From positions 379,378,001 through 379,442,000 of the forward strand of contig NW_027362761.1 of the NCBI RefSeq assembly GCF_046119375.1: a stretch of 64,000 nucleotides of DNA. Reading direction: 5' to 3'. The position numbers were made by a program, and so were the translations under genes. Under the pieces are notes generated by a model, which was not told the DNA's origin, made no database searches, and saw only the letters and a program-made list of their open reading frames with translations. Positions 1 through 64,000 of this stretch are shown piece after piece. Source of the stretch: Phyllobates terribilis. Its lineage: Eukaryota. Numbering within the stretch: the first letter of the stretch is position 1; the number at the start of each line of letters is the position of its first letter.

Positions 1-417
1 GTTTGATGACATATAGCTGAAGTCTATAGAATTCAGGAAGAACAAACAAGTTAAATGATTCTAAAAAGTGCACAATTTATTGAACTAGTGTACCATATTC
101 AATAATGGTGATAAGCTTGATAAAGGATTGCTTATTTGAAAATATCGCTGTCTGTTATGCTATGCTCACACATTGCGTTTTTTCAGCTTTTTTTTTATGC
201 ATTTTTTAATGCAAATTTTCAGCTGCGTTTTACAGTACCAGCAAAATCTGAGTTTCCAGAAATCTCATGCACACACCTTGGTTTTTGTTTCATTAGTATT
301 TCGTGCTTTGTGTGTTTTTTTGCATAATAGAGCATGTCACTTCTTTCAGCGTTTTTTTCAGCATTTTCACCTATTGGAAGTAATGTGTAGTGAAAAAACG
401 CCTAGTGTGAACAAAGC

Positions 418-981
418 TGTCTTGGGTGTGTCAAATGTGACAGACATTCACCCTGCAGTTGGTTGCTGGAGATCTCTTTGTTTGGCATTACAGACACCTT
501 CTTAGTTCTGTCTCACTCTAGGACCCAGTGGCTACCTTCCAATTACTAATTAACACCCTGACCTGGGTGTTTAAATACTTTCAGTCTGCAATAGGGAGGC
601 GTGTTGATATTCATATGACCCCTAGAGAAGGCTTGGAGCAAATGCAGTTCTTACTTCCTTTCTGGTGCTAAGAGGACGTGTGTGCCATCTCTCTGAAGTC
701 GACTCAAGCTAAGCTACTTCCCCTGTGTCTGTCTCCCTTTGCTGTCTTTAGCTGTCAGTGGGGATCGACTAGCGCTCATCTCCCCCTTCCCTATCTAGGG
801 CCAAGCGCTAAGGAAATACAGAGATAGGATCCTGTGCGGCGATTGGTGATGAACCAATATAGGGACGGGTGATTGTAGATAAGCCTAGGAGATCGTCACT
901 TTCCCCTTTACCTAGTGTCTGGGCTCCCTTCCCCTCATCCCTTTGTGTCACACTTTTGTCTTTCCTACACTGAGTGTGACA
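418..981. mobile_element. Probable solo LTR (Ty3/gypsy-type)
   Basis: Starts TGTCTT and ends GAGTGTGACA. Flanked by near-matching 5-mers AAAGC (413-417) and ATAGC (982-986). No coding capacity. Confidence 0.4.
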
Positions 982-2659
982 ATAGCTATCAGGTTTTGCT
1001 GTGTTTTTAGTGAAAAAAATCAAGTACAACAGTATGTGAAACTCATTTATTTTTGTGATTTTACCATCTTGTCTTCATCATCTTAGAATGCAGCTTGGAT
1101 TAGGAGAGTTTAATTAAATTAGTGATGCATATACACGTGAATGCATATATACAATATTGTTCCTAATGATGACGATGCTGGGAGGAAGTGGGGAGCGAAC
1201 CTTAGTGTTGCGCACGCTGGAGGTCACTGGAGTGGAAGTCACAGTGACTCGCTGGCGCCTGCGCACAACATACCTGAACATAGCCAGGAGGATAAAGTGC
1301 GTATATAGACGTAATATTAATGTTTAGCAACACTATGCAGCACCTATAATTTATAAAAAGTTTTACAAAATGATAGTTACACTTTAATTGCATCATTCAA
1401 CTTACACACTGTTGATTGACTCTACATACAGACTTCAGCCTTTCCCTTTAAAACTCAGCAATTTGTGCTGCAGGTCTATCCTATCTAATTCACTAGTAGA
1501 AAGTTATCTTTTTCTTCTATGTTACTAATAGTAAATGCTTTCTTAAGGCAGCTTGTACTTCCCTATTTAGATATTTTAGCTGCTATATATCCCTATCTAT
1601 GTTGAGGCCTGCTGGCCAATAGAGAACTTTAATACTAGAGATAGGACGACACCTTGTCGCGGTGGGATGACTTTTACGTTTTTTTGATGAAATTAGTGTT
1701 AACTAGGTACCCTATGTTATTTACATGTACTATTACTATTTATTTACTTACTCTAGGGTATTTGCTCACTTTATTTTTATCTTATGTTTTGTTTGTTAAT
1801 TGGCCACAGTGTGAATGTGCGATGTTGTATTCTACTTAGACTAACATGTTCCAGCTCATTTCTTTGGTTTTATATATTTCTATCTGTTTAGTAGCAGGGA
1901 GAAAGTAAAGGTTTGCAGTGATTCATGTCTCCTCCAACACTAAAAAAATTTGAATGTGTAGTCTACAAGTCAATGAAGCTAATAAAAGTAGACAACCCAG
2001 GTTTGTTAAATTCTAGATTATAAACTTGGAATTACTGATTGAGGTGCACCTAAGAGGTCTGATGGATTTACACTGTTACAATTTAGTAGATTTTAGAATC
2101 AGTAAAGGGATTTAATGGGATTTTTTTTTGCTTAATAATCGAGAGTAAGAAATTCAAAAATAAAAGCAATAATGAAGCAAGTATTACCAACTGCTTAAAT
2201 CCTTAGCTGCTCCCTTTCCACATCATATATCTGCTGAGGCTGCAGCAGTCATGAGGTGCCTGATGGATAGGACTTCATTACTGGTGTCTATGGAGTGCTG
2301 TAGAACTAATAGTGCTATATCAATTAGTGAAATAATAAAATGAATAAAATAAAAATTACTGTCAGAAAACATTTTAATCGTTATTTTTAAAGGTTTTTAT
2401 TTTGTATTGTCCAGCATTCTGTCTGTATAATTTCTCACAAGTTAAAAGGCTTCTATTTGCAATAATATAAATGAAGTCTTAATTTTCTATCTTATTCATG
2501 TGATGGTTGTATGGAGGAAAATAAGGGGTTCAGGCCCCGCTCTGCTCACCGAACCCCATACGCCAGTAAAGGCAGTAATGCCCTGATGGCAGCCCTGATT
2601 ACATGTATGTAACAAAGGTCAGCAGTGTTTCTTTGAAGGATTGACCCACATATGTTATA

Positions 2660-4219
<1,560 letters not shown>

Positions 4220-4789
4220 TATAACATGACCAGGCAACCATCTGTTTGTCAGGATCAGCCACTTGGTAGAATAAACTAATTTTTAAAGCAGTAATGTGAA
4301 TATAACATTGTTTTATCTTTGTTACATTGAAAATATAACAATTGACAAGTAGATAAACTAATAATATATATAAAATGAGCACCGGTGGTCTAATGTTTTA
4401 CTTCACATCATTAACCATAACACATGCCATAAATTCATTCTCTGACAAGCTAAAACATCAATTTCAGGCTTATGCACCTTGGATACACTGTACAATAAAC
4501 CAACATTTAAGCTGAGGTCAGCTTGAAGCTGTACACGGTCTCTTTGTTACAATGATCTGCTATGCCAATCACTATGATCCATTCAGTGTAATGCAAATAA
4601 TGAGCTCAACTGCGTAGTAGTACACAGCCAACGTGAAAATTTTTTGAGGAATTCTAACAATATGTTCTCATAGTGTAATTGTAATAAATTTTTGGCTTCA
4701 ATCTGTGATCCTGTACTGTTGGTAGAGGGAAGGCAAAACACCCAATTTGAGATAGTTTCCAAATGTTTATGGCTTCCAACAAGCCTACA

Positions 4790-5013
4790 ACCTGCAGTAA
4801 ACACCACTGCACGACCAGCTCTACCCTCACCTAATGTATCCTCACCTATCCCTTCTACAATGTGAGCCCTCGCGGGCAGGGTCCTCGCTCCTCCTGTACC
4901 AGTCGCTGACTTGTTTTGTTAAGATTATGTAAATGCTTTTGTTATGTATATCCCTATCACATGTAAAGCGCCATGGAATAAATGGCGCTATAATAATAAT
5001 AATAATAATAATA
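4790..5013 (+). mobile_element. 3' end of L2/CR1-like retroposon with (ATA)n tail
   Basis: TGTAAAGCGCCATGG...ATGGCGCTAT followed by (AAT)n, a typical L2-type 3' terminus. The left boundary is approximate. Confidence 0.55.
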
Positions 5014-6954
5014 AATGGCAATGACAATAGACCACGAAGGAGAACCCATCAGCATGAGCTTTGTAACGTAAAGACATGGCTGTAATGATGCTGTAATGCT
5101 GGTTAAATTGATACCTTTGATGAGGAAATCCACTTTATTTGTTCTTCTTTAATCACCATTTGACGTTTTCTACTAATTATATTTCGATGCACAGAGGCCG
5201 GACTGTACACTGTCTTCTCCTCCCTTTCTGTGATTCCCTGGCCCCTCTGCTGCCGGCGGTATGTGAATGACCTGCCTCCTCTGTTTAAAATCTCAGCAGT
5301 GACCTGTCATTCAAAGACTGGAGGTAGGCGGAGGGGTGGGGAGAAGCCGCCAAGGACCCGCCTGTATGACTAGTCTCCTGTGCAGCTCAATCCCTGGCAG
5401 CTTTTAAAATGGTGTTTTTCTCTGAAACGCCGCAGCATTATAGAGACAAACATACATAGCTGTGATCGTATAGCCAGTGGCTGATACATGCTGCCCATGG
5501 TTTGGGCACCATGTATCAGCTGTCAGGTTCCCCTTAAACATAATCTTACTACACACTGTAAAGTACATTAGGGAAAAAATCTACAGTCCAGTAACAAGAA
5601 AGTGAGTGGTTTACAGATAACTTCTGACATATGGCTCAACTGAAAGGGGTTTTCTGGGATATATTTATTTTTTATTAAGAGATTATATAACAAAAAGTAA
5701 GAGGGTTTCTTATTTAAAGTTGTTGTTTTTTTAATTCCCTTTATGAAACGGCTAGATAGAGAATGTAATCCCACTTTAAATAAATGCTCTTTTCTTGGAA
5801 CTTTACCCAGTAATAGTGACAGATATAAATTTATAAGCCACAAATAAAGTTCTGTTTTAATTATAGGAAACTAGTGTCACATACAGGTTGAGTAAGGCTG
5901 GTTTCCTGTAATTATAGCAGAATTCCAATAACCTAGCCCCTGTAGACACGAAGACTGCCCCACAGATATTGACATCCCCATCTCTTACTGTTGTAAACAA
6001 TGGCCTTTGTTGGGAGGCAATTACTGTCTTCCCACACTGTGAAGTGGAGTCAACATTTGTCCATTGTCTCATTCTGTTGGCAAAAACGGACAATATGTCT
6101 GATTCCTTACTTTAATTAGAATAATGCAATGCTTCACACAAAGGCTACATACTTGTTACTAGCACATGTTTTATCCTGGCGGTAATACCCAGAATTCTCA
6201 GAGACCAATCACAAAGTTGTAAAATCAAGTCACTTGTTTCATTTACAGTATATGGACGTGGACAAGAGCATTTCTCATCTTCCATTGTGCAGACTGGGGC
6301 CACAAACAAACTCATCTGAATGTATCTAACTACTGTACATTCTGAATGCAAGAAGTTCATTAAATAATATATATTTTAGATATGTCTTAGGCTAAGTTCA
6401 CATGTCCAATTCTTCAATTGGAAGAAAAAGAGATGACCATGTAATTGATCTATTACTGTTACCCATAGACTTCAGTGTAAAAAGGACAAGGATCCTGTTG
6501 CAATCCGAAAAAAGTTGTGTCTGCAAAACTTTATTGTGCGGCTAAGATAACTGAATTAAAGCTGGTGATACAGATACTTCAAATACAGTTGGAAATTATT
6601 TCTAGATAAAGGGGAGTAAGCCAGCAACATGTCTAGGAGGAAAAAATATTATAAAAGCAAAAAAATTATTAAATCATTTTAAAAACACAGCAGAAAAGAA
6701 GTTATCCCAGGAAATAGTTTATGCGCTTTGAACAACAAGATTCTTCATCATAGCATGTATAATCTACATCCCGAGATAACTTCCTGTTTTTCTATCATGT
6801 TTTTAAAATGATTTAATAAATTTGTTGTTTTTATAATATTTTTTTACACCTGTTGCTGGATAACTCACCTCTTTCTGTATTCCTCTGTTGGTCACCGGTA
6901 TACAGCTTTAATCAGTGAACCACCCAAGGATTATGTTTGCTGATTTTATATACG

Positions 6955-6956
6955 TG

Positions 6957-7006
<50 letters not shown>
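6955..7006. repeat. (TA)n microsatellite, the target site of the adjacent Tc1
   Basis: Direct read of the TA run abutting CACTGCTC at 7007. Confidence 0.95.
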
Positions 7007-7009
<3 letters not shown>

Positions 7010-7316
7010 TGCTCAAAAAAATAAAAGGAACACTCAAATAACACATCCTAGATCTGAATGAATGAAATATTCTCATTGAATACTTTGTTCTGTACAAAGT
7101 TGAATTTGCTGATGTAGCACCCCGAGGGCTCGGCTGCTACAGGGGTATTGCACCTCAAACCAGAGGTGTGGTATTCCACTCCCGGGTAAGGATGGAGTGT
7201 GGACCAGGACTCATTTAGCTGCATGCACCACACACACCACATTTCCGAGGGACAGGTCAACGGTGCTCCCACTAGACAGAAGTGCAGGCACGACAGCATC
7301 TGTCCCTGGCTGGAGT

Positions 7317-7434
7317 GGGGCGGGGGGTGGAATACCCAGTGGTGTAGGAGCAGATAGGGGTGGGTTTCTGGGCATAGGTAGGAGCCCATTGGTTGCTAGT
7401 CACCTGGGCTCGGGTGTCAGAAGGAGGTATATAA
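7317..7434 (+). promoter_or_regulatory. LTR U3 promoter (GC box, inverted CCAAT, TATA)
   Basis: GGGGCGGGG at ~7317, ATTGG at 7388-7392, TATATAA at 7428-7434. Repeated in the 3' LTR; copy 2 has TATAAGA (53271). Confidence 0.55.
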
Positions 7435-8416
7435 GGTGGGCACCATCTTAGGACAGGAGTCAGTTCAGTTCAGAGAGGAGTTCAGCCAGAGAGTGCTGAC
7501 AGAGAGCTGTGGCTCAGTCTGGGCCCAGCTCCAGAGGCAGGCCTGGAGTGGAGGCCAGAAACAGCAGAAAGAGAGAGGAGAAGGAACGGAAAGGAAAGTA
7601 AGAAAGGAACTGGAAAAGAGGAGAAAGGAAGCAAGGAACACAGAGAAAGGCCCAGAGACACGAGGACAGAAGGAACCCCATATGCCCAGGAGATACAGGG
7701 TGAAGGGTTGGCAGAGCAGGGTACCGGAACCCAAATTGGTGGAGGCGACTAATCCTCAGCCAAAACCGGAGGTTGTGACCACATCTTGATGCGACCCCTC
7801 ACTACATCCACCAGGAAAGCATACCACATAGGGTCAGGGAAACCGGAGAGAGGTTTCGCCAACAGAAGGCCCGAGGAAGCTGGACAAAGGTGGGTCACTG
7901 GTGGGGACGGCCAGAGAAAGGAAAGGAAGGGAGCCCTGTGCCACACTCTGGAATTGCCTGGGAGTTGGTCGAGCCCCTTGCCTGGTGAACGCAGCACGGC
8001 TCAGGCGGTCCTTCATGTGCACAAGTGACCTGGATGAGAACTGTGAGTAAAGCATTGGAAACTGCACCACACGTCTCTGTGTTTCATCGCCGCACCAGCA
8101 CCATTAGTACTGGGACGCTCACACCATCACTACCATCATCTACTCTAGCTGCCCTGAGGCAATACTCCTCCCGTGGGGAGTTATCCCATTCTTGGCTGCG
8201 CATATAACATCAGCCCCAGTGGTCTGCAGCGCAGCGGCGGTCCCCACTGACCGCAATCAACTTTTGGCGTAGTCGGACCATTACAATACAAATAGACTGC
8301 CACTGAATTGACCACCCTGGGCACGGACCGGGTCAGCGCCACTGAGACTACATCCCACCAGAGGCCTGGTTCCGGGTATCCCCTGCACAACACAGGCCCA
8401 TGGGGCGCGTCAACTT

Positions 8417-8434
8417 TGGCGTAGTCGGCAGGAT
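8417..8434 (+). promoter_or_regulatory. Primer-binding site complementary to the 3' end of tRNA-Ser
   Basis: TGGCGTAGTCGGCAGGAT is the reverse complement of ATCCTGCCGACTACGCCA, the 3' 18 nt of vertebrate tRNA-Ser(AGA/TGA type, recalled sequence). It lies 4 nt downstream of the LTR. Copy 2 (50595-50612) has one C>T. Confidence 0.85.
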
Positions 8435-8643
8435 CTTTACCAACCCGCCACAAGCGGGTATTGCGTGCCTGAAGAAGATCGTACATGTACCTTGAAAAGA
8501 AGTCTCCCGCCATTTCCAGAAGTTTCCCGCCGTTCGGAGTCGTTTCCCGCCATCCGGAGCCGATTCCCGCCATCAGACGCCATTTTGGACCGTTTCCCGC
8601 CATCTTCATCCGTTTTTCCCGCCCTGGCAGAGCGGACGCCATT

Positions 8644-10266
8644 ATGTGCGCACCAAAGGACAGCAGGAAGCCGCCTCCCATCGTGGGCCAGGTCCCAGAG
8701 TGGCGCCAAAGGAGGGGCCCGCCCCCAGCAACAATGAGTGCAGCAATGGAGATGTCCATCAATGTGGGGGGGGGCTGCCCCTAAAGGTGATTGTCAGCAG
8801 ATGCCCCCAAGACCACCCCCCATGGGGGCGGATAGGAAAGAAAACTGTGGGGCCGGGCGCGGCCTGGATCAGTCTGGACCTGCTGCACCCGGAGATGGAG
8901 GGAGCAGAAAACTCCACCAGCACCCTGGCCCGCAGCCTGCTGCAAGCTGAGCCACCCTGCAGCCTGACAGAGTTGCTAGCCCAGCTGCCCAGGGACCCGG
9001 ACAGTGCACGCGCAGCGCTGGAAGACCTGAACAGGAGGATGGTCCGGGCGCAGCGGGATGTGTTTGCCGGGTGGAGAGAGGAGATGGCCCGGCAGCACGA
9101 AGGCAGAAAGCGGAGGACCCCGCCGGGACCGGGCAGCGCGCTTACCACTGGGCGCGGAGAAGAGGGACCGGCAGCTGCAGACGACGCCGCGGAGGAGGCC
9201 ACGGAGACCGAGGCAAGTAATGGGGACGCCACCACCCCAAGCCCTGGGAACACCAGCCTGCCCTCACCCTCCACTGCGGGACCCGAAGCCCCGGGGACCG
9301 TACCTGACATCATGCCTCCACCGCCGCCAGCTAGGCCTCAGGCTGCAAACGTCACTGTCACGCCCCGCCCTGCGCTGTGCCCTCTGAACCCGGGCGCCGT
9401 AAAGCGGGAGACGTCACAGGCCGGGACCCAAGACCCAGCACACCCGGGCGCCACTGCCTCACCAGCGCCCCCTACCTTGGCGGTGCCACCCCCGGGCGCG
9501 ACCAACGGCCTGGTCGCAAGGCCGAGTGCCCCCGGGCGCTGCCACCCGTCCAAAGCCCGCGGTGCCACCCCTGGGTGCGGACCTGTACGCCCAACATACC
9601 AGCCCAGACGGGCTGCCCTTTGAGTGGCCACCGGAGCTTGTCAACCCCCGTCTCCGGAAAGAACAACCCCTGAGCGAGCCTCTGATCCCGGCCCCGGAGC
9701 CTGCCAACATCGCTGCACCCCCGCCGGAGGAATCCCAGTTTTCATGGGACCCCACCGGCGAGAATCTCATGGGGTTCACCCAGGAGATCCGGGCGGAAGC
9801 AGCCCGGCGCCTGGATTGCTGCCGTCAGCAGCTGGCCACCTTTGAAAGGGAGCGACGGCAGAGGCGCATCAGGGAGGAGCGACTCCAGGCCAGGAGCGCG
9901 GAACAGAAGAGGAGGGCCCGACAAGACGCCCACGCCATCCGCGGTCCCAGAGCCACCGGGACCGTAGTCAAGTTCCAGCTGGAGCACGGCTGGGGCTTCA
10001 TCAGAGACCCGGAGGCTGACACCGACGTCTTTGTCACCAGAAGGGACGTAGAGGGCCACCTGCCGGAGGGACATCACGGCCGTGACCTGTACCCCGGTGA
10101 CGTGGTCACCTACACCCGGCACAAGGGCGCAAAGGGACTGTATGCCCTCCATGTCCACCGTCTAACAGAGGAGGAGCTGCGGTACCGCCCAGACATGGAC
10201 TACCCTGAGTGCCCGGATGGGTCTGAAGGCTATGAGGAAGGAGCATCAGGAGGACACCGTTATTGA
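8644..10266 (+). pseudogene. CSD-protein ORF of copy 1, two frameshifts (~543 aa reconstructed)
   Basis: Pieces 8485/8644-8770, 8646-9623 and 9526-10266. Relative to copy 2 it has +2 G in the G-run at ~8766-8774 and an 11-nt deletion at ~9508. The C-terminal TGTVVKFQLEHGWGFIRDPEADTDVFVTRRDV...LYPGDVVTYTRHKGAKGLYALHV aligns to the CspA/Y-box cold-shock domain (RNP1 GWGFI, RNP2 DVFV). Confidence 0.85.
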
Positions 10267-10854
10267 ATAAACGGTAAAATTAACTGTAAATAGTTACCCG
10301 TCAGGGTATCAGAATTGTAGATGAAACTGTTGACTGTGTGAACGTTACCTGTGTGCCCCTAATCCCTAACCAGGCTGAGGACTGTGAGCAGCCACTCCCT
10401 TATCCCCACTGGCCGAGGACTGAGAGCGGCCACCCTTGTAAATAGTTGCGCTTCTTAAAGCGCCCCCTACTGATTTTATACAAGAACTGCAACGTCTACC
10501 TCAGGACGAATTAAATGGACTGTTGCACCTTTTCCTGGTCGCAAGTTGCACAGCGGCCAGAGTTCAAGAATCTGCTTGAAAATGTTTTACTTGAAAATGT
10601 TTTTGTTTAAGAATGTCTTATACTGAAAAAGTTTCATATGCTGCTAAAGGAGTTTATAGTATTCTATATGTGTGTGAAGAAAGTCTTATAATGTTTTACG
10701 ATGTTTATACCAGTAACGTTTAAAAGGAAAAGAGTACCTCCCATAAAGGGATGGGTTAATTGTTGAATGTCTTATATGCGAATGCATTCTAAAAATTTGT
10801 ATGTTTTCAAATTGTTTTGTTCTCTTCCAGCCCGAGGACGTGCTGTGATTTACC

Positions 10855-10863
10855 AGGGGGGAA
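10855..10863 (+). promoter_or_regulatory. Polypurine tract
   Basis: AGGGGGGAA directly before the TG of the 3' LTR, preceded by CCCGAGGACG as often seen at gypsy 3' ends. Identical in copy 2 (52949-52957). Confidence 0.85.
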
Positions 10864-12319
10864 TGTAGCACCCCGAGGGCTCGGCTGCTACAGGGGTATT
10901 GCACCTCAAACCAGAGGTGTGGTATTCCACTCCCGGGTAAGGATGGAGTGTGGACCAGGACTCGTTTAGCTGCATGCACCACACACACCCCATTTCCGAG
11001 GGACAGGTCAACGGTGCTCCCACTAGACAGGAGTGCAGGCACGACAGCATCTGTCCCTGGCTGGAGTGGGGCGGGGGGTGGAATACCCAGTGGTGTAGGA
11101 GCAGATAGGGGTGGGTTTCTGGGCATAGGTAGGAGCCCATTGGTTGCTAGTCACCTGGGCTCGGGTGTCAGAAGGAGGTATATAAGGTGGGCACCATCTT
11201 AGGACAGGAGTCAGTTCAGTTCAGAGAGGAGTTCAGCCAGAGAGGGCTGACAGGGAGCTGTGGCTCAGTCTGGGCCCAGCTCCAGAGGCAGGCCTGGAGT
11301 GGAGGCCAGAAACAGCAGAAAGAGAGAGGAGAAGGAACGGAAAGGAAAGTAAGAAAGGAACTGGAAAAGAGGAGAAAGGAAGCAAGGAACACAGAGAAAG
11401 GCCCAGAGACACGAGGACAGAAGGAACCCCATATGCCCAGGAGATACAGGGTGAAGGGTTGGCAGAGCAGGGTACCGGAACCCAAATTGGTGGAGGCGAC
11501 TAATCCTCAGCCAAAACCGGAGGTTGTGACCACATCTTGGTGCGACCCCTCGCTACATCCACCAGGAAAGCATACCACATAGGGTCAGGGAAACCGGAGA
11601 GAGGTTTCGCCAACAGAAGGCCCGAGGAAGCTGGACAAAGGTGGGTCACTGGTGGGGACGGCCAGAGAAAGGAAAGGAAGGGAGCCCTGTGCCACGCTCT
11701 GGAATTGCCTGGGAGTTGGTCGAGCCCCTTGCCTGGTGAACGCAGCATGGCTCAGGCGGTCCTTCATGTGCACAAGTGACCTGGATGAGAACTGTGAGTA
11801 AAGCATTGGAAACTGCACCACACGTCTCTGTGTTTCATCGCCGCACCAGCACCATTAGTACTGGGACGCTCACACCATCACTACCATCATCTGCTCTAGC
11901 TGCCCTGAGGCAATACTCCTCCTGTGGTGAGTTATCCCATTCTTGGCTGCGCATATAACATCAGCCACAGTGGTCTGCAGCGCAGCGGCGGTCCCCACTG
12001 ACCGCAATCCACGGGTGGCGTAGTTGGACCATTACAATACAAATAGACTGCCACTGAATTGACCACCCTGGGCACAGACTGGGTCAGCGCCACTGAGACT
12101 ACATCCCACCAGAGGCCCGGTTCCGGGTATCCCCTGCACAACACAGGCACAGGGGGCGCGTCACTGACAACAAAATCACACAAAAATCATCAATGGAAAT
12201 CAAATTTATTAACCAAAGGAGGCCTGGATTTGGAGTCACTCCCAAAATTAAAGTGGAAAAACACACTACAGGCAGATCCAACTTTGATGTAATGTCCTTA
12301 AAAGAAGTCAAAATGAGGC

Positions 12320-13345
12320 TCAGTATTGTGTGTGGCCTCCATGTGCCTGTATGACCTCCCTACAATACCTGGGCATGCTCCTGATGAGGTTGCGGATGGT
12401 CTCCTGTGGGATCTCCTCCCAGACCTGGACTAAAGCATCCGCCAACTCCTGGACAGTCTGTGGTGCAACGTGACATTGGTGGCTGAAGCGAGACATGATG
12501 TCCCCTATGTGCTCAATCGGATTCAGGTCTGGGGAACGGGCGGGCCTGTCCATAGCTTCAATGCCTTCATCTTGCAGGAACTGCTGACACACTCCAGCCA
12601 CATGAGGTCTGGCATTGTCCTGCATTAGGAGGAACCCAGGTCCAACTGCACCAGCATATGGTCTCACAAGGGGTCTGAGGAGCTCATCTCTGTACCTAAT
12701 GGCAATCAGGCTACCTCTGGCAAGCACATGGAGGGCTGTGTGGCCCTCCAAAGAAATGCCACCCCACACCATTACTGACCCACTGCCAAACCGGTCATGC
12801 TGAAGGATGTTGCAGGCAGCAGATCGCTCTCCATGGCGTCTCCAGACTCTGTCACGTCTGTCACATGTGCTCAGTGTGAACCTGCTTTCATCTGTGAAGA
12901 GCACAGTGCGCCAGTGGCGATTTTGCCAATCCTGGTGTTCTGTGGCAAATGCCAAGCGTCCTGCACGGTGTTGGGCTGTGAGCACAACCCCCATCTGTGG
13001 ACGTCTGGCCCTTATACCACCCTCATGGAGTCGGTTTCTAACCATTTGTGCAGACACATGCACATTTGTGGCCTGCTGGAGATCATTTTGCAGGGCTCTG
13101 GCAGTGCTTCTCCTATTTCTCCTTGCACAAAGGCGGAGGTAGCAGTCCTGCTGCTGAGTTGTTGCCCTCCTACTGCCCCCTCCACGTCTCCTGGTGTACT
13201 GGCCTGTCTCCTGGTAGCGCCTCCAGCCTCTGGACACTACGCTGACAGACACATAAAACCTTCTTGCCAGTGCTCGCATTGATGTGCCATCCTGGATGAG
13301 CTGCACTACCTGAGCAACTTCTGTGGGTTGTAGAGTCCGTCTCAT
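12320..13345 (-). CDS. Tc1 transposase, open 341-aa frame with two conserved Trp substituted
   Basis: ATG at 13345 ([12 protein letters not shown]). HTH region, TDESRF, QDNARPH and SPDLNPIE with 34 residues between D2 and E. WPARS>RPARS and HIWD>HIGD compared with the sibling copy at 60.5 kb. Confidence 0.85.
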
Positions 13346-13616
13346 GCTACCACGAGCGTGAAAGCACAACCAACATTCAGAAGTGACCAAAACATCAGCC
13401 AAAAAGCATTGGTACTGAGATGTGGTCTGTGGTCCCCACCTGCAGAACCACTCCTTTATTGAGTGTGTCTTGATAATTGCCAATAATTTCCATCTATTGT
13501 CTATTCCATTTGCACAACAGCATGTGAAATTGATTGTCAATCAGTGTTGCTTCCTAAGTGGACAGTTATATTCTGTTGTTTAAGTGTTCCATTTATTTTT
13601 TTGAGCAGTGTATATA

Positions 13617-13804
13617 CAGATGCATCTCACAAAATTAGAATGTCATCAAAAGGTTAATTTATTTCAGTTCTTCAATCCAAAAAGTGAAACTCATATATTA
13701 TGTAGAGTCATTACAAACAGAGTGATCTATTTCAAGTGTTTATTTCTGTTAATGTTGATGATTATGGCTTACAGCCAATGAAAACACAAAAGTCATTATC
13801 TCAG
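13617..13804. mobile_element. Tc1-like terminal fragment
   Basis: Begins TA|CAGATGCATCTCACAAAATTAGAA, a Tc1-type end. Truncated where the Penelope ORF begins. Confidence 0.55.
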
Positions 13805-13815
13805 TTGATTATTTA

Positions 13816-15463
13816 TTGGTAAAGAATGGTATTACACCAGTTATATACATCCTGCCGAAGATTCATAAAACTTTGGTGAACCCTCCGGGACGTCCCATTA
13901 TCTCAGGCAGTGATTACATTTTCAGTCGAATAGGTATATTTTTGGATAGAGTTCTAGGTCCATTGGCTAGAAACACTGCTTCCTTTTTACAAGATACAAA
14001 TGATTTCTTATGCAAGTTACAGGAGGTTCCAATGATTAATGAACCTATATTGTTGGTATCATTTGATGTGGTATCATTATATACCTCAATTAAACACGAG
14101 AGGGGTCTTATTGCTGTAAGAAGGAAACTTGATTTTACAAACTTTAAGCCTTAAAGTATTGGTTTCTTCATGGAGTTATTGGAGATGGTACTTACTAATA
14201 ACTATTTTATGTTTGGTGATGAGTATTACATGCAACGACGCGGGACTGCGATGGGTGCCAATATGGCACCCGCTTATGCAAATTAAATGATGGCCATGTT
14301 GGAGGAGTAGCTTGTCTATGTGGCGCCGCTTTTTTCACTGGTGTTGAGATGGTGGCGCTACATAGATGACATCTTCCTCCTGTGGAAAGGCATTGAGCAA
14401 GAGTTGTTGAATTTTTTTTACTTTATCAATACTATTGACAGTGATATCAAGTTTTCATTGGTCTACTTGGCACAGGAAATCCAGTTTTTGGATGTTCTTG
14501 TTAGTTATAGGGAAGGTAGATTTTGCACTACTCTATATTCGAAACCGACGGATAAAAACAACATTCTAAAATTTGAAAGTAATCATCCTGGAAAGATGGT
14601 AAACTCTCTTCCATTTAGTCAGTTTTTGCGAACTAAAAGAATTGTAAGTGATGATAATAATTTAAAACAAAATCTTGAAAAAATGAGGATGAAATTTTTG
14701 GTCAGGGATTATCCGAAATATTTACTTGACAAGGGGATTAATATGGTAAATAATCTTGAACGTGAATCTCTTTTAAAATCTAAGAGGAGCATAGATAAGG
14801 TGTCTAATAGAATACCAGTTATTACCACATTTTATGAGGAGAGTGACTCTATCGCTAGAATAATTAGGAAACACTGGAGCATGTTGCGTAAATGCAATTT
14901 CAGAATCCTCCGTTGTTCTCGTATAAACGAGCAAGGAAGTTGAAAGATAAATTGGTGAGAGCTGATGTGGGACCTCAAAAAGGTATGAAGCAAATAACAT
15001 TAACAGGTAATAAAAGAACAGGATCTTACCCTTGCTTGAATTGTGTAAACTGTCCAAATTTGATTAAGGGGAGTTTTTTTCTACATCCAATTACAAATGA
15101 GAAATTTGTTATCAAACATTATTTGACATGCGACTCGGGATACGTCATATATCTTCTATACTGTCCTTGTAAATTGATGTATGTGGGGGAGACAACATGG
15201 GATTTGATAACCTGTTTGAACCACCACAGATATACTATACGCAAAAACAGATTGGATTTGCCAGTCTCTAAATATTTTACTGAAGCCGGACACAATGAAA
15301 AACAATTAAAATTTAGGATCATTGATCACGTGCCCCCCTGAGGAGGGGAGGTGATCGGGTTAAAATGCTTAAGATTAAAGAATTACAATGGATAAGGAAA
15401 TTAGACACATTACGTCCTAAAGGACTAAATGTGGATTTCAAAATTGAATTGGCATCTCTTTGA
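13816..15463 (+). pseudogene. Penelope-like retroelement (Neptune-type) RT plus GIY-YIG endonuclease, 5'-truncated and decayed
   Basis: Motifs [42 protein letters not shown], a Cys linker CLNCVNCP and YVIYLLYCPCKLMYVGET. In-frame stops at ~14152, 14285 and 14308 and a frameshift near 14900. AT-rich 3' region probably extends to ~16740. Confidence 0.9.
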
Positions 15464-16743
15464 TGTATCTCTGATGTTCCATTTGGATTTGAATCGTTGT
15501 GTGATATGGTACATGGCCTTTGATTTTGTGGAGTTTTAACTAATAGTGACTCTTTTATCTCTTATAGATCTTTGGAGAAAGTGAACTATATTATCTACAG
15601 GTCTCACCTCTACATCATCATGTGACAGTGTGATCTAAACGTGTGATAATAATTTTTTTGCATGTCAATATATATTGTTGCTAATTTTTGGATCAACATT
15701 GAGCATCATATATATGAGTCTTTATTATACATTCTCTTTATAATGTATATAGCCAATATGCCAATACCGTTCATTTATTAAAGGGCTTGGTTGAAACCTG
15801 GTATGTGTATATAATATGGGAATGGATGCATGGGGCATGGTGGGTTGAGTAACTTGCCCCCAACCGGGTGAGTGGCTCCCCCTATTGCTCTGATATTGGG
15901 TTTACCAACCCCAGCTAATGGGGGGTGTTACCCAATAGTATCCTTATATGTCCCTATTATAAAAAAGAGAAAATATATAATATCGCACTATTACCTGTTT
16001 TTTGGCCCTTTTTGTCCGTTATTGTTGCTATGTGCTAAGTATTTTTAGGTTTCAGACTTTAATTATTGTATAATACAAGGTAATAACATAAACATATATG
16101 ACTCTTTTGGGCATACCTTAACAAAAATGCCCCTGATGCAACACATTTATATAGTTATTTGCACAATGGATAGTGGGTATATGTACCACATCAAAGATGG
16201 CGTCTATAGCACTTCCGCCCTTAGTACAATGTCATATCCGCCAGTGATGTCATTGGAGCATGCTCAGTGTCGATTTTCTGTATGTCACAGTCTGGTCTCC
16301 TCCCCTTTCCAGCAGCAATCTTGACATGCGTTTTTTAACACTGGAGACGCCGCTTTTCGGCGTTGTTCACATGTTGATGCGGTGAGTCAATCCTGATTAT
16401 TTTGATTCTATACACCTGTATTTATTAAGTAATTTATCATGGATTAAGCTATATCATGTAAATAAACAATGTGTATGTATTCTCATGAATCAAAAAAGCT
16501 TTATATAATGTGATCTATCTAGGTATATGTACTGTATGTTTTTATGCACTTTGCATGTTGCACTTTTTGCACTTTATAATGTAATTGTCCTTTAAATGGA
16601 TGACCTGATATATACCTCACCTGTATACTCTGCACTTTGCTTGAAAAAGGATGTATTCAGCCAAAACGTTGCCACAGCTATGGCTGAGCTAATAAATCAT
16701 CTATTTTTGGAGTGCTGTTTCTACAATTTTTTTCATATATATA

Positions 16744-17220
16744 CAGTACAGACCAAAAGTTTGGACACACCTTCTCATTTAAAGATTTTTCTGTATTTTC
16801 ATGACTGAAAATTGTACATTCACACTGAAGGCATCAAAACTATGAATTAACACATGTGGAATTATATACTTAACAAAAAAGTGTGAAACAACTGAAAATA
16901 TGTCTTATATTCTAGGTTCTTCAAAGTAGCCACCTTTTGCTTTGATGACTGCTTTGCACACTCTTGGCATTCTCTTGATGAGCTTCAAGAGGTAGTCACC
17001 GGAAATGGTCTTCCAACAATCTTGAAGGAGTTCCCAGAGATGCTTAGCACTTGTTGGCCCTTTTGGCTTCACTCTGCGGTCCAGCTCACACCAAACCATC
17101 TCGATTGGGTTCAGGTCTGGTGACAGTGGAGGCCAGGTCATCTGGCGTAGCACCCCATCACTCTCCTTCTTGGTCAAATAGCCCTTACACAGCTTGGAGG
17201 TGTGTTTGGGGTCATTGTCT
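16744..17220 (-). mobile_element. Tc1 fragment (3' end)
   Basis: TA|CAGTACAGACCAAAAGTTTGGACAC end. ORF 16905-17177 contains [15 protein letters not shown]...AVIKAKGGYF. Confidence 0.88.
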
Positions 17221-17956
17221 TAGGAAACTCTCCTTGCTTAGGAAACTCTGTCACCTCTGATAGACTTCAACAAGAAGTAAAGCATGAAATTAAAAATCCC
17301 TCCATTGTTGAGAACAGAGAGGATTTTTAAAAGAGGTATAAATGTAGCTCTGATATATAATACTGGATTGAGTTACTCAGGATCCATAGAAGATTAGTAA
17401 TGCAATGTATTCATAAAGATATTCAACTTTTCGTGTAGGATAATTTTATATATGGTTTTTACACATGAAAACATACATTCATATTCATATAAACTCAAAT
17501 GAGTTTTTTCTGCAACTTTTACATAACTGTGATGTCAATTAAGAAAGTATTAAAAAAACAATGCCCGATGATTGTTAAATTGCTAGTAATATTAAAGCAA
17601 GCATGTAATTCTGTTATACTTCTTGTTATTGCAGGGCTAAATATTCCCCTTTTTATTGGAATGATGGAGAAAAATTACTTGTAAAAAAGTTCCACACACT
17701 GCTCCTTCCAGTCATCTGGGCTGTGTTGCAGCTGAGACTATTTACTGTTTCCCACTCAGCTTTGATTGATGTCCCCGTCTGTCATGTGAACCTGTGTCAC
17801 GAGACATTAATCTAAGCTGAGTGAGCATGCTCGCAGAGAGGACAAATGCTTAGAATAATTTCATTTGAAGGCATTCACAGGTTTTGATGTGACATTCATT
17901 CAGAAGTTGAGCCATGTATCATCAAACCATTATTATGGAAGTATTCTCCTCTAGAC

Positions 17957-18142
17957 CAGTGTTCCCCAACTCCAGTCCTCAAGGCCTACCAAAAGATCAT
18001 GTTTTCAGGATTTCCTTAGTATTGCACATGTGATGGAATTATTGCCTGTACAGGTGATGTAATTATCACCTGAGCCATACTAAGGAAATCCTGAAAACAT
18101 GACCTGTTGGTGGGCCTTGAGCACTGGAGTTGGGGAACCCTG
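17957..18142. mobile_element. hAT (Charlie-type) MITE
   Basis: TIRs CAGTGTTCCCCAACTCCAGT / ACTGGAGTTGGGGAACCCTG with a perfect 8-bp TSD CTCTAGAC (17949-17956, 18143-18150). Confidence 0.9.
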
Positions 18143-18251
18143 CTCTAGACGCACTGCCAGTGATTACGATCTCTCAATTGTTTTTTGTGCTCTCTGCTGT
18201 TAACTACATAATCCAGCAACTCTGAAATGTGATGCATGTGTTTATTCACAG

Positions 18252-18456
18252 GTACAACCGACTCCTGCCAATCACAGTGTGGTGGACATCTCCAGAACTG
18301 CTCCTGCCATGCAAGTTGTTTGAATTTAGGAAGCTGTTGTACAGATTATCAAAAATGGTGTCTCCAAATTTCTCCCCACTCAGGGACTTTAATGGGAGGG
18401 AAAAAGTTTACTATTCTAGATGTAAAATTCGATACTACTATAATTGTGACTTGCAG
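18252..18456 (+). CDS. SUSD2: SUSD2 exon 2 (somatomedin-B domain)
   Basis: GTTDSCQSQCGGHLQNCSCHASCLNLGSCCTDYQKWCLQISPHSGTLMGGKKF, matching human SUSD2 SCSMRCG...CSCHPTC...CC...FCLEILPYSGSMMGGK. Boundaries ttcacag| and |gtaagt. Confidence 0.93.
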
Positions 18457-21400
18457 GTAAGTGTGAAAATGAAGATTAATTGAATATCTATCTTTCAACA
18501 TTTTTTTGATAAAGTGCTAGTTTAGAGTCCAGCTTCCATGTCCTTTAACAAGGGAGTTCAAACCAGGAGACCTGCAATCTCCACACATCCAGCATGTGTG
18601 AAACAAACAGCCCAGAGCTTTCACCTCCAGGCCCACCCCACAGCAAATGCTCTAAAGGCTGTGAATTTTATCCTCTGACCTCCTCCCTGTCTACAAATGT
18701 TCAATCATCCTAGCACTAAAGATGGCTGATTAACCCCTTTGTGCGCTGGAACCTTTTTCCTATGTTTAATACTGGAGCTAATAATCTTAATGCTACAATA
18801 TCTCCCCTCCAGTACATTGCCAGTGACTTTGTGACAATGTGAATATAAGAAACCTCTTTCTTCACTTATGAGACACTTGTTCCCTCCCACCTCCCTCCAG
18901 AACTCACCATCTACACTGAAAAAACAAGTCCAAACTATCCTGCTTAAAACAAGACAGGCCGCCAGCACAGTGAGGTGTCTCTTTATTCTCTATGAAAAGG
19001 GAAATGGGAGGTGGTGAGAGACAACAATCAGAGGGAGACACAGAAAGATTGTGCTGAGTTCTTTTTAACAAGTATTTTACTTCACACCAGAGCTGGACTC
19101 ACATGTACACTGCTCAGTATTGTGTATAATTTCCTACATGCTGCTGCTGTGATGTATAAGGGAGAGATCATAGCAGCACCTCTCATCACATTAGCTCAAA
19201 GTCAATTGAAAATTAAGAGATAGAGCATGCAGAGAGAAAGATGAGTAAAAATGTTGGCTACAGATCATATAATGGCCAGAAATATAGTTATTCCTCATAT
19301 ACAGGGTATATTACTCTGAAAAGTTACTTGAAAGTACAGTTAGTTACCGTTTAAATCTAAACATACTGTTATAGTTCATTTATAAATATATTTTTACAGC
19401 AGTTTGAGCTGTGTTTTCTGATGAAGAGTTCTTTAATACCTACATCGATGTAAAAAGCACTAGAGGCGGCTGATAACCCTACTGCATACTGTATATACAT
19501 TGAAAGGGTTATTCAGGCTTTTAAACTGATGGCATTCTTTTAAGATAACCCATTAATATTAGATCAGAGGGAGCAGTGGGAGAGGTGTAACTCTTGTATT
19601 GTAACCCTCCAATCAGCTGTTTGAAGAGGCTACAACACCTGGGTTGTCAACTTTTTAAAAATGTTTTCTGTAAAACTCCATTTACTTTCCAAATAGATTG
19701 AGAATGGTATAAAAACACCAAGAGACACAAGATTTTCTGGCTAAAATTGCTTCATGAATCGGGGCTACTTTGGCTTATCAAGATTTAAACTGTGTATCAA
19801 GATTGCTACTTGATATTTTTTGAATGGAAACATTATTCCTTGGATTTATAGCCTAAAACCCTGTCTTTACCTGAGCTTGCCTAAAGCAGCGATAAAAAAA
19901 TCTTATCTAAGATATCCTATGAGTTTAACACACCAGTAGCACAAGTTTCTTACATGTCTTACAAATACATGTCCTAGACTCGAGACTGATAGCATAATAC
20001 ACTAGGACAAAGACAGAAATGGGCGCCTGTGCAAGAACAGTATATGGGCCCTTCCCAGTCAAATTCATATTTCCACCTGCTTTGCATGTGGAAATGGGCC
20101 CACTTACCTCATGGGCCCCTGCACAGATTGCACCAATGATATGCCCACCCCTGGCATAATACTGATACACTGATGCAAACTACTGTATGGGTGTGTGTCT
20201 ACCGAGGCATTAAGTACTTAGGTGGAAACAAGAAAGTTTCTTTTCACTGTAAGTAAAAGTGTGAAGCGGGGCTCAGGGCTGGTGCTGTGGGCCTGCTGCT
20301 GCTTATCCACACCCTGGCACCCCACTAACAAACAGTGTCCTATTCCATGTGTGCTGTGGTTTACTTTACACTCACTTATAGGCCAGAAGCCTCCACTGCA
20401 TTCATATCTATGGGCTCAGGTTCAGCCACACACACATCAAAGGACACTCGCTTTGTTTCAACAATTTCAACTTTACTGGACAGTTCAGATACAACAGTCT
20501 GCAACATGCGATATCAGGCACAGCACCCTCCAGTTGTTGCTCCATTTACACAGTACATTTTTAGGCTTTGTCTCCTTTCTGCTTGGACTGACCCTACTTC
20601 AACAGACTCTGTTGGTCCTAGGGACTCCCCATCCGGCAACGCAGATTTTCTGAGATCCGCTACCGTTCCCTCTCACTTTTTCCTGTCCGGCCTCTTCTGC
20701 ATCGAAGATAATGAGACACACATTCCAGTGCCTACTCCGGGCCACAGGCCCCGGATCTCACTGGAATTTCCGCAAGACTTCTGGTGAGACCTCATATTGC
20801 TCGAACGATATTTATTGGTAGTGCCAATAAATGTAACCTTTAACCTACTTAACTAATATACCCACCACTGCATATTTCCCTTTTCACTATACATTACTCA
20901 AATCGTGCAATCATTATATTATATACATTACATCACAATAACTGCATTAATTAGTTCTTATACAGTTCTATGCATTTTCACATATTACCACAGTCATAAA
21001 ACTTCAATAAAATTACATGTCAGAGCCATTTTTTAAACGTTATCTTTCAGGAGGGTAGGCACGTAACAGTCCCTGTCACCCCCTTACGCATGGATTTTGA
21101 ATCTGGCAGGAAATAAAAATGCGAAATGAAATGAATTAAAAATCTGTACAACATTTCATTACACTGGACATCTTCAATATCTAGCCTAACCTGAAATTCA
21201 AAGCCGACTAGATTAGTTAAAAATTATGGAGAATATTAAAGACAGATTGAGAGGAGAATTCAATGAACAGAATTGAAAAGTGTATTAATGGAAATTATCA
21301 GGTAAACTGCAGTGGAATAAACTATATACTGATCTGTAAAATGACGAAATAATAGGTAAAGTAAATGTTTGGACTCCAGCAGTGTAGTTACATCACTGGC

Positions 21401-21497
21401 AATTGAATCCTGTTATAGCTATTAGTTACAATTTCTGGTCATGATGATGACGGCCTTCTTCTGTCAGATATAATACAGCTTACTTTCCTACCAACAG

Positions 21498-21649
21498 ATT
21501 CAACAATGAAATCGATACTCAGGGTTTGGTCAGTGAATCGGGACATGCTCAGTGCATTTCTCCACTGCTATTTCAGACCGGTCATATTCCATTTACATTG
21601 TTATTTAATGGATCATCCAGTTCACCCCCTTCTGGAACATGGCTAGCAG
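21498..21649 (+). CDS. SUSD2: SUSD2 exon 3
   Basis: FNNEIDTQGLVSESGHAQCISPLLFQTGHIPFTLLFNGSSSSPPSGTWLA (human HCVSPLLYESGRIPFT...GTWLA). AG/GT boundaries, phase 2 to 1. Confidence 0.92.
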
Positions 21650-21962
21650 GTAAGATGCTATAAAGAAAATGGAATTCTAGATACAAAGGAAAAGAATAAA
21701 TAAGGGCAGTGGCAGATGAGATCAGACTATGTTTGCAAAATCTTGTCAAAATTTTCCAATACCTTTATAAAACCTTTTTATATCTACTGGATTTTTTTTT
21801 TACTATTAATTTTAAATATCTTTTCTTTGTATTAATTGTATTCATTGTTATTATTCATTGTTATTATGAATTAATGAACGTAGTCATTTTTCTATAATCT
21901 ATACTAAATGATTTTGTAGAGCTGTGCAGAGATTGCATACATAAGATTTAATGCCTCAGTGA

Positions 21963-22306
21963 GGGCTAAGGGGTAGCGTTTCTCCTTATGGAGAGTGACA
22001 CATCAGCTCTGGCTCGACAAGGTAAGGAGGCTTATTCACCATGCAATGTTCCTCTGGGAAATTTAATATGCAAATTGCCTCTTCAGAGAAAAAGAGGACT
22101 TGTACTCTATAGCGCCACCTATTGGAAGCAGCAATTCTACAAGTCAAAATCAACCCTTTAACGAGTCGTGCAATATGACTTAGGATAAAAGCTAAATCAG
22201 AATCTCAATTTGCAGACAAGGGTTGATTGTGACTTGTAGGATTGCTACTTCCAATAGGTGGCGCTATAGAGTATAAGTTCTCTTTTTCTCTGAAGAGGCA
22301 ATTTGC
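21963..22306. mobile_element. Short insertion with internal palindrome and 12-bp direct flanking repeat
   Basis: ATGCCTCAGTGA at 21951-21962 and 22307-22318. Inverted arms at ~22068-22158 and ~22220-22308. Confidence 0.7.
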
Positions 22307-22994
22307 ATGCCTCAGTGATAATTTGCTGATATTAAGCTTATGCATAATTCTTGTGGAACTCGAGGTGCGGTTTTAATAGAAAGCATAGGGTACAAAGTCA
22401 ATGCTTTTATTGAACCCTTACTCCGCACTCTACTGTGCGGTCCTGTCTTGATCTGTTCACTGTTCGGGTTCATTTGAGTGATTCGTGGGGGTGTCAGGAC
22501 TTAGAACCACACTAACCACACAGCAGGATGTAATAGAATAGAAGGAGCTCACTAGATAAATTAGATATTTTTGTGAGGGAATATTCAGTATAATTTATAT
22601 TTCAGTTGCATAAGTCCGTCCGCATTCTGGATTTAGGAGTCTGTTTTTTATCAGTCAAAGTTTGATATCCTCTGTGTATGAATGTTGATACAGATAGCGT
22701 CAATCACTTAGTAGGAACACCCACTGGACTCCAAAACTGCAGGATAAATGGATAAAATACAAGTTGTACGTAATGTTTCCAGTTTTCACACAATACTCAA
22801 TATCAGTCTTCCCTGCTCTCCTTTGTTTTATAACACACTGTCTGCATATTGGAGATCATGTTTAATGTGACAGCTTCCTTTTAAACTGTTATTGTTATAA
22901 TCAGTTATGTAAGATGATGATTATTATGTTTAGAGTTAATAATGTCACTCCACCATCCCACATTATTGCAGTGTTCTTTTTTTATGGTTTTTAG

Positions 22995-23162
22995 TTCATC
23001 ACAGTAAAGTTTCTGAGGATGAAAAGAGTATATTAGTTGACTCAAAAAAATGGCAATATTATGGTACTCCTGGATACAATGGAACTCTTACAATGACCTG
23101 GGATCCCGACACTCTCCCAACTCAACTTGTTCGTATTGAGGTTTGGGGCTACAATGAAACAG
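22995..23162 (+). CDS. SUSD2: SUSD2 exon 4
   Basis: HHSKVSEDEKSILVDSKKWQYYGTPGYNGTLTMTWDPDTLPTQLVRIEVWGYNETG (human RWQYYGT...IELWGYEETG). Boundaries ttttag| and |gtgagg. Confidence 0.93.
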
Positions 23163-24089
23163 GTGAGGTCAAGATGCCGTCCACGAACTCTCGTTATACC
23201 ACTCACTATTGCCAGATATAACATGTTAGGTATTTATTGCTTGCTTTGCAGGTAATGTATTTTAATGTGGTCACGTGTTGTCATAGATTAAAATGGGGCC
23301 CCTGGGAAATAGTTTAGTGGTGATTCCTATTTTAAATACAAAGACTTAGTCTGACTGGGTCTATGTAAGACTTCCATGTCTGCCATGTTTGTACTTCTGT
23401 GAAGTTCCTCCAATTACTCCTGACATTACTCTTTGGTTATGGTTTTTCAAGTCTTTAAATGTAAAAATATTATCTTGAGAATCTAATTCAGTAAATACAT
23501 TTACTAGATTTCTTTACCGAGGCTTGTGAAAGTATTCACTCCCGCCATGGCTGTTTACCTATTTTTTTTACATTACAACCTGTGTTTAACCCCTTTACCC
23601 CCCAAGGTTGTTTGCACGTTAATGACCAGGCCAATTTTTACAATTCTGACCACTGTTACTTTATGAGGTAATAACTCTGGAACACTTCAATGGATCCCAC
23701 TGATTCTGAGACTGTTTTTTCTTGACATGTTGTACTTCATGATAGTGGTAAAATTTCTTCGATATCTCTTGTGTTTATTTGTGCAAAAAAATGGAAATCT
23801 GGCGAAAATTTTGAAAATGTCTCAATTTTCAAACTTTGAATTTTCATGCCCTTAAATCAGAGAGATATGTCACACAAAATAGTTGATAAATAACATTTCG
23901 CACATGTCTACTTTACATCAGCACAATTTTAGAACCCAAATTTTTTTTTTAGGGAGCTATAAGGGTTAAAAGTTGACCAGCGATTTTTCATTTTTACAAC
24001 AAAATGTTTTTTACGGACCACATCACATTTGAAGTGACTTTGAGGGGCCTTTATTACAGAAAATACCCAAAAGTGACACCATTCTAAAA

Positions 24090-25720
24090 ACTGCACCCCT
24101 CAAGGTGCTCAAAACCACATTCAAGAAGTTTATTAACCCTTCAGATGCCTCACAGGAATTTTTGGAATGTGGAAGAAAAAAATTAACATTTATTTTTTTT
24201 CACCAAAATGTTACTTTAGACCCCATTTTTTTATTTTTGCAAGGGTATCATTAAAAATGGACCCCAAAATTTGTTTTGCAATTCCACCTGAGCACGCCGA
24301 TACCCCATATGTGGGAGAAAACCACTGTTTGGGTGTACGGCAGGGTTCGGAAGGGAAGGAGCGCCATTTGACTTTTTGAATGTAAAATTTGCTTGAATAA
24401 TTAGCGGACGCCATGTTGTGTTTGGGGAGCACGTGATGTGCCTAAACAGTGGAAATCCCCCACAAGTGCCACCATTTTGGAAACTAGACCCCTCAGGGAA
24501 CTTCTCTAGATGTGTGGTGAGCACCCTGAACCCCCGGGTGATTCGCAGAAGTTTATAACATTGAGCTGTAAAAATAAAATTTTCACATTTTTCCCACAAA
24601 AATGTTTTTCAGCCCCCCACTTTCCATTTTCATAAGGGTAACAGGAAAAATTGCGCCATATCATTTGTTGTGCAATTTCTAAGGAGTAAGCCGATACCCC
24701 ATATATGTGAGAAAACCACTGTTTGGGTGCACAGCAGGGTTCGGAAGGGAAGGAGCGCCATTTGACTTTTTGAATGTAAAATTTGCTTGAATAATTAGCG
24801 GACACCATGTTGTGTTTGGAGAGCCCCTGATATGCCTAAACAGTGGAAACCCCCCACAAGTGACGCCATTTTGGAAGCTAGATCCCTCAGGGAACTTATC
24901 TAGATGTGTGGTAAGCATCCTGAACCCCCAGGAGCTTCACAGAAGTTTATAACATTGAGCCGAAAAAATAACATTTTCAAATTTTTCCCACAAAAATTTT
25001 TTTTAGCCCCCAATTTTGCATTTTCATAAGGGTAACAGGAGAAATTGCACCATACCATTTGTTGTGCAAATTCTCCTGAGTAAGCCGATACCCCATATGT
25101 GGGAGAAAACCACTGTTTGGGCGCACGGCATGGTTCGGAAGGGAAGGAGCGCCATTTGAGTTTTTGAATGTAAAATTTACTTGAATAATTAGCAGACGCC
25201 ATGTTGCGTTTGGAGAGCCCCTTATGTGCCTAAACAGTGAAAAAAACCCACATGTGACACCATTTTGGAAACTAGACCCCTCAGGGATCTTATCTAGATG
25301 TGTGGTGAGCACCCTGAACCCCCAGGTGCTTCACAGAAGTTTATAACATGGCGCCGTGAAAATAAAAAAATCAAACTTTTTCCACAAAAATAATGTTTTA
25401 GTGTCAATTTTTTTTATTTTCACAAAGGTAAGAGGAGAAAATGGACACCAAAAACTGTTGTGCAATTTCTCCTGAGTACACCGATACCCCATATGTGGGG
25501 AAAATACACTGTTTGGGCTCACGGCAGGGTTCAGAAGGGAAGTAGCACTGTTTGACTTTTTGAACGCAAAATTGGCTGGAATCAAGAGCAGATGCCATGT
25601 CGCGTTTGGAGAACCCCTGACACGCCTAAACAGTGGAAACCCCTCAGAAGTGACTCCATTTTGGAAACTAGACCCCTCAAGGATTTTATCAAGGGGTATA
25701 GTGAACATTTTGAACCCAGA
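24090..25720. repeat. Tandem ~394-bp units inside the TTAA element
   Basis: Anchor CTAGA(C/T)CCCTCA recurs at ~24483, 24877, 25271 and 25667. Confidence 0.9.
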
Positions 25721-25775
25721 GGTACGACACAGAATTTGATAACATTAGGTCATCATATTGAATAAATTGTCATTA

Positions 25776-26086
25776 GTCTTGAGCGCAAGTGCTCGCTACT
25801 TGAGTTTGCATTGGGTACTCAGGTATGCACCATGTATCGCGGGTGCTCAAGTGACATGCTCGAGTCCCCGCCCCACATGTTTCACGGTTATTAGACACCC
25901 CAAAAAAAACATGCAGGAATCGCTCGTGCATGGCAGGCAATCCCGCAAGTTTTTTTTGGCTGCATAACAGCTGCAAAACATATGGGGCAGAGACTCAAGC
26001 ATGTCACTCGAGCACCCGCTATACTCGGCGTATACCCGAGCACCCGATTCAAACTCAAGTAGCGAGCACTTGCGCTCAACACTATT
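25776..26086. mobile_element. Palindromic MITE nested in the TTAA element
   Basis: Long inverted arms TAGT..TTGAGCGCAAGTGCTCGCTAC / GTAGCGAGCACTTGCGCTCAACACTA. Confidence 0.75.
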
Positions 26087-26130
26087 CGCCATATTGTCAT
26101 CATTTTTTTTCTTTACTTTTGTAAAAATCC

Positions 26131-26315
26131 CAACCCAAACACAACCCTAACCCTAGCACAACCCTAACCCTAGCCCAACCCTAGCCCTAGCCCAACCCTA
26201 ACCCTAACCCTAGCCCAACCCTAACCCTAGCCCAACCCTAACCCTAGCACAATCCTAACCCTAGCCCAACCCTAACCCTAGCCCAACCCTAACCCTAGCA
26301 CAACCCTAACCCTAG
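26131..26315. repeat. Degenerate telomere-like array (CCCTAA/CCCTAG/CCCAA)
   Basis: Direct read: AACCCTAACCCTAGCCC-type ~17-bp units. Confidence 0.9.
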
Positions 26316-28470
26316 AGTTTATTTTTTACGCCGTTCCTCATGCGGTATAATTGATTAGACGACTTTATTCTTTGGGTCGGTGCGATTACAGCGATGCCAG
26401 ATATAGTTTTTTTCTGATTGACAGCTGTCACACACTAAAAGACGCTTTTTTTTGCAAAGACTAGTTTTTGCATCGCCATATTTTGAGAGGTATAATTTTT
26501 CCATATTTCGGCTGACAGAGTCATGAGACAGCTTGTTTTTTGCGGGACAAGTTGATGTTTTTACTGCAACCATTTTCAGCCATGTGACATTTTTTGATCG
26601 CTTTCTATTCTGATTTTTGGGAGGCAGAATAAAAAAATGCAACAATTCCGGAATTGTTTTTTTTTAAATTTTTATGCCGTGTGGCAAAATTGATAAGGCA
26701 GCTTTATTCTTCGGGTCAGTACGTTTACAGTGGCACCACATTTATATAGTTTTTCTATGTTTTGGCGCTTTTATACAATAAAAACTATTTTATAGAAAAA
26801 AGAGTTTTTTTGCATCGCTTTATTCTGAGAGCTATAACTTTTTTATTTTTCGGATGATGGAGCTGTATGGTGGCTTGTTTTTTCGCGGGACAAGATGATG
26901 TTTTCAACGTTACCATTTTTATTTGCATTCGTCTTTTTGATCGCGTTTTATTCCATTTTTTGTTTGGCGGTATGATGATAAAGCATCATTTTTTGCTTCT
27001 TTTTTTAAAAATTCTTTTACCGTGTTCACTAAAGGGGTAAACTGGTAGGACCGTTTTTTAGGTCAGGTTGATCCGGACGTCGCGATACCAAATATGTGTA
27101 CTTTTATTGGTTTACTTTTTTTTTTTCATATTAAATAAATATTATGGGTACAATATATTTTTATTTTTTGGGGAATATTTTTTTCTTTTTTTTTTTTTAT
27201 ATATATATTTTTACAATTTTTTTTAAAAAGTTCTTTTTCACTTTCTGGCACTTTTTTTTACTTTTACACTTTGTTCCACTATGGGACTTTCAATTTTTGC
27301 AGCCTGATCAGCTGTATAGCATAGAGAGCAGCAGCTCCCTATGCCATGCATCATGTCAGCGCTGCACTCAAGGAGAAGTTACTTTGGTTGTGCACTGCGC
27401 ATGACCAAAGTAACTTCCTGCTGTCTGGTGACCCGGATGTGTCATGACAACATCCGGGAGCCGCTGCAGACACCGCAGGACGCCGGAGAGGAGGAGAGTA
27501 CCGGCGCTTACCTCCCCTTGCTCCCGCAATGCTGAGATCGACTTCGATCGCAGCATTGCAAGGGTTAAGGTGCCAGCAGCGGTGCGGGACTGGTCCTGGC
27601 ACTTAGCACCGTGTGTCAGCTGTGACAATCAGCTGACACCCGGCGGTGATCGCCCCACACCGCTTGTGTGCAGGCACGATCGCAGCGCGCGTAATGGTAC
27701 ATAAGGCCCAGGGCACAGCTACGTACTATTACTGACAAGGTCGGAAAGGGGTTAAATATTTTTGTAATCCAATTTGTGTGTGATGCATCAGCACTAAATA
27801 GTCTAAGTTGGTGAAGTGAAGTGAGAAAAATATAGGCATAAATTTAATTTATAGGATCAAATAACTACAAATTGGCATGTGCATATGTATTCACCCCTTT
27901 TTTGCTATTAAGCCCTTAAACATTTCTGTTGCTAGCAACTACCTTCATAAATTACATACTTAGTGAAAGGCACCACTAACCAAACAACACCATGAAGACC
28001 AAGGAGATCTCCAAACTAGTCAGGGATAAAGTTTTTGAGAAGAACAAGTCAGGGATGGGTTATAAAAAAATATCCCAATCTCTGATTATTCCCCGGAACA
28101 CCATCAAATCCATCATCAAATGGAAAGAACATGGTACTACAGCAAAGATGCCAAAAGAGGGCCACTCACTGAAACTCTCAGTCTGGGCAAGGAGGGTATT
28201 AATCAGAAAGGCAGCAGAGATACCAAAGATAACCCTGAAAGAACTTCAAGCAGAGACTAGTATCTGTCCATGCGACCACAATTAGCCATACACTCCATAG
28301 AGGTGGCCTTTATGGAAGAATGGGCAGAAAAAAAAGCCTTAATTTACACACAAAAATTGTAAGGCTCATTTTGAGTTTGCCAAAAGACATGTGGGAGACT
28401 CCCCAAATGTATAAAGGAAGGTGCTGTGGTCAGATGAGACCAAAATGTAACTTTTTGGCCACCAAGGTGA

Positions 28471-28668
<198 letters not shown>

Positions 28669-31569
28669 TAGAGGTTCACCTTCCAACAAGACAATGACTT
28701 AAAGCATACTGCTAATGCAACACTTGAGTGGTTTAAAGGTAAAGGTGTAAATGTTTTGGAGTGGCCTAGTCAAAGCCTAGACCTTAATCCAATTGAAAAT
28801 CTGTGGTCAGACTTGAAGATTGCTGTTCACCAGAGGAAACCATTTAACTTGGAGGAGCTGGAGCAGTTTTGCCTTGAGGAATGGGCAAAAATCCCAGTGA
28901 CAAGATGTGGAAAGCTCATAGAGACTTGTCCAAAGCGACTTGCAGATGTAATTGCCGCAAAAGGAGGCTCTACAAAGTACTGACTTTAGGGGTGAATAGT
29001 TATGCACACTGAAGAATTCAGTTATTTTGTCCTATTTGTTGTTTTCTTCACATTTAAAAGAAAACTAAATGTTCACAGTTGTAGGCATGTTCTTTATATG
29101 AACTGATGCAAACCCTAAAAAAAACTGTGAAATTCCAGGTTGTGAGGTAGCAAAACATGAAAAATTAGAAGGGGGTGAACCCTTTCGCAAGCCACCGTAC
29201 ATAGAGTTCAGTTTATTCACCTACAATGAATATAAAAAGTCTGTTAAAATGCCAGGTCTTTTGTCATATAAAAAAATCATATCAAGAAGAATAATTTCAG
29301 AACTTTTTTTTAACTTTAATGTCACCCATAATCTGTACAAATCCATTGACAAACTAAAATCATTTTGAGGAGGGAAATAAAAATAGTAATACTAATATAA
29401 TGTGGTTGTGTAAGGTAGTGGAGATGCTGTCACATCCCCCTTGTAGAATCTGTGGATATGTCATGCATTCCTATGTGTTGAAATGTTGATATATTCATTT
29501 TCTGCCCAGCAACATCTGGTTAGCAACAAACAGGGTTAATAGTTGGTACTAGCCCAGGATGAGAGGAGTTATATGGGAACTAGCTGAGGCAGATTTACTG
29601 TTATGATCATATAGGGTTTAGCAACTGAGAAGTACTGAGCTAGCTACATGCAGACCTGCATTTAAAGGGTATTAGTTTGCCAAGAGGGCGACTCGAGTAC
29701 AGATAGTACAATCTCAAGGAAGGTGAAGAAACAGTGGGAAGTCAGATTTCAGGCAGAAAGCCTAGCAGAGACGGAAGGAAGGACAAGGTCCTAGGTGCAG
29801 GTCAGGGAGGCCCTTGTGACAGTACGGAACTTTGCTCAGGGGAAGCGGAAGATAGAATTGAAAGGAAGTGAAAGGAAGGAATTACATAAACAGGACTTTA
29901 GCAAATGCTTGGGTGAAGACCTGGGGTCTTCCGTGAGCATAATACTACTCAGACAACACAGGGTGAGTAAAAATAGTGTGGCAATATTTTATTGACCCAC
30001 CAAACTGACAATAAACACATAGAACAGTCCCAACAAATACCCAAGATGGTGCAAAATTACACAGTCTCACCCTTTCGTTGGCCCGCTTGGGAATAGAACA
30101 GCTGCGACTTTGGGACTTCCAGGGCAAAATACCTTAACCAGTGTCCCCCCTCTTTTGGTAGGCCCCCACAGAGAGGAGGTAGCGGCAAGCTTAGGAAGCT
30201 GACAGACCTTCAAGGTACAAGGCCAGGAGACCTGAGGGTCCACCCTGGCCTCTCCGAGAGTTTCAATGGGGCCAGATGACCGGCTGGTCCCAATCTGGCT
30301 TCTCTGAATGTCTCCATGGGTTCCAGGCGGCTGGAGGATCCCACCTGGCAACCCCAAACAACATATCCATGGGGCCAGGTGACTTTTTCTTCCCAACCTG
30401 GTCTCCCCAAATGTATCCATTGATTCTCTGATGGTCAGTGGAGCATATCTGTATCCTTCTAGTCAGGGCCGTATACCCTTAGGCCGAAATCATGTAGAAT
30501 CTCAATCTGTGTCTCTCTGGATCAAGACTTGCTACCAAGCTGCTGTTATGAAGAGTGTCTCTCTGATTCTCTGCTTCTCCTTGATTCTCCTTGCAGCAGG
30601 ATAGAAAACCCTTTTTATATTTACATAGGTGGCTAAGGTCATCAGTCACAGGTCAGAGATAAAGGTGCAGGGCTCACTCAGGTCTCATTGTTTGAGCTAA
30701 TCCCCCAGCTCTTGTAACCAAACTAGCTGGTTTAGTACAATATGCAATTAGTATAGTAACAAACATCATTGTTCCCAAACACTAAGTCACTGTCCTTCTT
30801 AACCAGCCAAACAAACACATACATTCAATGGTCAACACAAAAATAATAATGTATTTTTCTTGGCTTAACAAATCTAAACGTCTGACTGATTAAGATAAGA
30901 AGCTGTTTTGTCACAGCTTTTCCATAAGGAGGAAAGCTAAGTGTCGCCATAATGGGACAGGACCTCACCTGTGGAGAACTTAGGATACAGTGGTACAGGA
31001 TGGAACCTATGACCCTCGTCAAACAGACCGTAGAGGTACTAGTGAGGAGTTGTATTACCATACCCCCGCCAGTGGGGTACTCACAAGTCAGCTGCAACTG
31101 GGAACTGAGAGTAGCTGTGAGGGGCCATATCTTTACAATTCAATCCATGTGGTCCCACAGGGGAAGACGGAGCTTCCCATGATAGTTTCCTGGACTGTTG
31201 TGAGATGTGAGAAGAGTAATGTGTCACTTGTAACTAGAAAATGCCTTTTTTCTGCTAATTGCAAGCGAAGCATTCGTGAAGTATTGTGCCTACTATCTGA
31301 TGTACATAATTCATATCAAGATACTGTTCAGTATAGAAAAAGTTTGACTATGAGCTCACTCCTTCAATTCTACCTCTTCTGGTCCTGTCCTGCCAAGTCC
31401 AACAGTATGTGGTCTGCAGAGGCATATTGCCAAGGTAACATCAGCACACACACCTAGCCAGGACCCCCATTTTCATCTAGCATGGCAGGGTGTGAAAGAT
31501 AAGTTGCACACCTATGACTGCCTCCCCACACCATGTTACAGTTGCATAAGTGTAAACACCCTCTTATAA

Positions 31570-32950
31570 TTACAGATGTAGTTGTGTTCAGAATTAGCCA
31601 ATCGCATTTAAACTCCTGTTATATAGTTAGTGCACAGCTGCCATCATCTACTGTGATTCTGATTAACCTCATATAAAGTTTAGCTGTTCTAGTAGGATTT
31701 TCCTGACATTTTCTTGGTTGTATTTTACATCAAAAGCCATAGTCCGTAAACCGCTTATAACGCAGCATAGAGATCTCATTGATGAAAGTTGTCCATCAAG
31801 AGTAAAGTACAAAAACATTTCCAAAGCATATGATATACCATTGAACAGTGTGAAGATGGTCATCAAAAAATGGCTTAAATTTGGCACAGCAGTGACATTA
31901 TCTAGAATTCTACATCCCTCAAAAATTGATGAAAAAACAAGAGGAAAATTGTTCCAAGAGGCTGTCAAGAGGCCTACAGCAACATTGAAGGAGCTGCAGA
32001 AATTTCTGGAAAGTACTGTTTTTTTACTGCATGTGGCAACAATCTCCCATATTTTTCATGTCTAGCCTGTGGGGTAGGGTGGCAAGACGGAAGCCTTTCC
32101 TTACAAAGTTAAACATCCCAGTCCGGCTATGTTTTGTCCAAACCTACGTTAAGTATGCCAAAAGCATGTGTGAAAACATGTTATGGTTTGATGAGACCAA
32201 GGTTGAATTTTTTGCCCATAATTCCATAAAGATATTTTGTGCAAAGCCAAAATGTGCATCATCAAAAGACCACCATACCCACAGTGAAGCATGGTGGAGA
32301 CAGCATTATGCTTTGGGGATTTTTTTTCGGCAGCTGGAACTGAAGCTTTAGTAGATGTGGAGGGAATTGTGAACAGTTCCAAATATCAGTCAATTTTGCT
32401 TCAAAACCTTCAGGCTTCTACTAAGAAGCTGTTGAGGAAGAGGAATTTCACTATTAGCACGACAATGACCCGAATCATGCCTCCAAATCAACAAAAGAAT
32501 GGCTTTGCCAGAGAACATCTTTTTAAAAAGGCCCAGCCCAAGCCCAGATCTAAATCCAATTGAAGCTCTGTAGGTTGTCCAGAAGAGGGCGCTGTACACA
32601 GATGATGTCCTCACAATCTGTCAGGTTTGGATCGTTACTGCAAGGAAGAGTGGGCAAAGATTATTAATTTTAGATTTGCCATGTTGATAGAATCCTAACC
32701 AAAAAGACTGAATGCTGTCATAATTTCAAAGGATACTTAAAGTATCAGTTTAAGGGTGTGCATATTTATACAACCACATTATTTTAGTTCTTTATTGTTC
32801 TTTTTCCAACCAAAAACATTAGTTTTCAATTGAATTTTACAGAATATAGTTTACATTCTGAAAAAAATTCTAAAATGAATCTTCTTAATATGATTATTTT
32901 ACATGACAAAAACCTGGCAAAACAGAAGTGTATAGACTTTTTTATACCCT
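31570..32950 (+). mobile_element. Old, heavily decayed Tc1
   Basis: Fragments YKNISKAYDIPLNSVKMVIKKW, WFDETKVEFF and VKHGGDSIMLWG. Boundaries are approximate. Confidence 0.75.
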
Positions 32951-34276
32951 ATCCACCATATATACTACGATGTACATAACGGAAAATTCTTTGCTGAACC
33001 TATAATTGTTTTCTTAACCAGTTCAAGATCAAACCATTTTCATATATACAGTTTATTTTATTTATTTTTTACTTATTTATTATGTTTTGCTTCTATGGAA
33101 CCATCATATACTGCAGCACTTTACAGACATTACCATCACTGTCCCCATTGGGGCTCACAATTTAAATTCCCCACCATTATGTCTTTGGAGTGTGGGAGGA
33201 AACCAGAGTACTCAGAGGAAACCCGTGCAAGCATGGTGATAAAAAACCTTTGGGACGCATTTCAATATTTAAGTATGTTTTTTTTATTTCTGTTTTCACT
33301 GTAACTGGGGCTTGTACATTAGCCCCAGTTACAGGGTAAATTCAGATTCAGTTACAGGGTAAATTCAGCCTTCTGGCTGCATAGCAGAGCTGACTAGGTC
33401 TCTTAGGACCCAGGAACTCCTTCTCTCTCCCTACACCCAGCGATCACATTATGCAGGGATATATTAGAACGTCATTGCAGAGATATATGCGTACTGCTCG
33501 GACGTTTAAATTCTATAATCAATCAGGAAGTAAAGATCTTACATTCTAAAGACCTAAAAGTCTACACCCCACAATTGCTTTCTGTGCAGATTGGTCTTTC
33601 ATAATGCACAATGTGTCTGTATAGCGTGATTCAGGATAACATACTGCCAACAACTGCTCTCGTTCACTTCCTGAGAAGGGGGCACAAATCATGTGATGAT
33701 AAATATTATAACCCTTGTGCATTTGGGTACAATTAGATGATAATATGTGTCACCTGCAAAGACAATGATAGCATCACTTTTGCAGCCTATGGAGAAAGAG
33801 AAGTTAGTTATTCTTGCTCACAGCTTCTCTACAAAAATGTCGATGGTAATACATGAACCCCTGTGTATACCAAATGCATTCTAGAAATGTAGTATTGACT
33901 ATAATATTTCCTGTAGCATTAACTATGAGCATTAACTTTTCTTTTTAAATATTAACCAATATCTTTTAGAATTTTATGAAATCATTTTTCATGAATGTGC
34001 TCATTTTCCATGGTTTTACTTTTTTTTCTCATGAGTATCAATGCACTTAAAGGGGTTCTCCGGTCTAAATCGATAAGTCTGCAGTCACTCTGTGTGACTG
34101 CAGACTCATGAGTCCCCCAGCGCATCCACTATGCGTTGCAGGGATTCGTCAATTTCTGACCCAGGACCAAAGGGTATGTATGGCCGGCCGCGTCACTAGA
34201 CGAGGTGCAGGCTGGATACTATACAAGTGTAGGGAGAAAGGCCACACCCACTAGACGTGCCCTGGCTGGGAGTATG

Positions 34277-40812
<6,536 letters not shown>

Positions 40813-41072
40813 TATATAACTCATACATACCCTCCGGTCCCGGGTCAGAAACCGGCAAATACCCGCAGCGCACAATGCGTGTGTTGGGGGATTCATAAGT
40901 CGGCAGTTGCACAGAGTGACTGCAGACTTGTTGATTTGGACCGGACAACCCTTTTAAGCTCCTGTTGGGCAGATCACTTTTCTTTAAATTATAATTTACT
41001 TTCAATTTTGTAAAATATACGTCAGAGATAATCTCAAACATACTTTATGTCTATTCTGCCTTGATTTTCCAG

Positions 41073-41247
41073 GATTTCCATATTCTGAGTCATGGGAAGC
41101 TCACTGGACTTATCTTTACACACTAGAGGCAACTTACCCCAATAATGGCGGTTTCACTTTTACTCCAGTTCCTGCACAATCCTCATTTGATCAGTGGGAA
41201 GTAGGAATGTTAAGGATCAGTTCAAGCAACCAAAAGGAAGGAGAGAG
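41073..41247 (+). CDS. SUSD2: SUSD2 exon 5
   Basis: GFPYSESWEAHWTYLYTLEATYPNNGGFTFTPVPAQSSFDQWEVGMLRISS (human GMPYSQEWTAKWSYLY...NSGSFTFTP). Boundaries ttccag| and |gtaatg. Confidence 0.93.
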
Positions 41248-42449
41248 GTAATGTATGTGAAATAGTTTTAGTGATGCAAACCTACATTACTACTGTACAT
41301 GTGGAATAAAACTTCCAGCTATGGGCATAACTATAATAGGTTCAGGGATTGCAGCCTTTTGGCTAATATGATAAGACCAATACTATTAAAGACTTGTGGT
41401 AGTTGAGGGACCTGTTGGAGATTTGCATTGGGGCCTACAAGCTTCAATGTAAGCAAACAGAAAGAGATTGCAATGACTAAAGACCCTGTGTTGTGAAACA
41501 CGTCTGCCTACGTATTCTCCTCACCTCGGGGTTGTGACTATTATTCTGTCGATTATTATTTTTTAATACTTATTCAATAAAATTTCAAGTTTTATGGGAT
41601 CTTTGAAGCTGGATTTTTCCACTATCTACAAGCTTCAAGTTCCACCACTAGTTCCACCAAATGTCAATGCACACCGGTATGTTACTGTAGGCCAATATTC
41701 CTCAATAACATGATGTTGGTGAATATGTATTTTATATTTTTCATTTCTCACATCTTGTTCTATTTTCATTTCTATAACCTCAGTAAATGCAATGCAATTT
41801 TTAGAATATAAACACATTAGGGAATATTTATCAATGTAAATACATTAGTACTAGTATGGAGCAATTGCACTTCTTTTTATCTGAAAATGTGTCTGGAGTT
41901 TAAAACGTGAGTGGGGCTTTACCTAACTTTCTCCACCATTTTTACCATGTTTCAGATTCAGAGTAAGTCTACAACAGGTTCAGATGTGCCAGTCACTAAA
42001 TAGATAGCTTTTAGGGTACTTGTAATGTTGAGTTTTTCTGGAATCAATTATACCAAAAATCCATGTAAAAATCCACATATGCAGTTGAAAATCTGCAGCG
42101 TGCTATGATTTCTGCATTAATTACTGTATTTCCTTCTACATGTGGGTTGGGTTTGAAAAGCCATTCACATATATTGTACTGTCATTTGTAACAAATCTTC
42201 AGTTCAGAATCGTAACTGAAAGTCTGACAAAAATCCACCAGGTACGAATGTAGTTTATATTATCATCTTAAATAAAGGCTTTGAACACATTGGGTTAAAT
42301 TTTCTAATTGAATGCATGTTTTCGAAGCTAAAAAGTGTTTTCAAATTTTTTTTTATTGAAGATATTGCATCATTCGGCATTTACAGTTTACATGTGTAGC
42401 AATACATAGCAAGCTGCAGAATGCTCTTACATGCATATGTCGCTGGGCA

Positions 42450-43335
42450 ACATTGAAGTTGAACTCCCTCCAAAGATTTTCTATTGGGTTCAGGTCTAGA
42501 GACTGGCTAGGCGACTCCAGGACCTTTAAATGCTTCTTATGGAGCCATTCCTTAGTTGCCCTGGCTGTGTGTTTCGGGTCATTGTCATGCTGGAAGACCA
42601 GCCACGACCTATCTTCAATGCTCTTACTGAGGGAAGGAGGTTGTTGGCCAAAATCTCATGATGCATGACCCCATCCATCCTTCCTTCAATATGGTGCAGT
42701 CGTCGTGTCCCTTTTGCAGAAAATCACCCCCAAAATATGAGGTTTTCCCCACAATGCTTCACGATTGGGACGGTGTTCTTGGGGTTCTACTCATCCTTCT
42801 TCTTCCTCCAAACACGGCGAGTGGTATTGTTATCAAAAAGTTCTATTTTGGTTTCATGTGATCACATAAAATTCTCCCATGCCTCCTCTGGATCATCAAG
42901 ATGGTCATTGGTGAACTTCAAACGGACTTGGACATGTGCTGGCGTGAGTATGGAACCTTGAGTGCCCTGCAGAATTTTAATCCTAGTCTGTTACTAATGG
43001 TAATGTTTGAGACTGTGGTCCCAGCTCTCTTCAGGTCATTGACCAGGTCCATCCATGTAGTTCTGGGCTGATTACTGACCTTTCTCAGAATCATCCTTAC
43101 CCCACAAGGTGAGATCTTGCATGGAGCCCAGACGGAGGAAGATTGACAGTCATCTTCTATTTTCTAATAATTGTGCCAACAGTTGTGGCCTTCTCACCAA
43201 GCTGCTTGCCTATTGTCCTGCAGCCCATCCCAGACTTGTGCAGGTCTACAGTTTTGTTCCTGGTGTGCTTAGACAGCTCTTTGGTCTTGGCCATGGTGGA
43301 GAGGTTGGAGTGTGATTGATTCAGTGTGTGGACCA
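42450..43335 (-). mobile_element. Tc1 internal fragment, sibling of 34277-40812
   Basis: Near-collinear with 34680-35365 plus 40315-40480. It shows the empty site TTTCTAATAATTG at ~43161, confirming the gypsy TSD. Confidence 0.85.
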
Positions 43336-45329
43336 CACACATTGCACCACAATTGGAAATTCCACAATTGGAATCCCCCCCCCCCCATTTTTAAGTACAT
43401 TGAATGGTAAATAGAATAGTGTCATTCAAAACTACAACTCGTTATGTGCATGTAAAAATAAAAAGTTATGGCTTTTGGAATAAGGGTAGGAAAAAAGCGC
43501 AAAATGAAAATTCGCTGCAGAGGGAAGGGGTTAAAGTCTAACAACTCCAAGATTATTCTATTTCCTGAGAAGGAAGGAAAAATGGATTTTAAAATCCAAA
43601 ATCACGTGGCCAACTTTCTAATGGCATGCTTTTCATATATATTGTGGTCTATATTATACATTAAAAATTATTTTAATGAGTATTACATCTATTACCTGTA
43701 GCTCTGACATTCTTGGGCTTACAATATGTGGACATCAGTAGAAGCTTTTTACATCATTAACAATAAATATGTGAAGTCCAGAATGTGTAAGCTTCAGAGT
43801 TTAGGAAATGGTGGCAAATTATGACAATGCCTGTAAAATTGGTGGATGGGGACCCACTGCACCACGGACCAGACGAACCCTGGAGGGCCGTGACTAAGTG
43901 TCTTCCGGGTCTTTGCCAGGGCCTCAGATGGTGAGGATAGGCTGGGCTGCCCATAGACAACAGGTAGCATTTCAGGGCAGTCCCCGGTACTGCAGAAGCT
44001 GACCTGAGGGTCAGAGGCACGGGTACGAGGTACAGGAGGGCAAGACAGAGGCATAGTCAGACAGTCCGAGGTCGGGGCAGGCAGCACAGGATCAGCGTAC
44101 AAAGCTGAGGTGCAGAGTGGAAAGATCAGACAGAACGGCTATATAAGCCGGGTCAATAAAGGGAGAATCAATACAAAGAAATGCATAAACCGGACACTAG
44201 CAGACAACTAACCAGACAACAACGTTTAGGCAAATAGTTTTGGGAGGAGCTGCCTAATATAGACCCTGCTGGCACGGGATAGGCTGGGGAACCTAATCTC
44301 TGCAGGACACAGCAGTTTTTAACTCGTGCAGAGACTGGCCTAGCCCCCCTAAGACCAAGTAGAAGCTACATGCTGATGCAGCAATGCAGAGGAGTGCTGC
44401 AAAAGTCAACTCAGTGAGATGGCCTAACACGAGGAGATGCTGTACCGTGACCATCATTAGTAAGGCGGCGCTGAGGAGGCAAGAAAGTTACTGTCATGAC
44501 CATAGGCGGATTATTATGAGGATGATCTGGGCTACCGCCCGGGGCCTGTGGCTCTGGCAGGGCCCACGGCCAGATCACCCTCATTATAATGTTTTCTGAG
44601 AGGCAGGGGCAGGGGGACCGCACATTACCATTAAACGCCGGCCGCATCAGGGAGACAGACACGCCCCCTGCACGCTGTGGCTGTGTCTCCAGGACTGACG
44701 TCACACAGCAGCGCCTGGAGCTTCTTCACTTCATCCTGCCGGAGAGGAGCTCGTGCATCAGTGGATGGCGGTAAATACGAGTCGAGGTCGGGCCCTGGGC
44801 AGGATGTCTGGAGTGAGGAGGGGGCTGCAGGACGTTGCTCCCCTCCTGATGAGTTCACACGGATCCCTTAGTGTCAGGTCGGCGGCCGCTCTGCTGGGGC
44901 CCTGTATGACTTATGGCCGGAGTCTGACCTTTGCAGCAGATCAGGTCACTCTGGGTCATCGGCTCCAGAGTCACCAGATCTGCAGGAAAATTCAGAGTCC
45001 AGCAATAAATCACACTGAGCCCCAGCAGAGCGACCACAGACATCAGCAGAGTGGATCCTGCACTGACTGATCAACACTGAACCTACAGGACGTCACATAC
45101 TATACTGCTCCATATATAATATGTGAGGTCCTGTGTGCAGGTCCAAGTGTGATCAGTACAGTGTATACCCATGTACAAAAAATGTCATCCAGTATATCGA
45201 TTACTGTATGGTATACTGTGGTACAGACATCAGATGGGATATAACAATGTGTATAGCATATAACATCTAATGTCTGTATCACAGTATATCATACTAGCTA
45301 TTGAACCTGTTGTACGCCCGGGTGGCGAG

Positions 45330-45520
45330 CTTTTTTATTGGTATATGCTCTCCCATCCTGGCCCCGTTTCCTGGTATATGCTCCCGCATCCTGGTATATG
45401 CTCCCCCATCCTGGTATATGCTCCCCCATCCTGCTCCCCCATCCTGGTATATGCTCCCCCATCCTGGTCCATGCTTCCGCCCATCCTGGTATATGCTCCC
45501 CCCTCACTCTGGTCCATGCT
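45330..45520. repeat. ~20-bp minisatellite (CTCCCCCATCCTGGTATATG)
   Basis: Direct read of tandem units. Confidence 0.85.
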
Positions 45521-46441
45521 CCACATGTCCGCATAGTGCGATATCTGGTTTCATTTGAATGAATACAAATGTGCAGAGTGTATTCAACAAAATGGCGCCA
45601 AAGTACGCGCATGCGCATACCACGCTGTCCATTTTGTCGAAGACACTGTTCATATTTGTCTTCACTAAAATAGCGCCGGAAATCGGCTCCTGCGCCACAC
45701 TCCTCCCCTGGCCTCTCCAGAGATGACAGGACCGAACACGTATGTGTTTATGGTGCCGGAGATTGCGGTATGCGCTCAGTGCTTATGCATACCGCGATCT
45801 CTGGCGCCACACTCCTCATCCCTGTCTGGGATGTGGATGTGTCTTTCTGTCTGTGGCCAGACTGCACAGGTATTGCGCTTGCACAATCTATAGAGGCTTC
45901 TGGCAGAAGGACACATCCCTGATTATACTATAGATACCAGTCATGTATTGTCATATAAACTATACAGGGCCATACCTAGGGGAATCAGGGGGGGCATGTG
46001 ACCTGGGTACAGCCGTCAGGGGGTTGCCTTCGGGCCACCTCATCTGGTGGTCAGAGGTGTCTCCCAGGTAGCTGCATTTTGCATTCGACCGTTCTCTGAG
46101 CTGGCTGTGGAACCGACAATCGATCAGAGCTGTGGAACCGACAATCGATCAGAGAAGGGAGCTATGTACGGGCTCATATTGTATGTAGGGAGCTATGTGG
46201 GTGCTCATACTGTATATTGGGAGCTATGTGGGGCTCATACTGTATATAGGGAGCTATGTACGGGCTCATACTGTATATAGGGAGCTATGTGGGGGCTCAT
46301 ACTATATATAGGAGGCTATGTGCGGGCTCATATTGCATATAGGGGCTATGCGGGATCTCATACTGTATCTAGGAAGCTATGTGCGGGCTCATACTGTATC
46401 TAGGGAGCTATGTGCGGGCTCATACTGTATCTAGGGAGCTA

Positions 46442-48077
46442 CAGTGGTGGTCAAAAGTATTGGCACCCCTGCAATTCTGTCAGATAATACTCAGTTTCTT
46501 CCTGAAAATGATTGCAATCACAAATTCTTTGGTATTACTATCTTCATTTAATTTGTCTTCAATGAAAAAACACAAAAAGAATTGTCCTAAAGCGAAATTG
46601 GATATAATTCCACACCAAACCTAAAAAAGGGGGTGGACAAAAGTATTTGCACTATTTGAAAAATCATGTGATGCTTCTCTAATTCGTGTAATTAACAGCA
46701 CCTGTAACTTACCTGTGGCACCTAACAGGTGTTGGCATTAACTAAATCACACTTGCAGCCAGTTAACATGGGTTAAAGTTGACTCAACCTCTGTCCTGTG
46801 TCCTTGTGTGTACCACATTGAGCATGGAGAAAAGAAAGAAGACCAAAGAACTGTCTGAGGACTTGAGAAACCAAATTGTGAGGAAGCATGAGCAATCTCA
46901 AGGCTACAAGTCCATCTCCAAAGACCTGAATGTTCCTGTGTCTTCCGTGCGCAGTGTCATCAAGAAGTTTAAAGCCCATGGCACTGTGGCTAACCTCCCT
47001 AGATGTGGACGGAAAAGAAAAATTGACGAGAGATTTCAACGCAAGATTGTGCGGATGGTGGATAAAGAACATCGACTAACATCCAAACAAGTTCAAGCTG
47101 CCCTGCAGTCCGAGGGTACAGCAGTGCCAACCCGTACTATCCGTCGGCGTCTGAATGAAAAGGGACTGTATGGTAGGATACCCAGGAAGACCCCACTTCT
47201 TACCCCGAGACATAAAAAAGCCAGGCTGGAGTTTGCCAAAACTTACCTGAGAAAGCCTAAAACGTTTTGGAAGAATGTTCTCTGGTCAGATGAGACAAAA
47301 GTAGAGCTTTTTGGGAAAAAGCATCAACATAGAGTGTACAGGAAAAAAAAAGAGGCATTCAAAGAAAAGAACACGGTCCCTACAGTCAAACATGGCGGAG
47401 GTTCCCTGATGTTTTGGGGTTGATTTGCTGCCTCTGGCACTGGACTGCTTGACCGTCTGCATGGCATTATGAAGTCTGAAGACTACCAACAAATTTTGCA
47501 GCATAATGTAGGGCCCAGTGTGCGAAAGCTGGGTCTCCCTCAGAGGTCATGGGTCTTCCAGCAGGACAATGACCCAAAACACACTTCCAAAAGCACTATA
47601 AAATGGTTTGAGAGAAAGCACTGGAGACTTCTAAGGTGGCCAGCAATGAGTCCAGACCTGAATCCCATAGAACACCTGTGGAGAGATCTCAAAATGGCAG
47701 TTTGGAGAAGGCACCCTTCAAATATCAGGGACCTGGAGCAGTTTGCCAAAGAAGAATGGTCTACAATTCCAGTAGAGCATTGTAAGAAACTCATTGATGG
47801 TTACCGGAAGCGGTTGTTCGCAGTTATTTTGGCTAAAGGTTGTGCAGCCAAGTATTAGGTTGAGGGTGCCAATACTTTTGTCTGGCCCATTTTTGGAGTT
47901 TTGTGTGAAATGATCAATGATTTGATTTTTGCTTCATTCTCTTTTGTGTTTTTTCCTTGCAAGCAAATTAAATGAAGATAATAAGACCAAAGAATTTGTG
48001 ATTGCAATCATTTTCAGGAAGAAACTAAGTGTTATCTGACAGAATTGCAGGGTTGCCAATACTTTTGGCCACCACTG
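46442..48077 (+). mobile_element. Young full-length Tc1 (long-TIR type)
   Basis: TA|CAGTGGTGGTCAAAAGTATTGGCA ... TGCCAATACTTTTGGCCACCACTG|TA, with ~200-bp imperfect TIRs. Confidence 0.95.
46824..47858 (+). pseudogene. Tc1 DD34E transposase with a single premature stop
   Basis: ORFs 46779-47423 and 47469-47858 are in the same frame. The only lesion seen is TGA at 47421-47423 in MFWG*FAASG, where Cys is expected. SDETK, QDNDPKH and SPDLNPIE are intact. Confidence 0.9.
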
Positions 48078-48325
48078 TATGTACGGGCTCATACTGTATC
48101 TAGGGAGCTATGTTCGGGCTCATACTGTATCTAGGGAGCTATGTACAGGCTCATACTGTATTTAGGGAGCTATGTGGGGGCTCATACTGTATCTAGGGAG
48201 CTATGTGAGGGCTCATACTGTATCTAGAGAGCTATGTGTGGACTCATACTGTATCTAGGGAGTTATATGGGTGCTCAAACTGTATATAGGGGGATGTCAG
48301 CATACTTAATTCTGCTCAATATTAA

Positions 48326-49210
48326 GGCTGTGTGCCCATGATGCGTTTAAGCGTTTCCGCAGCAGCAAAAATGCTGCAGAAACGCTTAAAAAACGCTTGG
48401 TAGAAGGTCTGCTATGTTCCCCAATGATAATCCGCATGTGCTGTGCACATGCTGCGGAAATTTCCGCTGCGGATTATCATTGCGGACAAAAACGCAGTAC
48501 TACCAATTATTTTGCGGAAGTGCTGCTTTTTCGCCGCCATTGACTTGCATTGGAACGCATGGATTACGCATCACTGCATATGTAGATGCGGAATTCACGC
48601 GTTTCAATGTGCGGATGGTACCCAGGTCTAGAGGACAGGAGACTCTCCTCCGGACCCGGGTACCATAGAAACTGTGAAAAAAATAATAAAATAAAAAATA
48701 AATGTTATATTTACCTTCTGATGGCCTGCGGTGCGCTCTTCCTCTCATGCCGGCAGATTGCGATGGACTGAAGGACCTGCGCTGATGTCATAGTCATGTG
48801 ACGGGTCACGCAACGCTGACGTTGGCAGGTCCTTCAGTGTACTGCGATCTCCCGACAAGGGAGAATGGAGAGAAGCAAGACTCCAGGGGCCATCAGAAGG
48901 TAAGTATAGATTTATTTTTTATTTTTAAACATTCTTTTCGTCACAGTATATAAATCCATGCCGTTTGCATGGATTTATATAGTGTGACCAAGTTGATAAG
49001 CACTTTCCCAGTGATGCTAAAATCGCTTGGAAAGCGCTTGTCAACCCGCATGCGGTAATGCATGTGAAGAACGCTTCACATTCGCATGTTCCTGGCAAGA
49101 AAAACTCATGTACAATCCGCATGTACAATCTGCATGCTTTTTTTCTGCCAGGGAGATGCAGAAACGCTCAGGAAAAATCCGGAGCATTTCTGCATCGTGG
49201 GCACATAGCC
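48326..49210. mobile_element. Harbinger-like non-autonomous element
   Basis: TAA|GGCTGTGTGCCCA ... TGGGCACATAGCC|TGA ends with internal palindromic segments. Confidence 0.6.
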
Positions 49211-49291
49211 TGAGTCATACAATTAATATATTTTTTTATTATTTTGTTAATATTATTAATATTGAGCAGAATTAATTTCAGCCTATTGATT

Positions 49292-52200
49292 TGTAGCACC
49301 CCGAGGGCTCGGCTGCTACAGGGGTATTGCACCTCAAACCAGAGGTGCGATATTCCACTCCCGGGTAAGGATGGAGTGTGGACCAGGACTCGGTTAGCTG
49401 CATGCACCACACACACCCCATTTCCGAGGGGCAGCTCAACGGTGCTCCCACTAGACAGAAGTGCAGGCACGACAGCATCTGTCCCTGGCTGGAGTGGGGA
49501 GGGGAAGGAAAACCCAGTGGTGTAGGAGCAGATAGGGGTGGGTCTCTGGGCATAGGTAGGAGCCCATTGGTTGCTAGTCACCTGGGCTCACACATAGAGG
49601 GAGGTATAAGAGGTGGGCACCATCTTAGAGTGAGTTCAGTTCTGTGAGAGAAGGAGTTCAGCCAGAGAGTGCTGACAGGGAGCTGTGGCTCAGTCTGGGC
49701 CCAGCTCCAGAGGCAGGCCTGGAGTGGAGGCCAGAAACAGCAGAAAGAGAGAGGAGAAGGAACCGAAAGGAAAGTAAGAAAGGAACTGGAACAGAGGAGA
49801 AAGGAAACAAGGAACACAGAGAAAGGCCCAGAGACACGAGGACAGAAGGAACCCCATATGCCCAGGAGATACAGGGTGAAGGGTTGGCAGAGCAGGGTAC
49901 CGGAACCCAAATTGGTGGAGGCGACAAATCCTCAGCCAAAACCGGAGGTTATGACCACATCTTGGTGCGACCCCTCACTACATCCACCAGGAAAGCATAC
50001 CACATAGGGTCAGGGAAACCGGAGAGAGGTTTCGCCAACAGAAGGCCCGAGGAAGCTGGACAAAGGTGGGTCACTGGTGGGGACGGCCAGAGAAAGGAAA
50101 GGAAGGGAGCCCTGTGCCACGCTCTGGAATTGCCTGGGAGTTGGTCGAGCCCCTTGCCTTGTGAACGCAGCACGGCTCAGGCGGTCCTTCATGTGCACAA
50201 GTGACCTGGATGAGAACTGTGAGTAAAGCATTGGAAACTGCACCACACATCTCTGTGTTTCATCGCCGCACCAGCACCATTAGTACTGGGACGCTCACAC
50301 CCTCACTACCATCATCTACTCTAGCTGCCCTGAGGCAATACTTCTCCCGTGGGGAGTTATCCCATACTCGGCTGCGCAAACAACATCAGCCTCAGCGGTC
50401 TGCAGCGCAGTGGCGGTCCCCATTGACCGCAATCCACGGGTGGCGTAGTCGGACATTGTTTTTACCTAAAACTGCCACTGGTTTGACCGCCCTGGGCACG
50501 GACCGGGTCACCGCCACACGGAGACTACAACCCCCCAGCGATCCGGCTCCGGGTATCCCCTGCACAACACAGGCCCAGGGGGCGCGTCAAATTTTGGCGT
50601 AGTCGGTAGGATCTTTTCCAACCCGCCACAAGCGGGTATTGCGTGCCTGAAGAAGATTGTGCATGTACCTTGAAAAGAAGTCTCCCGCCATTTCCAGAAG
50701 TTTCCCGCCGTCCGGAGCCAATTCCTGCCATCAGACGTCATTTTGGACCGTTTCCCGCCATCTTCATCCGTTTTTCCCGCCCTGGCAGAGTGGACGCCAT
50801 TATGTGCGCACCAAAGGACAGCAGGAAGCCGCCTCCCATCGTGGGCCAGGTCCCAGAGTGGCGCCAAAGGAGGGGCCCGCCCCCAGCAACGATGAGTGCA
50901 GCAATGGAGATATCCATCAACGTGGGGGGGCTGCCCCTAAAGGTGATTGTCAGCAGATGCCCCCAAGACCACCCCCCATGGGGGTGGATAGGAAAGAAAA
51001 CTGTGGGGCCGGGCGCGGCCTGGATGAGCCTGGGCCTGCTGCACCCGGAGATGGAGGGAGCAGAGAACTCCACCAGCACCCTGGCCCGCAGCCTGCTGCA
51101 AGCTGAGCCACCCTGCAGCCTGACAGAGTTGCTAGCCCAGCTGGCCCAGGGACCCGGACTGTGCGCGCGCAGCGCTACAAGACCTGAACAGAAGGATGGT
51201 CCGGGCGCAGCAGGAAGTGTTTGCCGGGTGGAGAGAGGAGTTGGCCCGGCAGCACGAAGATAGCCAGCGGAGGACCCCGCCGTCACCGGGCAGCGCGCTT
51301 ACCGCTGGGCGCGGAGAAAAGGGACCGGCAGCTGCAGACGACGCCGCGGAGGAGGCCACGGAGACCGAGACAGGTAATGGGGACGCCACCACCCCAAGCC
51401 CTGGGAACACCAGCCTGCCCTCACCCTCCACTGCGGGACCCGAAGACCCGGGGACCGTACCTGACATCATGCCTCCACCGCCGCCAGCTAGGCCTCAGGC
51501 TGCAAACGTCACTGTCACGCCCCGCCCCGCGCTGTGCCCTCTGAACCCGGGCTCTGTAAAGCGGGAGACATCACAGGCCGGGACGCAAGACCCAGCACAC
51601 CCGGGCGCCGCTGCCTCACCAGCGCCCCCTACCTTGGCGGTGCCACCCCCGGGCGCGACCAACAAGCGACCACCGGCCTGGTCGCAAGGCCGAGTGCCCC
51701 CAGGCTCTGCCACCCGTCCGAAGCTCGCGGTGCCACCCCTGGGTGCGGACCTGTACGCCCAATATACCAGCCCGGACGGGCTGCCCTTTGAGTGGCCACC
51801 GGAGTTTGTCAACCCCCGTCTCCGGAAAGAACAACCCCTGAGCGAGCCTCTGATCCCGGCCCCGGAGCCTGCCAACATCGCTCCACCCCCGCCGGAGGAT
51901 GCCCAGTTTGCATGGGACCCCACCGGCGAGAATCTCATGGGGTTCACCCAGGAGACCCGGGCGGAAGCAGCCCAGCGCCTGGATTGCTGCCGTCAGCAGC
52001 TGGCCACCTTTGAAAGGGAGCGACGGCAGAGGCGCATCAGGGAGGAGCGACTCCAAGCCCGGAGCGCAGAGCAGAAGAGGAGGGCCAGACAAAACCCCCA
52101 AGCCATCCGCGGTCCCCGAGCCACCAGGACCGTAGTAAAATTCCAGCTAGAGCATGGCTGGGGCTTCATCAGAGACCCGGAGGCTGACACCGACGTCTTC

Positions 52201-54255
52201 GTCACTAGAAGGGACGTTGAAAGCCACCTGCCAGAGGGACATCACGGACGTGACCTGTACCCCGGTGACGTGGTCACCTACACCCGGCACAAGGGCGCAA
52301 AGGGACTGTACGCCCTCCATGTCCACCGTCTAACGGAGGAGGAACTGCGGTACCGCCCAGACATGGACTACTCTGAGGGTCCGGACGGACCTGAAGACTA
52401 CCCGGAAGAGCGAGGAGGACACCGTTACTAATGAACGGTAAATGGAACTGTATATAGTTACCCGTAAGGGTATAGAAACTGTTGCTGAGTGGAGTGTGGT
52501 CCCTGTTGGGACTGGTATAGAACTGTGTAGAAGTTACCCCCTATATCCCTTATCTGGCTGGGGACTGAGAACAGCCATCCCTTTTTCCTAATCTGACTGG
52601 TGACTGAGAGCAGCCATTCCCCTAAGAAGAAAGAACACCTGGTCGCAAGTTGCACCGCGGCCAGAACTCAAGAATGTGTTTTAAAAAAAAAAAAAAAAAA
52701 AAAATGTTTTACTTAAGAATGTCTTATACTGAAAAAGTTTCATATGCTGCTAAAAGAGTTTATAGCATTTTATATGTGTGTGAAGAAAGTCTTGTAATGT
52801 TTTATACCAGTAACGTTAAAAGGAAAGAGTACCTCCCATAAAGGGATGAGTAAATAGTTAATGTCTTATATGTGAATGCATTCTAAAATTTTTGTATGCT
52901 TTAAATTGTTTTGCTCTTTTCAAGCCCGAGGACGTGCTGTGATTTACCAGGGGGGAATGTAGCACCCCGAGGGCTCGGCTGCTACAGGGGTATTGCACCT
53001 CAAACCAGAGGTGTGATATTCCACTCCCGGGTAAGGATGGAGTGTGGACCAGGACTCGGTTAGCTGCATGCACCACACACACCCCATTTCTGAGGGACAG
53101 CTCAACGGTGCTCCCACTAGACAGAAGTGCAGGCACGACAGCATCTGTCCCTGGCTGGAGTGGGGAGGGGAAGGAAAACCCAGTGGTGTAGGAGCAGATA
53201 GGGGTGGGTCTCTGGGCATAGGTAGGAGCCCATTGGTTGCTAGTCACCTGGGCTCACACATAGAGGGAGGTATAAGAGGTGGGCACCATCTTAGAGTGAG
53301 TTCAGTTCTGTGAGAGAAGGAGTTCAGCCAGAGAGTGCTGACAGGGAGCTGTGGCTCAGTCTGGGCCCAGCTCCAGAGGCAGGCCTGGAGTGGAGGCCAG
53401 AAACAGCAGAAAGAGAGAGGAGAAGGAACGGAAAGGAAAGTAAGAAAGGAACTGGAACAGAGGAGAAAGGAAGCAAGGAACACAGAGAAAGGCCCAGAGA
53501 CACGAGGACAGAAGGAACCCCATATTCCCAGGAGATACAGGGTGAAGGGTTGGCAGAGCAGAGTACCGGAACCCAAATTGGTGGAGGCGACTAATCCTCA
53601 GCCAAAACCGGAGGTTGTGACCACATCTTGGTGTGACCCCTCACTACATCCACCAGGAAAGCATACCACATAGGGTCAGGGAAACCGGAGAGAGGCTTCG
53701 CCAACAGAAGGCCCGAGGAAGCTGGACAAAGGTGGGTCACTGGTGGGGACGGCCAGAGAAAGGAAAGGAAGGGAGCCCTGTGCCACGCTCTGGAATTGCC
53801 TGGGAGTTGGTCGAGCCCCTTGCCTGGTGAACGCAGCATGGCTCAGGCAGTCCTTCATGTGCACAAGTGACCTGGATGAGAACTGTGAGTAAAGCATTGG
53901 AAACTGCACTACACGTCTCTGTGTTTCATCGCCGCACCAGCACCATTAGTACTGGGACGCTCACACCCTCACTACCATCATCTACTCTAGCTGCCCTGAG
54001 GCAATACTTCTCCCGTGGGGAGTTATCCCATACTCGGCTGCACAAACAACATCAGCCTCAGCGGTCGGCAGCGCAGCGGCGGTCCCCACTGACCGCAATC
54101 CACGGGTGGCGTAGTCGGACATTGTTATTACCTAAGACTGCCACTGGTTTGACCGCCCTGGGCACGGACCGGGTCACCGCCACACGGAGACTACAACCCC
54201 CCAGCGATCCGGCTCCGGGTATCCCCTGCACAACACAGGCCCAGGGGGCGCGTCA
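49292..54255 (+). mobile_element. Non-autonomous LTR retroelement carrying a cold-shock-domain ORF, copy 2
   Basis: LTRs 49292-50589 and 52958-54255 (1298 bp each, about 22 differences by eye). TSD GATT at 49288-49291 and 54256-54259. PBS 50595-50612, PPT 52949-52957. Lies in SUSD2 intron 5 in sense orientation. Confidence 0.93.
50802..52431 (+). pseudogene. CSD-protein ORF of copy 2, one +1 frameshift (~542 aa reconstructed; 411-aa C-terminal frame open)
   Basis: The frame runs from ATG 50802 through MEISINVGGLPLKV to an extra G at ~51143 (CTGGCCC vs CTGCCC in copy 1). The 51196-52431 frame includes coiled-coil-like, Pro-rich and CSD segments. Confidence 0.85.
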
Positions 54256-54753
54256 GATTCACCTTCCACAACAGTCATGGTCTCTCATGTGGCCCCTTGA
54301 GGAAATTAATCTCCTACCGCTGCTCTACTATATATAGCGCTATGTTATGTATAGGGCTGTGTACATAATGGAAAAAAATTTCCATAATTTTCCGTCTACA
54401 GATGTCACCAAAGCATCTGTGTTAGTCACATGACCTATCACATGATCTATCAAAGGGGATCATGTGACATGTCACGTGATACATCGGGTACCTGTGGGGG
54501 GGCTCACACCTTCTAAACTGCCCGGGGCCCTGGCTACTCTTAATCCACCCCTGGTCATGACAATGCCTTTTTATAGGCTAAAGCCTCTTCTTTTTGCCAA
54601 AAAACCTTGGTTTATGATATATTATTTTATAAAGCAGAGCTAAAGTTGACTTTTTATGAGCAGCATTTTCTGTAAAAAGAATACATTTTATATTTAGTTA
54701 TTAAAGTTATTCGTATGATAATCTCAATAATTATGTATTACCCTGTGTCACAG

Positions 54754-54958
54754 GAATGTACATGCAATATGGAGTCCTGTCCATGCCTTAGCCTGGCACT
54801 TATCAGAGAACTTCAGGGAAGACCCTGCCGGCTGGGCTTTCAACAAGTGTTTGGTCTGGACAGATTTGGAAAAGAAGAAGCTGCCTAACTTCCTGAACGA
54901 GACAGCCGACTGCCCTTGTACTCTAGAACAGTCCAGAGCGGATACAGGAAGATACCAT
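54754..54958 (+). CDS. SUSD2: SUSD2 exon 6 (start of AMOP domain)
   Basis: NVHAIWSPVHALAWHLSENFREDPAGWAFNKCLVWTDLEKKKLPNFLNETADCPCTLEQSRADTGRYH. Boundaries tcacag| and |gtatgt. Confidence 0.95.
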
Positions 54959-56404
54959 GTATGTGCCAGGACTTTTCTCTGACAATCATATTCTATACGG
55001 GTTGATGCATATAATACAACTTATCACGTGTGTGTCCTCAATTACGTCTAAAATGGAGACTTAGAAAGGATAGCTACTCATATAACCAACCTCATCCATC
55101 TGTGATATTATTTTAGATTTCAGGTATTAAAGGGCATATGACTGAATACAGTATGTCCTCTTATCCTTTACTGTACAGAAGTGTAACCAGGATGGATAAT
55201 TGTTATCATCTGCACCAGTCTAGATTGTTATTGATATATTAAAAGCTGCCCAATACCACATGCATACTGTAATTAAGAAGCCGATTGTCCTGCCATGATG
55301 TTGCCTGACAGCAAGTTCTAGATAGGTTATGTCTCTGTTAAAGGGGTTATCCAAGACTATTTTTCTTTTACAATGTGCCTAAGAACTATCTGGCAGATCG
55401 TTGCTAACTACCTGCCTGTTGTGCTCAGTTCCAATCTCTGCTTGCATAGAACAGTCACAACCGCTCCTGCCAGCGATTCAGTGGCTCATGCTGTCATCAC
55501 ATCGACAGAGTAGCGGCTTCTCTTCTGCTCTGCTGAAGGGGCCTGACTGCTGATGTCATGCTGATTGACAGCCGTCTCCCCGCTGCATAACTACTTGGAC
55601 CACCTGCCAGTCAGCATGATGTCGGCAGTCACGCCCTGTCAACAGAATAGCCTGGAAGAAGAAGAGATGCTTTGTTGACCTGGAACAGCTGAATTGCCGT
55701 CAGGAGCGGTCAGTCATCGATCTGAGCCAGTGTCAAATAAAGCAGGCGCTTAGTTGCTTCTGTTAGCAACTACCTGCCTGTTAGTTTTTTAGGCCCATAG
55801 TGAAAAATATAAAATAGTTCTGGCAAACCCCTTTAAATTATGCTTTAACTGTCATTATAATGAAATACCATATTGCATTGCAGACCAGTGTCACAAATAC
55901 TTTTTTAATTATGATAAGTGTAACTTTATTTTATTGCAGTCGTTTTTGCAGTAAATGTAAAGGGTTTTTCCCAACCAATTCATCAATTACTTTTCAAAAA
56001 AATAATTGATAAATGTATGACCGCTGATCCTGAGAATGGGAGTGTGTGACTGCAGTGGTACGCATGAATAAGCAATGCTCTATTCACATCTATTGGGTTT
56101 GGGTAGTAAACGTGGATTACTAGTTATTATTTTGTGGGGAGGAGCACACAGTTGAGTCTAGCTTTTCTCTGCATGAACATATCCTTCTTTATTTAAAGGA
56201 TGCATTTATCTGAGGTGGCAATCTGTGCATTTTATTGAAATTAAATTACAAAAATATTAGCTAAAGCATACATGCATTTAAGTTAGAAAGAAAAATGTCC
56301 CCAAATTTTGACAACACCTTTAAGGTGACTTTTGCAGTTTCTCTGAAAATATTTTTAACTAGGTCACAAGGCTCGAAGTTAGAAATGATCTGTTTCTTTT
56401 TCAG

Positions 56405-56490
56405 ACGGATTATGGCTGCAACATAGAAAAGGGCAGTGTGTGTACTTACCACCCTGGAGCTGTGCACTGTGTGAGGAGCATACAAGCAAG
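56405..56490 (+). CDS. SUSD2: SUSD2 exon 7 (AMOP)
   Basis: [29 protein letters not shown] (human [29 protein letters not shown]). Confidence 0.95.
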
Positions 56491-56599
56491 GTACTATGTT
56501 ACTTGTCATTTACTTACTGTGTATTATTACACCTCCAAATATCTTATCTATTAATATTTCCAGAATGCACAAGCCTGAGTTTTTTTCCTTTTCCAATAG

Positions 56600-56868
56600 C
56601 CCACAGTATGCTGCAGGACAACAATGTTGCTATGATGCATCAGGAGCTCAGGTTCTAACCACTGATTCACTTGGGGGCAGCACACCTGATCGAGGTCATG
56701 ACTGGGGGTCCCCCCCTTATAAAAAGCCCCCCAGAATTCCTGGTTTCTCCCATTGGCTGTATGATGTGATCACTTTCTATTACTGTTGTCTGTGGTCAGA
56801 TAATTGCCATTACTACCTTGAACTAAGACCGTCCAGTGACTGTCGCACATACAAGCCCCCAAACGTAG
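56600..56868 (+). CDS. SUSD2: SUSD2 exon 8 (AMOP)
   Basis: [15 protein letters not shown]...[44 protein letters not shown]...[12 protein letters not shown]. Boundaries caatag| and |gtgaga. Confidence 0.95.
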
Positions 56869-56957
56869 GTGAGAAAAGATTGTCCTATAAATGGTGGGGC
56901 GTGTAATAAATGTTAAATTAGAAACTATCCTTTCTGTTCTGTTCTGTTCTGCTATAG

Positions 56958-57092
56958 CTTCAGCATTTGGTGAACCTCACATCATAACATTTGACGGCTT
57001 GAATTACACCTACAAGGGTAAAGGAGAGTATTATTTAGTGAAATCTACAAATCCATCTCTGAGCATCCAGTGTCGGACCACACCTTATCAAG
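56958..57092 (+). CDS. SUSD2: SUSD2 exon 9 (start of vWD domain)
   Basis: ASAFGEPHIITFDGLNYTYKGKGEYYLV. Boundaries ctatag| and |gtaaga. Confidence 0.93.
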
Positions 57093-57373
57093 GTAAGACT
57101 GAGCTTTATGGGTTCGCAACTATGGGCCATACAACTGTCACAGCGTGCAATAACCCCATTCATTTCTTGGATGAGACTGTGCTAGTTTCAATTGTGCTGA
57201 TCAGAACTGCCCTCCACTGTGACAGGCTGTCACGGCTCGGCGAGGACTGAAATTCAGCTCTCACACTTAGCATACAGGCCCATAATAACCCTCTACATCT
57301 ACTTCCTCAGATAGGGTCTCTATTACCAATATAACTATGCTTGTTGTTAAAGGAAATCAAGATTTACTGCATG

Positions 57374-57706
57374 ACCAATATTACCAATAATATCGCTATA
57401 GAAGGTTAAATCATACCAGTACATGATCAGTACTAAACACAACTGTACCAAGACTAATATTACTCATATTACCGCAATATAAGAGATGAAAAATACTGCC
57501 ATACCATAACCACATATACAGCACATGACCAATATTACCAATAATACCACTATAGAAGGTTAAATCATACCAGTACATGATGACAGAATAATGCCACCAT
57601 ACTGATCAGTACTAAACACAACTGTACCAAGATTAATATTACCCATATTACCGCAATATAAGAGATGACAAATACTGTCATACCATAACCACATACACAG
57701 CACATA
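57374..57706. repeat. Two-copy tandem duplication (~150-180 bp)
   Basis: ACCAATATTACCAATAATA...ACAGCACAT occurs twice, the second copy with a small insertion. Confidence 0.75.
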
Positions 57707-57818
57707 CAGTAGTGACACTACCATATTAATAATTAACTAGATTTTACTAAGGCTCAAATTTCTGCCATAGAGTGACCAAATAATGGACGCTATCAGTTCT
57801 ACACCAGAGCCCTGCAGA

Positions 57819-57820
<2 letters not shown>

Positions 57821-57893
<73 letters not shown>
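57821..57893. repeat. (TA)n microsatellite
   Basis: Direct read. Confidence 0.97.
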
Positions 57894-57898
<5 letters not shown>

Positions 57899-58209
57899 GG
57901 GCGGACACAGACTGTAGTGGGCCCCTGTGCAAGAACTTTTTTTGGGCCCCCCCCCCTGCCCTTCATAGGGGGCATGAAGGCCCCCCCGTGCATCTCTCAT
58001 CCCCCCGTGCATCTCTGATTCCCCCCTCTCCTAGTTAATTAATTGTATTTAAAAAAAATAAAACTTTTTATACTTACCCGCAGGGCCGGCTCCAGGTTTT
58101 TGTGGGCCCTGGGCGACAGAGTTTCAGTGGCCCCTTTAACACATACCATGATTCATGATGCACAGATACCACAGAGAAATATATATATAGGCCAAGGATT
58201 TCACTTCTT

Positions 58210-60330
58210 ACATTACATGAGTGATATCTATTGTAAATTCTACAATAGCTCAGAAACTGGCGAATCCTCACAGCGCACAGTGCAGACCGGACAGTATAGT
58301 CCTCCATACAGTATTATGGTCACCACATAGTCCTCCATACAGTATTATGGGCACCATATAATGCTCCATACAGGATACTGACCCCCTTATAATGCCCCAT
58401 ACAGGATACTGGTCATCATATAATGCTCCATACAGGATACTGGTCCCCATATAACGCTTCATACAGGATACTGGTCCCCATATAACGCTCCATACAGGAT
58501 ACTGGTCCCCATATAACACTGCATACAGAATACTGGCCCCCATATAACACTCCATACAGAATACTGACCCCCATATAACGCTCCATACAGAATATTGGCC
58601 CCCATATAATGCTCCATGCAGGCTGTTCCCCCCTTATAATGCCCCATTACACGAGCGATATCTATTGTAAATTCTACAATAGCTCAGAAACCGGTGAATC
58701 TTCACAGCGCACAGTGCAGACCGGACAGTATAGTCCTCCATACAGTATTATGGTCACCACATAGTCCTCCATACAGTATTATGGGCACCATATAATGCTC
58801 CATACAGGATACTGACCCCCTTATAATGCTCCATACAGGATACTGGTCCCCATATAATGCTCCATACAGGATACTGGTCCCTATATAACGCTCCATACAG
58901 GATACTGGTCCCCATATAACACGGCATACAGAATACTGGCCCCTATAAAATGCTCCATACAGAATACTGACCCCCATATAACGCTCCATACACAATACTG
59001 ACCCCATATAACGCTCCATACAGAATACTGTCCCCCATATAACGCTCCATACAGAATACTGACCCCCATATAACACTCCATAGAGAATATTGGCCCCCAT
59101 ATAACGCTCCATGCAGGCTGTTCCCCCCTTATAATGCCCCATTACACAAGCGATATATTTGTAAATTCTACAATAGCTCAGAAACCGGCGAATCCTCACA
59201 GCGCACAGTGCAGACCGGACAGTATAGTCCTCCATACAGTATTATGGGCACCATATAATGCTCCATACAGGATACTGACCCCCTTATAATGCTCCATACA
59301 GGATACTGGTCCCCATATAATGCTCCATACAGGATACTGGTCCCCATATAACGCTCCATACAGAATACTGACCCCCATATAACACTCCATACAGAATATT
59401 GGCCCCCATGTAACGCTCCATGCAGGCTGTTCCCCCCCTTATAATGCCCCATGCAGGATGACACCCCCCTTTTAATGCCCTATGCAGGATGTCACCTCTA
59501 CCCCCCATAAAATGCCCCATGCAGGATGTCACCTCTCCCCCCCATATAATGCCCCTTGCAGGATGTCACTTCCCCCCTTTTCAATGCCCCATGCAGTATG
59601 TCAGACCACCCCCTCCCTTACAATGCCCGATGCAGGAGGTCACACCCCCCCCTCCTTATAATGCCCCATGCAGTATGTCACACACCCACCCTCCTTATAA
59701 TTCCCCATGCAGGATGTAAATTCCCCCCTCTTATAATGCCCCATGCAGGATGTCACACCCCCTCCCTTATAATGCCCCATGCAGGATGTCACACCCCCCC
59801 TCCCTTATAATGCCCCATGCAGGATGTCACTTCCCCCCTTCCCCTCTTATAATGTCCCATGCAGGATGTCACTTCCCCCTTCCCTTCTTATAATGCCCCA
59901 TGCAGGATGTCACACTCCCCCCCATCCCCATATAATGCCCCTTGCAGGATGTCAATTCCCCCCTCCCTCTCTTATAATGCCCCATGCAGGATGTCACACA
60001 CCCCCACCCCCATATAATGCCCCCATGCAGGATGTCACCCCCCCTCCCTTATAATGCCCCATGCAGGATGTCACTTCCCCCCTTCCCCTCTTATAATGCC
60101 CCATGCAGGATGTCACACACCCCCACCCCCATATAATGCCCCCATGCAGGATGTCAATTCCCACCCTCCCCCTCTTATAATGCCCCAAGCAGGATGTCAC
60201 CCCCCATATAATGCCCCATGCAGTATGTCACCCCCCATATAATGCCCCATGCAGGATGTCACCTCTCCCCCCATATAATGCCCCATGCAGGATGTCACAC
60301 CCACTCTCCCCCCACCATATAATGCCCCAT
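58210..60330. repeat. Compound minisatellite block with higher-order structure
   Basis: ~30-bp CCCCATATAACGCTCCATACAGGATACTG units (58270-59420) in three ~430-490-bp blocks, then CCCCTTATAATGCCCCATGCAGGATGTCAC units to ~60330. Confidence 0.88.
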
Positions 60331-60540
60331 GGCCCCATACATAAGAAAAAAAAAATCAAATACTCACCTCACTTCTTACCTGATGCTGATCCGGACTCCA
60401 GCATCGCCCGCGTCTTCCCGCTGTGACAGCTCAGGAGAGATCGCTCACGGTGTAAACATATCACCGCGCCCTCTGACCTGAGACGTCACAGTCAGAAGAC
60501 GCTGCGGAGGCACGGGGAGGGGTAAGTATTGTGCCGGCGC

Positions 60541-61686
60541 CGTCATCATGTCCCAGATGTGCTCAATCGGATTCAGTTCTGGGGAACGGGCGGGCCAGTC
60601 CATAGCTTCAATGCTTTCGTCTTGCAGGAACTGCTGACACACTCCAGTCACATGAAGTCTGGCATTGTCCTGCATTAGGAGGAACCCAGGGCCAACCGCA
60701 CCAGCATATGGTCTCACAAGAGGTCTGAGGATCTCATCTCGGTATCTAATGGCAGTCAGGCTACCTCTAGCGAGCACATGGAGGGCTGTGCGGCCCTCCA
60801 AAGAAATGCCACCCCACACCATTACTGACCCACTGCCAAACCGGTCATGCTGAAGGATGTTGCAGGCAGCAGGTCGCACTCCATAGCGTCTCCAGACTCT
60901 GTCACATGTGCTCAGTGTGAAGCTGCTTTCATCTGTGAAGAACACAGGGCGCCAGTGGCGACTTTGCCAATCCTGGCGTTCTGTGGCAAATGCCAAGCGT
61001 CCTGCACGGTGTTGGGCTGTGAGCACAACCTCCATCTGTGGATGTTGGGCTCTCATACCACCCTCATGGAGTTGGTTTCTAACCGTTTGTGCAGACATAT
61101 GCACATTTGTGGCCTGCTGAAGGTATGTTTTTTGCAGGGCTCTGGCAGTGCTCCTCCTGTTCCTCCTTGCACAAAGGCGGAGGTAGCAGTCCTGCTGCTG
61201 GGTTGTTGCCCTCCTATGGCCCCCTCCATGCCTCCTGTTGTACTGGCCTGTCTCCTGGTAGCGCCTCCAGCCTCTGGACACTACGCTGACAGACACAGCA
61301 AACCTTCTTGCCATAGCTCGCATTGATGTGCCATCCTGGATGAGCTGCACTACCTGAGCAACTTCTGTGGGTTGTAGAGTCCGTCTCATGCTACCGCGAG
61401 TGTGAAAGCACAACCAACATTCAAAAGTGACCCAAACATCAGCCAGAACGCATTGGTACTGAGATGTGGTCTGTGGTCCCCACCTGCAGAACCACTCCTT
61501 TATTGAGTGTGTCTTGATAATTGCCAATAATTTCCATCTATTGTCTATTCCATTTGCACAACAGCATGTGAAATTGATTGTCAATCAGTGTTGCTTCCTA
61601 AGTGAACACTTTGATTTCACAGAAGTTTGATTTACTTGGAGTTATATTCTGTTGTTTAAGTGTTCCCTTTATTTTTTTGTGCAGTG
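60541..61686 (-). mobile_element. Tc1, sibling of 7007-13610, truncated on the transposase C-terminal side
   Basis: Same [12 protein letters not shown] transposase ([24 protein letters not shown]) with small indels. End ...GTGCAGTG|TA at 61686. Confidence 0.88.
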
Positions 61687-62973
61687 TATATATAGTGTAC
61701 AGATAAATCCAGTGATGTTCTCATTGATCGTAGTCATTCACTTCTCTTTTCTCTTTCATTCAGTTCAGACTGCCATGACCACTTTTTCTTTTTCTTTCCA
61801 TGACTCGTCTCTGTGAAATACATATGTGACTTACTGCTTTTCCACCATCCAGCTCGCATTCCTCCTCCTCCATACAAACCATATAGTGCTATAACTAGTG
61901 CCCTAGGCAATAATGATGCTTCCTCTGTGCCAACACACAGTAATGTTGTCCTGAGCCTTCTTCTTGTAACAATATTAATGACCCCCTATTCTTCCTTATA
62001 ATAATGTCCCCCTTAGCTACTTTATATTAACCCATTGTGGCTCCTTAAATTAATGTCCCCATTGTGTCTACTTATAATAATACTCCCATTACTTTTCCTT
62101 ATATTAATTCTCCCTTTGTCTTTCCTTGTAGTAACCCCCCCCATTATGCCTCCTTATAATAATACCCCCATTATTCTTTTTTTATAGTAATGCCCCTCAT
62201 TGTACCTTCTTATTGCTGTAATATTGCCTCCCATTGTGCCTCGGCAAAAAATTTAACTAATATTAAATTCAAAGAAAAAGAAGAGGAGCGGATAGAGTGA
62301 GAATATTATTATCCTTTAATTTTTTCAATATTTAAACTTTGTGCAAACTTTTAAATAAATTAACTTTAGCATTTTTGCTTAAATGTGAATAGGCTATCAC
62401 AATATATATATTAAAGATGCACTCCCTCAAAGATTTTTTTTACTAAATCTATGTTTATCTGCATGTCCCAATTAGTTTATGTTCATAGGAGTATGAAATC
62501 CCACTAATAACTTCCCCCCTGAGGCCGGGGATACTGGCCGTGAATTCACACAGTCATCGACCTTGTATATGCTGTACACTGCAGCAGTGACTGTTCACGT
62601 TTCACCTGCTATACTGCGTAGTACTGTACATGGATGTTATCACAACACAATTCACGATTATGAAAGCACTAAAATAAGAAGACCACTGCAATGACTAATT
62701 TTAATTTTTCAATTATCTATTTATGACGTGCAGGAGGAAAAATAAATAAGGCAATGGAACCTCCTAGGCCTTCAGGTGTTTTTTTTTTCATCATTTAAAG
62801 GGGTTGTCTGGGACTTTTAAGTACCCAACCACAGCCAATATACAGTTGACAAAGCTGTGCTGTGAACCTCTACAACTGAGCACTTCAAGCCAAAGGTGAC
62901 ACCGGGAACAGCTGATCAGCAGAGAAGCCGGGTGTTGCACCCCTACTGATCAGATAATAGTGACCCATCCTTA

Positions 62974-63164
62974 GGCCTCGTTCACACGTTCAGTATTTGG
63001 TCAGTATTTTACATCAGTATTTGTAAGCGAAACACAAGAGTGGAACAATCAGGAAAAGTATAATAGAAACACGTCACCACTTTTGTATTTATCACCCACT
63101 CCTGGTTTTGGCTTACAAATACTGATGTAAAATACTGACCAAATGCTGAACGTGTAAACGTGGC
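62974..63164. mobile_element. Palindromic MITE (Harbinger-like)
   Basis: Arms CACGTTCAGTATTTGGTCAGTATTTTACATCAGTATTTGTAAGC and their reverse complement. Confidence 0.7.
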
Positions 63165-64000
63165 AAAAAGAAAAACCATTAATGTAAAAGTCCCAGACAT
63201 TCACTTAACACTTCTATTTGTAATTTTGTCTGTCTTTTGGTTTATCTACAAATTCAAGAAGATTTCCACTCAAAATGTAATTCTAAGTGTGGTAACCTTT
63301 ATGTTTTAATTACAGAGTACTGTAACTGTTGATTTTCACTTTAAATGCCACCATTTTTGACTTATAGATCAAAAATTGTATTTTCTTGATCCAGAACTCC
63401 AAACGCTTTGCATATGTGTTAAGCACAATAATAACATAAAATGCAGAAATCTTTATTGCAGTGGTGGTGGTGGAATAGAAAGAGTCTGTAGAGGCCAGGG
63501 AGGCGCTTGTCATGAGGATTTGAATTGTGAACACTGAGGACAAGATGCCATTTAGGTCACCACTATAAAAGAGAAAGGTGATTTGCAATTGGTTTAATTC
63601 TTGGTGGACAAAAGAGAGAAGAATCAGCCCTGATTAAAACTTTCTGGCGAAGGGCTTTTGAGATAAGTGAATGTCCATTAGGTGGAGAATTAAAGAAGCA
63701 CTCCTCCTCCCAGCAAAGTTTTTATCCTCTTAATATATTGTAGTCATCATATTATATATCACTGTGTACTTAAAATTGGTCATTTTGTCCTTCTAACCAA
63801 ATAATTCTTCTCTTTTTCATTAGGTCTAAGACATCATGTGATTGAAAACAGATTAGCTGAATCCTTCTTAGTTCTATGTAGAAACAGAGACTTCCTTTTT
63901 CTACATAGTGCAGAGAAAAGAAAAGAATTAACTGGGTAGAAAGGAAAAATGAGCAATTAAAAGTAAAAAGTGCCATATAATATAATGACTGCAATATATT

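What the first reader, a model, noticed from the sequence alone, without database searches (positions are those of the whole stretch)
7113..12163. LTR retroelement family whose only cargo is a cold-shock-domain protein (second copy 49292-54255)
Seen in sequence: two separate insertions, each with all cis-signals of an integrated LTR retroelement (1.3-kb TG..CA LTRs ~98% identical, 4-bp TSDs CTGA and GATT, tRNA-Ser PBS, PPT). The ~2.4-kb interior has no capsid, zinc knuckle, protease, RT, RNase H or integrase. It holds one GC-rich ORF: N-terminal region, helical segment (ARAALEDLNRRMVRAQ), Pro/Ala/Thr linker, Arg/Glu-rich helix, cold-shock domain and short acidic tail. Established: CSDs (CspA, YBX1/FRGY2, Lin28) are single-stranded RNA/DNA-binding chaperones; frog FRGY2 masks oocyte mRNA; single-ORF non-autonomous LTR elements such as zebrafish bhikhari/crestin exist. 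I do not recall a CSD being described as such cargo. Inference: the element borrows Gag-Pol from a gypsy/ERV helper and uses its own CSD protein to protect, chaperone or help package its RNA, or to interfere with host Y-box/Lin28 regulation in the germline.
Basis: partly seen in the sequence, partly recalled or inferred. Interest (0 to 1): 0.93.

Follow-up and report, generated by a model that had tools for sequence, protein, structure and literature searches.

The report
Frog LTR retrotransposon carrying only a cold-shock protein
Two dead copies of a frog jumping-gene family lack the usual retrovirus-like genes and carry one conserved gene for an RNA-binding protein with a cold-shock domain, probably borrowed from a host Y-box gene. 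The family occurs in several frog families and seems not to have been described.

Summary
The window has two independent insertions of one LTR element, at 7113-12163 and 49292-54255. Each has 1.3-kb TG..CA LTRs about 98.2% identical, a 4-bp target duplication (CTGA, GATT), an 18-nt primer-binding site matching tRNA-Ser, and a short polypurine tract.

The 2.4-kb interior has no gag or pol signal. Its single ORF ends in a cold-shock domain (CSD), which scores above the Pfam cut-off. The model has pLDDT 86.6 and target-normalised TM 0.86-0.88 to CspA.

Six more LTR-flanked, pol-less CSD elements came from Phyllobates, Ranitomeya, Anomaloglossus and Bufo. Some have 99.4-100% identical LTRs, and the Phyllobates ORF is uninterrupted. 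The CSD is under purifying selection (dN/dS 0.11-0.18) and scores closest to vertebrate Y-box proteins.

Most likely this is a non-autonomous LTR retrotransposon superfamily of hyloid frogs. Its own CSD protein probably binds its RNA, and pol comes from an unidentified helper. That mechanism is inferred, not shown.

Novelty is moderate. CSD capture by pol-bearing bird ERVs was reported in 2025, and pol-less single-ORF LTR elements are known in Xenopus.

The parts
7109..7112 (+). Target-site duplication CTGA, left side of copy 1
   Evidence: Same 4 bases at 12164-12167
7113..8412 (+). 5' LTR of copy 1 (1300 bp, TG..CA)
   Evidence: 98.2% identical to 10864-12163 with no indels
8417..8434 (+). 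Primer-binding site of copy 1, complementary to the 3' end of tRNA-Ser
   Evidence: 18/18 match to the antisense tRNA-Ser template in PMC3299991. Conserved in copy 2 and in the Phyllobates copy
8644..10266 (+). Single ORF of copy 1, from the first ATG shared with the Phyllobates copy to the stop. Broken by 2 frameshifts. Layout: N-terminal helix, Pro/Ala/Thr-rich disordered part, Arg/Glu-rich helix, CSD, acidic tail
   Evidence: dN/dS 0.26 against copy 2 over the last 245 codons
9784..9927 (+). Arg/Glu-rich long helix just before the CSD (approximate bounds, transferred from the copy 2 model)
   Evidence: AlphaFold helix at residues 252-299 of the copy 2 piece, pLDDT 77-94. dN/dS 0.19 against Phyllobates for the region just upstream of the CSD, which contains this helix
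9955..10158 (+). Cold-shock domain of copy 1
   Evidence: PF00313 35.0 bits against cut-off 27. Five-strand model with pLDDT 86.6. Foldseek target-normalised TM 0.86-0.88 to CspA and CspC
10855..10863 (+). Polypurine tract AGGGGGGAA of copy 1
   Evidence: Abuts the 3' LTR. A conserved block GAGGACG lies just upstream in the window copies and in L001, L003, L004 and L006
10864..12163 (+). 3' LTR of copy 1
12164..12167 (+). Target-site duplication CTGA, right side of copy 1
49288..49291 (+). Target-site duplication GATT, left side of copy 2
49292..50589 (+). 5' LTR of copy 2
   Evidence: 98.3% identical to 52958-54255
50595..50612 (+). Primer-binding site of copy 2 (tRNA-Ser type, one mismatch)
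50802..52431 (+). Single ORF of copy 2, from the first shared ATG to the stop. Broken by 1 frameshift
52129..52326 (+). Cold-shock domain of copy 2
   Evidence: PF00313 30.2 bits
52949..52957 (+). Polypurine tract of copy 2
52958..54255 (+). 3' LTR of copy 2
54256..54259 (+). Target-site duplication GATT, right side of copy 2

Best explanation
These are two old, inactivated insertions of a non-autonomous LTR retrotransposon family from a superfamily spread through hyloid frogs (Dendrobatidae, Aromobatidae, Bufonidae).

Shown: the element keeps all the cis signals needed for reverse transcription and integration (LTRs, tRNA primer site, polypurine tract). It has no capsid, protease, reverse transcriptase or integrase. 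In the gag position it carries one ORF of about 540-620 aa. The only recognisable domain of that ORF is a Y-box-like cold-shock domain, preceded by an Arg/Glu-rich helix. The ORF is under purifying selection.

Inferred: the protein is made from the element's own transcript and binds that RNA through the CSD and the basic helix. This would resemble the way Y-box proteins coat mRNA, or the way LINE-1 ORF1p or a retroviral nucleocapsid binds its template. The resulting RNP would then be reverse-transcribed and integrated by Pol (and perhaps Gag) from an unidentified autonomous element, giving mostly 4-bp target duplications.

I put about 0.9 on the identity (a pol-less LTR family with a selected CSD ORF). 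I put about 0.45 on the CSD protein acting on the element's own RNA as a Gag/NC substitute.
For: Cis anatomy is confirmed in both copies.

Six further LTR-flanked elements each carry a CSD ORF in an original interior of 2.07-2.6 kb (L004 also holds a nested insertion):
- L001, Phyllobates terribilis: LTRs 100% identical, frame uninterrupted for 710 codons, 617 aa from the shared ATG.
- L003 and L004, Anomaloglossus: LTRs 99.5% and 99.8% identical.
- L007, Ranitomeya variabilis: 99.7%.
- L008, Anomaloglossus: 99.4%.
- L006, Bufo bufo: 96.8%.

The CSD is supported by Pfam, by the fold model and by profile matches to solved structures.

Purifying selection:
- CSD dN/dS 0.11-0.18.
- Region just before the CSD 0.19.
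- N-terminal part 0.63.
- Copy 1 against copy 2 0.26, Fisher p=2e-6.

Nucleotide similarity between lineages is limited to LTR-end or PPT-adjacent stretches and, in some pairs, the CSD.

The profile search of 1.84 billion proteins gave no pol-linked relative among the hits I examined. The N-terminal half matches no Pfam family, solved structure or database protein.
Against: - There is no direct evidence of transcription, translation or RNA binding.
- Only two of the four base-stacking positions that I recall for Y-box CSDs are kept, the two Phe, which are invariant in the six sequences of A3. The Trp and His positions are replaced, so the nucleic-acid specificity may be changed or weakened.
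- No helper was identified.
- The lineages use two different primer-binding sites, and one copy seems to have a 5-bp duplication. That may mean several helpers, or none of the kind I assume.
- I could not survey any frog genome, so autonomous CSD-bearing relatives cannot be excluded.
- Dfam and Repbase could not be consulted.
Confidence: 0.55

Rival explanations
1. These are deletion derivatives of an unseen autonomous retrovirus or LTR retrotransposon that itself carries a captured CSD, as reported for bird ERVs. In that case the CSD protein is an accessory or Gag-linked gene of the parent, and the short elements are its defective, trans-complemented offspring.
For: Bird ERVs of two major groups carry captured CSDs, acquired several times (PMC12287698). 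Defective proviruses that outnumber their parent are common (established knowledge).
Against: All eight LTR-flanked elements seen, from five named species plus the window, share the short pol-less layout despite deep divergence, two primer-site types and LTRs of 639-1300 bp. No pol-linked relative turned up among the 106 profile hits I examined. Neither observation is a genome survey.
Confidence: 0.2
2. The CSD protein acts on the host rather than on the element's own RNA. It might mimic or compete with Y-box or Lin28 proteins in oocytes and embryos, changing mRNA masking, translation or silencing in the element's favour.
For: The CSD scores closest to Y-box proteins: 41.7 bits against 33.6 for bacterial Csp, 23 for Lin28 and 21 for CARHSP1. 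A family-specific, invariant loop (H-L-x-x-G-H-x-x-R) and replaced stacking residues suggest a changed specificity. The Xenopus pol-less element Xretpos(L) is reported to have developmental activity (PMC4585706).
Against: No expression data are available. The protein lacks the long basic/acidic C-terminal domain of Y-box proteins. Selection on a multicopy element is explained most simply by a role in its own propagation.
Confidence: 0.12
3. The CSD ORF is passive cargo: a transduced piece of a host Y-box mRNA with no role for the element or the host.
For: LTR elements do pick up host sequences (established knowledge). Both window copies are broken.
Against: dN/dS is well below 1 both between species and between the two window copies. 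The CSD is retained in every lineage while the rest of the ORF and most of the LTR diverge beyond recognition.
Confidence: 0.05
4. This is a host-domesticated gene family of retroelement origin, like chicken ENS-1/ERNI, kept by selection on the host rather than on the element.
For: NCBI pipelines call several copies as genes, including 'Y-box-binding protein 2-A-like' in Bufo bufo. The Ranitomeya variabilis locus L002 has no clear 5' LTR.
Against: The insertions are multicopy and lineage-specific, with target duplications and near-identical LTRs. There are frameshifted copies in the window and a copy with a nested retroelement insertion. I have no evidence that any locus is orthologous between species.
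Confidence: 0.08

Closest known systems
CSD-carrying endogenous retroviruses of birds (PMC12287698, 2025)
   Same: A retroelement with LTRs carries a captured host-type cold-shock domain (pfam00313). Capture happened repeatedly.
   Different: The bird elements were found through their RT and belong to the ERV-A/B or ERV-G groups, so they have pol, and the position of the CSD varies. The frog elements have no gag or pol at all and the CSD ORF is the sole gene.
Xenopus pol-less LTR elements 1a11, Xretpos(L) and lambda-olt 2-1 (PMC4585706)
   Same: Frog LTR elements with one ORF and no pol homology, at tens to hundreds of copies.
   Different: 1a11 is said to encode a Gag-like 71-kDa protein, and no CSD is reported for any of them. 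I recognised no Xenopus protein among the profile hits I looked up, but most of the 106 were not looked up by name.
Zebrafish bhikhari/crestin and chicken ENS-1/ERNI single-ORF LTR families
   Same: LTR-flanked families with one non-pol ORF. ENS-1 is described as a multigene family of retroviral origin under negative selection (PMC3362752).
   Different: Their ORFs are not reported to hold a CSD. ENS-1 is regarded as host-adopted.
Vertebrate Y-box proteins (YB-1, YBX2; FRGY2 in frogs)
   Same: They are the best-scoring solved CSDs against the family profile (E about 1e-9). The loop between strands 3 and 4 has nearly the same length. The RNP1-like G-[WY]-G-F-I and RNP2-like V-F-V motifs are kept.
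   Different: The frog protein has no long alternating basic/acidic C-terminal domain. The Trp and His stacking positions are replaced. It has a family-specific conserved loop and sits inside an LTR element.
LINE-1 ORF1p and retroviral nucleocapsid (functional analogues, from established knowledge)
   Same: A retroelement-encoded protein that pairs a helical region, possibly for oligomerisation, with a single-strand nucleic-acid-binding domain, encoded upstream where gag or ORF1 sits.
   Different: The fold differs (CSD rather than RRM or CCHC knuckle). There is no homology, and the activity is untested.

Membership tests
Integrated LTR retroelement | Two direct LTRs ending TG..CA, flanked by a short target-site duplication | tested here: met
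Integrated LTR retroelement | Primer-binding site complementary to a tRNA 3' end next to the 5' LTR, and a polypurine tract next to the 3' LTR | tested here: met
   18/18 match to the antisense tRNA-Ser template in PMC3299991. AGGGGGGAA abuts the 3' LTR
Autonomous LTR retrotransposon or retrovirus | gag (capsid, CCHC nucleocapsid) and pol (protease, RT, RNase H, integrase) | tested here: not met
   No Pfam hit other than CSD in any interior ORF on either strand. No CCHC pattern. No similarity to solved structures in the N-terminal parts. The interior is only 2.4 kb
Cold-shock domain (PF00313) | Profile score above the curated cut-off | tested here: met
   35.0 and 30.2 bits against 27. Among relatives, 5 of 9 pass the cut-off and 4 fall just below it at 23.7-26.8 bits
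Cold-shock domain (PF00313) | Five-stranded beta-barrel (OB) fold | tested here: met
   AlphaFold model with pLDDT 86.6 and five strands. Top Foldseek matches are cold-shock proteins: target-normalised TM 0.86-0.88, rmsd about 2 Å, probability 1.00
Cold-shock domain (PF00313) | RNP1 and RNP2 motifs with aromatic or His base-stacking residues | tested here: inconclusive
   G-[WY]-G-F-I and V-F-V are kept and both Phe are invariant. The positions aligned to the YB-1 Trp and His are replaced in all six members of alignment A3. Residue roles are from memory
Y-box protein family (YBX1-3) | Y-box-type CSD followed by a long C-terminal domain of alternating basic and acidic clusters | tested here: not met
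   The CSD is closest to Y-box, but only about 35 residues follow it. The NCBI name 'Y-box-binding protein 2-A-like' for the Bufo copy reflects the CSD alone
CSD-carrying ERVs of birds | An ERV with RT that places it in a retroviral group, plus a captured CSD | tested here: not met
   No RT in the element. Homology of the CSDs is not testable because no bird sequences were at hand
Xenopus 1a11 / Xretpos(L) families | Sequence homology of the ORF or LTR | tested here: inconclusive
   The profile search gave only hyloid-frog relatives and generic CSD proteins among the hits I looked up. The Xenopus records could not be fetched with these tools

The most novel reading that the evidence does not exclude
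Frogs host a long-lived lineage of 'one-protein' LTR retrotransposons. These would have replaced Gag/NC with a domain taken from the host's own mRNA-packaging Y-box proteins, so the element packages or shields its RNA with a host-like coat while parasitising another element's Pol. Together with the repeated CSD captures in bird ERVs, that would make the cold-shock domain a recurrently recruited retroelement RNA-handling module.
Probability: 0.3. Interest if true: 0.8.

Novelty: new variant of a known kind. Interest (0 to 1): 0.6.

Why it matters
- It would add a new kind of protein to those retroelements use to handle their RNA, alongside CCHC nucleocapsid and the RRM of L1 ORF1p.
- It gives a clean case of a non-autonomous element that keeps exactly one gene under selection. 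That helps ask what a hitch-hiking retroelement minimally needs.
- It flags a source of annotation error. Copies are already called as host genes, including 'Y-box-binding protein 2-A-like' in Bufo bufo and a chimeric CSD-astacin model in Ranitomeya imitator.
- It bears on transposon expansion in the giant genomes of poison frogs.

Tried and rejected
- Gypsy element in the window (35363-40314, minus strand) as helper: rejected. Its 437-bp LTRs, primer-binding site and 5-bp duplication are unrelated.
- Hidden gag or pol: none in any interior ORF on either strand. No knuckle or conserved late-domain motif.
- Homologues of the N-terminal half: none in the word-indexed protein search, Pfam or solved structures.
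- Full-length AlphaFold model: too poor to use beyond secondary structure (pLDDT 49.5), and its fold search was only weakly CSD-like.
- tRNA genes in the window or loci, to identify the second primer-site type: none found. A literature string search for that site also found nothing, so its tRNA is unassigned.
- Rfam on the element: only simple-repeat artefacts outside it.
- Viral and metagenome contig scans: no relatives. The viral fold library gave only phage and giant-virus Csp proteins.
- Exact look-up of the window ORF: not on record, so the source species stays unidentified. The best transposon match is to Phyllobates terribilis at 86%.
- Canonical poly(A) signals: none in the window LTRs and none conserved after the stop codon, so U3/R/U5 were not delimited.
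- Segmental duplication: rejected.

Full report
**1. Observation**

Self-comparison of the window shows two LTR-bounded units.
- Copy 1 has LTRs at 7113-8412 and 10864-12163, with 23 mismatches in 1300 bp and no indels.
- Copy 2 has LTRs at 49292-50589 and 52958-54255, with 22 mismatches in 1298 bp.
- All LTRs begin TG and end CA. The flanking 4-bp duplications are CTGA for copy 1 and GATT for copy 2.
- The copies are about 93% identical, and their similarity ends exactly at the LTR termini. They are therefore independent insertions, not a duplicated segment.

Four bases after the 5' LTR lies TGGCGTAGTCGGCAGGAT. A full-text search found this string at the start of an antisense human tRNA-Ser transcription template (PMC3299991), an 18/18 match. 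A short polypurine tract abuts each 3' LTR. The interior is much richer in G+C than the host DNA (62-72% against about 38-40%).

**2. Coding content**

The only sizeable sense-strand reading frame runs from the gag position to about 600 bp before the 3' LTR. It is not intact. Between the first ATG shared with the Phyllobates relative and the stop, copy 1 has two frameshifts and copy 2 has one. The copies differ by four indels whose length is not a multiple of three and one in-frame indel. I saw no separate nonsense codon. I searched the in-frame pieces separately and never joined them.

The C-terminal pieces hit Pfam CSD above the curated cut-off, at 35.0 and 30.2 bits against 27. Nothing else in the interior, on either strand, hits any Pfam family. 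There is no CCHC knuckle.

A model of the 84-residue CSD segment, built from an alignment of six family members, has pLDDT 86.6 and five strands. Its best structural matches are cold-shock proteins, with target-normalised TM 0.86-0.88 and rmsd about 2 Å.

The full-length model is poor (pLDDT 49.5). It still shows an N-terminal helix, a long disordered Pro/Ala/Thr-rich stretch, and a confident 48-residue Arg/Glu-rich helix directly before the CSD.

**3. Relatives**

A profile search of 1.84 billion representative proteins returned only frog proteins as clear relatives, plus generic CSD proteins. The frog relatives are:
- Phyllobates terribilis: P0001.
- Ranitomeya variabilis: P0002, P0039, P0040.
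- Ranitomeya imitator: P0004, P0103.
- Anomaloglossus baeobatrachus: P0003, P0005, P0067.
- Bufo bufo: P0057, which NCBI names 'Y-box-binding protein 2-A-like'.
- A few unnamed Logan and ENA contigs.

I fetched the loci and found LTR pairs around the CSD ORF in six of them.

| Locus | Species | LTR length | LTR identity | Target duplication | Primer-site type |
|---|---|---|---|---|---|
| L001 | P. terribilis | about 1.24 kb | 100% | ACAA | tRNA-Ser |
| L003 | Anomaloglossus | 1284 bp | 99.5% | apparently 5 bp | second type |
| L004 | Anomaloglossus | 1150 bp | 99.8% | TAAA | second type |
| L007 | R. variabilis | 1174 bp | 99.7% | TATC | second type |
| L008 | Anomaloglossus | 639 bp | 99.4% | TAGT | tRNA-Ser |
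| L006 | Bufo bufo | 1132 bp | 96.8% | unclear | second type, one mismatch |

- In L001 the frame is uninterrupted for 710 codons, or 617 aa from the shared ATG.
- L004 carries one nested insertion of a Penelope-like retroelement inside the ORF.
- Original interiors are 2.07-2.6 kb, too small for pol.
- L002 (R. variabilis) has only an LTR remnant downstream of the ORF.
- Between lineages, detectable nucleotide similarity is limited to LTR-end or PPT-adjacent stretches and, in some pairs, the CSD.

**4. Selection and origin**

| Comparison | Region | dN/dS |
|---|---|---|
| Copy 2 vs Phyllobates | CSD | 0.17 |
| Copy 2 vs Phyllobates | 125 codons before the CSD | 0.19 |
| Copy 2 vs Phyllobates | N-terminal part | 0.63 |
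| Copy 1 vs copy 2 | last 245 codons | 0.26 (Fisher p = 2e-6) |
| Copy 1 vs copy 2 | CSD | 0.11 |

So the protein, and the CSD above all, mattered while the family was spreading.

A profile of six family CSDs scores best against vertebrate Y-box proteins (41.7 bits). Bacterial Csp (33.6), Lin28 (23) and CARHSP1 (21) score lower, and the loop between strands 3 and 4 has nearly the Y-box length. I take this as moderate evidence for capture from a host Y-box gene.

The two Phe of the RNP motifs are invariant. The positions aligned to the YB-1 Trp and His are replaced. The family has its own invariant loop, H-L-x-x-G-H-x-x-R. The roles of those YB-1 residues are from my memory.

**5. Mechanism**

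Shown:
- a complete set of cis signals;
- no gag or pol;
- one selected ORF with a helix followed by a Y-box-like CSD;
- very young copies in other species;
- two dead copies here.

Inferred:
- the protein binds the element's own RNA;
- reverse transcription and integration are supplied in trans.

The helper is unknown. The window's gypsy element does not share LTRs, primer-binding site or duplication length with this family. Two primer-site types within the superfamily hint at more than one helper, or at primer switching.

From LTR divergence of about 1.7%, nearly half of it at CpG sites, the window insertions are probably a few million years old. This is rough because the frog substitution rate is unknown.

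**6. Comparison with what is known**

Pol-less single-ORF LTR elements are known in Xenopus: 1a11, Xretpos(L) and lambda-olt 2-1 (PMC4585706). A retroviral-origin multigene family, ENS-1/ERNI, is known in chicken (PMC3362752).

Captured CSDs were reported in 46 bird ERVs from two major groups (PMC12287698).

No paper I found links a CSD to a non-autonomous LTR element or to frog transposons. Two poison-frog genome papers do not mention it. Dfam and Repbase could not be checked. I therefore rate it a new variant of a known kind.

**7. Declared slips**

- It was never sent to a tool or used as evidence. The tRNA assignment rests on the printed template in PMC3299991.
- My first two notebook entries give the bounds of ORF pieces and of a nested insertion, which indirectly bracket breaks. 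My reasoning also touched on where one break lies.
- The consensus lines printed by the alignment tools were not used.

Noticed in passing
window 35363-40314 (minus strand): Ty3/gypsy element with 437-bp LTRs 94.3% identical and a 5-bp duplication TTAGA. It has Pfam hits for gag, protease, RT, RNase H and integrase, but the coding region is split into several ORF pieces. The best protein match is a Phyllobates terribilis protein at 86%, which suggests the window comes from a dendrobatid-like frog.
   Followed up: partly
window 12320-13540 (-), 60445-61584 (-), 46779-47423 (+): Tc1/mariner transposase ORFs (HTH_Tnp_Tc3_2 plus DDE_3; one has a Sleeping Beauty-type HTH). The first lies about 150 bp downstream of copy 1.
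   Followed up: partly
window 6947-7009 and 57821-57897: Self-complementary dinucleotide microsatellites. The sub-threshold Rfam mir-297 and mir-1277 hits there are simple-repeat artefacts.
   Followed up: yes
L004 (Anomaloglossus baeobatrachus), element 3586-13478: A CSD element carries one nested Penelope-like retroelement (RT plus a GIY-YIG-like end) inside its ORF. The insertion is flanked by a perfectly duplicated stretch of a few hundred bases.
   Followed up: partly
L001 9164-11296 and L008 10001-11812: In two lineages the reading frame stays open from inside the 5' LTR, through the primer-binding site (read W-R-S-R-Q-D in both) and the leader, into the CSD ORF. This may be a by-product of high G+C, or a hint that translation starts further upstream.
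   Followed up: no
window 8413-10266 compared with the LTRs: The interior has CpG observed/expected of about 0.7 and G+C of 62-72%. The LTRs have CpG o/e of 0.2-0.45 and the host DNA is about 38-40% G+C. Unexplained.
   Followed up: no
P0057 (Bufo bufo, L006) and P0103 (Ranitomeya imitator): Element ORFs have leaked into gene sets. One is named 'Y-box-binding protein 2-A-like'. Another model fuses the CSD to astacin and CUB exons.
   Followed up: partly
L003, L004, L006, L007 just after the 5' LTR: A second primer-binding-site type (TGGCGTCACGAACAGGAT, one mismatch in Bufo) whose tRNA I could not assign. L003 also seems to have a 5-bp rather than a 4-bp duplication.
   Followed up: partly
L008 about 15042-15327: A fragment 83% identical to the 3' end of the L003-type LTR, with no nearby ORF of 120 aa or more that looks like a CSD or pol gene (by eye). 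It is likely a solo LTR or LTR remnant of the superfamily.
   Followed up: partly

What the first reader, a model, noticed from the sequence alone, without database searches (positions are those of the whole stretch)
9952..10203. Purifying selection on the element's cold-shock domain (13 synonymous vs 2 non-synonymous changes)
Manual codon alignment of 84 codons, copy 1 (9952-10203) vs copy 2 (52120-52371). Synonymous: gtc/gta, aag/aaa, ctg/cta, cac/cat, ttt/ttc, acc/act, gta/gtt, gag/gaa, ccg/cca, ggc/gga, tat/tac, aca/acg, gag/gaa. Non-synonymous: ggg/agg (G>R, a CpG>CpA change likely after insertion) and ggc/agc (G>S). Neutral drift would give mostly non-synonymous changes, so the protein probably mattered while the two lineages were replicating. 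In a non-autonomous element this points to a cis-preferential benefit to its own RNA (inference). RNP1 and RNP2 aromatics are kept (GWGF, VFV), but the KW of beta-1 and the RNP2 His are replaced (VK, T), so specificity may differ from Y-box proteins.
Basis: partly seen in the sequence, partly recalled or inferred. Interest (0 to 1): 0.82.

Follow-up and report, generated by a model that had tools for sequence, protein, structure and literature searches.

The report
Frog LTR element's conserved cold-shock gene
Two copies of a helper-dependent, retrovirus-like mobile element in what looks like a poison-frog genome carry one gene ending in a cold-shock RNA-binding domain, and that domain alone has been strongly protected from amino-acid change, so the element's spread apparently depended on it.

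Summary
Between 9952-10203 and 52120-52371 there are 15 differences in 84 codons: 13 synonymous, all at third positions, and 2 non-synonymous.

It is not chance or mutation bias. NG86 dN/dS is 0.04. A maximum-likelihood codon model gives omega 0.034 (LRT p=3e-8). A CpG-aware spectrum from the elements' own non-coding DNA predicts 27% synonymous (P=2.6e-6). None of 200,000 type-preserving permutations reached 13.

Both copies are independent insertions of a non-autonomous retrovirus-like LTR element: 1.3-kb TG..CA LTRs, a tRNA-Ser primer-binding site, a polypurine tract, 4-bp target duplications and a 2.4-kb interior with a single ORF and no gag or pol.

The protein is a disordered Pro/Ala-rich N-terminal half, a 45-residue Arg/Glu-rich helix, a Y-box-like cold-shock domain and an acidic tail. 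Its only relatives are five proteins of dendrobatoid frogs, at least four of them intronless, which conserve the same helix and domain.

The upstream 300 codons evolve neutrally (omega about 1.1-1.3). Synonymous divergence of the domain (0.25) is about four times that of the rest of the element, so the element is a recombination mosaic.

The proposed cis-acting RNA-chaperone role remains inference. Bird endogenous retroviruses are already known to have captured cold-shock domains.

The parts
7109..7112 (+). Copy 1 target-site duplication CTGA (5' side); its partner is at 12164-12167
7113..8412 (+). Copy 1 5' LTR, 1300 bp, starting TGTAGC and ending GCGTCA; 1.77% divergent from its 3' LTR
8417..8434 (+). 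Copy 1 primer-binding site. All 18 of 18 nt are complementary to the 3' end of tRNA-Ser including CCA
   Evidence: the same 17-mer heads the antisense tRNA-Ser template oligos in PMC3299991
8895..9505 (+). Copy 1 ORF, N-terminal piece. The first in-frame ATG is at 8895 and the second at 9039. It encodes a helix and then a Pro/Ala-rich disordered region. The frame is lost after 9505, where copy 1 is 11 bp shorter than copy 2
9508..9951 (+). Copy 1 ORF, middle piece in the CSD frame. It holds a motif block conserved across species and the Arg/Glu-rich long helix (9790-9924). Synonymous differences begin to cluster at 9888
9952..10203 (+).
10204..10266 (+). Copy 1 acidic C-terminal tail and TGA stop. 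It is 25% divergent from copy 2 and has an in-frame 3-bp length difference
10267..10854 (+). Copy 1 3' untranslated region. It is 18.6% divergent from copy 2, with several indels
10855..10863 (+). Copy 1 polypurine tract AGGGGGGAA, abutting the 3' LTR
10864..12163 (+). Copy 1 3' LTR
49288..49291 (+). Copy 2 target-site duplication GATT (5' side); its partner is at 54256-54259
49292..50589 (+). Copy 2 5' LTR, 1298 bp; 1.69% divergent from its 3' LTR
50595..50612 (+). Copy 2 primer-binding site; 17 of 18 nt match the tRNA-Ser complement
51051..51195 (+). Copy 2 stretch from the first ATG to the second ATG. At 51143-51144 copy 2 is 1 bp longer than copy 1, so this stretch is out of frame with the rest of the ORF
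51196..52431 (+). Copy 2 open ORF of 411 codons from the second ATG to the TAA stop. This is the same start as in the annotated Phyllobates homologue
52120..52371 (+). Copy 2 cold-shock domain segment
52949..52957 (+). Copy 2 polypurine tract
52958..54255 (+). Copy 2 3' LTR

Best explanation
Shown. Windows 7113-12163 and 49292-54255 are two independent insertions of one family of non-autonomous, retrovirus-like LTR retroelements. Each has 1.3-kb LTRs, a tRNA-Ser primer-binding site, a polypurine tract and its own 4-bp target duplication. The only gene encodes about 410-455 residues: a short helix, about 220 disordered Pro/Ala-rich residues, a 45-residue Arg/Glu-rich helix, a Y-box-like cold-shock domain and an acidic tail. 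The last roughly 105 codons (end of the helix plus the CSD) differ almost only synonymously, with omega 0.03-0.06 at dS about 0.25. The upstream 300 codons differ as neutral DNA would. The amount of decay since insertion, calibrated on each copy's own LTR pair, can account for both amino-acid differences in the CSD. Before insertion the domain was therefore essentially frozen at the protein level. The same helix-plus-CSD module is the best-conserved part of five homologues from poison frogs and their sister family, at least four of them intronless.

Inferred. RNAs whose CSD still worked left more copies. The most likely reason is that the protein binds the element's own single-stranded RNA or cDNA. 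It would act as a chaperone, protector or packaging adaptor, the role the nucleocapsid part of Gag or LINE-1 ORF1p plays elsewhere. Capsid, reverse transcriptase and integrase would come from an unidentified autonomous helper.

Also inferred. The CSD-to-3'UTR block has a deeper coalescence than the LTR core, the leader and the N-terminal half. That points to template-switch recombination between co-packaged RNAs of diverged subfamilies.

The confidence of 0.6 is for the whole statement. The shown parts (anatomy, purifying selection on the CSD) I hold at about 0.9, and the inferred chaperone or packaging mechanism at about 0.35.
For: Element anatomy. PBS identity.

No pol- or gag-like signal: Pfam at E<=10 finds only the CSD, and AlphaFold2 finds no capsid-like fold.

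Selection.

Regional contrast: 9886-10203 gives omega 0.056 (p=2.7e-10). 9508-9885 gives omega 1.31 and 8988-9503 gives 1.08, neither significant.

LTR calibration: 1.77% and 1.69%; Poisson check.

Polarity of the two replacements against P0001.

Long-term conservation against P0001: CSD 74% identity, long helix 58%, disordered region 37%. Across 7 sequences there are 23 invariant columns, all in or just before the CSD.

Family limited to Dendrobatidae and Aromobatidae in 1.8 billion representative proteins.

Four homologues (P0001, P0002, P0003, P0006) are single-exon genes.

Mosaic: sliding divergence runs from 0.7-2.7% to 15-31%. Synonymous sites are 19 of about 76 in the block against 11 of about 252 upstream (Fisher P=8e-7).

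Precedent for retroviruses keeping captured CSDs: 46 bird ERVs, captured repeatedly (PMC12287698).
Against: - Only two DNA copies could be compared. No DNA of the frog homologues could be fetched.
- No helper element with the same LTR or PBS is in the window.
- Two of the four canonical nucleic-acid-stacking residues of Y-box and Csp domains are absent throughout the family: the beta-1 Trp and the RNP2 His. The most conserved family-specific motif lies in the long beta3-beta4 loop. Nucleic-acid binding is therefore assumed, not shown, and the conserved surface could be a protein-binding one.
- The leader carries 8 upstream ATGs, so how the ORF is translated is unclear.
- Both copies are length-shifted somewhere in the N-terminal half if the first ATG is the true start.
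- Cis-preference was not tested.
Confidence: 0.6

Rival explanations
1. The ORF is an accessory gene of an autonomous, possibly once infectious, frog retrovirus. Purifying selection acted in that full-length virus. The two copies here are gag-pol-env deletion derivatives that picked up their CSD-3'UTR-U3 blocks from diverged full-length relatives by recombination during co-packaging.
For: The mosaic pattern fits. The deeply diverged block (CSD, tail, 3'UTR) is 3'-terminal, where complex retroviruses keep accessory genes. Bird ERVs that are otherwise complete carry CSDs at various positions (PMC12287698). The 4-bp duplications, tRNA PBS and long LTRs fit a retrovirus-like element.
Against: Both copies share the same gag/pol-less architecture, leader and N-terminal ORF half at 3-5% divergence, so the short form itself has been propagating. 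No gag, pol or env remnant lies between the LTRs. None of the four single-exon homologues has a pol gene called within 10 kb, although transposon genes are often left unannotated.
Confidence: 0.25
2. The ORF is a host gene, or host gene family, of Y-box-like origin that was merely transduced or carried by the LTR element. The low dN/dS reflects selection for a host function in the donor or in domesticated copies, not a function for the element.
For: A profile of the family matches vertebrate Y-box CSDs best (38 bits), almost without gaps through the long eukaryote-type loop. RefSeq annotates the homologues as ordinary uncharacterised proteins.
Against: The two copies share ORF-flanking non-coding sequence, PBS, PPT and LTRs, and each has its own target duplication. 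They were therefore copied as parts of the element. Both have frame-shifting length differences in the N-terminal half. Identity to any host CSD is below 30%, so no recent donor exists. Four of the homologues are intronless.
Confidence: 0.08
3. This is an artefact of chance, CpG decay, G>A editing or an overlapping non-protein constraint that concentrates changes at every third base.
For: About 5 of the 13 synonymous changes touch a CpG, and 7 of the 15 changes are G>A from copy 1 to copy 2. The reverse frame that shares third positions also looks 'synonymous', at 11:3.
Against: The context-aware spectrum gives P=2.6e-6. The type-preserving permutation gives 0 of 200,000. The reverse frame has 3 stops. 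The same residues are conserved in other species.
Confidence: 0.01

Closest known systems
Cold-shock domains captured by avian endogenous retroviruses (Mol Biol Evol 2025, PMC12287698)
   Same: A retrovirus-like LTR element of a vertebrate genome carries a Pfam PF00313 domain as extra coding capacity. That paper reports 46 such ERVs and repeated capture.
   Different: The bird cases are reported in ERVs classified by their RT, so they have pol. Here gag, pol and env are absent and the CSD protein is the only gene. The host is a frog. No selection analysis is described in the section read. Sequence relatedness to the bird CSDs was not tested.
Vertebrate Y-box proteins (YB-1/YBX1, YBX2)
   Same: They are the best profile match (38 bits, E=1.4e-8). 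The alignment is nearly gapless, including the long beta3-beta4 loop, and the RNP1-like GxGFI and the VFV motifs are kept. An Ala/Pro-rich region lies N-terminal of the CSD in both; for YB-1 this rests on established knowledge.
   Different: Identity is only about 28%. The beta-1 Trp and the RNP2 His are missing across the family. There is no long C-terminal domain of alternating basic and acidic clusters; an Arg/Glu-rich helix precedes the domain instead. The gene is intronless and lies between LTRs.
LINE-1 ORF1p and Gag-only non-autonomous LTR elements such as BARE2 (analogy by function; from established knowledge, not tested here)
   Same: A retroelement-encoded nucleic-acid-binding protein is kept under selection because it serves the RNA that encodes it. 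A long helix precedes an RNA-binding domain, as in ORF1p. The element depends on a partner's enzymes, as in BARE2.
   Different: There is no RRM, no CCHC knuckle and no capsid fold. The helix is highly charged and was not shown to be a coiled coil. The element has LTRs, which LINE-1 lacks. Cis-preference is untested.
LARD/TRIM-type non-autonomous LTR retrotransposons
   Same: LTRs, PBS, PPT and target duplications are present without pol, so mobilisation must occur in trans.
   Different: The interior of those classes is non-coding by definition. Here more than half of the interior is an ORF whose 3' third is under strong purifying selection.

Membership tests
Cold-shock domain (Pfam PF00313) | Profile score above Pfam's gathering threshold | tested here: met
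   35.0, 38.5 and 30.2 bits against a threshold of 27. Homologues P0001, P0005 and P0006 also pass. P0002 and P0003 fall just below, at 24 bits.
Cold-shock domain (Pfam PF00313) | Five-stranded OB-type beta-barrel | tested here: met
   AlphaFold2 builds strands at 309-317, 322-326, 334-337, 359-366 and 371-378, with pLDDT about 85-92. Foldseek matches CspA, CspB, CspE, YB-1 and CRHSP-24 at E 3e-6 to 1e-4 and target-normalised TM 0.65-0.88.
Cold-shock domain (Pfam PF00313) | RNP1 (K/N-G-F/Y-G-F-I) and RNP2 (V-F-V-H) nucleic-acid-binding motifs with their aromatic and His side chains, plus the beta-1 Trp | tested here: inconclusive
   GWGFI and VFV are kept. The RNP2 His is T, A or N, and the beta-1 Trp position is K, A, D or S across the family. 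Two of the four canonical stacking residues are therefore absent. Binding itself cannot be tested with these tools.
Y-box protein family | CSD followed by a long C-terminal domain of alternating basic and acidic clusters, in a multi-exon host gene | tested here: not met
   Only about 30 residues follow the CSD. The ORF is uninterrupted and lies between LTRs.
LTR retroelement / endogenous-retrovirus-like provirus | Two direct LTRs ending TG..CA and flanked by a short target-site duplication | tested here: met
   The LTRs are 1300 and 1298 bp, starting TGTAGC and ending GCGTCA. The duplications are CTGA and GATT, different for the two copies.
LTR retroelement / endogenous-retrovirus-like provirus | tRNA primer-binding site just after the 5' LTR and a polypurine tract just before the 3' LTR | tested here: met
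   18 of 18 nt (copy 1) and 17 of 18 nt (copy 2) are complementary to the tRNA-Ser 3' end, starting 4-5 nt after the LTR. The tract is AGGGGGGAA.
LTR retroelement / endogenous-retrovirus-like provirus | gag and pol (PR, RT, RNase H, IN) coding capacity, i.e. autonomy | tested here: not met
   The interior is 2.45 and 2.37 kb. Pfam at E<=10 finds only the CSD. As a contrast, the Gypsy element at 35363-40314 shows all pol domains in the same kind of search. The element is therefore non-autonomous.
Retroviral or retrotransposon Gag | Capsid (CA) helical fold and/or a CCHC nucleocapsid knuckle | tested here: not met
   There is no Pfam gag hit. AlphaFold2 shows only one short helix, about 220 disordered residues, one long helix and the CSD. 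The translations contain no CCHC motif.
LARD/TRIM non-autonomous LTR retrotransposons | Non-coding internal domain | tested here: not met
   The interior has an ORF of 411 or more codons, with omega 0.03-0.06 over its last roughly 105 codons.
LINE-1 ORF1p-like cis-acting chaperone (functional class) | Preferential action on the encoding RNA, and nucleic-acid chaperone activity | not testable with these tools
   This is inferred only from selection on a protein encoded by a non-autonomous element.

The most novel reading that the evidence does not exclude
Poison frogs may harbour a lineage of LTR retroelements that discarded gag, pol and env. They would keep a single helix-plus-cold-shock-domain protein as their own RNA chaperone or packaging adaptor. 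That would be an LTR-world counterpart of LINE-1 ORF1p, built from an anciently captured Y-box-type domain. It would have diversified into several deeply diverged lineages (under 50% identity outside the CSD) that exchange the CSD module by recombination.
Probability: 0.3. Interest if true: 0.75.

Novelty: new variant of a known kind. Interest (0 to 1): 0.55.

Why it matters
Non-autonomous retroelements are usually thought of as non-coding parasites of their helpers. Here the only gene is a nucleic-acid-binding domain of host type, and it is kept at dN/dS of about 0.03. That would show a parasitic RNA investing in its own RNA-binding protein to compete for a helper's machinery.

It also gives a concrete, testable example of why retroviruses repeatedly capture cold-shock domains, as reported for birds. 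The family is confined, in current databases, to dendrobatoid frogs. Their 6-12 Gb genomes are dominated by transposons, so it may bear on how those genomes expanded. The mosaic pattern further shows that pairwise dN/dS between element copies mixes segments of very different age, which matters for anyone dating or testing selection on transposon copies.

Tried and rejected
(1) Fetching DNA around the five frog homologues, to get more codon alignments and to see whether they sit between LTRs. All five look-ups returned gene tables but no DNA, because the files were too large.

(2) A second word-based protein search with the C-terminal 194 residues, to find fragments on short contigs. It found nothing. 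The first search found only P0001.

(3) The idea that the ORF is a Gag derivative with the CSD in place of NC. Rejected: no capsid fold, no gag Pfam hit, and a disordered N-terminal half.

(4) The idea that the helix is a trimerising coiled coil as in ORF1p. Not supported. It is Arg/Glu-rich and may be a basic RNA-binding or single alpha-helix. No oligomer test was possible.

(5) Rfam scan of the whole element. Only a sub-threshold chance hit to U6atac (17 bits against 33).

(6) Conserved-looking mini-hairpins and a twice-repeated motif in the 3'UTR. Folding energies are no better than shuffles, with z of -0.9 and +1.5.

(7) Foldseek against viral structures. It returned only phage and giant-virus Csp-like proteins, nothing retroviral.

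(8) The Gypsy element in the window as helper. It does not share the LTR or the tRNA-Ser PBS 12-mer.

(9) Literature searches for CSD-encoding LTR retrotransposons or frog ERVs with a CSD. The only relevant paper was the bird ERV one.

Broken pieces were analysed separately.
Full report
**1. The observation**

Translating 9952-10203 and 52120-52371 gives two 84-residue peptides that differ at two positions. Thirteen are synonymous, all at third positions. Two are replacements: G/R at codon 3 and G/S at codon 35. The window contains no N.

**2. Is it more than chance or mutation bias?**

Four estimates and controls agree.
- Nei-Gojobori counting gives 60.2 synonymous and 191.8 non-synonymous sites, dS 0.255, dN 0.0105 and dN/dS 0.041 (binomial P=5e-7). 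The two other forward frames give ratios above 1.
- A pairwise maximum-likelihood codon model (GY94 type, F3x4) gives omega 0.034 and rejects omega=1 with LRT 30.6, p=3e-8.
I estimated a context-dependent substitution table (CpG, TpG and CpA separated) from the LTRs, leader and 3'UTR of the same two elements. Applied to the CSD, it predicts 27% synonymous changes and P(>=13 of 15)=2.6e-6.
- The strictest control keeps the observed substitution types (7 G>A, 2 C>A, 2 C>T, 2 T>C, 1 A>T, 1 A>G) and re-places them at random on matching bases. The mean is 4.2-4.6 synonymous, and 13 was never reached in 200,000 trials in either direction.

On the reverse strand, the frame that shares third positions also looks synonymous (11:3) but has three stops. 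The other two reverse frames are 2:13 and 0:14. The signal therefore belongs to the forward protein frame.

**3. What the two copies are**

A self-BLAST and an alignment show two 5.0-kb units, 7113-12163 and 49292-54255. Each is bounded by direct repeats of 1300 and 1298 bp.
- The repeats begin TGTAGC and end GCGTCA.
- Each unit is flanked by its own 4-bp duplication, CTGA and GATT. The wider flanks are unrelated, so these are independent insertions and not a segmental duplication.
- Four to five bases after the 5' repeat lies an 18-mer (8417-8434). It is the exact complement of the 3' end of tRNA-Ser including CCA. The same string heads the antisense template oligonucleotides for human tRNA-Ser in PMC3299991. 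Copy 2 matches 17 of 18.
- A polypurine tract AGGGGGGAA abuts the 3' repeat.

These are the hallmarks of an LTR retroelement of retroviral type. The interior is only 2.45 and 2.37 kb. Pfam at E<=10 finds nothing but the cold-shock domain in its ORFs. A Ty3/Gypsy element elsewhere in the window shows gag, protease, RT, RNase H and integrase in the same kind of search. No helper with the same LTR or primer-binding site is present in the window.

**4. State of the gene in each copy**

The reading frame opens at an ATG at 8895 in copy 1 (51051 in copy 2). A second in-frame ATG lies at 9039 (51196 in copy 2).
- Copy 1 is 11 bp shorter than copy 2 between 9505 and 9506, which shifts the frame. Its CSD-bearing part is the separate open frame 9526-10266.
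- Copy 2 is 1 bp longer than copy 1 at 51143-51144, between the two ATGs. From the second ATG it is open for 411 codons to the stop at 52429-52431.
- The annotated Phyllobates homologue starts at the equivalent of the second ATG. More distant homologues have helix-forming sequence further upstream. Which ATG is used is therefore open.

I analysed the pieces separately and built no joined or repaired version.

**5. The protein**

AlphaFold2 was run with an eight-row alignment (mean pLDDT 56, as expected for a largely disordered chain). It gives:
- a helix at residues 2-25;
- no structure from 29 to about 250 (Pro/Ala-rich);
- one long helix at 255-299 with pLDDT above 90;
- a five-strand barrel at 309-378, followed by a short helix and a disordered acidic tail.

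The barrel matches bacterial Csp proteins, YB-1/YBX2, CRHSP-24, Unr and Lin28 CSDs in the PDB.

A profile of the family scores vertebrate Y-box CSDs best: 38 bits, E=1.4e-8, with one single-residue gap through the long loop typical of eukaryotic CSDs. Bacterial CspA-type proteins score 33-35 bits. A host Y-box-type origin is therefore the best guess, but an old one, because identity is only about 28%.

The long helix is very rich in Arg and Glu. I do not call it a coiled coil. There is no capsid-like fold and no zinc knuckle, so the protein is not a recognisable Gag.

**6. Relatives**

- A word-indexed search of 5.8 billion proteins found one relative, an uncharacterised 431-residue protein of Phyllobates terribilis with 48% identity.
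- An exhaustive profile search of 1.84 billion cluster representatives found four more single-domain relatives. These are P0002 from Ranitomeya variabilis, P0005 from R. imitator, and P0003 and P0006 from Anomaloglossus baeobatrachus. After them come only unrelated multi-CSD proteins of protists and bacterial Csps.
- The three genera belong to Dendrobatidae and Aromobatidae. Together with the Tc1/mariner and Gypsy load of the window, this makes a dendrobatoid frog the likely source of the window.
- P0001, P0002, P0003 and P0006 are single-exon genes. The gene model of P0005 spans about 21 kb, so it is not a single exon as annotated.
- In the family alignment everything upstream of the long helix and downstream of the CSD is unalignable. 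The CSD holds nearly all of the 23 invariant columns. These include a family-specific loop motif of the form RRDVE-x-HLP-x-GH-x-x-RDL-x-x-GD.
- Against the Phyllobates protein, identity is 74% in the CSD, 58% in the long helix, 67% in the block before it and 37% in the disordered region.

Conservation over this longer time scale agrees with the codon evidence.

**7. When did selection act?**

The two LTRs of a provirus are identical at insertion (established knowledge). They now differ by 1.77% in copy 1 and 1.69% in copy 2.
- This predicts about 0.9% decay per copy since insertion. That is about 4.4 differences between the copies in 252 bp, of which about 3.2 should be replacements.
- Only two replacements are seen (Poisson P(<=2)=0.38).
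- Each replacement is derived in a different copy when compared with the Phyllobates protein: G at codon 3 and S at codon 35 are the shared states.
- Codon 35 is variable across the family (S, P, E, A, G).

Essentially all pre-insertion change in the CSD was synonymous.

**8.

First, the constraint is local.
- Codons 8988-9503 give omega 1.08 and 9508-9885 give omega 1.31, neither different from 1.
- 9886-10203 gives omega 0.056 (p=2.7e-10).
- In raw counts the differences are 8 S: 17 N, 3 S: 10 N and 19 S: 5 N.

Second, the synonymous divergence of the CSD (0.25) is about four times that of the upstream ORF (0.06-0.085) and about four times the overall LTR divergence (6%). It resembles the 3'UTR (18.6%) and the tail (25%) instead. 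The excess of synonymous differences in the 3' block is significant (Fisher P=8e-7).

A sliding profile shows stretches of 0.7-2.7% divergence, no more than post-insertion decay. These include the LTR core 7488-8087, the leader and most of the N-terminal half. They lie next to patches of 15-31% (7338-7487, 8163-8312 and 10173-10600).

The two elements are therefore mosaics. The simplest cause is template switching between co-packaged RNAs of diverged subfamilies, which is usual for retroviruses (established knowledge). The practical consequence is that the 13:2 count does not measure selection over the same time span as the rest of the element. It reflects a much longer history of the CSD module.

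**9. Mechanism and rivals**

Shown: a helper-dependent LTR element whose only gene ends in a CSD under strong purifying selection.

Inferred: the CSD protein acts on the element's own RNA or cDNA as chaperone, protector or packaging adaptor, so that RNAs encoding a working domain are copied more often.

Arguments for:
- the known single-strand binding and chaperone activity of CSDs;
- the adjacent arginine-rich helix;
- the logic that selection can only see a protein of a non-autonomous element if the benefit returns to the encoding RNA;
- the repeated capture of CSDs by bird retroviruses (PMC12287698).

Arguments against or open:
- two of the four canonical stacking residues are missing family-wide;
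- the best-conserved surface is a loop motif not found in Y-box proteins;
- the leader has eight upstream ATGs;
- binding and cis-preference are untested.

The main rival (0.25) is that the ORF is an accessory gene of an autonomous retrovirus and the short elements borrow the block by recombination. The mosaic pattern is compatible with this. A host-gene hitch-hiker reading (0.08) fits the Y-box affinity. It does not fit the shared element-specific flanks, the frameshifts or the intronless state of four homologues. A mutational artefact is excluded by the controls.

**10. Novelty and score**

Retroviral capture of cold-shock domains is published for birds, and non-autonomous LTR elements are common. 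I found no description of a non-autonomous LTR element whose sole gene is a CSD protein, nor of its strong domain-limited constraint, its mosaic history, or a family restricted to poison frogs.

I rate it a new variant of a known kind, with interest 0.55. The observation and the selection inference are solid. The mechanism is plausible but untested, and only two DNA copies were available.

Noticed in passing
window 35363-40314, minus strand: A Ty3/Gypsy LTR retrotransposon. Its LTRs are at 35363-35799 and 39889-40314 (94% identical). ORFs carry gag (39302-39793), protease plus RT (37866-39173) and RNase H plus integrase (36205-37929). It shares neither the LTR nor the tRNA-Ser PBS of the CSD element.
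   Followed up: partly
window 12320-13540(-), 60445-61584(-), 46779-47858(+): Three Tc1/mariner transposase genes. The first two match HTH_Tnp_Tc3_2 plus DDE_3 in Pfam and are about 93% identical over 500 bp. The third was judged from its translation only and is split into two ORFs. Copy 1 of the CSD element lies about 150 bp from the first.
   Followed up: partly
window 8265, 50441, 54107 (and the mutated equivalent near 12016): A 14-nt copy of the start of the tRNA-Ser primer-binding site lies inside every LTR, about 148 bp before its end. In the 5' LTR of copy 1 only, the 4-5 bases in front of it read like the flank of the true PBS. That cluster of LTR-LTR differences looks like one conversion or mispriming event rather than separate point mutations.
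   Followed up: partly
window 7113-12163 vs 49292-54255: There is a strand-asymmetric substitution pattern between the copies. Plus-strand G(copy 1)>A(copy 2) occurs 70 times against A>G 44 times, while C>T (43) and T>C (38) are balanced. This may be a trace of minus-strand cDNA deamination or RT bias in the copy-2 lineage. Its significance is weak.
   Followed up: no
window 8413-10863 and 50590-52957 vs the LTRs: CpG observed/expected is 0.70-0.72 in the internal region. It is 0.39 in the LTRs and 0.38 in 20 kb of flanking DNA, although LTRs and interior have the same insertion age.
   Followed up: no
window 10256-10310 / 52420-52475 and 10370-10435 / 52555-52615: Directly after the stop codon there are three small hairpins whose stems are identical in both copies while the loops differ. 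They are followed by a twice-repeated motif of about 40 nt (GGCYG-AGGACTGNGAG-CRGCC). This sits within an otherwise 20-30% divergent 3'UTR. Predicted folding energies are not better than shuffles.
   Followed up: partly
window 58180-60310, 46139-46496, 48054-48320, 24253-25736, 26092-26341: Several tandem arrays: 31-bp minisatellites (C-rich, next to Tc1 copies), a 394-bp tandem repeat of about 4 units, and a degenerate CCCTAA-like (telomere-type) interstitial array with a 17-bp super-period.
   Followed up: no
window 2770-4155 vs 27752-29095: A long inverted repeat with arms of about 1.3 kb, 80-93% complementary, about 24 kb apart. It probably represents two copies of another transposon in opposite orientation.
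   Followed up: no
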